Shown here piece by piece: positions 1-33,259 of a stretch of DNA of 33,259 nucleotides (within the stretch, counting starts at the first letter, position 1; the number at the start of each line of letters is the position of its first letter). Where the stretch lies: the IMG/VR virus record IMGVR_UViG_3300045988_058170, positions 1 to 33,259 of that record; one strand, given 5' to 3'. The notes below the pieces were generated by a model that saw only the letters and a program-made list of their open reading frames with translations, had not been told where the DNA came from and made no database searches. The DNA is from a virus. Both the position numbers and the translations under genes were made by a program.

Positions 1-99
1 AGCACGTAGCCGTTGGTGCGTGCGACGGTGGATGCGGCCTTGGTGGCCGGGTTGATGCCGAAGATGGGGGCGAAGTCGAGGGCGCGGCTGATAGCACGG
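1..99. repeat. Terminal direct repeat: bases 1-99 identical to 33161-33259 (circular closure or assembly overlap)
   Basis: Read directly: agcacgtagccgttggtgcg...ggctgatagcacgg occurs at both ends. The capsid reading frame is continuous through the overlap. Confidence 0.95.
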
Positions 100-527
100 T
101 TCACGTACGTGCGGTACTGGTCGAGGATACCGGCCTGATACGGCTGTGCGAGGATGCTCTGAAGCATGGTCTGCGGGGAGCCGGCTCGGAAGGTGGCGTC
201 GGTCGGATTGTATGCGCCGTCAACGCCGAACAGTTGGAGGAACTTCTTCGGGAAACGGTAGGAGATGTAGAAGGTGATGGGGTTGATGGTCACGACGCCG
301 TTGGTCGCGTCGTTGGACTTCTTCTTCTTTTCGGCTTCGGTTTCGCCGGCGGCTCCTTCGCCGAAGATGCCCATTTCGCCGGAGAAGTCGATGGTCTGCA
401 TCTGCGTGCCGATGAGGTCGATTGGAGTGCTGTTGGAAATCTTGGCGATGGCTCCGGCTGCGGGCTGGTCGGAAATCAGCTTGCGGTCTACGAAGCCGGG
501 CTTCAGTTCGATTGTCGCTAGGGACAT
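1..527 (-). CDS. Major capsid protein (HK97-fold type), N-terminal part; the gene crosses the window junction and continues 33160->32644
   Basis: ATG at 527-525 (MSLATIELKPGFVDRK...) with GAAAGG 5 nt upstream. The frame runs off base 1 and is in phase with ORF 32644..33165 via the 99-bp overlap (...ARTNGYV/LEHAGD...). Joined length is 1044 nt, 347 aa. It is absent from the ORF track because it has no stop on this side. Confidence 0.85.
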   Translation of the reverse strand, partial: MSLATIELKPGFVDRKLISDQPAAGAIAKISNSTPIDLIGTQMQTIDFSGEMGIFGEGAAGETEAEKKKKSNDATNGVVTINPITFYISYRFPKKFLQLFGVDGAYNPTDATFRAGSPQTMLQSILAQPYQAGILDQYRTYVNRAISRALDFAPIFGINPATKAASTVARTNGYV

Positions 528-705
528 GACTGCCTTTCATGGTAGGGGAATGGTGTCGGCCTTCTGCATTGCGGCCCCGACTCGGCCTCTACCACGATTG
601 TTTCCGGCTGTGTGCGCCTCAACCCCACGGTCACCCAGTGGGTATGCCCATGCATTGTTTAACGACCGTGCTGGGCGGTTCAGGTCCGTACATTCTAGGG
701 GAGAC

Positions 706-749
706 GGTCGGGCTTGGCATGATAACGAAGCTTCGAATGCCTGCCGACC
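706..749. repeat. 44-nt imperfect palindrome (ggtcgg..ggcat..cgaagcttcg..atgcc..ccgacc) in the HNH-capsid gap
   Basis: Arms 706-711/744-749 and 716-720/737-741 flank the perfect 10-bp palindrome 726-735. It would lie in the capsid 5' leader. Could be an RNA stem-loop or a packaging/cos-related site. Confidence 0.5.
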
Positions 750-762
750 ATCTCCAAGACAT

Positions 763-791
763 AGCATAACACCCCGTCTGACTTTCGTCAA
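763..791 (-). promoter_or_regulatory. Putative sigma70-like promoter for the capsid/tail genes
   Basis: Minus strand reads TTGACG (791-786), a 17-nt spacer, then TATGCT (768-763). It sits in the only sizeable gap of the late operon. Confidence 0.35.
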
Positions 792-799
792 ACGGGGTG
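770..799 (-). terminator. 8-bp hairpin downstream of HNH (possible attenuator/terminator)
   Basis: caccccgt (770-777) pairs with acggggtg (792-799) around a 14-nt loop. On the minus strand it is followed by GTTATGCTATGTCTT. It overlaps the putative -35. Confidence 0.3.
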
Positions 800-857
800 C
801 TGTGCAAACCAGAATCACAAGAGAGGAGCTGCACATTGCTGCGCAACAGTCATCATT

Positions 858-1142
858 CTACCACCTTCTCGTCGCAGTTCGCGTTCGGCGTGTCGCGGGA
901 CTCGCGATATGGTCCGACTTGGCCCGGTTGCACTGCATGTGCGCGGGAACGAGATTGTCCATCCTGTCGCTTCCGCCAGCAGCGCGCGGTATCACATGGT
1001 CTGCGGTGAACGCCAACGGATGCGCCGCGTTATGGCCCCAATAGAATGGTTCGCCGCAATAATAGCATGGCGCTCCAGTACGCTTGGTGCGCTCGCGGAG
1101 GATGGTGCGGTTGCGATGGTAGAGTCCAGTATCCTTACCCAT
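858..1142 (-). CDS. HNH endonuclease (terminase-associated type)
   Basis: CYYCGEPF...ADHVIPRAAGGSDRMDNLVPAHMQCNRAKSD is an H-N-H motif with flanking Cys pairs. Start is ATG 1142 (GGAGGTG upstream) or TTG 1151. The gene abuts the TerL stop. Confidence 0.85.
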   Translation of the reverse strand: MGKDTGLYHRNRTILRERTKRTGAPCYYCGEPFYWGHNAAHPLAFTADHVIPRAAGGSDRMDNLVPAHMQCNRAKSDHIASPATRRTRTATRRW

Positions 1143-1143
1143 T

Positions 1144-2592
1144 TCAGGCAATCACCTCCCTGACCTTGCGTTCCTTCGGACGGTTGACGCCACGATACCA
1201 TGCGGCGATGCTGACGCCCTTCAAACCCGCCGTGGTTTCCGTCTTGCGTATCGGCGCGAACTTCCACTGGTCATCCGAACCGGATTTGAGCTTCTGCGCG
1301 TTCTGCACTTCGGCGGTCAGTTGTGGGTTGTTCGTATGTTTGAACCGTCCCTCGTTCAACAGGTCGAGGAAGCCCTGCTGTGAGGCGAGGAATTCGGTTC
1401 CGGTCAACTGGATGACGTTCAATCCGCGTGGCAGCATGTCCCTTATCGGATTGTTCAAACCTCCCACATCCAAGATGAGCGTGGTCTTGCGCGGGCGCGT
1501 CTTCAATTCGTCCGTGACCCACTGCCATGATTCGGTGGTGGGGCGTTCGTCCACGATTTCGCCGATGATGTATGCCCACTTGTCGTAATGCTGCGAGCCG
1601 ACCGTGACCTCTTCGGTACTGGCGGCGACGCTGAGGGCGAGCGTGCTGGTCGCCGGGTCGAAGGTGAGCGCGTAGACGAGCGTATCACGGTCGTGCTGGA
1701 GGTCGGAGTAGGCGCTGTCCCACAGGTCCATGGGGATTGCGGGCGGAATGCTGTCGGCCCACCATAGGCCCAAGTCTTGGATGCGGAAGTCTATGAGACC
1801 GTCCGCGCCGCCCTGTTTGGCTATGGCAACGTCGGTGAGGAACGCTTCGCGTGGAATCACGTCCGGGTAGAGTGGGTTGGTGAGCGCCCACAACTGTTCG
1901 TCTTCGATGTCCGCCGTCTCGTCGTCGATGCCGTAGCGCACCGCATACGACATGTCGTCGTTCTCCGCATTGTCTAGGAACGTGTTGAACGTGTCTCCGA
2001 TGGACGAAGGGAGGAACGGGGTGCCCGTGTAGATTATCATGGCCATGCGGCGCGTCTTCAACGTCTTGGAAATCATCGCCTCGTATTCAGAGCGGAGTTC
2101 CTGCGCCTCATCAAAGATGACCAAATCGAACGTTCCACCCATTCCAGCGGAAGCGCTCTTGCGGGAGCGGAACCGGACGAACGCGCCGTTCCTCAACTGT
2201 AGGCGCTCGCGGCCCATGGTGGTGCTGAAGTGCGTGACTTCGGCTTTCAGTTCGGGGTTCGAGTCGATGGCGTCTTTCAAATCCTCCATGATTTTGTTGG
2301 CGGCTATCTGCTCGTGCGCGGTGACGAGCACGTTGAGTCCGAGCACGAACAAATAGTAGAGGATTGGGGCGGTGAGGATTTTCGTCTTGCCGTTCTGACG
2401 CGGCATGTTCAACGCGACACGCTTGTACTTCCACGTGCCGTCCTTCTTGCGTTGGAAGGCGTTGTTGAGGAATTCGACTTGGAACGGGAGGATTGCGTTT
2501 CCACGACCCCAGTTCACGTATTCCGCGGCCATGATTGCCACGTCGGATGTGGGACGTACGTTCGCCCTCCAGTTTGGATTCTTCACCAGCAT
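1144..2592 (-). CDS. terL: Terminase large subunit (Terminase_1 / HK97-like type)
   Basis: Walker A NMPRQNGKTK and Walker B FDLVIFDEAQE, followed by a C-terminal nuclease-like half. 482 aa. AGGTGG SD. Confidence 0.92.
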   Translation of the reverse strand: MLVKNPNWRANVRPTSDVAIMAAEYVNWGRGNAILPFQVEFLNNAFQRKKDGTWKYKRVALNMPRQNGKTKILTAPILYYLFVLGLNVLVTAHEQIAANKIMEDLKDAIDSNPELKAEVTHFSTTMGRERLQLRNGAFVRFRSRKSASAGMGGTFDLVIFDEAQELRSEYEAMISKTLKTRRMAMIIYTGTPFLPSSIGDTFNTFLDNAENDDMSYAVRYGIDDETADIEDEQLWALTNPLYPDVIPREAFLTDVAIAKQGGADGLIDFRIQDLGLWWADSIPPAIPMDLWDSAYSDLQHDRDTLVYALTFDPATSTLALSVAASTEEVTVGSQHYDKWAYIIGEIVDERPTTESWQWVTDELKTRPRKTTLILDVGGLNNPIRDMLPRGLNVIQLTGTEFLASQQGFLDLLNEGRFKHTNNPQLTAEVQNAQKLKSGSDDQWKFAPIRKTETTAGLKGVSIAAWYRGVNRPKERKVREVIA

Positions 2593-2593
2593 G

Positions 2594-3460
2594 TCATACC
2601 ACCTGATACTTCTTGAGGATGTCGGCGTCTGCGCCCTTGCCGTAGGCGTCGCCGATGGATGCGATGTCCTGCGCGGTCTGGGGGAACGTCAGCTCGTAGT
2701 CCAATGTGACGCCCAATGGTTCGAATACCGCGTTCAAATCCTGTTTGATGATGTAGGTGCGGCTGACGAAGCTTTCACGGTTGGACACCAATGATTGGGT
2801 TGTCGCTCCGAGCGTGTCGAGAATCTGCGCGTCCTGTGGGGGGAGTCCGGTTTCCATCTGAAAGCTCAATGCCGTGTTTTGCAGGAGGGTTTTGAGCTGT
2901 CCGTTGTCCCATTGGCTGAGTCGTTTGACTTCCGGTCGAACGATGGTGTCGTGGTCGTCGTTGGCGTCGAATTTCGTCCAGTTGGATGGATTCTTGTTCG
3001 GGTCGGCTTTGATTACCACGTCGGGGGACGTGCCTACCACGACCGGCTCGGGCAGCATGAGATGTTCGAGGTTTTGAGAGATGAGGCCTTCGATGACCAT
3101 GGCGCGCTGCGCCAACAGTACTGCTTGGTCGGTGACGGGCGCGTGGCTGAGGGTGAGGCATCGAAGGTTCTCGTCGATTTCCTCCGCGTTCTCGTCATAG
3201 CAGCGACCGTCCAAGCCTACTGCTGCTACTTTGTCCAATGGCAGGTCTGCCGTGGGGAGGTAGTCGGCGCTGAGCGGGTCGCCGTCCTGCATGAGGAAGT
3301 AGGAGTTTACGCCGCCGATGGCTTTGGAGAGGATGCGGGTGAAGCTGCGTTTGCCGACCGCGCTGAAGTTGCTGACTCGCACGCGCATGGAGTATGCGTT
3401 TTTAACGAGTTCTATCCATGGGAATGAGATGGTCTGTTCGTCCACGATGGTGAGTGTCAT
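2594..3460 (-). CDS. Hypothetical 288-aa protein immediately upstream of TerL (portal candidate by position and size only)
   Basis: ATGA overlap with the upstream ORF and only 1 nt before the TerL start. No motif recognised. Confidence 0.6.
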   Translation of the reverse strand: MTLTIVDEQTISFPWIELVKNAYSMRVRVSNFSAVGKRSFTRILSKAIGGVNSYFLMQDGDPLSADYLPTADLPLDKVAAVGLDGRCYDENAEEIDENLRCLTLSHAPVTDQAVLLAQRAMVIEGLISQNLEHLMLPEPVVVGTSPDVVIKADPNKNPSNWTKFDANDDHDTIVRPEVKRLSQWDNGQLKTLLQNTALSFQMETGLPPQDAQILDTLGATTQSLVSNRESFVSRTYIIKQDLNAVFEPLGVTLDYELTFPQTAQDIASIGDAYGKGADADILKKYQVV

Positions 3461-3768
3461 GAGCGTTTCGCTTCCTTCGCTACGAGTTTCTGCAAGGTGG
3501 TTTTGGGTGTTTTGGCGGCGGTTGTCCGGCTTTTGTGCGAATCGACTTTTACCGCTTCGTCGAAGTTTTTGGTCATGGTCATGAGCAGCTGCATGAAGCT
3601 GACGTAGTTTTTCTGCGCGTTGATGGCCATGCTCATGTTGTATTCGCGGTCATCGTCGGCTGTTTCGGCTTTTCGCGCGTACTCTTCCATGTCTGAGTAG
3701 GCTTTGTCGATGAGTCCGTTGACCTGTTCCATGCGGCTTGAGAGGGCTTCTTCAGTCTTCCCTGCCAT
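3457..3768 (-). CDS. Hypothetical 103-aa protein (helical, basic C-terminus)
   Basis: Strong SD (AAGGAGG, 4 nt before ATG 3768). ATGA coupling to the next gene. Confidence 0.65.
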   Translation of the reverse strand: MAGKTEEALSSRMEQVNGLIDKAYSDMEEYARKAETADDDREYNMSMAINAQKNYVSFMQLLMTMTKNFDEAVKVDSHKSRTTAAKTPKTTLQKLVAKEAKRS

Positions 3769-3901
3769 AAATCCTCCTTAACTGTTCGGCCATTCGGCGT
3801 CGTTGTTCTCGATACCATCGTACCATTTCGGCTTTCATGATGGTGCGTCGCGTCGGGCTTTCATGGTATCGCGTGTCCGTGTTGTTGATGGTTGGTGTCA
3901 T
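3752..3901 (-). CDS. Hypothetical small basic protein (49 aa)
   Basis: ATG 3901 overlaps the stop of the upstream gene (ATGA). Sequence MTPTINNTDTRYHESPTRRTIMKAEMVRWYREQRRR. The longer 88-aa track version overlaps the upstream CDS. Confidence 0.45.
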   Translation of the reverse strand: MTPTINNTDTRYHESPTRRTIMKAEMVRWYREQRRRMAEQLRRIYGRED

Positions 3902-4401
3902 GTGAGGCTGTTCCTTACGTAGATTTTGCAGTCGCATCCTGCGTGTCTTACCCAGACGCCGTAATGGTTCGCGTCGTAGGGGTGCCAGATGCCGCACCGT
4001 TCGAGGCACCATGCGCATGTTTCGCCTACCGATTCGCGTACGACTTCGGTGGTCGAGTCGATGGCGAACAGGTTGGCGGTCGCCTCCTGCATGGGCTGTA
4101 CGGCCAGTTCGCGCTTGTATTTGGCGAGGAAGTCTCTGACTGTTTTTTCGGAATGCTGTTGGCTTAGGAGCCAGCCGATTTTCTTGCCGAAACTGTCGGA
4201 GTCGAGTCGCTCCAAGCCCAGTCCTGCGGATTTTTCCGCGACCTGCTTCCAGATGTCGCCCAAGACTTTACCGGCCATGTGCTTGTCGCCGCTGCTGGCT
4301 GCTGCTTGGGCTTGGCGTACCTGTTCGTCGGTGATGATGTCTTTGGCTGTCGGTGAGAGGATTTCCATGAGGTCTTCGACCGACTCCTGCGTGGTTTTCA
4401 A
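3898..4401 (-). CDS. MuF / SPP1 gp7-like minor head protein (short form)
   Basis: The C-terminal ETCAWCLERCG...WVRHAGCDCKIY resembles the C..C...H.nCrC signature of gp7/MuF-family head morphogenesis proteins. ATGA coupling on both sides. Confidence 0.5.
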   Translation of the reverse strand: MKTTQESVEDLMEILSPTAKDIITDEQVRQAQAAASSGDKHMAGKVLGDIWKQVAEKSAGLGLERLDSDSFGKKIGWLLSQQHSEKTVRDFLAKYKRELAVQPMQEATANLFAIDSTTEVVRESVGETCAWCLERCGIWHPYDANHYGVWVRHAGCDCKIYVRNSLT

Positions 4402-4775
4402 CTCAGATACTCCATCTGGTAGTTGTAGACGGTTGATGTGCGTCCGTCTTTGGTGGGCTGCGCATCGGTGGTGTTGAGCAGTGGCGCGCCCATGATGTCC
4501 CAGAGGCTTTGATTGTACCAGTCGGTCAGTGCGTCGCCGATTTCCGCGCTGAGCGTGTTGTCGGTTTCGCCCGTGAGGTCGCGTGTGACCACGGTGATTG
4601 CCACGTCCAAGTGTCGGATGTATGGGGTGATGTCGGAAGCGTTCTGGCGGGTGACGATGATGAGCGGATACTGGCTGGGGTTTTTCACTGTCGGATACTT
4701 GTCGTATACGCGCATGTTGAGCCGTTGGGCTAGTCCGTTGATGATGTCTTCGACGATTTCGTTGTCTTTGCTCAC
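4398..4775 (-). CDS. Tail-terminator / tail-completion-like protein (125 aa)
   Basis: Size, position as fourth of four connector-sized ORFs, and ATGA coupling. The assignment is positional. Confidence 0.4.
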   Translation of the reverse strand: MSKDNEIVEDIINGLAQRLNMRVYDKYPTVKNPSQYPLIIVTRQNASDITPYIRHLDVAITVVTRDLTGETDNTLSAEIGDALTDWYNQSLWDIMGAPLLNTTDAQPTKDGRTSTVYNYQMEYLS

Positions 4776-5044
4776 AGTCCGAATCCTTTCAGCGTGTCGC
4801 CGGAGTGCGGCGTCACATGGTATTTGATTTCCGTTCCGGCTCGATGCGTTCCGTTGAATGTGCTGAGCGTGCGGTATGTGGTCATGGTCGGCGGCTTGCC
4901 CCTGTATGAGTCCATCCGCAGTTGCGGCATGATTTGCGATGCGACGCGGCGGGACTCCTGTTGAAATCCCGCCGACTGCATGACGATGTTGGTTGCCGCG
5001 TTCGGTGCTGCGACCATGATTTTGGCACCTTTGAGTCTTGCCAT
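4772..5044 (-). CDS. Neck / tail-component-like protein (90 aa)
   Basis: ATG 5044 overlaps the upstream TAA (TAATG). Sequence MARLKGAKIMVAAPNAATN... The track's 5077 start would overlap the upstream CDS by 34 nt. Confidence 0.4.
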   Translation of the reverse strand: MARLKGAKIMVAAPNAATNIVMQSAGFQQESRRVASQIMPQLRMDSYRGKPPTMTTYRTLSTFNGTHRAGTEIKYHVTPHSGDTLKGFGL

Positions 5045-5355
5045 TAGTATTGCACCTGCTTCGCGTTGAAGCTCCATTTGAACGGGTTGAACATGACCTT
5101 GTTTTCTGGGTCGATGGGCGGTTTGATGGAGGTGACGCGGTAGGGGTTTCCGTGGTATTCGAGTTCGCCGCCGACGATTTCCGGGGGCGTGTCCGGGGTG
5201 GTGACGTGGATGGTGAGCGAGTCCACTTCGGTCATGTTGTCGAATTCGCTCGTGTTTTCGCTTGTCGTGTTCACGGTGACGAGCGCTTGGAACGTGTATT
5301 CGTTGTCGCCGGTGGTGACGGTGATTTCGTGTGTTTTGAGTCCGTAGTGCGTCAC
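5044..5355 (-). CDS. Head-closure / head-tail joining-like protein (103 aa)
   Basis: ...ELEYHGNPYRVTSIKPPIDPENK is reminiscent of the head-tail joining family. Placement after the adaptor-like ORF supports it. Confidence 0.45.
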   Translation of the reverse strand: MTHYGLKTHEITVTTGDNEYTFQALVTVNTTSENTSEFDNMTEVDSLTIHVTTPDTPPEIVGGELEYHGNPYRVTSIKPPIDPENKVMFNPFKWSFNAKQVQY

Positions 5356-5771
5356 AGTTTGAACCTTGCTATGGTGGGGCGTCCGACGCCCAGCTGTTTG
5401 AGTTGGTTGCTGGTGAAGAACACGTCATCCGTGTTGCCTCGCCATTCGCCGGTGAAACTGTAGCCGCCCGCCGTTTGGGTGAACGTTTTGAACGCGCTCA
5501 GGTCGGTGTCGCTGTCGGACGTGGATTCCTTGCGGCTTACGTCCTGTGCGACGCTGACGCCGATGATGTCGGCGACCATTTGGCGTGTGAGCGGGTCTTC
5601 TTCGACTTGCTTGTCCAAGTCGTCGCCTTGGTTGCGGTACATCATGCGGAGCACGTTGGAGGCGGCTCCGCGTTTGCGTTCCTCATAGTCCACGAGGTTG
5701 ACGGGCACCTTGTGGCGTAGGTACGCTTCGGTGTCTTCGACGGTGGCGAGCGGCTTCAGTTCGTCGGTCAA
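5352..5771 (-). CDS. Head-tail adaptor (gp6-like connector) candidate
   Basis: LKPLATVEDTEAYLRH is typical of the N-terminus of gp6-like connectors. Start is probably TTG 5771 (TTGA overlap, GGAAGGAAAAG SD) rather than TTG 5786. Confidence 0.45.
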   Translation of the reverse strand: MTDELKPLATVEDTEAYLRHKVPVNLVDYEERKRGAASNVLRMMYRNQGDDLDKQVEEDPLTRQMVADIIGVSVAQDVSRKESTSDSDTDLSAFKTFTQTAGGYSFTGEWRGNTDDVFFTSNQLKQLGVGRPTIARFKL

Positions 5772-5974
5772 TTCTTTTCCTTCCAATCGTGCATCGAGAG
5801 TCCCAGTTGCAGGATGCGTTCGGCGAAACGTTTTACCAGCTTGTCCTTCTCGTTTTCGTCCAACTCCATTGGCGAAGTCACCACAATGTCGTCGTCGATG
5901 ATTGAGAGGGTCGCCGGAACGCTTTCGTCGCGCACCATCATGCCGAGGATTCGGATGTCACGCATGCGCGGCAC
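5768..5974 (-). CDS. Hypothetical 68-aa protein
   Basis: In-operon ORF between the scaffold-like and adaptor-like genes. Start is uncertain (ATG 5974 or 5965). Confidence 0.45.
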   Translation of the reverse strand: MPRMRDIRILGMMVRDESVPATLSIIDDDIVVTSPMELDENEKDKLVKRFAERILQLGLSMHDWKEKN

Positions 5975-6446
5975 CCATCCAGTCCGGCGTCTTGGCGGTC
6001 GGTTCGACGGTCACCGGCGTGACGCGCGTGCGGCTGTTGACGCTAGCGGCAAGCTGCTTCTCGAACTCGTCGAGTCGTGTTTCGTCTTCCGGCAGGAGTT
6101 CGGCGCTCAGCCCGTACTGTTCGGCGATGGAGTTGCGTTTCGCCTGCAACAGTCCGAGGCTGATACCCTTCTCACGGGCTTCCTTGACGCGCGCTTCGGT
6201 CTCTTCGGCTAGTTTTCGGGCGTCTTCGGCTGCTTTCTGGGCTGCTTCGAGCTTTTCGCGTTCCTTGGCGAGCTTTCGGCTGATGATGGCGTCGAGTTGT
6301 GCTTGGGTGATTGTCGGCTCCTGCTGTGTCGTGGCTGCTGGGCTTCCAGTCGTGCCTTCAGAGCCTCCCATTCCGGTACCGGTCGCATTCGGGTCTGTTC
6401 CTTCCACTAGTCGGATTCGCTGATTGCCGTATCGTTTGAAGTTCAT
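5958..6446 (-). CDS. Scaffolding-like protein (DUF4355-like coiled coil)
   Basis: TQAQLDAIISRKLAKEREKLEAAQKAAEDARKLAEETEARVKEAREK is a charged coiled coil preceded by a Gly/Thr-rich linker. ATGA coupling. Confidence 0.6.
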   Translation of the reverse strand: MNFKRYGNQRIRLVEGTDPNATGTGMGGSEGTTGSPAATTQQEPTITQAQLDAIISRKLAKEREKLEAAQKAAEDARKLAEETEARVKEAREKGISLGLLQAKRNSIAEQYGLSAELLPEDETRLDEFEKQLAASVNSRTRVTPVTVEPTAKTPDWMGAAHA

Positions 6447-6640
6447 ACCAGTCTTTCCAATCTTAACCGCATCGTGAGTTCCACGATGTCCGTAGCAGCA
6501 TTATACGCCCTGCGCAGGTCCATTCGCGCTTTCAGCGTTTTCGGATTGTCATAGTCATCGGGCAGTGCTGCGAGCTGCCGTCCGAGTGATTCCTGAATGG
6601 CGCGGGCTTGGTTTTCAATCGTTTGGATGGATGCAGTCAA
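6443..6640 (-). CDS. Hypothetical 65-aa helical protein
   Basis: In-operon ORF; no motif recognised. Confidence 0.45.
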   Translation of the reverse strand: MTASIQTIENQARAIQESLGRQLAALPDDYDNPKTLKARMDLRRAYNAATDIVELTMRLRLERLV

Positions 6641-6824
6641 TCGCCACGTCCTTCTTGTATGTCGCTACGAGGCAGTTGTGCTCGTAGCCGCCTTCGTCCA
6701 CGGTCTGTATCGTCGTGTAATGCACTGGCGTGTTCGCATAGTCGGAATACCATGCGAATACGAGCATGGCGGTCAGCGTGATGGCGATGATTCCGTAGGC
6801 GATGGTGGTGTACGGGTCGCGCAT
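6615..6824 (-). CDS. Small membrane protein (one TM segment)
   Basis: Hydrophobic stretch IAYGIIAITLTAMLVFAWY. Confidence 0.45.
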   Translation of the reverse strand: MRDPYTTIAYGIIAITLTAMLVFAWYSDYANTPVHYTTIQTVDEGGYEHNCLVATYKKDVAIDCIHPND

Positions 6825-7069
6825 TCGTGCTCCTTTCCTAGGGTTCGTCCGATGATGGCGCAGGCCAGTGCGGCGCTGCGCGTGGTTCTTATTCTAGTCC
6901 GGTGGCCGAACATGATGCGACCATCGTCGGTCAGGGTCAGTTTGGCCAGTGTGCGCCCGCATCGCGGGCATTCGTAGACGCATGACAGTCCGCGTCCGGT
7001 GGGGCGGATTGTCACATCCGCCCCGAATCTTGCGCCAGTGTCGCAGAGTCGCCCTATCGGGTTTCTCAC
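6773..7069 (-). CDS. Small zinc-ribbon-like protein
   Basis: GTG start overlaps the primase stop (GTGA). C..(9)..C then CVYECPRCG. The C-terminal third overlaps the next ORF and is low complexity. Confidence 0.4.
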   Translation of the reverse strand: MRNPIGRLCDTGARFGADVTIRPTGRGLSCVYECPRCGRTLAKLTLTDDGRIMFGHRTRIRTTRSAALACAIIGRTLGKEHECATRTPPSPTESSPSR

Positions 7070-9321
7070 GCGGTTTCCTTCACGCTCTGCCAGATGCGTT
7101 CGATTTCAGTGTCTCCAAGCCCGCTGACGTGGCCGCGGAGCATGAGTTCGTCGTGGATGTTGGCTTCGTTGTCCTCATGGTTGTGGAGGCGTCCCCAAGC
7201 CCAACGGTAGAGCGTGTCGTTGCGGCGTCCTTCGGGCACTGGCGTGAGGTCTGGCCTTCCGTTGCGCGGCGCGTCCGTCTTGACGGTGGTCGGCTTTGGC
7301 ATGGGCTTGACGCCGTACCCGTGTTCGACGAGCCAGTTGAGGAGTGCGAGCGGCGCTTCCTGCACGTCGGTTTCGTCGCCTACCAGCTGGTAGAAGCCGA
7401 TGCCGTCGATGTTGGAGCCTGCTCCGAGCACGTATCCACGTCCGTCCACCTTCACGTCGACGGGGATGCCGTCCGCATGGTTCGTGTTCTTCAGCTTGCC
7501 TGTCCAGCCTTCGGGAAGCCTGTAGTAGGCGTGGATGCCGCCATGTGTCGGCGTATGCACCATGAGGGTCGGCGCGAGCATGGGTCGGAGGATGTCGTAT
7601 CCGTGGCGGCTGTGGTCGTCCTTGGGCGCGTCCATGTCGATGATGATGTTGCCGGGCTGTGGGATGACCGCGTACACGTCTCCTTGGCCGATTTCCACAA
7701 TGTCTTCCTGCTTGCCGTTCTTCCAATTGCGGATGGCTTTCGGATTGGCCGGGTCGGTCGGCTCCTTGTGGAGTTTGAATCCTTCGGGCGCTTTCACGTC
7801 AACCATTTCACCGTATTCGACGAGTCGGCGTTCCATGTCGGTCTGCATTTCGGGTACGGGCAGGTCTTCGAGCAGTGGGAGCTGGCTTTCGTCCAACTCC
7901 TGCTCGTAGCGTTCGCGGTAGGGGGCGAACCGGTCTTCGTCGATGACGACGCGCACGGAGCATACCTTGCCGTCGATGCGTTTGCTGCGCAGTCCGACGC
8001 CGAGCATCTTGTACGTGTCGCCGCTCGTGTGGCCGACGTATGGGCAGAGGCGCGTGTCGGCGTATCCGTTCTCGCAGATTTCGTTGACAATCCACATGGC
8101 GCGTTCGTCGAGTTCCTGCTCGCTGTCGTTGAAGCTGATATCGCGGTGAATGTCGTCGTCCAACGGCTTGTCGGCCCAGAGGATGGCGCTCGCGAGCATA
8201 AACGGGGTCATGCCGTACTGGTCGATGAAGTCGGCGAGCGGCTGCATCTGCTGCGGGGTTTTGCGTCCTGCGAACATGACGGGGACGAGGCGGCGCATGT
8301 TGGCGTCGCCGTTGCTGGTCGCCAATGGATGGTTGCTTGCGATGACGAGCGTGGCCTGCGAGCGCACGTTGACGCTGTTGCGGCCTACGCCGCGGGCGTG
8401 GATGGTGTCGCCGGTGGCGATGCGTTTGATGATGCCCATGTCCTTGTCGGTGAGCATGTCGCCTTCCTCGTCATACACCCAGTAGCGTCCGTCGAGTTTC
8501 AACGCTTCGTTGCCGCTTTCGAACACGCTGGGCGAGTTGAGGGCTTTGATGCCGATGCCGCCAGCCTTGTCCGGGTAGGCGTCTCCCAAGCGTCCGAGGA
8601 GGAAGCTTTTGCCGTCGCCGCCGTGTCCGTAGAACACGTAGAAGAGGTGCTTGTAGGGTTCGAGGAATGGGGTGGCGAACATGCGGAGGAGGTTTTCGCG
8701 GCTTGCGTCGTCTGCGGTGAGTTGGTCGATGAACTTGTTGGCCTGTTCGACGAGCTGCGCGGTTTTCTTGCTGTCGTTCAGCCATGGGCTGTTGTCCACG
8801 TACAGGTATGCGCCGTTTTCGTCGGCCTCTTCGACCGTGACGGCGTGTTTGCCTTGCGGGCGGAAGGCGGTGTGGCCGAACAGCATGCCGCGTGTGAGGC
8901 GGGGGAGTTTGAGCGTTTCGGCCCGGAACATGGGTTCGAGGTTGCGGACGGCGTGGTTTCCGGTGGGGAAGCCGAATTCTTCGGACAGGCTGCTGATTGG
9001 ATGCCACGTGTTGGGCATGTCGCCGCCGAGCCAGTTGGTGTCGCGGGCGTACATGGTGTCGCCGTCTTCGCTGAGGCGCAGGTCGCCGTTTCTGAGCGAC
9101 CAGAAGGCGTCGTAGTAGGCGTCGTCCCAGCGTGGCTTGCCGGTGCTGTCCATGACGGGCATGGCGATGGTTTGGAGTCGCGCGTCGGTGAACGTGTATG
9201 CGCTGGTCTGCGCGGCCATGGTGAGGCCGTTGACTTCCCGTGCGAGGCCGTTGGGGATGTTCCTGTATGGCCTGATGTCGAGTGTGGGTGGGTCTTGCGG
9301 CTTGTGGAAGGTGTGGCTCAT
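7066..9321 (-). CDS. SF3 (D5/P4-type) helicase fused to an AEP primase-polymerase and a PriCT-1-like tail
   Basis: Start is MSHTFHKPQ at ATG 9321 with an AGGAGAAG SD. Walker A YGHGGDGKS, Walker B YWVYDEEGD, VIASN. C-terminal half: IIIDMDAP (DxD), THGGIHAYY (sxH), VDVKVDGRGYVLGAGS, then EGRRNDTLYRWAWG. Confidence 0.88.
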   Translation of the reverse strand: MSHTFHKPQDPPTLDIRPYRNIPNGLAREVNGLTMAAQTSAYTFTDARLQTIAMPVMDSTGKPRWDDAYYDAFWSLRNGDLRLSEDGDTMYARDTNWLGGDMPNTWHPISSLSEEFGFPTGNHAVRNLEPMFRAETLKLPRLTRGMLFGHTAFRPQGKHAVTVEEADENGAYLYVDNSPWLNDSKKTAQLVEQANKFIDQLTADDASRENLLRMFATPFLEPYKHLFYVFYGHGGDGKSFLLGRLGDAYPDKAGGIGIKALNSPSVFESGNEALKLDGRYWVYDEEGDMLTDKDMGIIKRIATGDTIHARGVGRNSVNVRSQATLVIASNHPLATSNGDANMRRLVPVMFAGRKTPQQMQPLADFIDQYGMTPFMLASAILWADKPLDDDIHRDISFNDSEQELDERAMWIVNEICENGYADTRLCPYVGHTSGDTYKMLGVGLRSKRIDGKVCSVRVVIDEDRFAPYRERYEQELDESQLPLLEDLPVPEMQTDMERRLVEYGEMVDVKAPEGFKLHKEPTDPANPKAIRNWKNGKQEDIVEIGQGDVYAVIPQPGNIIIDMDAPKDDHSRHGYDILRPMLAPTLMVHTPTHGGIHAYYRLPEGWTGKLKNTNHADGIPVDVKVDGRGYVLGAGSNIDGIGFYQLVGDETDVQEAPLALLNWLVEHGYGVKPMPKPTTVKTDAPRNGRPDLTPVPEGRRNDTLYRWAWGRLHNHEDNEANIHDELMLRGHVSGLGDTEIERIWQSVKETA

Positions 9322-9423
9322 GGTCTTCTCCTGTGGTATAGTTGATTTCAACAGGTTCAATCCTAGCACACTCGCTAAGAGCCTCATCCTACAGCGTGTC
9401 GGAAATCGTTGGTTTCCACAGGA

Positions 9424-9595
9424 AATGTAGGATGTAGGAGATGTAAGCGGGTGTTCTGGGATTTTTTTTTGCACTTTTTCGACTCGACTCGACATCCGCA
9501 CCCCGACGGCGGTACGCGCGCGCGCACGCGTATATATATAAATAGTCCCAAAAAAAACCCATATACCCCTATTACCTACACCTACATCCTACATT
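9424..9595. repeat. Nested inverted repeats enclosing homopolymer, pentamer and alternating tracts (origin-like element)
   Basis: The outer 15-bp perfect inverted repeat is aatgtaggatgtagg (9424-9438) with cctacatcctacatt (9581-9595). The inner pair is ggg-a-T9 (9458-9470) with A8-ccc (9550-9560). The centre holds tcgac x3 (9479-9493) and the 28-nt YR tract. Confidence 0.8.
9513..9540. repeat. 28-nt perfectly alternating pyrimidine-purine tract (tacgcgcgcgcgcacgcgtatatatata)
   Basis: Read directly. (CG)n merges into (TA)5, so it is Z-DNA-prone and easily unwound. Confidence 0.9.
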
Positions 9596-9631
9596 CATTG
9601 GGGTTTGGGAGGGTTATCCTCGTGCGCGCGC

Positions 9632-9660
9632 GTGATACACCACGACATGCCAAAAGTCAA
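9632..9660 (-). promoter_or_regulatory. Weak candidate promoter facing the helicase-primase operon
   Basis: Minus strand reads TTGACT (9660-9655), 17 nt, then TATCAC (9637-9632). The -10 is poor. Confidence 0.2.
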
Positions 9661-10266
9661 GAAAATGTGCCACTGATTTTGTGTCAAACTCGCCGAAGTC
9701 GTCACAATTCCTTCACAGAATTTATTGCCCCTAACTTGAGTTGCCCAACAGGCTCAGCGTTGGAAATCCGCCAAAACCAAGACATGTTCGCAAATCACCG
9801 GCGCGAGCGCCGCGTTCCACAGTCCATCCCACCACACACATGGTCGCGGTTGACCTACCACCTCCCGGAATCGTTGGAACGACGCTGTAACAACGGCATC
9901 CAGCAATGGCCGCACGGAATGATTTCCTGAGGTCGGGAAATCATCCCCATGGCTGCACGTAAGCGAGCCGCCGTGTCCACCATGGTCGCCATCGCACGGG
10001 CCTTCGGAAGACGGCCATACTCGCCATGGCCGCAGCTGCCGGAGGCGTGGATTCAAATAAAGGCGTCTCTGAGAGCCTTTCAGTGCTGGAAGGTAAAAGT
10101 ATTAGGGTTCTGCATGAAAGCCAGTCCAAGGCCCCAAAGAATGGCTCTCAGATGGTTCCATTTCCGGTTTGCCCTCGTCGGCGCAATTGGCAAGGCGTGC
10201 GGTGAGGCCTCGGGCGTGTCGGTTTTCGGCACCCCCCCCTGTGGGTGGTGGGTCTCTCCCCCTGAT

Positions 10267-10282
10267 ATTGAAAACCGTTCTC
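10267..10282 (+). repeat. 16-bp direct repeat attgaAaaccgttctc; second copy attgaGaaccgttctc at 10403-10418
   Basis: 15/16 identical. The two copies bracket the 17-bp iteron array. Confidence 0.8.
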
Positions 10283-10310
10283 GTTTATTGTCGTCGGCGT
10301 CCTGGCGTCT

Positions 10311-10395
10311 GCCGCGTTCATGTGTTAACGTGGTTAATCCATTAACCGTGTTCATCCATTGACGCGGTTCATTTGTTAACGCGGTTCATGTGTGT
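10311..10395 (+). repeat. Five tandem degenerate 17-bp repeats (iteron/operator array)
   Basis: Units are gccgcgttcatgtgtta, acgtggttaatccatta, accgtgttcatccattg, acgcggttcatttgtta and acgcggttcatgtgtgt. The array contains the palindrome ggttaat-cc-attaacc and two GTTAAC sites. It ends 36 nt before the P1 -35. Confidence 0.8.
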
Positions 10396-10431
10396 TGTTG
10401 GTATTGAGAACCGTTCTCACGACACGCCGAC

Positions 10432-10460
10432 TTGACACTGTTGGTCACGTCTGGTATATT
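10432..10460 (+). promoter_or_regulatory. Early promoter P1
   Basis: TTGACA (10432-10437), 17 nt, TATATT (10455-10460). Preceded by cgacacgccgac. Confidence 0.75.
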
Positions 10461-10487
10461 GAAAGTATCAACCAAGGAGGTAATGAA

Positions 10488-10658
10488 ATGCATAAGACAC
10501 TGAGCGGCAAAGGTTACGTCAAGGACGGTGAGGGGGTGTTCATCACCTCGGCGGGGGAGGTCTACGCCTACCGCGACGGTGAACTCACGCCACTGACCGT
10601 CACCGAAGACCCAAAGGGGTACGCCGACCTTGAAAGCAGCTGGGCGTCAATCGCCTGA
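10488..10658 (+). CDS. Immediate-early small protein (56 aa), unknown function
   Basis: AAGGAGG lies 7 nt before ATG 10488. The track's 10392 start lies upstream of the promoter. Confidence 0.65.
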   Translation: MHKTLSGKGYVKDGEGVFITSAGEVYAYRDGELTPLTVTEDPKGYADLESSWASIA

Positions 10659-10765
10659 GCGCAGGTGGGGCGGCACCCTCGACAAGGCGGGGTGTCGCTC
10701 CATTGCAGACACGCCTGGGCGGCGCTCAATGGCGAGAGCCGTCACACCGACCGCGACACGCCGAC

Positions 10766-10794
10766 TTGACGCATAACGTCACGTCCGGTATATT
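10766..10794 (+). promoter_or_regulatory. Early promoter P2 (duplicate of the P1 cassette)
   Basis: TTGACG, 17 nt, TATATT. About 60 bp including the leader (gtcacgtcYggtatattgRaagYatcaaccaa) is shared with P1. Confidence 0.75.
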
Positions 10795-10828
10795 GGAAGC
10801 ATCAACCAAAACACAAGGAGTGATTAAA

Positions 10829-11209
10829 ATGAGTGAATACATCGGAACGTTCGAACTCCAGCCGACATACGACGGGCGCAAGTCCTTCTACGGCAAGGCC
10901 GTCGTAGAACGGTGGGACACCGCAAAAGGCATGATTTACGTGCTCAGGTCATACGGTACCACGGTGGCCGTGGTCACGCCGACAAGCGATTGGGGCGCGG
11001 TGCCCGAGACCTATGAGGTCAAGGTGGCCATGGGACTTCTGAGCGCCACGACATTGCGCCACGTCAAGGAATTCCTTGCGCAGACTGATGACGTTTTCCG
11101 TGGAATCACCCTACCTTGGCTGCGCAAGGCCGTCAAGGACGGACGGCAGATTGACGGGGCCGTGCGTGAGCCGGTATGCCGCAAAACGTTCGTCATGGCC
11201 GAGCTATGA
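10829..11209 (+). CDS. Early protein (126 aa), unknown function
   Basis: AAGGAG SD before ATG 10829. Sequence MSEYIGTFELQPTYDGRKSFYGKAVV...SYGTTVAV...SATTLRHVKEFL. Confidence 0.7.
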   Translation: MSEYIGTFELQPTYDGRKSFYGKAVVERWDTAKGMIYVLRSYGTTVAVVTPTSDWGAVPETYEVKVAMGLLSATTLRHVKEFLAQTDDVFRGITLPWLRKAVKDGRQIDGAVREPVCRKTFVMAEL

Positions 11210-11250
11210 CACCATCCCCCGGCGTGATGGCGAAATGCGACACGCCGGGA

Positions 11251-11279
11251 TTGACAACAGAATACCAAAATGATATATT
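11251..11279 (+). promoter_or_regulatory. Early promoter P3 (extended -10)
   Basis: TTGACA (11251-11256), 17 nt, TATATT (11274-11279) with TG at 11271-11272. Preceded by cgacacgccggga. Confidence 0.7.
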
Positions 11280-11307
11280 AAAGCCATAGAAACAAGAGGA
11301 GGCAGCA

Positions 11308-11535
11308 ATGCAACGGCAAACATTCATCGACAACATGAAGGAGCGCGGATACAGCATATCCGCCACCATCAACGGCAACATAAGGGCAACCAAAGAGGAT
11401 ATCACGGTACGATTGGTGCCGCTCGCCAATTACGGTGTTCACATCGACACGCCAACCGTCACCGCGATAACCGCAAAGGACGCGACGGACGCCGAAACGC
11501 TACGAATCATCGACACCCTGACCATCCAGCCCTGA
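11308..11535 (+). CDS. Early protein (75 aa), unknown function
   Basis: AGAGGAGG SD before ATG 11308. Confidence 0.65.
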   Translation: MQRQTFIDNMKERGYSISATINGNIRATKEDITVRLVPLANYGVHIDTPTVTAITAKDATDAETLRIIDTLTIQP

Positions 11536-11602
11536 CAGCATACATGCGGGTGCAAGTCCCGCAAGGGCACGAAAAAAGCCATCTATTAAGGAAGTGGTAA
11601 CA

Positions 11603-13207
11603 ATGGCTGACAGAATCGCAATCCTTGGCGGCGAACCGTATGCCGAGTGGATAGACTGCAGCGGCACACCGCAGTATCTCTTCAAAACATACCGCGACAG
11701 GTGGCCGGACGGCACGGCAGAGTGTGTCGCAATCGGCGATGAATTCTACATCCGAACTCAGGACGGTGAAATGCGCCGCGTCTACGACGACACGGATTTT
11801 GAAGACGAAACCGCATGGTGCGCGCAATGCGGAACACCACTCGCACCAAACAGCGTCCACTATGATTGTGAAGCCTACGGTTGTGACGCAATCCTCTGTG
11901 AAACGTGTGAGGGAACTTCCGAAGGCGATCGCCACTACTGCCCGCGTCACCGCGGTGACGAACTTCTTAGGTCACCAATGGAAGCCGAGTACACCTACCC
12001 GTACGCCTTCGGCGACGGTGACCAGTTCACTTTCGGCGTGGAGATCGAGATGGAATCCGAGCTTGGTTCCGACTTTGCAAAAGACATTGCGGAATCGAAC
12101 CTTATTGCCGGTTGGGACAATGACCAATCGTTGGAGCACAACGGCATCGAACTGCAAAGCAACATTCTCACCATGGCCAATCTCCCAGCCCTACGGGAGC
12201 TTATCAAACACATCCCCGACTACGGTGAGAACGCGGGCGGTCACATCCACGTTGCACGCACCACCAACCAGTGCGCTAGCCGTTGGTATTGGGCGCTGCG
12301 CGGACTGGATGGAGCGCAGTGCGAGCGCCTCAACATGCGCCACCTGTCCGATGATTATTGGTGCGAACTCAAACATGGCGAGTACAGCGGCAAACACACG
12401 GCAGTGAATGACGAACACGTTGACACTATCGAGCTGCGCACGTTCGACTGCTGGTATGCGGGTAGCGCCGATAGGTTTGAACCGGCGGTCAAGTGGATTC
12501 GCGCCATGTGGCGGTTTTTCGAAAAACACCCCCGCGGCACCATTGGCGCGGACACTATCGAGCGGTACGCCGCATGCATGGCCGACAATGTGGTTGACAC
12601 GCCCCGCCTCACCCTTGGGGAGCGGCGTGCGGCAGCGCACCGCGCAGCAGCCGCCCGTAAAGCCGAAGAGGAGCGGGAGCGTAAGGAGCGCGCCAAGGCA
12701 ATCCGCCGCAACGTGGAAGCCAATGTCAGGGCTTCACGTCGTGCGCGTGCAAGCCATGGCGACACGCTCCGTGCACGCCAGTCATGGCTGGACAATCAGC
12801 GTCGACGCGCAATCCGTCGCAAGGGCATCGAGAAGTGTCTCACCGACACCGCATACCCCTACGCTTTTCCGTCTCGCAACCTACAGCCATTGCACATCTA
12901 TCTTAGGTGCGCAACGAAAATGATTGTGGATCATGGCGAGTCGTACCGTAGCTTGGAACGGTTCCGTATCTACCATGCCGCCGGTGGCGAGTCGATATGG
13001 GATGGTTTCGATTATTCGTGTCGCAGCCGCGCTAATGCTCAATGGATTCTTGATAACATTTTGCGCAGCCGCAAGGCGCGCGCCTCCCACGGCAAGCCAA
13101 CCGTGGAATCGCTGGAACGCACCGCATTGCGCCTGTACAAGCGTGCTGGACGCCCCGAACTGTGTGCGCGCTACGCGCAGATTCGCGAGAATATCGCCAA
13201 CGCCTGA
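11603..13207 (+). CDS. Amidoligase_2-family (glutamine-synthetase-fold) enzyme with an N-terminal Cys-rich region and an Arg-rich C-terminal extension
   Basis: Core motifs FGVEIEME...DQSLEHNGIELQS...AGGHIHV...DTIELRTFD match the phage 'putative amidoligase' signature. N-terminus has CAQCGTP..CETCEG..YCPRH. The C-terminal ~200 aa is Arg-rich and helical. Confidence 0.75.
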   Translation: MADRIAILGGEPYAEWIDCSGTPQYLFKTYRDRWPDGTAECVAIGDEFYIRTQDGEMRRVYDDTDFEDETAWCAQCGTPLAPNSVHYDCEAYGCDAILCETCEGTSEGDRHYCPRHRGDELLRSPMEAEYTYPYAFGDGDQFTFGVEIEMESELGSDFAKDIAESNLIAGWDNDQSLEHNGIELQSNILTMANLPALRELIKHIPDYGENAGGHIHVARTTNQCASRWYWALRGLDGAQCERLNMRHLSDDYWCELKHGEYSGKHTAVNDEHVDTIELRTFDCWYAGSADRFEPAVKWIRAMWRFFEKHPRGTIGADTIERYAACMADNVVDTPRLTLGERRAAAHRAAAARKAEEERERKERAKAIRRNVEANVRASRRARASHGDTLRARQSWLDNQRRRAIRRKGIEKCLTDTAYPYAFPSRNLQPLHIYLRCATKMIVDHGESYRSLERFRIYHAAGGESIWDGFDYSCRSRANAQWILDNILRSRKARASHGKPTVESLERTALRLYKRAGRPELCARYAQIRENIANA

Positions 13208-13219
13208 CAACCGATCATC

Positions 13220-13242
13220 GGGGGTGGGAGCGTCCCGCCCCC
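13220..13242 (+). other. GC-rich hairpin between the amidoligase and amidotransferase genes
   Basis: gggggtggga-gcg-tcccgccccc forms 10 bp including one G-U pair. There is no U-tract, so it may be an attenuator, a processing site or an I-shaped terminator. Confidence 0.5.
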
Positions 13243-13265
13243 ACTGTTAGAAAGAGGAAAAACCA

Positions 13266-13766
13266 ATGTGTGTAATCGTAACCGCAGTGCCCGGCGCAAT
13301 GCCGGAACCCGAAGATATTCTCGCCATGAGTGAGACGAACCCGGACGGTGGCGGGGTCAGTTGGTGGGACAGGGAGCGCCTGAGGGTGTTCAAGAACGTT
13401 GACCCGCTGAAGGTGGTGGGATTCATCTACAGCCATTGGGAGCAGCTCAGGCATGCGCCATGCCTGATTCACTTCCGTCTCGCCACGCATGGCGCGGTCG
13501 AGCCGCGCAACTGTCACCCCTTCAGCACCGATAGGGGGTATATCGCGCATAATGGAATCGCATATGAGTACGAAAACGGGCCATACGCTTCCGACTCTCG
13601 CAACATGATTGAAGCGTGGGTCAACAGCGGATACGATAATAGTGTGTTCGACGGTCAGGGTCTAGTGGCTCTCATCACCCCGCATGGTTGCCTGAAATGG
13701 CTGGAGGGCGAGCCGATTGAATACGCGCGCGGTGTGTGGGTTTCCAATATGTTTTGGAACGTCTGA
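13266..13766 (+). CDS. Class-II (Ntn, Cys2 nucleophile) glutamine amidotransferase-like protein
   Basis: Starts MC (MCVIVTA). Also NPDGGG, CLIHFRLATHGAVEPRNCHPF and YIAHNG. AGAGGAAAA SD. Confidence 0.75.
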   Translation: MCVIVTAVPGAMPEPEDILAMSETNPDGGGVSWWDRERLRVFKNVDPLKVVGFIYSHWEQLRHAPCLIHFRLATHGAVEPRNCHPFSTDRGYIAHNGIAYEYENGPYASDSRNMIEAWVNSGYDNSVFDGQGLVALITPHGCLKWLEGEPIEYARGVWVSNMFWNV

Positions 13767-13775
13767 TAGACTTTC

Positions 13776-13806
13776 GGGCGTGTCGCAAGGCACGCCCTGA
13801 TATAAT
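13776..13806 (+). promoter_or_regulatory. 7-bp hairpin followed by an extended -10 element
   Basis: gggcgtg-tcgcaagg-cacgccc (13776-13797) is followed by TGaTATAAT (13798-13806). No clear -35. Confidence 0.4.
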
Positions 13807-13837
13807 AATAAACGAAACCAAAGAAATGAGGTAAACA

Positions 13838-14218
13838 ATGAGTCAGTCAGAATATTTCCGCAATAAGGCTGTGACATATTTGGCTTGCGTATCCGACGTG
13901 GCGCTCAACGCCGGGGTAGACGCGGTAGGCGTCATCGTCGCACTTGATGTCGCACTCCCATACACGCCACGAGACTACATGAACGCACTCACAGCATGGC
14001 TGCAAGGACGATACGACGTATGGCAGAGTCGCATAGACGACTATGAGGCCGACCCAACAGACGAAAAATATGCAACCATAGCCGGACTAGCGCTCAGCGA
14101 ACACACCCCGCACACGCAACAGGATTTCGACGACATCGTGGAAATGGCATATCGCCTCGCAGTAGACGAAACGCTTATCGAAAACGAACTCGAAAAAAGG
14201 AGGAACAATGGCAAATGA
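13838..14218 (+). CDS. Hypothetical acidic protein (126 aa)
   Basis: TGAGGT SD. Asp/Glu-rich C-terminal half. Confidence 0.65.
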   Translation: MSQSEYFRNKAVTYLACVSDVALNAGVDAVGVIVALDVALPYTPRDYMNALTAWLQGRYDVWQSRIDDYEADPTDEKYATIAGLALSEHTPHTQQDFDDIVEMAYRLAVDETLIENELEKRRNNGK

Positions 14219-14681
14219 CAAACGCTATGACGTGCTCAGCAGAATAGCAGCCGTACAACAGTCGGTAGAAGCGGTGAAACGCACCACCGAAGGATATGGC
14301 TACAAGTACGCCACACTGAATGACATTTGGCAGCTGGCCAAGGCAAGCATGATGGAAAACGGCTTAGGCTGGACCGCTGTAAGCGCAAGTGAAATCATCG
14401 GCGCTGACACCGACATGCCCACCGTCTACAACACGCTCACCGTCGCAGTATACGAGGCTGCGCACGAGGGTGAAAACCTCATGGACATGGTGAAGCACGG
14501 TGAGGCGGTAAGCAGCAGCTACACGTATCCGGCAGCAGCCGCGCAACAGGTGGGCAGCTTCGAAACCTACTATAGGCGCTACGGTCTCATCCATCTGCTC
14601 GGCATCACCACCGTAATGGATGATGACGGAAAAGCCACCACCCCCCTCCCCCGCCCGTCCCTCACTGAAGAATTCAACTGA
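14208..14681 (+). CDS. ERF-family single-strand annealing protein
   Basis: GYGYKYATLNDIWQLAKASMMENGLGW...YYRRYGLIHLLGI..DDDG. AAGGAGG SD. Confidence 0.7.
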   Translation: MANDKRYDVLSRIAAVQQSVEAVKRTTEGYGYKYATLNDIWQLAKASMMENGLGWTAVSASEIIGADTDMPTVYNTLTVAVYEAAHEGENLMDMVKHGEAVSSSYTYPAAAAQQVGSFETYYRRYGLIHLLGITTVMDDDGKATTPLPRPSLTEEFN

Positions 14682-14692
14682 AAGGAAAAACA

Positions 14693-15232
14693 ATGGCAAA
14701 CGACATGCTCGAAATCGAAGCTGTAGGCGAAATCCGATTCGTCCACATCAAAGACAAATACCAGTCCGACTCGGCGAAACAGTTTGGAATCGACCCGAGC
14801 TACCAGTTGCAGCTCGCGTTCCCGAAGAACGGTGACGTGCATAAGGAACTCGTGGCGTCCGCGAAACAGTTGGGCGTGCGCGCCAACGGCGACAACCTCC
14901 GCTATAAGGATGGCGATTTAATCACCCTCAAGGACGGAACCCAGCCGCAGCGTGGCAAGTGGCTTATCAACCTCTCATCCAAGTGGAGGCCCAGCATCGT
15001 CGACCAGAACGCCAACGATGTGGAACTGGCCGAAGAACCGGGCGACGGCACGCTCGCCAACGTCGCATTTAAAATCGGCAGCACGAAGGAAGGACGCCTC
15101 ACCTACTTCCTCACCGGCGTGCAACTGCTGCGAATCGAAAAGAACAACACCCCCGCCCCCCACAAGTTCGGCGCATACACGCAGCTGACCATCGAAGACG
15201 AGGGTGCCGGAGAGCCGGAACCGGAATTCTGA
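14693..15232 (+). CDS. Phage ssDNA-binding protein (gp2.5-like / DUF2815-like)
   Basis: OB-like pattern with an acidic C-terminal tail ...IEDEGAGEPEPEF ending in an aromatic residue. Sits between ERF and the nucleases. Confidence 0.6.
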   Translation: MANDMLEIEAVGEIRFVHIKDKYQSDSAKQFGIDPSYQLQLAFPKNGDVHKELVASAKQLGVRANGDNLRYKDGDLITLKDGTQPQRGKWLINLSSKWRPSIVDQNANDVELAEEPGDGTLANVAFKIGSTKEGRLTYFLTGVQLLRIEKNNTPAPHKFGAYTQLTIEDEGAGEPEPEF

Positions 15233-15239
15233 CCCACTC

Positions 15240-15437
15240 ATGAACGCGCCAATCCACTACAGCGACGACACGCTGATTGACGCGCTCACCACCTGCATGA
15301 GTATCAGCCAAGCCGCGAAAGCACTCGGAGTGTCACGCGGCTGGCTGTTCCCACATGCGAAACGGTTGGAGCGCGAAGGCAGAATACTACCAAAAACAAT
15401 CATGCCCGCATATTTCAAACCAAAGGACAACGAATGA
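15240..15437 (+). CDS. Small helix-turn-helix DNA-binding protein
   Basis: MSISQAAKALGVSRGWLFPHAKR is an HTH. The start is uncertain (ATG 15240, weak SD, or GTG 15204). Confidence 0.55.
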   Translation: MNAPIHYSDDTLIDALTTCMSISQAAKALGVSRGWLFPHAKRLEREGRILPKTIMPAYFKPKDNE

Positions 15438-15712
15438 CGAAATTCCTAAACACCCCCCCTGCCAATGTTCGGAAAAGCACCGCATTCAACACGGCAATCA
15501 AAAACAATCTCGGCAAATGGGCGGAATACCACTCCTACAAGAAACGCAACGTCGCGAACGCCACCGCCTACCATGTCCGTAAGCATCTACTCGCATGGAC
15601 GGAACCGCAGGTCGAATACGCCGCGGTGACACGCCGCAAGCCGGATGGCACGTTTGCCGTATGGGTCAGCGCCGTCAGCATCAAGGAGAACACCAATGCC
15701 GAAACTGAATAA
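15434..15712 (+). CDS. Hypothetical protein (92 aa)
   Basis: ATGA coupling with the upstream ORF. Confidence 0.55.
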   Translation: MTKFLNTPPANVRKSTAFNTAIKNNLGKWAEYHSYKKRNVANATAYHVRKHLLAWTEPQVEYAAVTRRKPDGTFAVWVSAVSIKENTNAETE

Positions 15713-16079
15713 CCAAAGACAGGAACCATTGGAGTCAGCCATCCAAAACCGTCTCATCAAAATCTTGGAACAGCAAGGATGGTACGTGCAGAAAACCGAA
15801 GGACGCTCACGCAACGGATTTCCCGACGTGACCGCCGTAGACCAGCTCGGAAACGTATGGTTCATAGAACTGAAACGCACGGTAGGCAAGCCAAGCCCCG
15901 ACCAATGCCGCGAACTCAAAATGCTCGCCGAGCATAACGCCAACGTCATGCTCCTATATGGCAAGAAGGCCATAGACACCATACTGTTGTACAAAAACTG
16001 GGTGGACATGACGAACGTCTACCACGACATCCTCATCGTAGACTCGGAAGGAAAAATGAGATGGACGAAAGAAATCTGA
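15696..16079 (+). CDS. VRR-NUC domain nuclease (PD-(D/E)xK)
   Basis: GFPDVTAV...VWFIELKRTVGKPSPDQ. AAGGAG lies 7 nt before ATG 15696. Confidence 0.7.
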   Translation: MPKLNNQRQEPLESAIQNRLIKILEQQGWYVQKTEGRSRNGFPDVTAVDQLGNVWFIELKRTVGKPSPDQCRELKMLAEHNANVMLLYGKKAIDTILLYKNWVDMTNVYHDILIVDSEGKMRWTKEI

Positions 16080-16966
16080 CATACCGAATCTTCGAAGACC
16101 GTGAAACATGGCTCGAAGCACGCGAGGAGACCATAGGCGCGTCCAGTCTCGCGCATTTCATCGCCACCGGACAGCTCCCAACACCCCCGCCTGACGTTCC
16201 AGCAGTGCAGTCGGCATTGCAGTTCGGCAGCATTTGGGAACCCATGCTCGTCAAACTGTATGCAGAACATCTCCAACTGGCCGTAGTCGGCAAGAACACT
16301 CCCGTCAATGAGTTGGAAAACGGACAGCTCGCATGGTACGACAACAGCTTCTACACGAACGGACGGCTGCACGTCTCCTTGGACGCAGTCTACCGCGACC
16401 ATGATGGAATTGTGCACACCGTCGAAGTGAAAACCGGAAGCAAACCATCCTACGCATTCCTCGCCACGGAACAGCGCAGACAGTATTCAACCCAAGCGCA
16501 GATAGAAGCCCGCATGATGGGCACGGAGCGTGCGGAAATCATCTACGCGCAGCGCCCCCCGTCATGGGAAACGATGAACGCCGAATACATCACCGAACGA
16601 ATCAAGGAAACGCTCGACATCGTAATCATTCCAGACGTGATGGATGCGAGCGAACTGGAACGGTATGCGACCGAATACGAGCGCGCGGCACAGCCAACGG
16701 ATAATGACGGACAACGACTGTTGGCCGAACTGTTGGAAGCGAAAGACCAGTACGAGACGTTGAAAGAGCGGCTCTCCGCATGGCTGGAAGAACACCCCGG
16801 CGAGCGCGTCGCATGCTCCGGACATGTCGCAAGACTGGCGGAAACCACGCGCACCACCACCGACTACAAGGCGTACTTCGGCCAGCACCCAGCAGACCTG
16901 ACCCCATTCCAGAAAACATCGACAACCACTCGACTCAGCGTAGTAAAGGAGAAGAAAAATGCATGA
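16061..16966 (+). CDS. YqaJ / lambda-Exo-like recombination exonuclease
   Basis: IGASSLAHFI...GSIWEPMLVKLY...SLDAVYRD...VHTVEVKTG. Partner of the ERF gene. Confidence 0.7.
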   Translation: MDERNLTYRIFEDRETWLEAREETIGASSLAHFIATGQLPTPPPDVPAVQSALQFGSIWEPMLVKLYAEHLQLAVVGKNTPVNELENGQLAWYDNSFYTNGRLHVSLDAVYRDHDGIVHTVEVKTGSKPSYAFLATEQRRQYSTQAQIEARMMGTERAEIIYAQRPPSWETMNAEYITERIKETLDIVIIPDVMDASELERYATEYERAAQPTDNDGQRLLAELLEAKDQYETLKERLSAWLEEHPGERVACSGHVARLAETTRTTTDYKAYFGQHPADLTPFQKTSTTTRLSVVKEKKNA

Positions 16967-17099
16967 GCTCATGATGAACTGCCTCTACATGCTCATTATC
17001 CTCCTGTCCGTGCTTGGAATCACAGGAGTCATCCTTATCCTCATCGGAGCGGTCAAGGGCATCATCGAACTTATCAACCACAAGAACGATGAAGGGTGA
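16959..17099 (+). CDS. Small membrane protein (46 aa; below the ORF-track cutoff)
   Basis: AAGGAG lies 8 nt before ATG 16959. Sequence MHELMMNCLYMLIILLSVLGITGVILILIGAVKG... Confidence 0.5.
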   Translation: MHELMMNCLYMLIILLSVLGITGVILILIGAVKGIIELINHKNDEG

Positions 17100-17469
17100 C
17101 GTATCCGAATGGCTTGACGGCGACGCTTGGGCTGACATCGAAAAAATGCGCCAGCCCAAGCCGATGCCCCCCGCCAGAAAAAAGAAGACAGTCACCCGTT
17201 ACGCCGACATGACGCCCGAAAAAGCGTCACACAAGCGGAAGATTAAGAAAAAGTGGGTGAACGAAAACCATGAGAAAATGCTCGACTATTGGGTGCGATA
17301 CCGGAAACAGCATCGTGAGGAAACCCAAGCAGCATGCCGCAAATGGCAGAGGAAGTTCCGTGAGGAACATGGCGTCAGCTATCAGACTTGGCGCAACTGG
17401 CGCAAAACGCCCGAAGGACGCGAGCGCATAGCCGCATGGGAAGCCGAGCATGGAAAGGAGCAGCAGTGA
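17089..17469 (+). CDS. Basic Trp/Arg-rich protein (126 aa), unknown function
   Basis: ATG 17089 overlaps the end of the small TM ORF. Contains a repeated W..(E/R)(N/K).(H/R)EE-type helical motif. Confidence 0.55.
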   Translation: MKGDVSEWLDGDAWADIEKMRQPKPMPPARKKKTVTRYADMTPEKASHKRKIKKKWVNENHEKMLDYWVRYRKQHREETQAACRKWQRKFREEHGVSYQTWRNWRKTPEGRERIAAWEAEHGKEQQ

Positions 17470-18743
17470 GGGCTTTCATCTTCGACGAGGCCGGAACCGG
17501 CAAGACGAAACGCAGCATGGACCTGCTGGATGATGCGAAACATATTCTCGTCATCTGTCCGGCAAGCGTCGTGAAAACCGCATGGCTTCCGCAAATCAGC
17601 CAATGGTCACACGGCAAGGCCATGACCATCGAAGACTACCGTAAGCATGGTTGGCCTGAAGACTACCGTTACCTCGTAGTGTCATACAATATGGCCGCTA
17701 AGCTGGGCGAAGTGCCGGACGGTTTCAGCCTCATCGTAGATGAAAGCCACATGGTGAAGAATCCTAGGAGCGGACGTTCCAAAGTAGTGAAGGGCATCAG
17801 CGACCTTGCCAAGAACGTGCTGATGCTGACCGGCACGCCCGCTCCGAAGGATTTGGAAGACCTATACGGGCAGACCGTGGTCATGTATCCGCACGCCAAG
17901 GACAGGATGACCCTATTAGGCGATTCTTGGCGCACTCTAGGAGCTTTCAGAGTACGGTACGGTAAACCACACACGACGAACATACAAGGGCGTCTCGTGG
18001 TCAAATACACGTACTCCAAGCCCATGGTCGAGGAAGCATGCCGACAACTCCAAAAGCTCGTATTGGATATTCGACGTGGCGGCAACCCGCTACCATCGGT
18101 GGAATGGTTGCCCAGCCCGAAAACCGAACAGGAGGATATGGCGCTCGAACAATGGACAACCACACACCAGTTATCCGAAGACGTGTACGCCACCAGTGCG
18201 AGCGCCGCAGCCGTCAAACTCGCCCAACTCGATGACGGATTCGCCTACAAGACCGAAGACCGTGGAGAATCCTACTGGTTCGGCGTGTCCAAACTCAAAA
18301 CCATCTACGATGAAGCCAAGAGACGCGAAGACCAGACGCCACTGCTCGTATGGACACGGTTCAAAGCGGTGAGAGACGAAATCTACCGCACTTGGACGCC
18401 ATGCACCGATGCGAAAACATTCCTCGCCATGACCGCCCAAGAACGCGCAGGATACCGGCTCATAGTCGCCAACCCGCAGTCCATGGGCACTGGTGTTGAC
18501 GGTTTGCAGCATCTCATGAAAGACCAGATATGGCTCGACCTCCCATGGACATACGCCGACTGGGAGCAGGCCAACCGAAGACTGGTACGACGCGGAAGCC
18601 CCTATCAGGGACAACAGCGCATACTCGTGCCGGACACGCCATGGAACCGCAAGGTCATGGACGTGATAGAAGGAAGGAAAACCCTAGATGACATCATCAA
18701 AACCGAAAAACAATTGGGAGAAGACAATGGGAAACGTCAATAA
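17466..18743 (+). CDS. SNF2-family (SF2) helicase
   Basis: GTG 17466 (GTGA overlap, AAGGAG SD). FDEAGTGKT, LIVDESHMVKN, MLTGTP and C-terminal helicase motifs (MGTGVDGLQ). Confidence 0.8.
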   Translation: MRAFIFDEAGTGKTKRSMDLLDDAKHILVICPASVVKTAWLPQISQWSHGKAMTIEDYRKHGWPEDYRYLVVSYNMAAKLGEVPDGFSLIVDESHMVKNPRSGRSKVVKGISDLAKNVLMLTGTPAPKDLEDLYGQTVVMYPHAKDRMTLLGDSWRTLGAFRVRYGKPHTTNIQGRLVVKYTYSKPMVEEACRQLQKLVLDIRRGGNPLPSVEWLPSPKTEQEDMALEQWTTTHQLSEDVYATSASAAAVKLAQLDDGFAYKTEDRGESYWFGVSKLKTIYDEAKRREDQTPLLVWTRFKAVRDEIYRTWTPCTDAKTFLAMTAQERAGYRLIVANPQSMGTGVDGLQHLMKDQIWLDLPWTYADWEQANRRLVRRGSPYQGQQRILVPDTPWNRKVMDVIEGRKTLDDIIKTEKQLGEDNGKRQ

Positions 18744-19086
18744 GGCGCTCAGCAAGGACGTGGGCACCACTGCCGTCGACATGGGTACGCTCCATCCGTC
18801 CGCAGCACGAATCTACAAGCGCATCCTCGACAACTTCGACCTTATCGGACGCATGCTCACCGGCGACAAGGCCGAAGAGTACGGCAACCCGCAAACCATG
18901 TGCCGACGCATCGGGCGGCGATGGTTCGAAAGGGAGGATGGCGAAACGGATGTGGCAATCATGATGGCCGAACTGAAAATCGAACGCATCAAGTTCGACC
19001 CGACCAAGGAAGACTCGTATATGGACGCCATCGCCTACCTCGCAATGGCGCTCGCATTCATGCAGGAAAGGAAGAACAATGATTAA
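18727..19086 (+). CDS. Possible dATP/dGTP-diphosphohydrolase-like / MazG-related domain protein
   Basis: ...EEYGNPQTMCRRIGRRW...VAIMMAELKIERIKF...EDSYMDAIAYLAMA pattern. Tentative. Confidence 0.4.
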   Translation: MGNVNKALSKDVGTTAVDMGTLHPSAARIYKRILDNFDLIGRMLTGDKAEEYGNPQTMCRRIGRRWFEREDGETDVAIMMAELKIERIKFDPTKEDSYMDAIAYLAMALAFMQERKNND

Positions 19087-19465
19087 CGTCAACCATAGTG
19101 TGACGCTTATCGAGGCGAGCCGTGAGGAATGGCGGAAGATAGAGTCCGGGGAGACGAACTTCATCCTCCGTAACACCCGGTCGCCATACGATACGACCGC
19201 CTTCATGGTCTTGGACGCCGACACCGGAGAGCATCTGGGCAACGCCTTCATCCTCTCGGGAACCACGTTCGGAGGCTGGGAGTGCAGCCCTTGGACGTGG
19301 CTCATGTTCGCCACGCTCACACGCATGACCGTGCGGGAACTCAAAGAACGGTTCCCGGACGAAGCGAAGATGAAAAACCCGTCCGCATGTGAAATGTACC
19401 TGTATGAAATCAAACCGGTGAGCGACACGGAACTGTTGCAGCACCTTGTCAATCCGAACGAGTAA
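19079..19465 (+). CDS. Hypothetical protein (possible ASCH/PUA-like fold)
   Basis: EEWRKIESGETNFILRN is weakly ASCH-like. ATGA coupling. Confidence 0.35.
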   Translation: MINVNHSVTLIEASREEWRKIESGETNFILRNTRSPYDTTAFMVLDADTGEHLGNAFILSGTTFGGWECSPWTWLMFATLTRMTVRELKERFPDEAKMKNPSACEMYLYEIKPVSDTELLQHLVNPNE

Positions 19466-19475
19466 GGAGAAAGAA

Positions 19476-20021
19476 ATGCTGAACGACATCACCATCGAAC
19501 AGTGCGTAGACCATCAAGACCTCATCCTGCCATACACGGAAAAACAGTTGAATCCCAACTCGTATGATGTGACATTGCAGGACACTATCATCATCTTCAC
19601 ATCGGACGTGGAAGACTGTTATTGTTATGCTGACGGTGGCGACCACACGCTGCATGGCGTCCGCACCGAGTCAGTCAAAATCGACGGACACTACATGCTC
19701 CAACCCGGACAGTTCGTCCTAGGCGCGACCGTCGAGAAAATCAGCCTCCCAGTCAACATGATGGCCCGATTTGACGGGAAAAGCAGTCTCGGACGGCTCG
19801 GACTCTGCACGCACATGACCGCAGGATTCATCGACGCCGGATTCACCGGCACCATCACCGTCGAACTGAAAAACGAAAACAGTTTCCCCATCATGCTGAA
19901 ACCCGGCATGCGAATCGGCCAAGTATCATTCGAATATCTGAACGCTGCGGCTGCGAAACCGTACGGCATGGTCGGCCACTATCAGAACCAGCATGCGCCG
20001 CAGCCAGCAGTGGAGGTTTGA
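19476..20021 (+). CDS. dcd: dCTP deaminase (dUTPase superfamily)
   Basis: LNPNSYDVTL...PGQFVLGATVEKISLP...DGKSSLGRLGL..H..AGFIDAGFTGTITVELKN...IGQVSF...YQNQ. AAGGAG SD. Confidence 0.8.
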   Translation: MLNDITIEQCVDHQDLILPYTEKQLNPNSYDVTLQDTIIIFTSDVEDCYCYADGGDHTLHGVRTESVKIDGHYMLQPGQFVLGATVEKISLPVNMMARFDGKSSLGRLGLCTHMTAGFIDAGFTGTITVELKNENSFPIMLKPGMRIGQVSFEYLNAAAAKPYGMVGHYQNQHAPQPAVEV

Positions 20022-20022
20022 T

Positions 20023-20184
20023 ATGAAAACGGCACCTCGCCAATGCCTCAACTGTGGGCATGATATGACGTTGGAGGAATGGTATCCAGAAATGCTGTGC
20101 GAAACCTGCAAGCAGAAAATCGACTCGGCGTTGACCGACGAGAACAGACAGGAAGGATTGGAGTATCCAGATGAGTGTTATTAG
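20023..20184 (+). CDS. Small zinc-ribbon protein (53 aa)
   Basis: GGAGG SD. CLNCGH...CETCK. Confidence 0.5.
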   Translation: MKTAPRQCLNCGHDMTLEEWYPEMLCETCKQKIDSALTDENRQEGLEYPDECY

Positions 20185-20320
20185 AGCACTGGCACACCTC
20201 GACCCGACTCTATGTCGGCATTGCCTAAAGAAACTCACCAATAAAGAAATGTACCTGTTCGGCGGGTACTGTACGAAATGTTGGAGGTTGCGCGGTGGCC
20301 GTCGAACAAGACTGGCGTGA
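20171..20320 (+). CDS. Small zinc-ribbon protein (49 aa; below the ORF-track cutoff)
   Basis: CRHC...CTKC. Overlaps both neighbours, so it is uncertain. Confidence 0.3.
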   Translation: MSVIRALAHLDPTLCRHCLKKLTNKEMYLFGGYCTKCWRLRGGRRTRLA

Positions 20321-20663
20321 CAGCATGAAATACTATCTCAGCCCCGAACAGACGAGCGCCGTGGAAATGCGAAGCATCGCACGATACGGCAATGACACGC
20401 AGACCACCGTCTGCATGGAGGAGTGCGCCGAACTCATACAGGCAATCAGCAAGCTCAAACGCTACAATCCCGAAGACCCCACCAACAAGGTGGGTCGCAG
20501 CGAGCTTATCGAAAACCTGTACGAGGAAATGGCCGACGTGCAGATATGCTTCGACCTGCTGATTGAAATCTACGGGTTGAAGCCGAGCGACCTGCGCCGC
20601 ATGATGGACCATAAGGTGTGGCGTATAAAGCGGAAGCTGGAAGCGCAGGGCGAGAAGTTCTAA
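20295..20663 (+). CDS. MazG-like all-alpha NTP pyrophosphohydrolase
   Basis: MEECAELIQAISK...LYEEMADVQICFDLL carries the EExxE...ExxD metal-binding helices. GTG 20295 with a GGAGG SD, or ATG 20325. Confidence 0.7.
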   Translation: MAVEQDWRDSMKYYLSPEQTSAVEMRSIARYGNDTQTTVCMEECAELIQAISKLKRYNPEDPTNKVGRSELIENLYEEMADVQICFDLLIEIYGLKPSDLRRMMDHKVWRIKRKLEAQGEKF

Positions 20664-20815
20664 TGGAAACCCTGAAACTCATCATCTGCACCATCATCCT
20701 GCTAGGATTCGTCGCAACCATCATGTTGGTGTGCGACGCATGGGACACGCGCATCTTCATCCTATATGTGGCGACGGCAATCCTAGCGGACATACTGTGC
20801 ATCATGTTTGGATGA
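20663..20815 (+). CDS. Small two-TM membrane protein (50 aa)
   Basis: TAATG overlap. Sequence METLKLIICTIILLGFVATIMLV...ILYVATAILADILCIMFG. Confidence 0.5.
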   Translation: METLKLIICTIILLGFVATIMLVCDAWDTRIFILYVATAILADILCIMFG

Positions 20816-20826
20816 TTAAAGAGAAA

Positions 20827-20851
20827 CCCCCCGCATGAACCTTGCGGGGGG
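20827..20851. terminator. Hairpin terminator in the convergence zone
   Basis: ccccccgca-tgaacct-tgcgggggg forms 9 bp. An A-tract lies upstream on the plus strand, giving a U-tract (UUUCUCUUUAAUC) for minus-strand transcripts. Confidence 0.65.
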
Positions 20852-20868
20852 TCAGGGAGAAACCAAAG

Positions 20869-20901
20869 GAGGGCTGTTGGTAAAAACTTCCAACAGCCCT
20901 C
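20869..20901 (-). terminator. Rho-independent-type terminator of the late (lysis) operon
   Basis: gagggctgttgg-taaaaactt-ccaacagccctc is a perfect 12-bp stem 12 nt after the endolysin stop. It is followed on the minus strand by CUUUGGUUUCUC. Confidence 0.7.
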
Positions 20902-20912
20902 ATCGTATCAGG

Positions 20913-21839
20913 CTAACGGCACATTGTCAAATACCATTCGCTGCCGGACTCGGTGCCGATGGCGACATACCTCGGCTCGCCCGAAGAAGCGCCCATATAA
21001 CGGCCCCACAGGAAACCGTCAGCATAAGCACCCCAACCATCCAGCACGACCTTCTGGCCGCGCACATAATCGGCCACAACATTGCCTTTCACGGACGGTT
21101 CGGTACGCACGTTCAGCGAATCCACCGACACCTCATACGTGGTCGCAATCACAGTCGGAGACGGGGAAACCACCGGCACCGGAGCCGGATTCACCGGAGT
21201 GTTAGCGCCCACACCAGCATACTTGTCCCAAGCGGCCTTGTCGCCAGCGAAATAGTTCAAGTCAAGCGACCCAGCATAACCACCAATATGACCGTTAGAC
21301 GTGTACTGGCGCATCGGATACGCCACGTAAGACCAAATCGAATCGGCATCCTGCCAGCCGACCGCATCCATGGACGCATAGCATGCTTCCCAAATGCCGC
21401 AATCATGCTTGCCGCAGATATCCTTGATGAACGGAAGTTCGGAACGCTGCGCATACACGAGCGGCTTCACACCAGTCAGACGAATATACTGGTACAGAAA
21501 CTCGTCCAAGTAGGCGCGATTGCCCCACGCGGCGTTATCGTCACTCTCCCAGTCGACGCACGGCACGAACTTGCCAAGATAACCCTTGGTGGCTTCCGCG
21601 AAGAAATACGCCTCCTCGGAAGCGTTCACGCCACGAATGTAATGCATGTAGCCGACCGCAAGACCACGGGCCGCAGCAGCCTGAATCTTCGCATCGGCAC
21701 CAACCCACACGGAATCGACCAGACCATTATCAGTCGTTAATTCGCCGGCACCCCAAGTGCACTGGACCACGACGCCATCCGTGTCAATCTTGGAAACGTC
21801 GCAATCGGCCTTCCAATTGCTGATATCCACAAACCTCAT
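20913..21839 (-). CDS. Endolysin: GH25 muramidase plus a C-terminal SH3b-like wall-binding domain
   Basis: MRFVDISNWK...GVVVQCTWG...LAVGYMHYIRG...DWESDD...LDLNYF (GH25). A Pro-rich linker, then SLNVRTEPSVKGNVVADYVRGQKVVLDGW..GFLWGRY. Confidence 0.85.
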   Translation of the reverse strand: MRFVDISNWKADCDVSKIDTDGVVVQCTWGAGELTTDNGLVDSVWVGADAKIQAAAARGLAVGYMHYIRGVNASEEAYFFAEATKGYLGKFVPCVDWESDDNAAWGNRAYLDEFLYQYIRLTGVKPLVYAQRSELPFIKDICGKHDCGIWEACYASMDAVGWQDADSIWSYVAYPMRQYTSNGHIGGYAGSLDLNYFAGDKAAWDKYAGVGANTPVNPAPVPVVSPSPTVIATTYEVSVDSLNVRTEPSVKGNVVADYVRGQKVVLDGWGAYADGFLWGRYMGASSGEPRYVAIGTESGSEWYLTMCR

Positions 21840-22108
21840 TATTCAGAAACCTCCTTAATATGCTTGCCGGTAACCTTCGCCTTTTCAGACATTGCGAAAG
21901 ACGCCGGACTGATTGAATCCGTCTTGCCGCTCGACGCGACGCACGTCAGCACGCTTGCGATGGCGGCGACCAAGGCGATGCCGCCGACATTCGTCCAATC
22001 CACGTCGAACAGGCCGACGCCACCGACCACGCCAGCCGACAATGCCGCCTGACATGCGGTGCGGATTGCACGCTCAAGCGTGTCAACCCAAAAATCCTTA
22101 GTGAACAA
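21839..22108 (-). CDS. Holin (r1t / LL-H-like)
   Basis: FWVDTLERAIRTACQAALSAGVVGG...GGIALVAAIASVLTCV. Its stop overlaps the lysin start. Confidence 0.7.
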   Translation of the reverse strand: MFTKDFWVDTLERAIRTACQAALSAGVVGGVGLFDVDWTNVGGIALVAAIASVLTCVASSGKTDSISPASFAMSEKAKVTGKHIKEVSE

Positions 22109-22481
22109 TATTCTGCTCCTTACTGTTGTCGTCTTTCAACGGTTCTATTGTACCTCGAAGCTCGTCAGGAAGCCGTGGCTTCGGATACCGTTCCAAAAAC
22201 TCCGGGTCGAGCACATAGCAGAGTTCGCTCAGCCAATGCCCGATGGCCCGAATGTACGAGGTTTTTAAATCGTCCTGATAGCGGAGCTTGTCGCGCTCGC
22301 TGACGAATTCGGCCAGCTTCTCATCCTGACGGTCGATTTCCCGCTGCATGTTCAACTGTGCTTCTGACAGTTGGCGATAGGCTTCGGACAGGTTGGTCTT
22401 GTTGTTTTGCATCCATGTGACGAGTGCGACGATGATGGCGCAGATGCCGGTGATGAACGCTACGGTGACTTCAGTGCTCAT
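22098..22481 (-). CDS. N-terminal TM plus coiled-coil protein (lysis- or tail-associated, unknown)
   Basis: VAFITGICAIIVALVTW followed by a charged helical region. No SD, so the mRNA may be leaderless. Confidence 0.6.
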   Translation of the reverse strand: MSTEVTVAFITGICAIIVALVTWMQNNKTNLSEAYRQLSEAQLNMQREIDRQDEKLAEFVSERDKLRYQDDLKTSYIRAIGHWLSELCYVLDPEFLERYPKPRLPDELRGTIEPLKDDNSKEQNIVH

Positions 22482-22489
22482 ATGGCACT

Positions 22490-22518
22490 ATTCTAGCCGA
22501 TAATTGCGATTATGTCAG
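22490..22518 (-). promoter_or_regulatory. Candidate promoter with its -35 inside IR-L, giving a (near-)leaderless transcript for 22481
   Basis: Minus strand reads CTGACA (22518-22513), 17 nt, TAGAAT (22495-22490). The ATG follows 8 nt after the -10 and there is no SD. Confidence 0.35.
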
Positions 22519-22520
22519 AA
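22496..22520. repeat. IR-L: 25-bp perfect inverted repeat partner of 23202-23226
   Basis: gccgataattgcgattatgtcagaa is the exact reverse complement of 23202-23226. It has an internal dyad ATAAT-tgcg-ATTAT. Confidence 0.97.
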
Positions 22521-22855
22521 AAGGCGATGGGTGGCGTGGATGGAACATGCCATGGCGTGACATTCATCTCAACAATAATACCGCGAACATGTGGGCTTCC
22601 AATGGTACCGCGCACATCCACGTTCAGACCAGTGATATCAACCTGACCGGTTGGGGTTCGTATGTGACCGTCGCGTATGTGAACAACAGCGCCTTCCATC
22701 CAGCCGCCCCACAGGGCATCAATGCGGGTACGGGAAATGGATATTTTCCGACGTTTTTGGGCGTCTACTCCGATGGAAACGTGAAAATCGGATACGCTGG
22801 CGGTCAGACTGGGAATCGTTCCGTATTGTCCGTTCTCACCTACGATATCGGTTAG
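22496..22855 (+). CDS. Silent alternative C-terminal cassette for the receptor-binding protein (promoterless, no start codon)
   Basis: A TAG stop (22493-22495) sits immediately before IR-L. From IR-L (ADNCDYVR) the plus frame stays open for 119 codons: KGDGWRGWNMPWRDIHLNNNTANMWASNGTAHIHVQTSD...VLTYDIG*. It converges tail-to-tail on the current C-terminus. Confidence 0.6.
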   Translation, partial: ADNCDYVRKGDGWRGWNMPWRDIHLNNNTANMWASNGTAHIHVQTSDINLTGWGSYVTVAYVNNSAFHPAAPQGINAGTGNGYFPTFLGVYSDGNVKIGYAGGQTGNRSVLSVLTYDIG

Positions 22856-23201
22856 GCTCTCCACTCCCTACACTGCCATCCTCCGGTTATGCCGGAGTAT
22901 ACGGCATTGGTGTTGCCGAGCATGATGATGTGACCGTCCGGCTTCACGAAATTGCACCAGTTGGCGTTGACGGAACCTATGGTACCGTAGGAGATGGCGG
23001 CAGGGTTGTCTCCGTAGGGTCGCCATCCGACTGGAATGCTTTCGTTCGCCGTAGCATGGTTCTGCTGGTTCGACGCAGCGTAATGTACGCTGCCGGATAC
23101 GATGACCGTATCCCATTCGCGGGAAAGCTGCGCCTTATCGGTGGTGAACGGTATGCTGACGCCGATGGTGTCTCTCGTCTTGGCCCACTTGCCGCTTGGA
23201 G
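22521..23201. mobile_element. Putative invertible DNA segment (681 bp) between IR-L and IR-R
   Basis: It is bounded by the 25-bp perfect inverted repeats and contains two convergent C-terminal coding cassettes, an architecture like the Mu G / P1 C segments or shufflons. Confidence 0.6.
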
Positions 23202-23817
23202 TTCTGACATAATCGCAATTATCGGCCACATTATGCAACAGCGTTCCATCTGGCACCGTGGTCAGAGCGTCACGCTGCGCGGAAGTTTGCACACGCAGCA
23301 TGTCACCCTTCAACGCGGCACCGATATACGTCTGCGTGATGACCACGCCGCCAGCGGCAGTATTCGACACGCCAGCCGGAAGCAACACCTGCGCCAAAGC
23401 CAAAGCGCCATCCGGAACGTCAGGAGCCACAGGCGTTGCGGCGGCCACACCCTTCACAACGCCGAAAATCGGATTGTCCGAACTGTCCGACATTGGGGAG
23501 CGCGTCTCGTTCTGCTTCACATACACCACGTCGATACGCGAATTAGCGGACGGGGCTGCGGACAATGGCACGTTCGCATTGCCATCATTCTGTAACAACA
23601 ACGCGCCGTAACGGTTCAACACCGCATTGAACGGGTGCACCGTCACGCTCATGGAATTGCTGTTGCCCGTCACAAGATTGTCCTGCGAACGGTCAAGAAT
23701 GCCCGGGATGGGCATCATCGTCGTATTGTCGCAGACGAAAAGCCCGCTCATGTCGCGGCGCGCATCCAAAAACGACGCCTTGCCGGACACTGCGAACAGA
23801 CTATTTCTCAACGCCAT
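22852..23817 (-). CDS. Receptor-binding / distal tail protein (321 aa): constant N-terminus plus exchangeable C-terminus
   Basis: ATG 23817 with a GGAAGGAAAG SD. IR-R lies in frame (VADNCDYVRT) after 197 codons. The current C-terminal cassette is 116 aa. Confidence 0.7.
   Translation of the reverse strand: MALRNSLFAVSGKASFLDARRDMSGLFVCDNTTMMPIPGILDRSQDNLVTGNSNSMSVTVHPFNAVLNRYGALLLQNDGNANVPLSAAPSANSRIDVVYVKQNETRSPMSDSSDNPIFGVVKGVAAATPVAPDVPDGALALAQVLLPAGVSNTAAGGVVITQTYIGAALKGDMLRVQTSAQRDALTTVPDGTLLHNVADNCDYVRTPSGKWAKTRDTIGVSIPFTTDKAQLSREWDTVIVSGSVHYAASNQQNHATANESIPVGWRPYGDNPAAISYGTIGSVNANWCNFVKPDGHIIMLGNTNAVYSGITGGWQCREWRA
23202..23226. repeat. IR-R: 25-bp perfect inverted repeat partner of 22496-22520
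   Basis: ttctgacataatcgcaattatcggc, read directly. Confidence 0.97.
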
Positions 23818-24559
23818 TATCAATCTTTCCTTCCAACGCTTTCAAACGTTCCTCAAGCCGGTCGATACGGTCATGGGCGAGATGGGCCTCATGTATGGCC
23901 CACACGCCCAGCATCGGATAGTTGATGCCGCACGGCTCATAATCGTCATTATACTCGACGAACTGCCCCAAACCGTTATCGTCCAGTTCTTCGGCAATCA
24001 TGCCCAAATGGACCGTCGCACTGTCCCCGTTCAGATTCACGTCATCGATGTAACGGTAGAGCGTCCAATCCACGGCACGCATCTGCTCCAACGTGATTTC
24101 CGGCATAATGAAATCCTGCTTCACCTTGCGGCTGGACTGGGCGGTACCCAGCGTACCGTCGGACAATGCCCATACGGCACGCCACGAGCCGGTTGAAAAC
24201 AGGTTATTGAACGCGTTCGTCGTATTCGTGCCGCCACGTCCCGGAGGCAATACACCCCAATTCCAAGCATTGCACTTCTGGTCGATGGTCGCACGGTCAT
24301 ACGAATTGCGGTTGATGGACGACGTTACGGTCTGGTCGATGTTTTCGCTGATATCCAATACTCGCTGAATCGCCTGAGTCAACTGCGAGCCGGACGGCTT
24401 TTCCAATTCGCGCAGGCGTCGGCCATACTCGTTCAACGTGCTTACGAGCTTGTTGGTCGCCTGAGCCGGATTCTTCACGTCAAGAACGTTTTCCTCCGCA
24501 TCATCGACCAATGGCGCGCCATCCGCCTGCTCGCCTTGATGCACTACGATTTCCATCAT
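23801..24559 (-). CDS. Tail fibre/spike protein with a C-terminal intramolecular-chaperone (peptidase S74-like) autoproteolytic domain
   Basis: ...LGTAQSSRKVKQDFIMPE... resembles the S-x-R-x-K cleavage motif, followed by MRAVDWTLYRY...HLGMIAEEL...INYPMLGVWAIHEAH and a coiled coil. Start is ATG 24559 (ATGA overlap). Confidence 0.6.
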   Translation of the reverse strand: MMEIVVHQGEQADGAPLVDDAEENVLDVKNPAQATNKLVSTLNEYGRRLRELEKPSGSQLTQAIQRVLDISENIDQTVTSSINRNSYDRATIDQKCNAWNWGVLPPGRGGTNTTNAFNNLFSTGSWRAVWALSDGTLGTAQSSRKVKQDFIMPEITLEQMRAVDWTLYRYIDDVNLNGDSATVHLGMIAEELDDNGLGQFVEYNDDYEPCGINYPMLGVWAIHEAHLAHDRIDRLEERLKALEGKIDNGVEK

Positions 24560-25737
24560 TCCACCGTCACTTTCACACCGTCGAACACGTCTCCCAACGT
24601 GAACGTAATCCAATTCGAGCTTTCATCGGCTTTGATGCCGGTGATGCGCCTCGTATGCGCGCCATCCGTATAATACCAGTCGCCCTTCGTCGTGAACCTG
24701 ATATAATCGCCGACCGTATAGTTGGCGAGCGTCTGGTTCACGGAATGCAAATATCCACGATGCACTTTCGCCTCCGTTGACGATACGGGTTGCCAGTAGA
24801 CCGCTGCGGCCTCGTTCGCATACGCCTGCAACGTGTTTTGCAGTTTCACGGTCGAATGGCTGGAATCCACGCTCTCCCAGATTGGCGCTCCAGCCTTATC
24901 CAGAATATCCGTATATGCGGATACTACGAGCGTCTTGTCATCCGACTTTCCGGACGTGAACCATTGCAGTGAGGCGAGCTTGTCGCCATCATCCGTGGCG
25001 GACAGTGATGCGATGCCCGGCTGCATGGCTGACGCGCTGAAATAGTGCGTTTCCCCACCCAACAATGGGTGGCCGGTCTTCATATGCCACTCATAGCCCA
25101 ATCCGTCAGCCGTGCGCGTTGGGAAGAATCCGATATCGCAGCCGTTCTGATAGTTCGTGATGTTCGTCAGCACTTCGCCCACATAGTTGAGGTCTACGGC
25201 CTGATAGTTCGCTTCCGACGTGCCTACCTCCGCAGCCTCCAACACGACGGGCACATTGCTGTTTGGCCAGCTCATGGCCTGTTCGACGAGATTGCGTGCG
25301 ACCGTGTTCCATGTGACATTCCTGTACGACGTGTCGTATTGAGTGTCAGGCGAACCATCCGACTTGATGAGGCTTTTCCCTTTCGCTTTCGCCGGTAGAA
25401 TCGTCCTATGGTCAAAATACGTCCACATGCCCGACGCAACCAGTGTGAGGATGCCCGTGTCGGCGTCATATTCGCGGCGCATGAGCACGCCGCCGACCAT
25501 AAGCCCATCATCTTCGGCAACCATGACGGTTTTGCCGATGGCCGCAGTGTTCCTTAAATCCAACAACCGCGCATCGTTTGCGATGTATTGGACGCGCGTA
25601 TCGTCGGACGAAGCATAGATTGGCACTTTGACGGTCAGCGAATCCGTGTCGTTCAGTTTCATCTCCCATTCCGCCGACGTGTGCGGCAGGGGGATGATGC
25701 GGCGTCCGGTCAGTAGGTCTGCAAGATAGATTTTCAC
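24556..25737 (-). CDS. Tail-associated (Tal / baseplate hub, gp27-like N-domain) protein
   Basis: Position after Dit. Start is GTG 25737 (GTGA overlap, GGAGG 7 nt upstream). Sequence KIYLADLLTGRRI..PLP.TSAEWEMKLNDTDSLTVKVP. Confidence 0.6.
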   Translation of the reverse strand: MKIYLADLLTGRRIIPLPHTSAEWEMKLNDTDSLTVKVPIYASSDDTRVQYIANDARLLDLRNTAAIGKTVMVAEDDGLMVGGVLMRREYDADTGILTLVASGMWTYFDHRTILPAKAKGKSLIKSDGSPDTQYDTSYRNVTWNTVARNLVEQAMSWPNSNVPVVLEAAEVGTSEANYQAVDLNYVGEVLTNITNYQNGCDIGFFPTRTADGLGYEWHMKTGHPLLGGETHYFSASAMQPGIASLSATDDGDKLASLQWFTSGKSDDKTLVVSAYTDILDKAGAPIWESVDSSHSTVKLQNTLQAYANEAAAVYWQPVSSTEAKVHRGYLHSVNQTLANYTVGDYIRFTTKGDWYYTDGAHTRRITGIKADESSNWITFTLGDVFDGVKVTVE

Positions 25738-26567
25738 CGCCAAGCCTCCTTCCATTCGACCGTCATCGATGGCGTGCCCGACTGCACGCCCAACGGGGTG
25801 AACTGTATCGTCGCATCGCCGGAAGGACGGAACCAGTTCTCCTCGGTGAGGAACATGCTCAAATCCGACTGGTTTTGGAACAGGACGCGCTCATCGTCGA
25901 AGTCGAACACCATCGTCTCGTCCGGGTTGATTTGACGGTGGAATTCGATGGCTTCGCCGGTTTCGATGCAGTGGATGCGCACGCCTTCCGACAATCCGCC
26001 ACGGATTTTCACGACAAGATGCGTTGGCGCGAAACCGCTGCCGGTGATGGCGACACGTCCCGGATTGCCTACCTCGCCTTCCGACAACGGGTCAAGCAAC
26101 GGGTCGGTAATGCCCTCGCCGTCTGTAGGCACGCCGACCGTCTGCGAGCGCAACGGCCCATACAGGTAGGGGGACGGGGCTAGCAGGCCAATCTGGAATG
26201 CGGCCTTGCCGCGATACCGGTATTCGTCCACGGTCATCGACCTGAGTTCCGCGTCACAGGACAATGCGACGCCAGCACCCTTCTGCACGGTGACGGTGAC
26301 CAAGCGTCCGGCCATGCCGCGCAGACGGCGCATCATATCATCCGTATCCTCGACCGTACTGGTCGCATAGTAGCCGTTGACGGTGATGGTGCGCCCATCA
26401 TAGTATGTGGTGCCGGGAATGGCGTTGCCGTCAGCCCTAGCCCAAGAATCCTGTTCGGTCTTGGCTGACGGCAAATCGTCGAAACCGCTCATGGACACCA
26501 ATGTGAACTCGTGTCCGGCATCGCCGTAAAGCGTGATGTCACCCACGGTGACGGTTATCGTGCTCAA
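25734..26567 (-). CDS. Distal tail protein (Dit, siphovirus tail component)
   Basis: Sits immediately after the tape measure (ATGA overlap). 277 aa. Confidence 0.6.
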   Translation of the reverse strand: MSTITVTVGDITLYGDAGHEFTLVSMSGFDDLPSAKTEQDSWARADGNAIPGTTYYDGRTITVNGYYATSTVEDTDDMMRRLRGMAGRLVTVTVQKGAGVALSCDAELRSMTVDEYRYRGKAAFQIGLLAPSPYLYGPLRSQTVGVPTDGEGITDPLLDPLSEGEVGNPGRVAITGSGFAPTHLVVKIRGGLSEGVRIHCIETGEAIEFHRQINPDETMVFDFDDERVLFQNQSDLSMFLTEENWFRPSGDATIQFTPLGVQSGTPSMTVEWKEAWR

Positions 26568-29500
26568 GGTCTGACACTTCCAATCATCTCATTGTTCAAA
26601 GCGTATCCGAATCGTCGGGCCACCAGTTCCACGTCGCTCAACGGGCTTGCCACCACATTGTCGATGTGGACGCCGCCAGCATACCGCTGGTCGCTAGCCG
26701 ACACCATTCCAGTATAGTCTTTAAGCTGCGGAGCAGACACCATGCCGAGATTGGCGGCGTCAATCTGGTCGAAATCCAAGGAGCTGAGCACATCATCGAC
26801 CTGACCGCGCACGAACGCGCCCTGAGCGCCGATGGCCTTGCCGAAGTCGCGCATAAGATGCTCGCCCGACACAGACGTGTAGCCGGAACCGGAGAACGGG
26901 CCGACCTTAGCGGGAGAGAACGGGAAGAAGTCTCGAACCTTCTGCAACGCGCCCTTCACCGCGCTTTTCACGTTTTCGACCGCACCGAGAATGCCATCCT
27001 TGAAACCGTTCATCAACGCCGCGCCGGAGTTCAGCAGCCATGAGCCGGCTCCGGAGAACAATCCCATGATGCGGCTTGGAATGTCGCTGATTTGGCTGAG
27101 AATCCTACCTCCCAATCCGGCGAACGCGCGTGCGATGTTCGCGATAATCGCAGGAATCGCGCTCACGACGGCCATGAAGATGCTTGGGAAGTTCGCCGCA
27201 ATACTGGTCACCACGCTGACGAAAGCATTCAACAGCATGGGTAGTCCGTTGATAATGCCGGTCACCAAGCCGCCGATGATGGCGGGCAGCTGGTTGATGA
27301 TGGCGACGGCGATGCCCGGCAATGCTGCGGCCAATGAGGTTATCACGCTGGTGATGGCAGACATCAACGCGGGAATCAGCGTAGGCAATGCGGTGGCGAT
27401 GCTCTGTCCGATGGATGGGAGCGCGGCAACTACGGTGGCACCTAACGTTTGGATGCCAGAAGCCAAGGATGCGCCGAACCCGCTGATAAAACCGGCGATT
27501 GCGCCGCTATTGTCTCCGATTGCGGAGAACGCGACCTGAATGCCTGTTATCAACGCCTGACCGAGCGAGGTCATGAGCGACGGAATCTGTCCAGCCATCG
27601 TGGCGAACAGCGTGCCGAACGTTTCCAACATCGGCTGACCATACGTGCTGATGAACGCGGGCAGCTGTGCGAACATGCTGGAGAACGCCTGCGTGATTTG
27701 CGGCAGTATTGCGGTCAACGCCGGTCCGAGCGTCTGTCCAACGCTCACGAGTGCGTTGGCGATGCCGGGAAGCGCCGTGGTAACGCTGGAAACCATCTGC
27801 GGGAGGGCTGCGGCGAACGCGCTCGCCATGGCCGGCAGTTTCGTCTGCACGCCTTCCAACGCATTGTCAAGACTCGACTGCCATTCCTCGAACTTGCCGG
27901 CCATCTGGCTCGGGTCGAGCTTGAACAATGTCTGAAATCCGGTGGTCAGGCCGGTGAACAATGCGCCGGTCACACCCAAGGATGAGGCGATGCTGCCAAT
28001 CTTGCCGATTGCCGCGCCACATCCTCTCACTGCCGCGCCGAATCCCTTCAACGCGCCGGAAGACACTTTCAACGCCGCGGAGCCGATGGCCGAGAATGCC
28101 ACCTTTCCAGCGGACGCCAGCGGGGCGAACCGTCCGATAAGACGGGTTACGGCACCACCCAACGTGGCTGACAATCCTGCACCGACCGTCTTCGCGGCGG
28201 ATGTCAACGGGGTGAACGGATTCTGTCCCTTGAACGAGCCGAAAATCTTTTCCGGAATACCACGGAACGGAATCGACAACGTGGACGCCGCTTCCGACCC
28301 GAACGATCTGAGCCCGCCCTTGACTGAGGAGAGCCCGTTGCTTACCGCCGACCCGAGCTTGGACATGGTGCTGCCGATGCCGGTCGAATCCAGCATTTCA
28401 CTGAACGCGGTTTTAAATTCAGCCGCCTTGCCCTTCACGTTCTCGACCATGGTGAGCACGCCGGACTCCACGTCGGCTCGAAGGACTTCCATCTTCGTCT
28501 TGGCCGCTGCGGACGCGCTGGAGAAGATTTCGGTGAAAATCTCCTTGACCGGTGCCCACTGCTGTGCGGTGTTGGCTGCATAGTTGGACAATCCGGCCTT
28601 CAGATTGCCGAACGTCTGCATGATGCTGTCGGACGCGGACACAGCCGAGCCGACCAATGGGAGGAACACGTTCGGAATGTTGAGGCCGGTAAGCTCATTG
28701 AATTCGCGGCCAACCTGCACGAGCTTGTCACGGTAAATGTCGGCGCTCTGTCCGGCAGTGTCCAGCGAATGGTAGATATCCGAATCCACTACGATGGTGT
28801 CGGCGGCGGCGCGAATGTCACGGAACGCTTGGATGAGGGTTGGAGCCTTCTTTCGTGCGGCGACATCCACTTCGGTGCTGAGGGTTTCGAACGCCTTGAG
28901 GAACGTTTCTGGAAGCGCGTCAACGTCGGGACCCATCATGTTCAAGCCGTTTTGGAGCAGCTTCACATTGTCGGACACGTTGCCGACGCCGTTCCACAGG
29001 TTCACCGCGGCCTGTTCGACGAGGCCGAAGCCTTCCGCGCCCTTCTGCCCGAAGCTGAACGCGCATGAACCCAAGTCTTCGAACGCGACATTGAATTTGC
29101 CGAGCGCGTTCTGCACCCTCGTCGATTCAGCTAATGTTTTCGACATTGCGTCGGCCATGGATGCGAGCTTGTCGATTGCCGCGGACGATGCGGACACTGC
29201 CGCGCCGAACACGCTGGTGAAGCTGGAGCCGAGTTTGATGAGCGTGTTCTTTACGCCGACCAGTGCGGTACCGATGAACGGGATACGGGAGGCGAACCGG
29301 TCGTTCGTGGCGACCATGAGTGAGAATACGGTGGTGCCAATGACACCTACCGTGTTCAGAATGTCACCCAAGGAGGTTAGGAGGTTGGCGTTCTGCGAGT
29401 TCGCGCTGATAAGGTTCGTCAACGGGGCGAGGAACTGTTCGACCTGCTGTGCGTTGAATGCCTTGTTGACGGCCGGTGCCAGCTGGTTAATGAACGTTGC

Positions 29501-30583
29501 GGCCAGTGTGGAGGCCGCGTTCGTCAATGGTACGAATCCTGCGAGCATTTCGCCGAACGTGTCCACCATGCCCGAATTGGAGATGGCGGCCAGCGTCTTG
29601 CCGATGTTGGCCGACAATGCGGTGGCCGCTTCCGCAGACCTTACGCCGACCGTGTTTTTGATGCTGTTCCATGCGCGGTCCGCCGTGACGGGCATGGTGG
29701 AGAACTGCTTTTCGATGGCGACTGCGTTTTCCAGTACCGTATCGTACAGGTCTTGGCCGCTGATTTCGCCTTCCTTGCCGAGCTGTTTCAGTTCGCCTAC
29801 GGAAACGTTGAGATGCTTGGCGAGCATTCGTGCGATTTGCGGCGCGTTCTCCATGATGGAGTTCAACTCGTCGCCGTTGACGATACCCTTGCCCAAAGCT
29901 TGAGTAATCTGACGCATGGCGCTGGACGCTTCCTGCGTGGACGCGCCCGTGCTGACCATGTTCATGTCGAGCAGTTTCGTGAACTTCGCGGCATCGCTGT
30001 AGTTGGTTACGACTTCCGGTGCGAGCGTGCGCAGTCGTGCGGCGGACTGGATGAAATCGTCTGTGGTGACGCCGACCTTGTTCGCATATTCCAGCGACGC
30101 CTCAAGAGAGTCCTTATAGTCCCCAGAGGTGCCTACCGCGTTTTTCAGCATGGCGGTGGTCTGCCCCCACTGGTTGCCCATCTCGACAATGTTGGACGTG
30201 ACGTTTTTGACGGCCTTGCCAACCGATACGACTGCGGCGATGGCTGCTGCGGCGTTCAAATACTTGTTGAGGTCGAGGTTCGCGAAGCTGTTTCCGAAAG
30301 CGTTGGCCGAACGCTGCCCACCAGCAGTGAAGGAGGCGAACACGCTGTTGAGCGCGCCTTTCACGCCTCCTTGCAGGTTGAGGTTCTTGTTGAACGAGCC
30401 GGAGAAAAGTTTCGACATGCCCAAGCCGTTCGACGTGAAGAGGCGGCTTGTGCCTGACGCCAGTTTAGGTTGGATGGCGGGGGTGAGCACCGCGCCCTTG
30501 CTTGCCTTGACAAGTGCGGACTGCAAGCCTTCCAACGATGGGAGTACCTGAATCCATGCGGTCGCAATGCTACCCTTTGCCAT
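26564..30583 (-). CDS. Tape measure protein (1339 aa)
   Basis: Largest ORF, directly after G/GT. Ala/Gly/Ser-rich helical repeats and hydrophobic glycine-zipper stretches. No lytic domain recognised. Confidence 0.9.
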   Translation of the reverse strand: MAKGSIATAWIQVLPSLEGLQSALVKASKGAVLTPAIQPKLASGTSRLFTSNGLGMSKLFSGSFNKNLNLQGGVKGALNSVFASFTAGGQRSANAFGNSFANLDLNKYLNAAAAIAAVVSVGKAVKNVTSNIVEMGNQWGQTTAMLKNAVGTSGDYKDSLEASLEYANKVGVTTDDFIQSAARLRTLAPEVVTNYSDAAKFTKLLDMNMVSTGASTQEASSAMRQITQALGKGIVNGDELNSIMENAPQIARMLAKHLNVSVGELKQLGKEGEISGQDLYDTVLENAVAIEKQFSTMPVTADRAWNSIKNTVGVRSAEAATALSANIGKTLAAISNSGMVDTFGEMLAGFVPLTNAASTLAATFINQLAPAVNKAFNAQQVEQFLAPLTNLISANSQNANLLTSLGDILNTVGVIGTTVFSLMVATNDRFASRIPFIGTALVGVKNTLIKLGSSFTSVFGAAVSASSAAIDKLASMADAMSKTLAESTRVQNALGKFNVAFEDLGSCAFSFGQKGAEGFGLVEQAAVNLWNGVGNVSDNVKLLQNGLNMMGPDVDALPETFLKAFETLSTEVDVAARKKAPTLIQAFRDIRAAADTIVVDSDIYHSLDTAGQSADIYRDKLVQVGREFNELTGLNIPNVFLPLVGSAVSASDSIMQTFGNLKAGLSNYAANTAQQWAPVKEIFTEIFSSASAAAKTKMEVLRADVESGVLTMVENVKGKAAEFKTAFSEMLDSTGIGSTMSKLGSAVSNGLSSVKGGLRSFGSEAASTLSIPFRGIPEKIFGSFKGQNPFTPLTSAAKTVGAGLSATLGGAVTRLIGRFAPLASAGKVAFSAIGSAALKVSSGALKGFGAAVRGCGAAIGKIGSIASSLGVTGALFTGLTTGFQTLFKLDPSQMAGKFEEWQSSLDNALEGVQTKLPAMASAFAAALPQMVSSVTTALPGIANALVSVGQTLGPALTAILPQITQAFSSMFAQLPAFISTYGQPMLETFGTLFATMAGQIPSLMTSLGQALITGIQVAFSAIGDNSGAIAGFISGFGASLASGIQTLGATVVAALPSIGQSIATALPTLIPALMSAITSVITSLAAALPGIAVAIINQLPAIIGGLVTGIINGLPMLLNAFVSVVTSIAANFPSIFMAVVSAIPAIIANIARAFAGLGGRILSQISDIPSRIMGLFSGAGSWLLNSGAALMNGFKDGILGAVENVKSAVKGALQKVRDFFPFSPAKVGPFSGSGYTSVSGEHLMRDFGKAIGAQGAFVRGQVDDVLSSLDFDQIDAANLGMVSAPQLKDYTGMVSASDQRYAGGVHIDNVVASPLSDVELVARRFGYALNNEMIGSVRP

Positions 30584-30595
30584 CTATTGTTCCTT

Positions 30596-30946
30596 TCAGT
30601 GAAGACCCAACGCCTTGTTGATGTCTTCAGTGTTCATCGAATCGAGTTCGTAATCCTCCTCCTTCTTCTTCTTCTGGTTTTCCGGCAACACGCTTTTCGG
30701 TTTCACCCCCTTGCCGGAATAGGGGGCGAGTGTCGACTGTTGGATGATGTCGAGCAGCCGGGCGGTAGCGCCGAACGTGCCTATGAGTTTCGCCCGTTCC
30801 AATATGGAGTATTGGCGTGGGCTACCGTATTGGCTTGCGAAATCGGCCAAGATTTGGCTGTCCCATTTGTCTGGGTTTATCGCATAGGTCAGTCTTTCGA
30901 CTGTAACTCCGTAATCGTCGGCAATTTTCCCGACAAGTACTCCCAT
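30596..30946 (-). CDS. Tail assembly chaperone, T part (expressed as a G-T fusion by -1 frameshift)
   Basis: Overlaps the G ORF by 58 nt in the -1 frame. The slippery site lies within the overlap. Confidence 0.8.
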   Translation of the reverse strand: MGVLVGKIADDYGVTVERLTYAINPDKWDSQILADFASQYGSPRQYSILERAKLIGTFGATARLLDIIQQSTLAPYSGKGVKPKSVLPENQKKKKEEDYELDSMNTEDINKALGLH

Positions 30947-31173
30947 GCGTCGATGATGTCATCGTCGAATGCGGCCATGACAGCCTCGTACTTGTCTTCC
31001 TTCAGGACGCCTTGCATGAGCTTGTCGATAAGCCACACGGTTTCCATGCCGTCTTCCACGCCTTCCGAATGGATGGCCTGCTGGAATTTGCGGTTGCGGA
31101 GGAGTTTCGCATAGGCGTCTGCCCATCCGTCGTTGAAGTCTTCGATGGTGATGGTTGGCTTGCGTTTTGCCAT
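30889..31173 (-). CDS. Tail assembly chaperone G (94 aa)
   Basis: Lies between the tail tube genes and the tape measure. GAAAGGAAA SD. Confidence 0.8.
   Translation of the reverse strand: MAKRKPTITIEDFNDGWADAYAKLLRNRKFQQAIHSEGVEDGMETVWLIDKLMQGVLKEDKYEAVMAAFDDDIIDAWEYLSGKLPTITELQSKD
30925..30931 (-). promoter_or_regulatory. -1 programmed frameshift heptamer G GGA AAA (G/GT)
   Basis: The zero frame reads TC[G GGA AAA] TTG. After the slip, GGG AAA ATT GCC matches the 116-aa ORF frame (VGKIADD). Confidence 0.8.
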
Positions 31174-31196
31174 TGGGTTTCCTTTCGTTGTCTGTC

Positions 31197-31225
31197 TATA
31201 TAAGAATACCCCACATGTCGGTCAA
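31197..31225 (-). promoter_or_regulatory. Candidate internal promoter ahead of G/GT and the tape measure
   Basis: Minus strand reads TTGACC (31225-31220), 17 nt, TATATA (31202-31197). It lies 24 nt upstream of ATG 31173. Confidence 0.4.
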
Positions 31226-31244
31226 GATTGAACGGCATGTGGGG
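31209..31244 (-). terminator. 9-bp hairpin after the CBM ORF (terminator-like)
   Basis: ccccacatg (31209-31217) pairs with catgtgggg (31236-31244). On the minus strand it is followed by UAUUCUUAUAUA. Confidence 0.5.
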
Positions 31245-31263
31245 CATGGTTCCTGCGTGGCTG

Positions 31264-31986
31264 TCACGGTGAGACAAGCGACATAGAGTCGAAGTGGAAA
31301 GGTATTCTCTTGTCTAGAACCGTGCAAACAACCTGAACCGTCACTGGCGAATTTCCTGTCTTGAACATACCAGAAGCCGCTTCCCAACCGTTAGTTGTGG
31401 ATTGCGTGCTTGGCGACATTTTGAACAGGACGGACTGCGTGTTGATGTCTTTTATCTCGACGTTAGCAACCTGTGGCGGAGTCAACCAAGAGCGCATGTA
31501 GTACGAAAGCCTTAAATCTTGGTTCGGCGGAATGACGAACGGGTCCGAAGACGCACTATTCGGAAGTTTATCTCCGATACTAAGACACCTTCCACCTTCG
31601 TGTGTGTCACCTCTATCAACAACGCATGTCGCTGGGGTCCACTTCGCCACTCCTTCCTCGAAGTTGCCGTTCGGAACAAGATTGTCAGTAAACTCTCCAA
31701 AATCGTAAGCACCATCCGAATTCAAAACGCTGGAATACCGCGTCGCGCTCCAGATTAGCTGGCCAACTGTAGGATTCTTCAGAATCTTCAGGTCGAACCT
31801 CGTGCCCTTAGGCAGGGTGAGGATGCCAGTGTACAAGCCATCCTCACCATTCGTCATCTGCACTCCTGAAGCTCTAGTCCAAGGGTCTTTCTGTCCCCAG
31901 TCGCCGATAGCCCACATGATGCCGCCAGACGGTACGGTTGTGTCACGAACAGTGACCGTAAGGCTCCGATTTGGAGAGGCTACGCT
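31264..31986 (-). CDS. -1 frame extension of the major tail protein carrying CBM20-like and CBM4_9-like carbohydrate-binding modules
   Basis: The frame is open from the slip site (AGC 31986) through ATG 31917 to 31264. SLTVTVRDTTVPSGGIMWAIGDWGQKDPW..M..GEDGLYTGILTLPKGTRFDLKIL is starch-binding-module-like. LVPNGNFEEGVAKW...FHFDSMSLV is CBM4_9-like. There is no SD before ATG 31917. Confidence 0.7.
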   Translation of the reverse strand, partial: SVASPNRSLTVTVRDTTVPSGGIMWAIGDWGQKDPWTRASGVQMTNGEDGLYTGILTLPKGTRFDLKILKNPTVGQLIWSATRYSSVLNSDGAYDFGEFTDNLVPNGNFEEGVAKWTPATCVVDRGDTHEGGRCLSIGDKLPNSASSDPFVIPPNQDLRLSYYMRSWLTPPQVANVEIKDINTQSVLFKMSPSTQSTTNGWEAASGMFKTGNSPVTVQVVCTVLDKRIPFHFDSMSLVSP

Positions 31987-32576
31987 TTTGGGATGGTGAT
32001 GTACTGGGTCTGAGCAGGCTGGGAGGCGGTCGGATAGGCGTTGATGGTGAACTCGAAGTTCACGAGGGCGGTATGCACGTGGCTGATATCGCCGGTGATG
32101 AGGAACGTCGCATCGGGCATCACGTTGCGGCGCTTGCGGCCACCCTTCAGCATCTCGTCGATGATGATGACATGATGTTCAAGGTCTCCGGCCTGCTCCT
32201 TGACGGTGATGGTGCCATCCGCCGTCGAGGATGCGGCTTTTACCGTCACGTTGGAGGAGCCGTAAGCGACCTTGAGCAGGTCTTCGTTCAACGCTTCGAT
32301 GCACGTGCCGGTCCACGTCTTGGAGAACGTCGGGTCGGCCTGTGCGACGGTATCGCCGCCTGCGGCCACGATGTCATCGCCTGCGGTGAGGGATGCTGGT
32401 TCGGTCAGACCGTCTTCGGACAGGTAGCCGAGGCCGACGAATGCCGCGTCCAGTTCGGTGGTGGCGTCGGTTGGAATGGTGGTGCCCAGTGGGGCGACCC
32501 AAATATAGCCGGACTTGTTTGCACTTGCGCCCGGCTTCGAGAATGTCACGTTTGCGGAAGACTGCTTTGCGCCCAT
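31980..32576 (-). CDS. Major tail (tube) protein, TP901-1/phi13-like
   Basis: ...AFVGLGYLSEDGLTE... 198 aa. Position after the capsid gene. AAAGGAA SD. Confidence 0.75.
   Translation of the reverse strand: MGAKQSSANVTFSKPGASANKSGYIWVAPLGTTIPTDATTELDAAFVGLGYLSEDGLTEPASLTAGDDIVAAGGDTVAQADPTFSKTWTGTCIEALNEDLLKVAYGSSNVTVKAASSTADGTITVKEQAGDLEHHVIIIDEMLKGGRKRRNVMPDATFLITGDISHVHTALVNFEFTINAYPTASQPAQTQYITIPKA
31986..31992 (-). promoter_or_regulatory. -1 programmed frameshift heptamer C CCA AAA, two codons before the tail-protein stop
   Basis: The zero frame reads AT[C CCA AAA] GCG TAG. The -1 frame reads CCC AAA AGC GTA GCC..., continuous with the 217-aa ORF. Hairpins lie downstream (CTCC-AAATC-GGAG; TACGGTCAC-TGTTC-GTGAC-ACAA-CCGTA). 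Confidence 0.7.
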
Positions 32577-32604
32577 CTCAATTCCTTTCGTAGTTTAACG
32601 TTTG

Positions 32605-32628
32605 ATGGGCGGCGTTATTGCCGCCCAT
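32605..32628 (-). terminator. 9-bp GC-rich hairpin between the capsid and tail-tube genes (partial terminator/attenuator)
   Basis: atgggcggc-gttatt-gccgcccat. No U-tract. Confidence 0.5.
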
Positions 32629-32643
32629 GCGTGTGGCCGAATG

Positions 32644-33259
32644 TCAGTCGGCGTTGTGGGTGATGGCGTAGAACTTGCTGGTTCCGCCGATGAAGCCCCA
32701 GCCGATTGCGACTTCGGTGCGGAGCATCACCTTGTTCATTGCGCCCAAGTCGCCTTCGGCGGAACTGTCCGGATTGCCGGAGTCGAACACTTCGATGCCG
32801 GACAGCGGGATGGCACCCCACACAAAACGGTTGGCGAAGTCACCAACCACGGCATCGAGCACCTTGCTCTCCAACTGGCCGGAGCCGGTTGCCGCAGCAG
32901 TGTCGGACACGGTGTTGGAGGCCGCGAGGGTGACGCCGCCGAGGTTGACCATGTTGCCGATGAGCGGAACGTCGGAAGCATACTGGGTCGGCGTGCCGAT
33001 GGTGGTGAGGCCGTCGCCGATGGCAGCCAAGTAGGCGGAGGTGGTGACGCCCTGCGCGGAAGCGTCGCCCTGTGCGGCGACCTGTCGCACGGCCTGCTTG
33101 AACGCGGTGGCGGCTTCTGCTCCGGTGCCCGGAGTGTAGTTGATGTCGCCCGCATGTTCGAGCACGTAGCCGTTGGTGCGTGCGACGGTGGATGCGGCCT
33201 TGGTGGCCGGGTTGATGCCGAAGATGGGGGCGAAGTCGAGGGCGCGGCTGATAGCACGG
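32644..33259 (-). CDS. Major capsid protein, C-terminal part (continues from 527->1 across the junction)
   Basis: ...GDLGAMNKVMLRTEVAIGWGFIGGTSKFYAITHNAD* ; stop at 32644-32646. The track's M at 33165 is an internal GTG (Val). Confidence 0.85.
   Translation of the reverse strand, partial: RAISRALDFAPIFGINPATKAASTVARTNGYVLEHAGDINYTPGTGAEAATAFKQAVRQVAAQGDASAQGVTTSAYLAAIGDGLTTIGTPTQYASDVPLIGNMVNLGGVTLAASNTVSDTAAATGSGQLESKVLDAVVGDFANRFVWGAIPLSGIEVFDSGNPDSSAEGDLGAMNKVMLRTEVAIGWGFIGGTSKFYAITHNAD
33161..33259. repeat. Terminal direct repeat, second copy (identical to 1-99)
   Basis: Read directly. Confidence 0.95.

Follow-up and report, generated by a model that had tools for sequence, protein, structure and literature searches.

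Two adjacent forward-strand genes at positions 11603-13207 and 13266-13766 of the window (the whole stretch of 33,259 nucleotides analyzed here, from a ~33-kb Bifidobacterium phage) represent, with a probability of roughly 0.9, a divergent branch, specific to Bifidobacterium, of the phage module that combines an Amidoligase_2 protein with a class-II glutamine amidotransferase (GATase). The first gene product (534 aa) is predicted from its sequence and modeled fold to be an ATP-dependent carboxylate-amine ligase with the glutamine-synthetase (GS) fold, and the second (166 aa) is a predicted minimal N-terminal-nucleophile (Ntn) cysteine amidohydrolase of the GATase_4 (YafJ/EgtC) type. Phage pairs of an Amidoligase_2 (PF12224) and a class-II GATase were reportedly predicted by Iyer, Abhiman, Burroughs and Aravind in 2009, and we regard the present pair as a well-supported, divergent member of this known class. 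Both ORFs and every ligase and GATase motif quoted in an initial annotation of this DNA were recovered at the expected positions.

The ligase gene begins at the ATG at 11603, preceded by the ribosome-binding site AAGGAAG, and its homologs all open with MADRIAILGGEPY; a GTG at 11594 was rejected as the start in favor of this ATG. The encoded protein is organized as an N-terminal domain, a Zn-ribbon, a GS-like amidoligase core and a basic C-terminal extension. Residues 1-68 (11603-11806) form an acidic domain that is found in the phage versions only and matched no family. The succeeding Cys-rich zinc-ribbon region (11819-11950), with the CAQCGTP, CETCEG and YCPRH motifs falling inside residues 73-116, contains seven cysteines and a histidine (C73, C76, C89, C94, C99, C102, C113 and H116) that are invariant among close homologs; its matches to the B-box, C1 and double-zinc-ribbon domains are weak, each lying below threshold. 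The catalytic core (residues 126-335; 11978-12607) displays the motifs FGVEIEME (residues 144-151; 12032-12055), DQSLEHNGIELQS (residues 174-186), GGHIHV (residues 212-217) and IELRTFD (residues 276-282). Thirty diverse relatives, with identities down to 22%, all share G145, E147, E149, S176, E183, G212, H214, H216, R246 and R279; E277 is invariant as well in alignments A5 and A9 and nearly so in A3. The C-terminal 199 residues (336-534; 12608-13204) constitute a largely helical, Arg/Lys-rich extension with a pI of 10.9, which is kept in the phage versions, is missing from the chromosomal ones, and includes two copies of an internal repeat, N[VI]xxSR[RK]ARASHG (residues 374-386, 12722-12760; and residues 485-497, 13055-13093).

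Of the amidoligase call made in the initial annotation, a direct Pfam assignment did not hold up, and a transitive route to the same family did. Against Amidoligase_2 (PF12224) the ligase gave no match at E<=0.1 or E<=1 and did not reach the gathering threshold; it is likewise unmatched in PHROGs, NCBIfam, PADLOC and, by sequence and profile searches, the PDB. None of its >120 close homologs has a precomputed Pfam domain, and its GenBank relatives are all annotated 'hypothetical protein'. The homologs span >400 protein clusters, and a profile of the close homologs retrieves just 135 representatives from 1.84 billion proteins. The family profile matches the most distant representatives, P0338 (E 5e-6) and P0341 (E 4e-5), and both of these pass the PF12224 threshold (22.8 and 35.9 bits, respectively). 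In hhalign comparisons the Bifidobacterium ligase family scored 97.7% against the P0341-centered family (E = 1.6e-12 over 198 columns, with the motifs in register) and 97.2% against mycobacteriophage Tesla gp108. An AlphaFold model of the core built on a diverse alignment reached a pLDDT of 88 and a pTM of 0.82, an earlier run with close homologs only having been unusable (pLDDT 51.7). Foldseek searches with this core model retrieved dozens of phage 'Amidoligase enzyme' models from BFVD (E to 2.5e-10, probability 1.0), and glutamine synthetases make up all of its best 43 matches in the PDB (best E 1.6e-3, probability 0.96), with TM-scores so low (0.27-0.40) that the fold matches do not fix the active-site geometry. 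The ligand motifs of the superfamily, GxExE, E, GGHxH, R and ExR, are all kept. As judged from the transitive HMM matches, the hhalign results and the predicted fold, the ligase is a member of the GS-like amidoligase superfamily.

The second gene (13266-13766) encodes a mini class-II (Ntn) GATase-like protein that passes the cutoff of the Pfam GATase_4 profile (PF13230; 28.9 bits versus 23), a domain also precomputed for its homologs, which fall into ~100 protein clusters. It starts with MC (residues 1-2, Cys2 being encoded at 13269-13271) and further displays NPDGGG (residues 25-30), HFRLATHG (residues 69-76), NCHPF (residues 82-86) and HNG (residues 95-97). An alignment of 18 sequences that reach down to 32% identity shows no exception at R71 and G97, near-invariance at C2, and conservation of 90% or more at N96 and D110. 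The profile score and the retention of Cys2, Arg71, Asn96-Gly97 and Asp110 bear out the proposed class-II GATase, and the conservation that the initial annotation had taken as a check on both assignments is thus seen in the GATase catalytic residues as well as in the Glu/His/Arg metal/ATP ligands of the ligase. The profile alignment covers positions 29-114 of 272 in a protein of just 166 aa, as against some 230-270 residues for a full four-layer Ntn domain, and therefore its specificity or activity may differ. Its best NCBIfam neighbor is EgtC (TIGR03442), with 29.9 bits against an equivalog cutoff of 218.65, a score that does not make it an EgtC equivalog, and its best PDB match is 3mdn. That this GATase is a truncated mini-version had been missed in the initial annotation.

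The GATase gene lies directly downstream of the ligase gene in the window and in every intact related locus examined. The order ligase to GATase recurs in 22 IMG/VR genomes, with the genes adjacent in 21, and in one locus (L040) a deletion has fused the two. It is also found in a distant actinophage (L010), in the Marvin-like mycobacteriophage Tesla (gp108 ligase, gp109 GATase) and in all 6 sampled loci of the wider ligase family, with a Pfam-confirmed GATase as the partner in 4. A ligase-GATase fusion in Tesla, suggested by the BFVD name 'glutamine amidotransferase domain protein', was rejected: gp108 and gp109 are separate, and the name had been mis-transferred. The ligase subfamily was seen only in Bifidobacterium phages and on chromosomal mobile elements of the host genus (B. 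asteroides, B. miconisargentati, B. vansinderenii, B. callimiconis and B. margollesii), where the ligase and GATase genes overlap by 1 nt. Neither this confinement to Bifidobacterium nor the presence of the same pair on host mobile elements had been noticed earlier. The gene neighborhood expected of the system predicted in 2009, namely a GAT-II thiol hydrolase and/or an AIG2/GGACT (gamma-glutamylamine cyclotransferase) protein, is represented in the window by the GATase; GGACT genes are present at only two related phage loci (L011 and L012), and Pfam scans of the early- and middle-region ORFs found none in the window. A 126-aa gene at 13838-14218 was rejected as a third component, as its synteny is limited to the phage clade, it overlaps the Erf gene and it has no counterpart elsewhere. 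In PADLOC-DB v2 neither protein, in its phage or chromosomal version, found a match, with just the neighboring AbiD matching; on this null result a known anti-phage defense system was rejected as the identity of the pair.

Upstream of the pair are three forward-strand sigma-70-like promoters close to the consensus (10-11 matches of 12). The first (10432-10460; TTGACA-17-TATATT with a TG) precedes a 57-aa gene, the second (10766-10794) a 127-aa gene (phrog_4264), and the third (11251-11279), which is the closest upstream promoter to the ligase, a 75-aa gene; the first and second share a duplicated 56-nt cassette. The pair is probably transcribed by read-through from these strong early promoters, and promoter consensus and gene position are what suggest its early expression. 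The GC hairpin reported between the two genes (13220-13242, forward strand) is indeed there, with a 10-bp G+C stem and a folding energy of -21.9 kcal/mol (z = -2.25 versus shuffles). It was rejected as a classical intrinsic terminator, as the U-tract is missing and a terminator scan made no call, and it is possibly an attenuator or an RNA-stability element.

Both genes are real and under purifying selection rather than chance ORFs, given the >400 and ~100 protein clusters of the ligase and GATase, respectively, and median pairwise dN/dS values across 17 genomes of 0.19 for the ligase (0.13 for its core) and 0.088 for the GATase. In all three cultured lineages the ligase has been independently lesioned, by frameshift, nonsense mutation or deletion, with the GATase left intact, and the phages with a lesioned ligase include BP677P1, BA720P3 and BP742P1; among uncultured genomes 18 of 22 retain both genes intact and 4 have a disrupted ligase and/or GATase. 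The three independent lesions in culture, together with the low dN/dS (well under 1) of natural genomes, imply that the pair is an accessory cassette outside the replication core whose ligase is dispensable in culture. A dispensable, recurrently lost gene is compatible with the host-takeover or counter-defense role raised in the initial annotation. A separate function of the GATase was rejected as a reading of the lesion pattern, since lesions in the ligase and the GATase (5-6 versus 1-2) are distributed roughly in proportion to gene length.

From these features we infer a chemistry, donor, target, timing and role for the system, and the reading we tentatively prefer, at rather less than even odds, is that of a writer of gamma-glutamyl-type amides which acts together with an Ntn amidohydrolase on a host macromolecule. 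The ligase would use ATP to phosphorylate a glutamate-type carboxylate and would then couple the activated carboxylate to an amine, giving a gamma-glutamyl-type amide or isopeptide. Target recognition would proceed through the zinc-ribbon and the basic extension, so that the target would most likely be a host macromolecule, and it is solely these two regions that suggest a macromolecular target. The Cys2 of the Ntn hydrolase would cleave glutamine or gamma-glutamyl amide bonds and might thereby process, limit or reverse the mark, in a writer/eraser logic like that of PuuA/PuuD, EgtA/EgtC and PafA/Dop. The characterized GATase_4 members EgtC and Dug3 hydrolyze gamma-glutamyl amides, and the non-GS members of the GS fold (GCL, PuuA and PafA) form them. 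The gamma-glutamyl reading is favored because the GGACT encoded at L011 and L012 cleaves gamma-glutamyl amides and cannot supply ammonia; in Clostridium prophages, too, an amidoligase is paired with a gamma-glutamyl cyclotransferase (PMC11318856). Against this proposal, the gamma-glutamyl argument is built on family-level neighbors, with the window itself devoid of GGACT, and the presence of a ligase and a hydrolase for one bond in the same phage calls for a rationale. Furthermore, the strict adjacency and translational coupling of the genes suit a two-subunit glutamine-dependent amidotransferase equally well.

In such an amidotransferase, ammonia from the GATase would be delivered to an acyl-phosphate on the ligase, with the net conversion of R-COOH to R-CONH2 on a protein, a cell-wall precursor or a metabolite, for which MurT/GatD would be a precedent. 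This is a close rival, which we consider possible though doubtful. Beyond the near-universal gene order and adjacency and the 1-nt overlap of the chromosomal copies, it draws on the retention in the GATase of D110 and R71, which in the family hold free Gln by its alpha-amino and alpha-carboxylate groups, of Cys2 and of the oxyanion pair N96-G97. Moreover, the GS fold natively uses ammonia as its nucleophile, and with lesions tracking gene length nothing shows a GATase role of its own. However, to our knowledge ammonia-channeling class-II GATases always form a cis fusion with their synthase, and the characterized stand-alone GATase_4 proteins that we know of are hydrolases. An amidotransferase would also leave the GGACT partner of the related loci without a role, and with glutamate as substrate the pair would run a futile cycle.

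Returning to the gamma-glutamyl writer, a more specific and rather unlikely version of it is a reversible gamma-glutamylation switch, in which the zinc-ribbon ligase would tag a host factor, either a protein or a nucleic-acid-bound protein, and the mini Ntn hydrolase would remove or restrict the tag. If this were true, tagging would serve to take over or disarm the cell, the Bifidobacterium mobile-element cassette would be a toxin/antidote-like exclusion or abortive-infection module, and the loss of the ligase in phages plaquing on laboratory hosts would indicate that on those strains the intact enzyme is either sensed or harmful.

Modification of the cell envelope for superinfection exclusion, whereby residues would be added to, or amidated on, peptidoglycan precursors or wall polymers so as to block adsorption of competitors, appears unlikely to a slightly greater degree. 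Peptidoglycan stem peptides hold gamma-glutamyl bonds and free carboxylates, and the occurrence of the pair on Bifidobacterium integrative mobile elements beside integrases and AbiD suits an exclusion or defense cargo. An exclusion idea of this kind, for phiEco32-type systems, is attributed to Iyer et al. 2009, whose prediction is cited at second hand in two later papers (PMC10580990, PMC11318856). On the other side, a signal peptide, membrane segment or cell-wall-binding domain was matched in neither protein, and the zinc-ribbon and Arg-rich helical tail point to a partner inside the cell, either a protein or a nucleic acid; an exclusion function in a lytic ~33-kb phage ranks as no more than plausible.

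We hold it quite improbable that the pair completes a modified base in nucleotide or DNA-base hypermodification, the role suggested for amidoligase and amidotransferase genes found beside thymidine-hypermodification clusters. Amidoligase and glutaminotransferase genes do co-locate with the 5-HMUDK/aGPT-Pplase clusters of thymidine hypermodification (Lee et al. 2021, PMC8989533), one BFVD amidoligase-fold match is fused to a deoxycytidylate-deaminase domain, and the window encodes a dCTP-deaminase-like protein, a DUF6378 protein and a weak, below-threshold MazG-like match. However, Pfam searches of the early- and middle-region ORFs of the window found no dUMP/dCMP hydroxymethylase, 5-HMUDK, aGPT-Pplase, DpdA or Que genes, the host mobile elements carry the pair alone with no DNA-metabolism genes close by, and cultured relatives with a broken ligase still grow. 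Finally, the disruptions, found in every one of the three cultured lineages and in 4 of the 22 uncultured genomes, could suggest a decaying or non-functional remnant on its way to loss, a reading already disfavored and very improbable indeed given that both ORFs are intact in the window and in 18 of 22 uncultured genomes, with dN/dS of 0.13 (core) and 0.088 (GATase) and catalytic residues invariant down to 22% identity.

Amidoligase-GATase pairs are spread over Pseudomonas, marine OM43, mycobacterial, crAss-like and gut phages, and a sizeable, gut-abundant clade of Bifidobacterium phages has a version wholly missed by standard annotation, the same cassette being kept by the host genus on mobile elements. 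As the cultured isolates are natural ligase knock-outs, they offer a concrete comparative system for phenotype and target. The significance of the system would be greater if the target were a host defense protein or a translation or replication factor. In keeping with the literature claim of the initial annotation, the searchable literature yielded no paper demonstrating a substrate for an amidoligase-GATase pair, and a 2023 paper states that their functions 'remain to be explored' (PMC10580990).

Among known systems, MurT/GatD offers an analogy only, in that it may be likened to the window pair as a split acyl-phosphate-forming ATP-dependent ligase with an adjoining glutaminase gene; MurT folds as a Mur ligase and GatD belongs to the class-I (triad) GATases, with no homology to the window pair detected. 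The ligase resembles GS, GCL/EgtA, PuuA and PafA in its fold and in its Glu/His/Arg metal/phosphate ligands, and presumably in activating a carboxylate as an acyl-phosphate, and differs from the GS family in lacking the N-terminal beta-grasp domain, in its TM-scores of 0.27-0.40 and in having no sequence-level PDB match. The GATase shares with EgtC, YafJ and Dug3 the N-terminal Cys and the NxDGxG, HxRxATxG, HNG and SDS motifs; however, it is ~90 residues shorter, and no ergothioneine genes are present. With the pairs of Iyer et al. 2009 the window pair has in common the GS-like core motif set, the ligase to GATase order and a location among early or DNA-metabolism genes. Examples of such phage pairs are those of LUZ24-like Pseudomonas phages, OM43 phages and the mycobacteriophages Marvin and Tesla (gp108-gp109) (PMC3890496, PMC10580990), and Tesla gp108, like the window ligase, has a zinc-ribbon ahead of the core. 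Unlike the 2009 pairs, the window ligase is missed by Pfam, PHROGs and NCBIfam and adds a phage-specific N-terminal domain and a 200-aa basic extension with the internal 13-aa repeat, the GATase has 166 aa as against ~290 aa in canonical partners, and there is no adjoining ATP-grasp, COOH-NH2 ligase or GGACT gene. Another close counterpart is the Bifidobacterium chromosomal pair, which is 39-43% identical to that of the window over the zinc-ribbon and core and 44-51% identical in the GATase, with the genes in the same order. Its ligases are smaller (330-400 aa), lack the basic extension and have a larger number of CxxC repeats, and its GATases have an additional ~45-aa acidic tail; the chromosomal genes overlap where those of the window are parted by the hairpin, and their neighbors are integrases, AbiD and a relaxase.

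Both ORFs of the initial annotation, a predicted amidoligase of 534 aa (11603-13207, + strand) and a predicted class-II glutamine amidotransferase (GATase) of 166 aa (13266-13766, + strand), were located along with all the motifs quoted for them. They are evidently real genes, given the more than 400 homologue clusters of the ligase and about 100 of the GATase, nearly all from ~33-kb contigs. Across 17 genomes median dN/dS is 0.19 for the ligase (0.13 in its core, 0.29 in its C-terminal extension) and 0.088 for the GATase.

The ligase showed no match to the Pfam Amidoligase_2 profile even at E<1, and was likewise unmatched in PHROGs, NCBIfam and the PDB sequences, an outcome that the initial annotation had named as a refutation of its assignment. 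Its family is very narrow; when 1.84 billion representatives were searched with a profile built from 31 homologues, only 135 proteins were recovered. The most distant of these (P0338 and P0341) themselves exceed the PF12224 threshold, and an hhalign comparison of the Bifidobacterium ligase family with the P0341-centred family, run without bridging sequences, returned 97.7% (E = 1.6e-12, 198 columns), with FTFGxEIE, DxSL..GxE, GGHIHV, GK.TAVN and IELRTF each in register with their counterparts. AlphaFold modeling of residues 60-340 with a diverse alignment gave a pLDDT of 88 and a pTM of 0.82. Foldseek searches with the core model retrieved dozens of phage 'Amidoligase enzyme' models (E down to 2.5e-10), and its best 43 matches in the PDB were all glutamine synthetases, with low TM-scores. 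No variation was seen, down to 22% identity, at residues G145, E147, E149, S176, E183, G212, H214, H216, R246 and R279. The bridging PF12224-positive proteins, the hhalign result, the fold model and the invariant residues together reverse the outcome of the direct profile search in favour of the amidoligase assignment.

The catalytic core (residues 126-335) is preceded by a phage-specific acidic N-domain (1-68) and a zinc-ribbon (73-116) whose eight Cys/His ligands are invariant, and followed by a phage-specific basic helical extension (pI 10.9). This extension carries two copies of a 13-residue motif, N[VI]xxSR[RK]ARASHG (window 12722-12760 and 13055-13093), which is retained in more distant homologues (P0224, P0226 and P0227) at only ~32-36% identity. 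The GATase passes the Pfam GATase_4 cutoff (28.9 bits versus 23), its closest solved structure is the YafJ-like protein 3mdn (E = 4e-6), and its top NCBIfam neighbor is EgtC, at a score far below the equivalog cutoff. An alignment of 18 homologues, the most divergent at 32% identity, shows N25, G28, R71, N82 and G97 without variation and at least 90% conservation of C2, D27, N96 and D110. This is the class-II set of nucleophile, binders of the glutamine alpha-carboxylate and alpha-amino groups, and oxyanion hole. The family identity first proposed is right for both genes, while the role suggested with it is conjectural. The GC hairpin reported between them is also present, with a 10-bp G+C stem (-21.9 kcal/mol, z = -2.25); no U-tract was found after it.

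The 2.2-kb region of the pair is 88% identical in nucleotide sequence to the Bifidobacterium phages BP677P1-P8, and is more distantly related to BA720P3, BA746P1 and BP742P1. All are sewage isolates of ~33 kb on B. pseudocatenulatum or B. adolescentis, which implies that the window is essentially a whole phage genome of the same clade; every gene of these relatives is labeled 'hypothetical protein'. The pair belongs to a block on the + strand (~10.4 to 20.7 kb), which opens with three small genes that are each headed by a sigma-70-type promoter close to consensus (10-11 of 12 matches). A 56-nt cassette common to two of the promoters (10420-10475 and 10754-10809; also 11237-11280) reads CGACACGCCGACTTGAC...GGTATATTG.AAG.ATCAACCAA, with 84% identity over 56 nt; the second cassette, together with its 127-aa gene (window ~10764-11236), is missing from BP742P1. 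The ligase and GATase come next, followed by a 126-aa gene, Erf, a gp2.5-like SSB, VRR-NUC, a YqaJ-like exonuclease, an SNF2 helicase and a small nucleotide-pool module encoding DUF6378 (18688-19086), a dCTP-deaminase-like protein (19446-20021, E = 2e-39) and a weak MazG-like protein (20295-20663). DUF6378 also occurs near an amidoligase-GATase-GGACT cluster on an unrelated phage contig (L012). The strand opposite to the pair carries a prim-pol/helicase gene along with the structural and lysis genes.

Directly upstream of the first early promoter are four tandem 17-nt iterons (GTTCATnnGTTAACGCG-like, 10316-10389), candidate binding sites of operator or origin type. About 0.9 kb (9500-10400) lacks a convincing gene and contains homopolymer runs and G+C-rich inverted repeats (9517-9534/9615-9632). 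As position 1 of the BP677P1 record corresponds to about window 9683, this stretch may contain the physical ends of the genome or a cos/ori region.

In all the cultured relatives the ligase is broken and the GATase intact. BP677P1-P8 carry a +2-nt insertion causing a frameshift after codon 255 (2682 in L001, from BP677P1), BA720P3 and BA746P1 a stop codon at the invariant W303 (~3233 in L020, from BA720P3), and BP742P1 a 1.19-kb deletion of window 11781-12973 (2638-2745 in L019, from BP742P1); these inactivating lesions are independent in the three lineages. GenBank lists the fragments as separate hypothetical proteins. Both genes are intact in 18 of 22 IMG/VR genomes; two others have ligase frameshifts (L039 and L042), a deletion in L040 joins ligase residue 333 to GATase residue 114, and L041 has multiple frameshifts in the GATase. 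Lesions in 3/3 cultured lineages, out of 6 in 25 lineages, give a hypergeometric p of ~0.009 in a small sample of possibly non-independent lineages. This pattern implies that the pair is an accessory cassette, which selection preserves in the gut although on laboratory hosts it can be dispensed with or is even selected against. The lesion share of each gene is roughly proportional to its length, and we accordingly rejected an independent GATase role argued from the lesions. Of the new entry points into the system, the ligase knock-outs that nature provides are the most useful.

The pair also occurs in chromosomal mobile elements of B. asteroides, B. miconisargentati, B. vansinderenii, B. callimiconis and B. 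margollesii, where genes for integrases, AbiD or a TrwC relaxase lie beside it and conservation between loci is limited to the two genes. Several of these settings (L002/L003/L013, from B. asteroides and related metagenome contigs, and L006/L007) are mobile or defence-island-like, with AbiD, tyrosine integrases, TrwC relaxase and DUF2326/MC6/CTD10 conflict-system genes as neighbors and a divergently transcribed HTH regulator gene upstream of the pair. Comparison of both proteins with the PADLOC defence models gave no hit. The ligase-GATase-Erf-VRR-NUC-SNF2 synteny is retained on a distant actinophage contig (L010). The Marvin-like mycobacteriophage Tesla has the same type of zinc-ribbon ligase in gp108 (L043 1058-2419; hhalign 97.2%), and gp109 (L043 2501-3400) is the only GATase; the annotation of gp108 as a 'glutamine amidotransferase domain protein' is wrong, and this label was seemingly carried over to the neighboring gene across Marvin-like phages. 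In the wider Amidoligase_2-like family the ligase precedes a ~290-320-aa protein at 6/6 sampled loci, at 4 of them a Pfam-confirmed GATase. A GGACT gene, the only other recurrent partner, is added at two; at one (L011) an Acb2/Tad1-type signal-sponge (anti-CBASS/Thoeris) gene (7195-7464) lies <3 kb from Amidoligase_2, GATase_4 and GGACT, which hints at an anti-defence accessory region.

It is established that non-GS members of the GS fold (GCL/EgtA, PuuA, PafA) form gamma-glutamyl amides and that the characterized stand-alone GATase_4 enzymes EgtC and Dug3 hydrolyze them; GGACT cleaves them too and is unable to donate ammonia. On these grounds we tentatively propose, with a probability of roughly one in three, that the ligase would write a gamma-glutamyl-type amide and the GATase would act as an Ntn amidohydrolase; the zinc-ribbon and basic tail suggest a macromolecular target. 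A close rival, though somewhat less likely, is MurT/GatD-like glutamine-dependent amidation, which strict adjacency and translational coupling suit as well as they do the gamma-glutamyl chemistry. Such genes adjoin thymidine-hypermodification clusters (Lee et al., PMC8989533), but DNA-base modification is unlikely here because Pfam scans of the early- and middle-region ORFs of the window found no hydroxymethylase, kinase or transferase genes and the pair is also found alone on host elements. As initially stated, we found no demonstration of a substrate in the searchable literature; a 2023 paper, in whose words the functions 'remain to be explored', passes on a proposal of 2009 that the cell wall is modified to counter superinfection (PMC10580990).

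In comparison with its relatives the 166-aa GATase looks like a cut-down version: the wider-family partners are ~290 aa long, and the chromosomal forms (~210-220 aa, with a 1-nt overlap with a zinc-ribbon ligase of ~330-400 aa) have an extra acidic tail of ~45 aa that is absent from the phage protein. The pair represents a divergent branch, missed by annotation, of a known but biochemically uncharacterized phage system.

Follow-up and report, generated by a model that had tools for sequence, protein, structure and literature searches.

The window, by which we mean the whole 33,259-nt stretch of viral DNA analysed here, contains a receptor-binding protein (RBP) gene that appears to act as a two-state, reversible host-range switch. 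A 681-bp segment (positions 22521–23201) holding two tail-to-tail cassettes is bounded by an inverted repeat and occurs in both orientations in related phages, with breakpoints exactly at the repeats. The repeat reads as a near-copy of dif of the host chromosome, a likeness that went unnoticed in the original prediction, and we consider it probable that the host recombinases XerC and XerD invert the segment through these dif-like sites.

The invertible RBP gene and its relatives

The window is a circularly permuted genome of 33,160 bp with a 99-bp terminal overlap, in agreement with the closed genome of about 33.16 kb that had been predicted. Its genes, as identified with Pfam and PHROGs (terminase, tape measure, Dit, holin, lysin), are those of a 33-kb tailed phage, the closest records are Bifidobacterium phages, and a tRNA scan found no tRNA genes in the window. 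The phage is virulent and has no integrase. The 25-mer GCCGATAATTGCGATTATGTCAGAA is present exactly twice, at 22496–22520 on the plus strand and at 23202–23226 on the minus strand, while no match appeared in dinucleotide-preserving shuffles; the inverted repeat can be extended to 32 nt at 91% identity. The right copy lies in frame within a gene of 321 codons counted from its ATG (22852–23817, minus strand), which in its current form consists of a constant N-terminal part of 197 codons (23227–23817, minus strand; dN/dS of 0.135 across relatives), the peptide ADNCDYVR encoded by the repeat, and cassette A (22852–23201, minus strand; TPSGKWAKTRD...CREWRA), which is the one expressed here and contributes 116 aa and a stop codon. 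On the plus strand, the left copy encodes the same ADNCDYVR and leads into cassette B (22521–22855; KGDGWRGWNMPW...TYDIG), an open frame of 111 codons and a stop that is silent in this orientation. The two frames end against each other, the plus-strand TAG at 22853–22855 overlapping the minus-strand TAA at 22852–22854. The perfect repeat, both reading frames and their abutting stops had all been predicted and are confirmed; the one detail that failed concerns the TAG said to stand directly before the left copy, since this TAG (22494–22496) overlaps the repeat and is out of frame, and the in-frame upstream stop is the TGA at 22466–22468. The RBP matches PHROG families 3398 and 35449 (virion or minor tail protein), and 897 homologues were found.

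The original prediction had asked whether relatives keep the repeat and both cassettes. About half of the genomes carry two cassettes, the second having been lost in about half of the relatives. In consensus assemblies of 70 relatives, the two orientations were found at 9:9 for the A/B pair and at 5:5 for the B/C pair. The sister genomes L040 and L048, which differ by 2.2%, have opposite orientations, and in another relative, L241, the inversion has its ends precisely at the repeats. As judged from these genomes, the segment has flipped repeatedly during evolution. Contigs with the exact RBP of the window numbered six; the three that were compared were 100% identical to the window, came from different samples, shared its orientation, and had been assembled straight through the repeat. 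Since identical clones share one orientation, switching appears to be too slow to scramble assemblies. Five of 75 contigs end 14–86 nt beyond the repeat, which is suggestive, though no more, of mixed orientation within a sample.

Mapping of the crossover through polymorphisms in the repeat was tried and abandoned: variants of the XerD arm go with the cassette as expected (the variant TTAC moves with cassette B in L040/L048), and variants of the XerC arm are too rare. A position-3 variant of the XerC-type arm lies beside cassette B, on either flank, in five of six cases, an association that is not significant and a pattern not predicted by a clean crossover in the central region.

Silent cassettes have the same dN/dS as expressed ones (about 0.3) and keep their exact length over dS of about 0.6–0.8, and so are under the same purifying selection; the value for cassette B when silent is 0.34, so that the plus-strand frame has the protein-like conservation that had been proposed as a check. 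Bifidobacterium adolescentis phage BA720P3 is locked on a cassette of the B type, which it expresses, and retains a fossil of the other cassette. Proteins of 316 aa that are 95–97% identical to the predicted flipped protein of the window were found with this predicted chimera as the query. When cassette B alone was used as a protein query, no full-length flipped protein was recovered; apart from two truncated fragments, of 189 and 132 aa, in which the constant part is joined to B, all matches were "silent ORF" products of 102 aa. In the structural model of the RBP with cassette A, the C-terminal 150 residues have pLDDT values of 70–90 and match TP901-1 RBP heads best, and the model of cassette B is all-beta, with RBP head domains as best matches. 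Both cassettes, the structures of which the original prediction had proposed to compare, thus model as TP901-1-type RBP head domains. The central proposal of an invertible RBP C-terminus is supported by these predicted folds, by the selection on silent cassettes and by the presence of both orientations in relatives.

The repeat compared with Bifidobacterium dif

Kono 2011 (Additional file 2) predicts one dif sequence, GCCGATAA-TGTACG-TTATGTCAGAT, in both B. adolescentis and B. longum. This 24-mer was confirmed as a single-copy site in gut metagenomes, on large contigs with genes for exact proteins of B. adolescentis, B. longum, and B. bifidum; these three species served as the dif reference, and (T/A)(T/A)AGCCGATAA-TGTACG-TTATGTCAGAT was used to compare the arms. 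The phage repeat, GCCGATAA-TTGCGA-TTATGTCAGAA, matches the two host arms at 18 of 19 positions (eight of eight in the inner XerC arm and 10 of 11 in the XerD arm) and has the spacing of exactly 6 bp, while its centre is unlike that of host dif (TTGCGA versus TGTACG) at five of six positions. The left dif-like site is 28 bp long (22493–22520, plus strand; CTAGCCGATAA-TTGCGA-TTATGTCAGAA; perfect repeat part 22496–22520), with an XerC-type arm toward the lysis genes (22493–22503), the centre (22504–22509), and an XerD-type arm toward the cassette (22510–22520). The right site, also of 28 bp (23202–23229, minus strand; GTGGCCGATAA-TTGCGA-TTATGTCAGAA), has its XerD-type arm at 23202–23212, its centre at 23213–23218, and its XerC-type arm at 23219–23229. 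The non-coding left site keeps the outer XerC arm as well (CTAGCCGATAA versus host TTAGCCGATAA, 10 of 11 over the full arm), and the out-of-frame TAG beside the repeat is part of this match. Arm matches without mismatches are confined to these two sites of the window, the next best having four. The internal dyad ATAAT-tgcg-ATTAT, put forward earlier as a possible recombinase core, corresponds to the dif core ATAA-N6-TTAT (GATAA-TTGCGA-TTATG). The repeat therefore has the two 11-bp arms like host XerC/XerD half-sites, the 6-bp centre and the inner dyad of dif, and, in the window, its relatives and a second phage group, a partner site with a common central region.

The codons used for ADNCDYVR are mostly minor ones (AGA makes up 5% of Arg codons), and for this peptide the chance of such a codon string is 3e-5. 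In two-cassette genomes, third positions of the repeat are half as diverse as those of the constant region, a constraint that one-cassette genomes show in relaxed form. Constraint thus acts on the DNA of the repeat, beyond the peptide. The ATAA..TTAT core dyad is intact in 26 of 30 two-cassette genomes versus 12 of 35 locked genomes (Fisher p = 1.8e-5); loss of the switch is accompanied by loss of the dif core.

The central regions of the two sites are identical within the genome in 27 of 30 members of the window's phage family; L241, for example, has CTGCGA at both. In the second phage group, which has the same architecture and at least ten cassette types, conserved arms surround variable centres (TGCCCA, TGCTCA, TGTCCA, TGCGCA, TGCCCC), which are identical within the genome in 14 of 20 cases versus 4.1 expected (P < 1e-4). 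On the available sequences, central regions are the same within a genome and different between lineages.

The resemblance to host dif points to the housekeeping XerC/XerD pair as the enzyme. The original prediction that the switch is driven in trans is supported, and a prophage invertase of the Rin/Hin type is not what the sites indicate. In the mechanism that we propose, the constant N-terminal part of the RBP would carry one or the other of two unrelated receptor-binding heads, attached through the linker ADNCDYVR of eight codons, the second head lying downstream in reverse orientation behind its own copy of the linker. The linker DNA would be a functional dif mimic, its XerC-type arm (11 bp) outermost, the centre (6 bp) next, and its XerD-type arm (11 bp) toward the cassette. 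Because the sites are mutually inverted, recombination by XerC/XerD would flip the 681 bp and swap the head in frame. Strand exchange requires matching central regions, and the private centre TTGCGA would, we propose, make the phage sites recombine together and not with chromosomal dif. No invertase gene would be needed, which would explain a phage without one, and the Xer enzyme would be available in every potential host. Against this mechanism, XerD requires activation by FtsK at the septum when it acts on the chromosomal dif of E. coli, and Bifidobacterium Xer would have to act on replicating phage DNA. We infer that XerC and XerD bind and cut the phage sites, and likewise the rate of switching and any part that an activator or the phage VRR-NUC nuclease may play in it.

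Alternative sources of the inversion

A search of Pfam recombinase, integrase, and transposase families gave no match in any of the 100 ORFs of at least 100 aa or in 10 of the shorter called genes (45–97 aa), 37 chosen ORFs having been scanned and then the other 72 ORFs of at least 100 aa as a batch; the PHROGs search of 20 selected ORFs likewise found no recombinase, integrase, or transposase. At the sensitivity of these profile searches, the earlier claim that the genome has no invertase stands. The phage does carry a homologous-recombination module (14208–16966, plus strand) with genes for Erf (14208–14681), an SSB-like protein (14693–15232), and a RecE/YqaJ-like exonuclease (16061–16966), as well as a VRR-NUC, Holliday-junction-resolvase-like nuclease (15645–16079, plus strand; Pfam PF08774, PHROG 93/5702), which, if Xer exchanged one strand only, could resolve the resulting junction. 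The Erf/exonuclease/VRR-NUC module may be either a rival or an accessory to Xer, its action on the switch being putative.

As a rival, the module (Erf with the RecE/YqaJ-like exonuclease), or host RecA, would occasionally recombine the 25–32-bp repeats, and the likeness to dif would be irrelevant. The presence of all four genes fits this reading, as does the stable consensus orientation in identical clones, which would be expected of a rare event, and the two copies co-vary within a genome as they would from gene conversion. However, it leaves unexplained why both arms equal host dif arms at an exact 6-bp spacing, why minor codons are retained, why the second phage group has the same arms with different centres, and why genomes that have lost the switch tend to have lost the ATAA/TTAT core as well. 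A repeat of 25 bp stands at the lower limit of what homologous exchange can use efficiently, and the repeat has been lengthened in no lineage. We regard homologous recombination as unlikely, though it is the strongest of the alternatives.

Less probable still is an unrecognised enzyme encoded by the phage, or a phage cofactor that activates Xer away from the septum. Several ORFs belong to no detectable family, among them a candidate of 537 aa (11594–13207) with no Pfam or PHROGs homologue. The Vibrio satellite phage TLC has such an activator of Xer, XafT; nothing similar to it was found among the ORFs of the window. Elsewhere, FtsK-independent Xer reactions use element-encoded or accessory factors (PMC5357621; PMC9226527). 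No candidate in the window has positive evidence in its favour, however, and the sites themselves indicate Xer; a cofactor would complement the action of XerC/XerD rather than displace it.

A dedicated Rin-, Hin- or Mpi-like invertase that the host or a prophage in the same cell provides in trans, with the dif likeness incidental, seems very improbable to us. Global invertases acting in trans exist, no recombinase was found in the phage, and Mavrich 2018 (PMC6109161) proposed such an enzyme for an orphan inverted tail locus of bifidoprophages. Yet the phage site shares nothing with either the rix site of Rin or the 8-bp CAGGGTTA of the orphan locus; rix is absent from the window even when one mismatch is allowed, and so is the 8-bp site. 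Chance falls far short of explaining the match to dif, as judged from the arm scan of the window and from binomial reasoning, and a switch for changing hosts would hang on a strain-variable accessory gene. The search of host genomes suggested in the original prediction was run with the 20-mer core GAYRRTTGCGATTAYRTCAG on 185,579 species-representative genomes and gave no match in Bifidobacterium, so that these representatives hold no host locus with the same site beside an invertase; the 27 single matches in unrelated taxa, versus about 17 expected, are at chance level. No integrated phage copies were found in the genome representatives. A candidate integrative element exploiting Xer in Bifidobacterium (L140, 4.2 kb, inovirus-like, with direct dif-like sites) proved to belong to a Peptoniphilus-type Firmicute and is uninformative on Bifidobacterium Xer.

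Equally hard to credit is a relic with no programmed switch, its orientations and combinations arising from rare accidents and module exchange between co-infecting phages at the conserved linker: half of the relatives have no second cassette, several cassette types occur in differing combinations, and orientation is stable in identical clones, but silent cassettes keep their length and expressed-like dN/dS, both orientations are equally frequent and scattered over the tree, and the site is constrained at the DNA level only while two cassettes are present.

Known inversion systems and the place of a proposed Xer-driven switch

The closest parallel to inversion by host XerC/XerD is found in the pdif, or pXerC/D, modules of Acinetobacter plasmids (Cameranesi 2018, PMC5790767; PMC9947245). 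There too, opposed 28-bp dif-like pairs (11 + 6 + 11 bp) surround a module, the 6-bp spacer is the same in both sites of an active pair, and chromosomal XerC/XerD are the inferred enzymes; PCR has verified reversible inversions between opposed sites whose spacers are identical (Giacone 2023, PMC9947245). The window likewise has an opposed pair bounding a segment seen in both orientations. However, the pdif modules flank whole resistance or toxin-antitoxin genes on proteobacterial plasmids, and the window, at 33 kb, is the genome of a tailed phage, not an Acinetobacter Rep_3-type plasmid with accessory genes; its sites lie inside the coding sequence of a virulent actinobacterial phage, where they form an 8-codon in-frame linker for a domain swap.

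In the G segment of Mu, the C segment of P1, and Min of p15B, a constant tail-fibre N-terminus is joined to alternative receptor-binding C-termini by inversion between short inverted repeats, with alternation of host range, and in the window, too, inversion puts alternative C-termini in frame behind a constant N-terminus. These systems encode an adjacent serine invertase (Gin, Cin, Min) and use gix/cix sites with a Fis-dependent enhancer, whereas no invertase gene adjoining the segment was found among the window ORFs searched with Pfam and PHROGs, and the window site is of the tyrosine-recombinase dif type.

The Rin shufflon and a second, orphan inverted locus, for which an enzyme acting in trans was proposed as no recombinase adjoins it (Mavrich 2018, PMC6109161), are closer in other respects, being found in Bifidobacterium siphophages, with TP901-1-like RBP-head cassettes and a reaction of the tyrosine-recombinase type. 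Rin has its own armless tyrosine invertase gene (rin) and 11-bp rix sites (TTCCCTAACCC), neither of which was found in the window, and both loci belong to temperate prophages, unlike the integrase-less phage of the window. Since an orphan locus and an in-trans enzyme have already been published, the orphan aspect alone is not new; that study drew no link to dif or Xer (PMC6109161), and we found no published Xer-driven switch of a phage RBP in the literature.

Integrative elements that exploit Xer (IMEX; CTXphi, VGJphi, TLCphi) resemble the window in having phage dif-like sites and relying on host XerC/XerD, not on a recombinase of their own. Such phages use a single dif-like attP and integrate into chromosomal dif, their centre being at least partly dif-compatible, while the window has two inverted sites with a private centre, different from that of dif at five of six positions, and would undergo intramolecular inversion in a tailed virulent phage; it has no integrase, and its core is absent from the Bifidobacterium representatives.

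With slightly less assurance than for the window itself, we think it likely that virulent gut phages without a recombinase outsource RBP-domain inversion to host dimer-resolution enzymes via in-frame dif mimics with a private centre, in at least two large Bifidobacterium-associated phage groups; this may be general for "orphan" invertible segments. If this is true, a housekeeping recombinase of the host would drive the host-range switch of a tailed phage, the first such case, and it would become clear how a 33-kb virulent phage can have phase variation without an invertase gene. Such a switch would work in any host, Xer being nearly universal, and the private centre would explain escape from capture by chromosomal dif. 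Exploitation of Xer would be widened from integration (IMEX) and shuffling of plasmid modules (pdif) to in-frame domain swapping, and pairs of inverted host-dif-like sites would provide a sequence rule for recombinase-less invertible loci in viromes. The locus would also be a natural scaffold for engineered RBP swaps. Human gut data contain the window's phage family in abundance, with RBP homologues in the hundreds, and the switch probably shapes which Bifidobacterium strains and species such phages infect.

Genome organization and anatomy of the receptor-binding locus

The window is a circularly permuted genome of 33,160 bp (57% G+C); an exact 99-bp direct repeat at its ends (1–99 and 33161–33259) identifies it as a circular assembly. 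The nearest records are cultured sewage Bifidobacterium phages, including BP742P1 and BP677P1-P8 (host B. pseudocatenulatum), which are 90–92% identical to the window across the region, and BA720P3 and BA746P1 (host B. adolescentis). Minus-strand genes encode an HNH endonuclease (858–1151), the large terminase (1144–2592), a primase-helicase (7066–9501), a GH25 lysin (20913–21839), a holin (21839–22108), a membrane protein (22098–22481), the receptor-binding protein (RBP, 22852–23817), a protein with an endosialidase-chaperone domain (23801–24613), a minor tail protein (24556–25755), Dit (25734–26567), and the tape measure protein (26564–30583). A plus-strand block encodes Erf, an SSB-like protein, VRR-NUC, a RecE/YqaJ-like exonuclease, SNF2, and dCTP deaminase. 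Neither a portal nor a major capsid protein could be recognised anywhere in the genome with Pfam or PHROGs, the only finds of this kind being a scaffold-like protein (5958–6446) and a Gp19-type adaptor (5352–5786). An ORF of 537 aa (11594–13207, plus strand) has a good coding signal and zero Pfam or PHROGs matches, and in the early/replication block a gene (13266–13766, plus strand) specifies a protein of 166 aa whose domain resembles class-II glutamine amidotransferases, which is unusual in a siphophage of small size. No tRNA genes were found in the window. The claim that the genome lacks an invertase was upheld: serine or tyrosine recombinase, integrase, and transposase families had no match in the 100 ORFs of at least 100 aa and 10 shorter called genes scanned, and PHROGs searches with 20 selected ORFs likewise revealed no recombinase, integrase, or transposase.

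Two, and only two, copies of the 25-mer GCCGATAATTGCGATTATGTCAGAA are present in the window (22496–22520, plus strand; 23202–23226, minus strand), and none in dinucleotide-preserving shuffles, confirming the perfect inverted repeat of the original prediction; flanks included, the repeat comprises 32 nt at 91%. The right copy lies in frame within the 321-aa RBP gene and encodes a linker, ADNCDYVR, after 197 codons; the 116-aa C-terminus that follows, cassette A, ends at the minus-strand TAA 22852–22854. The left copy, read on the plus strand, likewise specifies this octapeptide; the 111 open codons after it, cassette B, end at TAG 22853–22855, so that the two stops overlap on opposite strands. 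The silent in-frame alternative C-terminus is thus present as described. One detail needs correction: the TAG noted earlier as directly preceding the left repeat is out of frame; the in-frame stop is TGA 22466–22468.

Inversion and cassette maintenance among relatives

The segment between the repeats (22521–23201, 681 bp) inverts. Two IMG/VR scans, one with the 25-mer and an unbiased one with the RBP constant part, yielded 70 classifiable relatives, all orientation data coming from consensus assemblies. Three main cassette types were distinguished, A (TPSGKWAK...CREWRA, 124 aa with the linker counted), B (KG.KWRGWNMPW...Y(D/N)IG, 119 aa), and C (KDGKWKFEGLF..., 126 aa), along with a fourth of 122 aa. 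Genomes with two intact cassettes were found in both orientations: A expressed with B silent and the reverse (nine each), and B expressed with C silent and the reverse (five each). The type of the second cassette is uncertain in two more genomes; 20 have one cassette alongside a decayed second repeat and the stump of a cassette, and 15 one cassette only. Orientation states are scattered across the constant-region tree, and opposite orientations were observed in the sister pairs L040/L048 (2.2% divergence), L039/L044, L052/L056, and the window and L031. The flanks of L241, a 33.5-kb contig, align to the window at 92–93%, and its segment aligns reversed, with breakpoints exactly at the repeats. 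The fusion of constant part and B predicted for the flipped window is matched by existing 316-aa proteins at 95–97% identity; the closest A-type relatives, at 96%, are no closer.

Phage BA720P3 expresses a B-type cassette and carries downstream a degenerate left repeat with the first five and last ~10 codons of cassette A, which makes it a fossil of the flipped state. Degenerate left repeats (e.g., CCCGATGGTTGAGATTATGCTGGAA) with lost-cassette stumps are present in the locked genomes L002 (BA720P3, 3182–3286), L038, L065, L075, L077, and L033; loss of the switch seems to proceed by an internal deletion together with mutations in the ATAA core.

The exact RBP of the window is present on six contigs. 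The three retrieved for comparison, from three samples (ERZ19662177, ERZ772839, and ERR589544), are 100% identical to the window over 4.7–7 kb around the gene and were all assembled through the repeat in the window orientation, so that in these samples the minority orientation must be either rare or selected against. Among 75 related contigs, five (L030, L034, L043, L051, and L057) end 14–86 nt past the right repeat, versus ~0.3 expected, an indirect hint that mixed orientation or mixed cassettes may have broken assemblies in other samples.

The silent cassettes are real genes. Full length is kept in all silent A, B, and C cassettes but one (L022/L052, with a frameshift near the end of silent C). 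At dS of 0.6–0.8, dN/dS was 0.29 among silent and 0.24 among expressed A cassettes, 0.34 and 0.33, respectively, for B, and 0.135 for the RBP constant part. In AlphaFold models, cassette A forms an all-beta domain (residues 170–321, pLDDT 70–90), as does cassette B (core pLDDT 73–84); model confidence was low for the first 170 residues of the RBP. The best PDB matches were the lactococcal phage RBP heads TP901-1 and p2 for A (Foldseek probability 1.0, E = 7e-3), and TP901-1, bIL170, and an adenovirus fibre head for B (probability 0.8–0.9, E ~0.1). Taken by themselves the scores are weak; it is the agreement among the best matches that points to RBP heads for both cassettes.

Relationship of the repeat to the host dif site

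By sequence, the repeat closely copies the host dif site. Written as a Xer site, it reads GCCGATAA-TTGCGA-TTATGTCAGAA. Predicted dif sites are GCCGATAATGTACGTTATGTCAGATTTC in B. adolescentis ATCC 15703, GCCGATAATGTACGTTATGTCAGATTAG in B. longum, TCCGATAATGTACGTTATGTCAGATTAG in B. animalis and B. infantis, CACGCCGATAATGCACATTATGTCAAGT in Frankia alni, and GGTGCGCATAATGTATATTATGTTAAAT in E. coli (Kono et al. 2011, PMC3025954, Additional file 2). As an independent check, the 24-mer CCGATAATGTACGTTATGTCAGAT was located in single copy on human-gut contigs, at least 120 in number and up to 825 kb long (median G+C 57.7%), on which nearby gene products are identical to proteins of B. adolescentis, B. 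longum, and B. bifidum. The phage repeat matches Bifidobacterium dif at 8/8 positions of the inner XerC arm and 10/11 of the XerD arm, with arms spaced by exactly 6 bp as in dif, while five of six central positions differ. The non-coding left site retains the outer arm (CTAGCCGATAA vs. host TTAGCCGATAA). No further arm-like site in the window comes near, the next best having four mismatches.

On B. longum and B. bifidum chromosomal contigs (L353, 4002–4767; L386, 4799–5498; L352; L381), a ~200-aa ORF, named "integrase" at source, lies 70–90 bp from dif; it may represent what is left of an element inserted at that site, or a dif-linked factor. In L172 (1331–5135), on 43 kb of an isolate genome that IMG/VR lists as "viral", two tyrosine-integrase-like genes flank a dif-like site of host type (centre TGTACG), possibly marking an integrative element beside dif. 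L140 (1–4584) carries a 4.2-kb inovirus-like element that encodes Rep, a Zot-like ATPase, and membrane proteins and is flanked by two dif-like sites in direct repeat. The arrangement resembles an IMEX; the Rep protein occurs in Peptoniphilus-type Firmicutes rather than Bifidobacterium.

The linker is written in minor codons (GAT 27%, AAT 23%, TAT 39%, AGA 5%), and at the codon usage of the genome the peptide would be encoded by this particular string with a probability of 3e-5. Third-position diversity of the eight linker codons in two-cassette genomes is 0.139 vs. 0.278 for the constant region, with lower values in only 5 of 190 windows; in one-cassette genomes it is unremarkable. The ATAA..TTAT core dyad is intact in 26/30 two-cassette vs. 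12/35 locked genomes (p = 1.8e-5, kinship inflating the test somewhat), typical decay being ATAA to ATGG and TTGCGA to TTGAGA. A credible alternative driver of rare inversions is the recombination module that the phage itself encodes, but this leaves the dif arms, the minor codons, and this decay pattern unexplained.

Central regions of a genome's two sites agree in 27 of 30 genomes of the window's phage family; in L241 both read CTGCGA. Scanning for CCGATAA-N6-TTATGTCA brought up a second, large group of ~30-kb gut phages, whose sole cultured relatives are the same Bifidobacterium phages. Their RBP has another constant part (…GTPDSNINGLV…DGQEAVTM), the linker ADNAHYVR, and at least 10 cassette types, with inverted dif-like site pairs as in the window and both orientations occurring. 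The arms are conserved and the centres vary (TGCCCA, TGCTCA, TGTCCA, TGCGCA, TGCCCC, and others), being identical within the genome in 14 of 20 two-cassette genomes vs. 4.1 expected (P < 1e-4). Conserved arms with a free, pairwise-matched overlap region are what a tyrosine-recombinase site predicts; centre matching alone could also arise by gene conversion. Some site pairs among these contigs (L245–L320, e.g., L245 2501–4700; L267, L274, L292, L309) are 1.25–1.4 kb apart, suggesting an extra gene inside the segment.

A probable host Xer-driven receptor-binding switch

With their private central region, the phage sites should be barred from recombining productively with chromosomal dif, which fits the finding that species-representative genomes hold no integrated copies. 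Those genomes also contain no host locus sharing the site, and hence none with an invertase beside it, and the Rin rix site and the CAGGGTTA site are both absent from the window, making a dedicated invertase acting in trans, as proposed for an orphan inverted tail locus in bifidoprophages (PMC6109161), very improbable.

Invertible tail-fibre cassettes, exploitation of Xer by filamentous phages and plasmids, and the orphan bifidoprophage locus are already known; full-text literature searches found no report in which the inversion of a receptor-binding gene in a phage is tied to Xer/dif. Acinetobacter plasmids provide a direct precedent: as in the phage, oppositely oriented pXerC/D sites have identical spacers, and they undergo reversible, PCR-verified inversions (PMC9947245). 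At cer-type sites, one-strand exchange leaves a Holliday junction that is then resolved (PMC5357621), and by analogy the phage VRR-NUC may act as the resolver. The sequence-based case for a Xer-driven RBP switch is strong: host XerC/XerD would bring the inverted sites together in a synapse, with strand exchange within the central region, inverting 22521–23201 and replacing head domain A by B in frame.

Follow-up and report, generated by a model that had tools for sequence, protein, structure and literature searches.

The tail-tube gene of a Bifidobacterium siphophage from the gut ends in a conserved -1 slip site that is likely to append two carbohydrate-binding modules (CBMs) to a minority of the tube subunits, for adhesion to glycans. 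The stretch analysed, referred to here as the window, is the whole of the 33,259 nucleotides of the IMG/VR record IMGVR_UViG_3300045988_058170. From the features described below we infer that the slip occurs, at some rate, that the long form is carried by virions and that its ligand is a glycan, an exopolysaccharide (EPS) or mucus. The checkable parts of the original prediction, which had proposed this interpretation from the letters of the window, are supported. The features concerned are the following:

31980..32576, minus strand: major tail (tail-tube) protein gene, 198 aa, 0 frame, with its stop TAG at 31982-31980; phrog_117, Phage_TTP_17.
31986..31992, minus strand: slippery heptamer C CCA AAA, the proposed -1 slip site, in X XXY YYZ phase and kept in about 47 of 48 junctions.
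31918..31986, minus strand: codons 1-23 of the -1 frame (SVASPNRSLTVTVRDTTVPSGGI), predicted linker and beta-strand 1 of domain 1, in the apparent intergenic gap.
31915..31917, minus strand: ATG called as the start of the 217-aa ORF, without a Shine-Dalgarno sequence; ATA in the L042/P0115 lineage.
31690..31971, minus strand: domain 1 of the extension (residues 6-99), a predicted CBM20-type, starch-binding-like beta-sandwich, from the AF2 model and fold matches.
31267..31689, minus strand: domain 2 of the extension (residues 100-240), a predicted CBM4/16/22-type jelly roll (CBM_4_9 clan), followed by the stop at 31266-31264.
30596..31173, minus strand: tail assembly chaperone G, of 94 aa at 31173-30889, with the 192-aa product GT of its -1 frameshift.

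The upstream gene had been taken for a tail-tube gene, and it matches both phrog_117 (E = 3.9e-35) and the Pfam family PF25681 Phage_TTP_17 (39 bits, cut-off 27). The gene order agrees with this identification: tube, extension, chaperone G/GT, a 1339-aa tape measure and Dit, which is canonical apart from the extension, inserted directly 3' of the tube gene and 5' of the G/GT chaperone genes. To our knowledge, siphophages normally have nothing between the tube gene and G/GT. Of 47 relatives, about 44 have an intact tube gene (197-198 aa), and distant homologues of the tube protein continue at this point, in frame, into C-terminal domains of Big_2, FN3 or Ig-like type. The neighbouring G/GT slip is a canonical frameshift within the same tail module: its site, G GGA AAA, lies in phase at 30931-30925, the T frame is open from 30958 and the G-T fusion translates without a stop. 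No tRNA genes were found in the window and no Rfam families matched in it.

The last codons of the tube gene read ATC CCA AAA GCG TAG. The first C of CCCAAAA is a third codon position, which places the heptamer in the exact X XXY YYZ phase, just as had been claimed for 31992-31986; it is the sole in-phase heptamer of this type anywhere in the tube gene. Once shifted by -1, the frame continues as AGC GTA GCC TCT... and stays open for 240 further codons, to the stop at 31266-31264. The sequence also bears out that this frame runs open for 23 codons through the 62-nt gap (31979-31918) and into the 217-aa ORF at ATG 31917. The fusion stands as described, with its size off by one (437 aa computed, about 436 aa claimed); the predicted products are of 46.7 kDa for the fusion and 20.7 kDa for the tube protein alone. 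Along the 87 codons of the -1 frame from the upstream stop (32181-32179) to ATG 31917 there is not one ATG, GTG or TTG, and in most relatives the first start-type codon of this frame is a GTG at codon 18, 3' of strand 1.

Of 48 related junctions, about 47 have CCCAAAA followed by G(C/A/T)(G/C)TAR in the same position. Both the heptamer, kept in essentially all genomes, and the open -1 frame, on whose conservation the original prediction had staked itself, proved to be conserved across about 50 related phage genomes. The heptamer is fixed despite its minority codons (in the structural genes of this phage CCA makes up 22% of Pro and AAA 29% of Lys codons), and third positions nearby vary in 21 of the last 30 tube codons. 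In 37 clean and mutually distinct junctions the -1 frame had no stop in its first 22 codons (0/37), and each of the other frames was interrupted in all (37/37). The fixed position in about 47 of 48 junctions and the stop-free frame in 37 of 37 put the site beyond chance. It is at the heptamer that the coding signature passes from the 0 frame to the -1 frame. On its 5' side the variation at the three positions of the 0-frame codons is 0.027, 0.026 and 0.111, and on its 3' side that at the three positions of the -1-frame codons is 0.084, 0.108 and 0.208, with the peak at the third position in both cases. Downstream there are no indels and synonymous changes are enriched in the -1 frame only, with 2538 synonymous to 3224 non-synonymous differences among the 37 junctions, against 603:5304 and 977:4980 in the other two frames.

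In the GenBank records, and by every gene caller, the downstream ORF is annotated as an ordinary gene, with a start at ATG 31917 (GTG codon 18 in relatives). Its product would be an unfused carbohydrate-binding protein of some 24 kDa, attached to the tail non-covalently or with a role elsewhere. Initiation without a Shine-Dalgarno sequence occurs in Actinobacteria, and Met24 of the extension is ATG in nearly all relatives. We nevertheless regard a separate gene as improbable. The lack of a Shine-Dalgarno sequence at ATG 31917, already remarked on in the original prediction, is clear from its best anti-SD duplex of -4.8 kcal/mol, compared with -9.6 to -9.8 kcal/mol for the tube (-9.8), chaperone and tape-measure genes, all three of which have GAAAGGAA. 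The start is 62 nt past the upstream stop, which makes translational coupling unlikely, and the 23 codons before it carry a coding signature and are stop-free in 37/37 junctions. Since these codons encode what is modelled as strand 1, a protein initiated at Met24 would lack an edge strand; Met24 itself falls within strand 2 of the predicted CBM20 fold, and its codon is ATA (Ile) in the L042/P0115 lineage, where the extension is intact. A separate gene would also leave unexplained why a heptamer of minority codons is kept. ATG 31917 is probably merely the internal Met24 of the extension.

Domain 1 is, in its AF2 model (pLDDT 93.8), a CBM20 fold. Strand E6-14, made of residues that precede Met24, is modelled as strand 1 with a pLDDT of 83-91, and in alignments with genuine CBM_20 modules (amylase CBM_20 repeats) the same segment falls on their first strand, which fits the earlier claim that the first CBM20 beta-strand is encoded 5' of the annotated ATG. 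The proposed likeness to CBM20 was recovered by profile and structure searches alike. The top 50 PDB matches in the fold search are all CBM20 starch-binding domains (TM 0.65-0.76), including those of beta-amylase, CGTase, glucoamylase, STBD1, laforin and GDE5, with 97-108 aligned columns for 99 residues. Pfam CBM_20 (PF00686) gives 17.7 bits (E = 0.0031) for the window's copy, under the gathering cut-off of 23.3; with E limited to 0.01 it is found in 42 of 121 relatives, the best of them at 3.7e-4. The domain 1 profile matches the CBM20 of 7czj with E = 0.018; in this alignment Trp36, Tyr52 and Lys67, invariant or nearly so, pair with the Trp of LGNW, the Trp of PTW and the Lys of EWK, and the second site-1 Trp is opposite a gap.

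The nearest non-phage relatives found for domain 1 are the CBM_20 repeats of Bifidobacterium amylase-like proteins (28-37% identity to those of amylase-like ORFs). These tandem repeats have the same fold and share the motif GDWGQ..W.RA.G with domain 1; they sit on an enzyme, whereas domain 1 would sit on a virion protein, is below the Pfam cut-off and has only putative ligand binding. A scan of genome contigs with the domain 1 profile detected no prophage or cellular copies, and a scan with the amylase repeats matched only Bifidobacterium amylase-like loci.

Domain 2 is, again by its predicted structure (pLDDT 92.3 for the whole extension), a jelly roll of the CBM4/16/22 type. Foldseek matched it to CBM4-2, CBM16, CBM22 and CBM61 with E of 6e-8 to 1e-5 and target-normalised TM of 0.56-0.73, and its profile matched an alginase CBM (E = 3e-4). 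Pfam CBM_4_9 (PF02018) gave no match to the window's own copy at E up to 1; among 121 relatives it is found in 42, with a best E of 4.8e-9, and several relatives carry PF02018 as a precomputed annotation. The sequence NLVPNGNFE, comparable to the N-terminal strand motif NLxPNGxFE, is nearly invariant in the family. The fold matches and the relatives speak for the CBM4_9-like second module that had been proposed. The window's own Pfam scores are weak, and both domain assignments rest on predicted folds and on relatives.

Domain 2 is the fastest-diverging part of the fusion, with a mean pairwise identity of 44% compared with 92% for the tube protein. The dN/dS values over 20 intact copies (0.25 in domain 1 and 0.40 in domain 2) show, at the level of sequence comparison, that purifying selection acts on the intact extension copies. 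Many copies are, on the other hand, broken: of 47 related contigs, 22 have nonsense or frameshift lesions in the extension, and the tube and chaperone G genes are broken in none of the same contigs (Fisher p = 1.9e-8). With so many interrupted copies the extension must be dispensable, and part of the clade may be in the course of losing it. The lesions differ from contig to contig and are for this reason taken as recent and independent. Sequencing error was rejected as their origin, given that in these contigs both neighbouring genes, tube and chaperone G, are unbroken; some of the homopolymer indels, such as that in L060, may nevertheless stem from it. Recoding of stop codons at Trp codons was rejected too, as TAG and TGA are both seen at identical Trp positions and the lesions also hit codons for Tyr, Gln and Arg. 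L060 is a genomic variant with one extra A (CCCAAAAA). It can be noted here that one added A would make an in-frame fusion.

A full-length in-frame fusion of tube and CBMs was not found among 492 relatives of a junction-spanning query, where only truncated variants were seen, nor was a full tube-CBM fusion present among the best 150 matches listed from a search of 1.84 billion representative proteins. In this protein search, what seemed to reach into the extension turned out to be unrelated in-frame Big_2, Ig or FN3 tails.

These lesions in 22 of 47 extensions and in no tube or chaperone G gene, as well as a G+C content of 51.5% compared with 60.6% in the neighbouring genes, could suggest that the extension is a decaying remnant, namely an ancestral in-frame fusion or separate gene broken by a 1-nt change and left as an unexpressed pseudogene. 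We find this very improbable, since the intact copies keep their frame even where domain 2 is down to 30-44% identity, have dN/dS of only 0.25-0.40 and are modelled with pLDDT >92. Throughout the clade the heptamer is kept, as is the exact -1 relation, and the diversity of the lesions speaks for recent, independent events. Slippage of the RNA polymerase on the A run, adding one A to a fraction of the mRNAs to give the same fusion, is hardly credible: there is an A run at the site and genomic variants with one more A exist (as in L060), but the run has only four A when about eight or more identical bases are generally known to be needed (PMC5009743), and the whole in-phase X XXY YYZ is kept, including the CCC that is relevant only to tRNA re-pairing.

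In the -1 frameshifting that we favour, a minority of ribosomes would slip back by one base on C CCA AAA, in the last codons of the tube gene, with tRNA-Pro re-pairing from CCA to CCC and tRNA-Lys from AAA to AAA. The slipped ribosomes would miss the TAG two codons on and read 240 more codons, giving a 437-aa subunit whose C-terminus would consist of a short Ser/Pro linker, the CBM20-type module and the distal CBM4/16/22-type jelly roll. Such long subunits may co-assemble with the 198-aa form, in which case a few sugar-binding arms would project from the tail tube and provide weak, multivalent and reversible adhesion to glycans. The conserved inner module would probably bind an alpha-glucan (starch or glycogen-like material) and the faster-diverging distal module probably a polysaccharide of the host cell envelope.

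The original prediction had also pointed to hairpins that follow the slip site, and one is indeed found in the window:

31934..31959, minus strand: local hairpin (ACGGUCAC-UGUUC-GUGA-CACAA-CCGU) in the window's clade, 26 nt downstream of the heptamer, read from the sequence.

The majority clade has a different hairpin of 7 bp, formed by alignment columns 39-45 with 54-60, which is 93.8% paired and has double changes at 3 pairs. It begins 31 nt past the heptamer and, in the window's clade, is disrupted, so that it was rejected as a stimulator for being too far from the site and not shared. The hairpins are there, at 26-31 nt downstream and not at 5-9 nt, and we give them no weight as stimulators. 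At the canonical 5-9 nt downstream no stimulatory RNA structure was found; RNAalifold detected no covarying pairs in 23 junctions, and the 106 nt downstream in the window fold no better than shuffled sequences (z = +1.0). In A2, the Lactobacillus casei phage with the same heptamer, a stem-loop or pseudoknot lies 8-9 nt downstream of the sites, and none of this type was found here. There is no Shine-Dalgarno-like element in the sequence 5' of the heptamer. The hexamer CUCUCC, 7 nt downstream of the heptamer, is nearly invariant and no pairing partner was found for it; a long-range UCUCCG/CGGAGA pairing noticed by eye is not kept across the clades. As no stimulator was found, the efficiency of the frameshift may be very low.

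The closest known counterparts are the lactococcal phages of the 936 group (Skunavirus), in which fusions of the major tail protein (MTP) with TpeX, containing a carbohydrate-binding domain, decorate the tails (PMC4759559). The TpeX extensions bind host strains only (PMC6669499) and are accessory, being present in 21 of 90 phages, with CBMs that include a match to a Cellulomonas fimi-like CBM (PMC4759559, PMC6669499). As in our phage, the TpeX ORF lies directly 3' of the MTP gene; it becomes fused to a minority of MTP only through programmed frameshifting, as is proposed here. The recoding is different, +1 at the 'shifty stop' CCC.UAG and after an Ig-like adhesin domain in TpeX, probably -1 on C CCA AAA and straight after the tube core here, and so are the hosts, Lactococcus in one case and Bifidobacterium in the other, and the cargo, which here is CBM20-like plus CBM4_9-like. 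The extension has no match to PHROG families at E up to 0.01, hence no detectable similarity to TpeX, and all its sequence relatives are in Bifidobacterium-phage-like contigs. Having no sequence homology with TpeX, the extension is its analogue by architecture and not a homologue.

The slip site itself resembles that of the Lactobacillus phages of the A2 type, which use -1 frameshifting on a CCCAAAA slippery sequence (PMC5009743, PMC6950654), reported for the major head gene of the A2 group (PMC6950654). The A2 frameshift is also the subject of Rodriguez et al. 2005, going by the title given in PMC5221750. In the L. casei phage A2 a -1 shift near the 3' end of a major virion gene gives a longer second form as well, with the difference that the A2 extensions are Ig-like (PMC5009743) and not CBMs. 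Bacillus phage SPP1 (gp17.1*) and the Listeria phages A118, A500 and PSA also have two forms of the tube protein by recoding, with an outward beta-sandwich added (PMC6669499, PMC5009743). These use +1 frameshifts, and what they add is a single FN3 or Ig domain, some 100 aa long, that is not assigned to any CBM family. The C-terminal domain of lambda gpV and T4 Hoc are likewise Ig-like and are in frame, which puts them on every subunit, unlike the two CBM folds predicted here, which would be sub-stoichiometric by recoding. Ig-like decorations of this kind are dispensable surface domains of major structural proteins, believed to give weak adhesion to glycans in line with the idea of bacteriophage adherence to mucus; they are reportedly the subject of Fraser et al. 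2006, cited in PMC5221750. The idea is less new than it might seem, because decoration of the tube with CBMs through frameshifting has already been described for the lactococcal 936 phages. Frameshift tail decoration was thus known from phages of dairy bacteria; what is new is the cargo and the host group.

Virulent phages of Bifidobacterium have been studied, as far as we know, in very few cases. The eight Bifidobacterium phages of this clade in GenBank and well over 100 metagenomic relatives have two 'hypothetical proteins' annotated in what is most likely one recoded tube gene, and the gene callers clip the first strand of domain 1. The combination of a starch-type module with a fast-diverging CBM could offer a handle on host-finding at starch particles and on host range, and these compact CBM pairs are possible probes for Bifidobacterium surface glycans. 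An extension that is broken in about half of the relatives, under purifying selection in the rest and never found fully hard-wired might also serve as a natural system for studying the costs and benefits of decoration.

A more speculative proposal, which we consider unlikely, is that the tail tube, through a starch-binding module of the kind present in amylases of the host genus, sticks the virions to resistant-starch granules or other alpha-glucan-coated surfaces and that the dose of the appendage is under strong, fluctuating selection. Adhesion in the places where B. adolescentis and B. pseudocatenulatum feed would then be a dietary-particle version of 'adherence to mucus'. Fluctuating selection on the dose is suggested by the extension being repeatedly knocked out in natural genomes and never found hard-wired at full length. 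At least one circulating lineage, L063, has in place of the frameshift an in-frame fusion in which one Trp codon has become UGA, its only interruption; if the proposal were true, this lineage would have swapped -1 frameshifting for leaky stop-codon readthrough as its dosing device.

The window (33.3 kb) is an essentially complete siphophage genome whose DNA is 86-87% identical to that of phages from sewage that infect Bifidobacterium pseudocatenulatum and B. adolescentis (BP742P1, the BP677P series, BA720P3 and BA746P1), in whose records every gene of the region is labelled "hypothetical protein". The site of interest lies on the minus strand within a textbook tail module, which reads in order:

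Running off the window end, minus strand: capsid-side gene, first of the module
32576-31980, minus strand: tail-tube (major tail) protein, 198 aa (phrog_117, E = 3.9e-35; Pfam Phage_TTP_17)
Between the tube gene and G/GT, minus strand: 217-aa ORF, the ORF under study
30596-31173, minus strand: tail assembly chaperones G and GT, which have an in-phase slip site of their own, G GGA AAA at 30931-30925
Rest of the module: 1339-aa tape measure protein, Dit, minor tail protein, fibre with S74 chaperone domain, GH25 endolysin

The tube gene ends ATC CCA AAA GCG TAG and, as the original prediction had it, CCCAAAA (31992-31986, minus strand) stands there in X XXY YYZ phase; the gene, 198 codons long, has no second in-phase heptamer of this type. 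After a -1 slip the frame reads AGC GTA GCC TCT..., meets no stop across the 62-nt "intergenic" gap and joins the 217-aa ORF, so that the open frame was also correctly described; the predicted fusion has 437 aa (about 436 had been given) and 46.7 kDa, and the tube protein alone 20.7 kDa. The start called for the 217-aa ORF, ATG 31917, corresponds to Met24 of the 240-residue extension and indeed lacks a Shine-Dalgarno (-4.8 kcal/mol; the tube, chaperone and tape-measure genes have GAAAGGAA sites at -9.6 to -9.8). None of the 87 codons of the window's -1 frame from the upstream stop to this ATG is ATG, GTG or TTG.

The original prediction depended on the heptamer and the open -1 frame being kept in related genomes, and both are. 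The comparison used 3 distinct GenBank relatives and 52 IMG/VR loci. In about 47 of 48 junctions (tube-gene end plus following gap) CCCAAAA occupies one and the same position and is followed by G(C/A/T)(G/C)TAR. Its codons are minority ones in the phage (CCA is 22% of Pro and AAA 29% of Lys codons), and most third positions near it vary. Over the 22 codons that follow the heptamer, 37 distinct clean junctions all lack indels and -1-frame stops, while the other two frames have a stop in every one. Variability by codon position was 0.027, 0.026 and 0.111 upstream (0 frame) and 0.084, 0.108 and 0.208 downstream (-1 frame), and synonymous to non-synonymous codon differences downstream were 2538:3224 in the -1 frame versus 603:5304 and 977:4980 in the other two, i.e. 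the coding signature switches frame at the heptamer. This switch and the missing stops indicate that the gap is translated in the -1 frame, and on these alignments such translation appears to begin at or very near the heptamer. The first canonical start in that frame is, in most relatives, a GTG at codon 18, past the conserved LTVTV strand. In one intact lineage (protein P0115) Ile replaces Met24; a locus of the same lineage, L042, also has ATA for this ATG and its extension is broken at Tyr52.

The most likely mechanism would be a tandem -1 tRNA slip of the ribosome on C CCA AAA. For G/GT this phage relies on G GGA AAA, a canonical tail-chaperone -1 site giving a GT fusion of 192 aa; GenBank relatives have G and T annotated as two overlapping "hypothetical protein" genes. 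The predicted hairpins after the slip site do exist, with a 7-bp hairpin, CACCGUA...UACGGUG, in the majority clade (columns 39-60 of alignment A3, window equivalent 31933-31954) and a different local one in the window's clade, but gain no support as stimulators. The 7-bp hairpin is well supported in that majority clade: it is paired in 93.8% of cells, shows double changes at three pairs, including A-U to C-G at one, and has a covariation score reached by 0 of 500 shuffles; it begins 31 nt after the heptamer, a spacing that does not suit a classical frameshift stimulator. RNAalifold gave no covarying RNA structure downstream of the heptamer, and the stability of the window's downstream RNA was not above shuffled controls. 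Seven nucleotides 3' of the heptamer, CUCUCC (window 31973-31978, minus strand) is almost invariant across the 37 distinct junctions; one third codon position stays C though the residue varies (A, D, S, T, V, I, G), and the non-preferred TCT codon is invariant. It may be a nucleotide-level signal; a pairing partner was sought and not found. Since no stimulator was found, frameshift efficiency is probably low. By lambda scaling, a 1339-aa tape measure corresponds to about 50 hexameric rings and about 300 tube subunits; at a few percent slippage each tail would then bear roughly 3-15 appendages.

With 121 sequences as input, AlphaFold2 models the extension (mean pLDDT 92.3) as two beta-domains, domain 1 (residues 6-99) and domain 2 (residues 100-240). 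The first strand comprises residues 6-14 (NRSLTVTVR), upstream of Met24, which agrees with the earlier claim that it is encoded 5' of ATG 31917. Domain 1 modelled alone (pLDDT 93.8) had only CBM20 starch-binding domains among its best 50 PDB matches (TM 0.65-0.76 over full length), including those of beta-amylase, CGTase domain E, glucoamylase, STBD1, laforin and GDE5. The support from sequence is weaker than that from the fold, but consistent: Pfam CBM_20 matches 42 of 121 relatives, and the single PDB profile match with E < 0.1 was the CBM20 7czj (E = 0.018). Domain 2 is a jelly roll with fold matches to CBM4-2, CBM16, CBM22 and CBM61, and Pfam CBM_4_9, too, has hits in 42 of 121 relatives, with a best E of 4.8e-9. 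The proposed CBM20-like and CBM4_9-like modules are therefore supported by fold and by relatives; the window's own copy has the folds but escapes Pfam, with 17.7 bits for CBM_20 (cut-off 23.3) and no match to CBM_4_9.

The closest non-phage relatives found for domain 1 were tandem CBM_20 repeats (E = 5e-15 to Pfam) at the C-terminus of an amylase-like ORF also carrying CBM26, with 28-37% identity; some alignments start within residues 1-9 of the extension, once more before Met24. Counterparts of this ORF occur in a B. angulatum MAG and in B. goeldii. The record carrying it (GenBank MT835768.1, L004) is mislabelled "UNVERIFIED: Bacteriophage sp."; its ORF 37-3564 is an amylase-like fragment of 1175 residues with Big_2, CBM26 and two CBM_20 domains, glycosyltransferase-like genes come next, and the whole looks like bacterial (Bifidobacterium-like) DNA rather than phage. 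A pattern-limited profile search of contigs from 185,579 species-representative bacterial genomes gave no copy of domain 1, so these representatives show no prophage of the clade, in keeping with a virulent lifestyle.

Divergence of the tube protein and the extension domains (mean pairwise amino-acid identity from 21 intact genomes; dS and dN/dS from 20)
Tube protein: identity 92%; dS 0.36; dN/dS 0.135
Domain 1 (CBM20-like): identity 70%; dS 0.82; dN/dS 0.25
Domain 2 (CBM4_9-like): identity 44% (minimum 30%); dS 1.45; dN/dS 0.40

These ratios point to purifying selection on both domains in intact copies. The extension has a dS 2-4 times that of the tube gene among relatives and a lower G+C (51.5% at window 31200-31990 versus 60.6%), suggesting horizontal exchange of the CBM cassette among phage lineages. 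In distant tube-protein homologues exactly the same C-terminal position is taken by in-frame Big_2, Ig-like, FN3 or Listeria-Bacteroides-repeat domains, hence the tube fold tolerates, and often has, outward decoration there.

Of 47 related contigs, 22 have an interrupted extension, and these same 22 keep an intact tube gene (197-198 aa) and an intact chaperone G (94 aa; Fisher p = 1.9e-8). The breaks, independent of one another and at about 1500-2250 of loci L007, L011, L017, L019, L020, L027-L029, L033, L034, L036, L038, L040, L042-L047, L050, L051 and L053, are frameshifts in 11 contigs and in-frame nonsense at varied sites in the other 11, such as Trp30 (TAG or TGA), Trp25 (TAG) and Tyr52 (TAG). 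Many are TGG to TAG or TGA changes at conserved Trp codons; that of VKWTP became TGA twice and TAG twice. It looks as if the decoration is lost repeatedly in nature. Some homopolymer indels (e.g. in L060) may be sequencing errors, but as a general cause these are disfavoured by the intact adjacent genes. Stop-codon reassignment is disfavoured by the use of both TAG and TGA at the same Trp positions.

One added A would suffice to hard-wire the fusion. No full-length hard-wired form was found among 492 relatives of a junction-spanning query, nor among the best 150 matches listed from a representative-protein search; the two hard-wired starts found are both truncated. One, L060, has CCCAAAAA and then more indels. 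In the other (L063:1780-1845; ENA ERZ2436847 NODE_833, 32.6 kb) a 25-nt deletion takes the tube stop and part of the heptamer (CCCAAAG is left) and joins tube protein and extension in frame, with TGA at Trp25 and the other 219 codons intact and in frame; the product, P0278, is present on 4 contigs. Speculatively, leaky UGA readthrough could replace frameshifting in this single lineage; it may also be a recent knockout of a hard-wired fusion. From the recurrent loss we infer an appendage that is useful but costly, tolerated at low dose only and readily lost.

The closest functional analogue is TpeX, the tail protein extension of lactococcal 936 phages, whose ORF directly follows mtp and which is made solely as a fusion with MTP (about 56 kDa), has a carbohydrate-binding domain, was seen on tails by immunogold labelling and occurs in 21 of 90 phages (PMC4759559); such extensions bind host strains only (PMC6669499). 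The TpeX shift, however, is +1 at CCC.UAG rather than -1 on C CCA AAA, and TpeX has no detectable sequence similarity to the extension. Phage A2 and relatives provide a -1 precedent (PMC5009743), with CCCAAAA reported as slippery sequence of the major head gene in A2-type phages (PMC6950654), and +1 shifts in tail-tube genes are exemplified by SPP1 and Listeria phages (PMC5009743, PMC6669499). Hence the class of mechanism is already established, and so is the idea of a CBM-decorated tube. When the literature was searched for phage-tail CBM20 domains or for frameshifted tail genes in Bifidobacterium phages, nothing relevant came up. With the observation confirmed and its frameshift-fusion reading supported by the conserved heptamer, the -1 coding signature and the CBM folds, we consider it likely that the fusion protein is produced and decorates the tail; that its role is glycan adhesion of the proposed kind is slightly favoured. 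What is new is the phage group, Bifidobacterium gut phages at present unannotated for a tube-extension frameshift, the tandem CBM20-like and CBM4_9-like cargo, its CBM20 resembling that of host-genus amylases, and the repeated loss as a population-level pattern.
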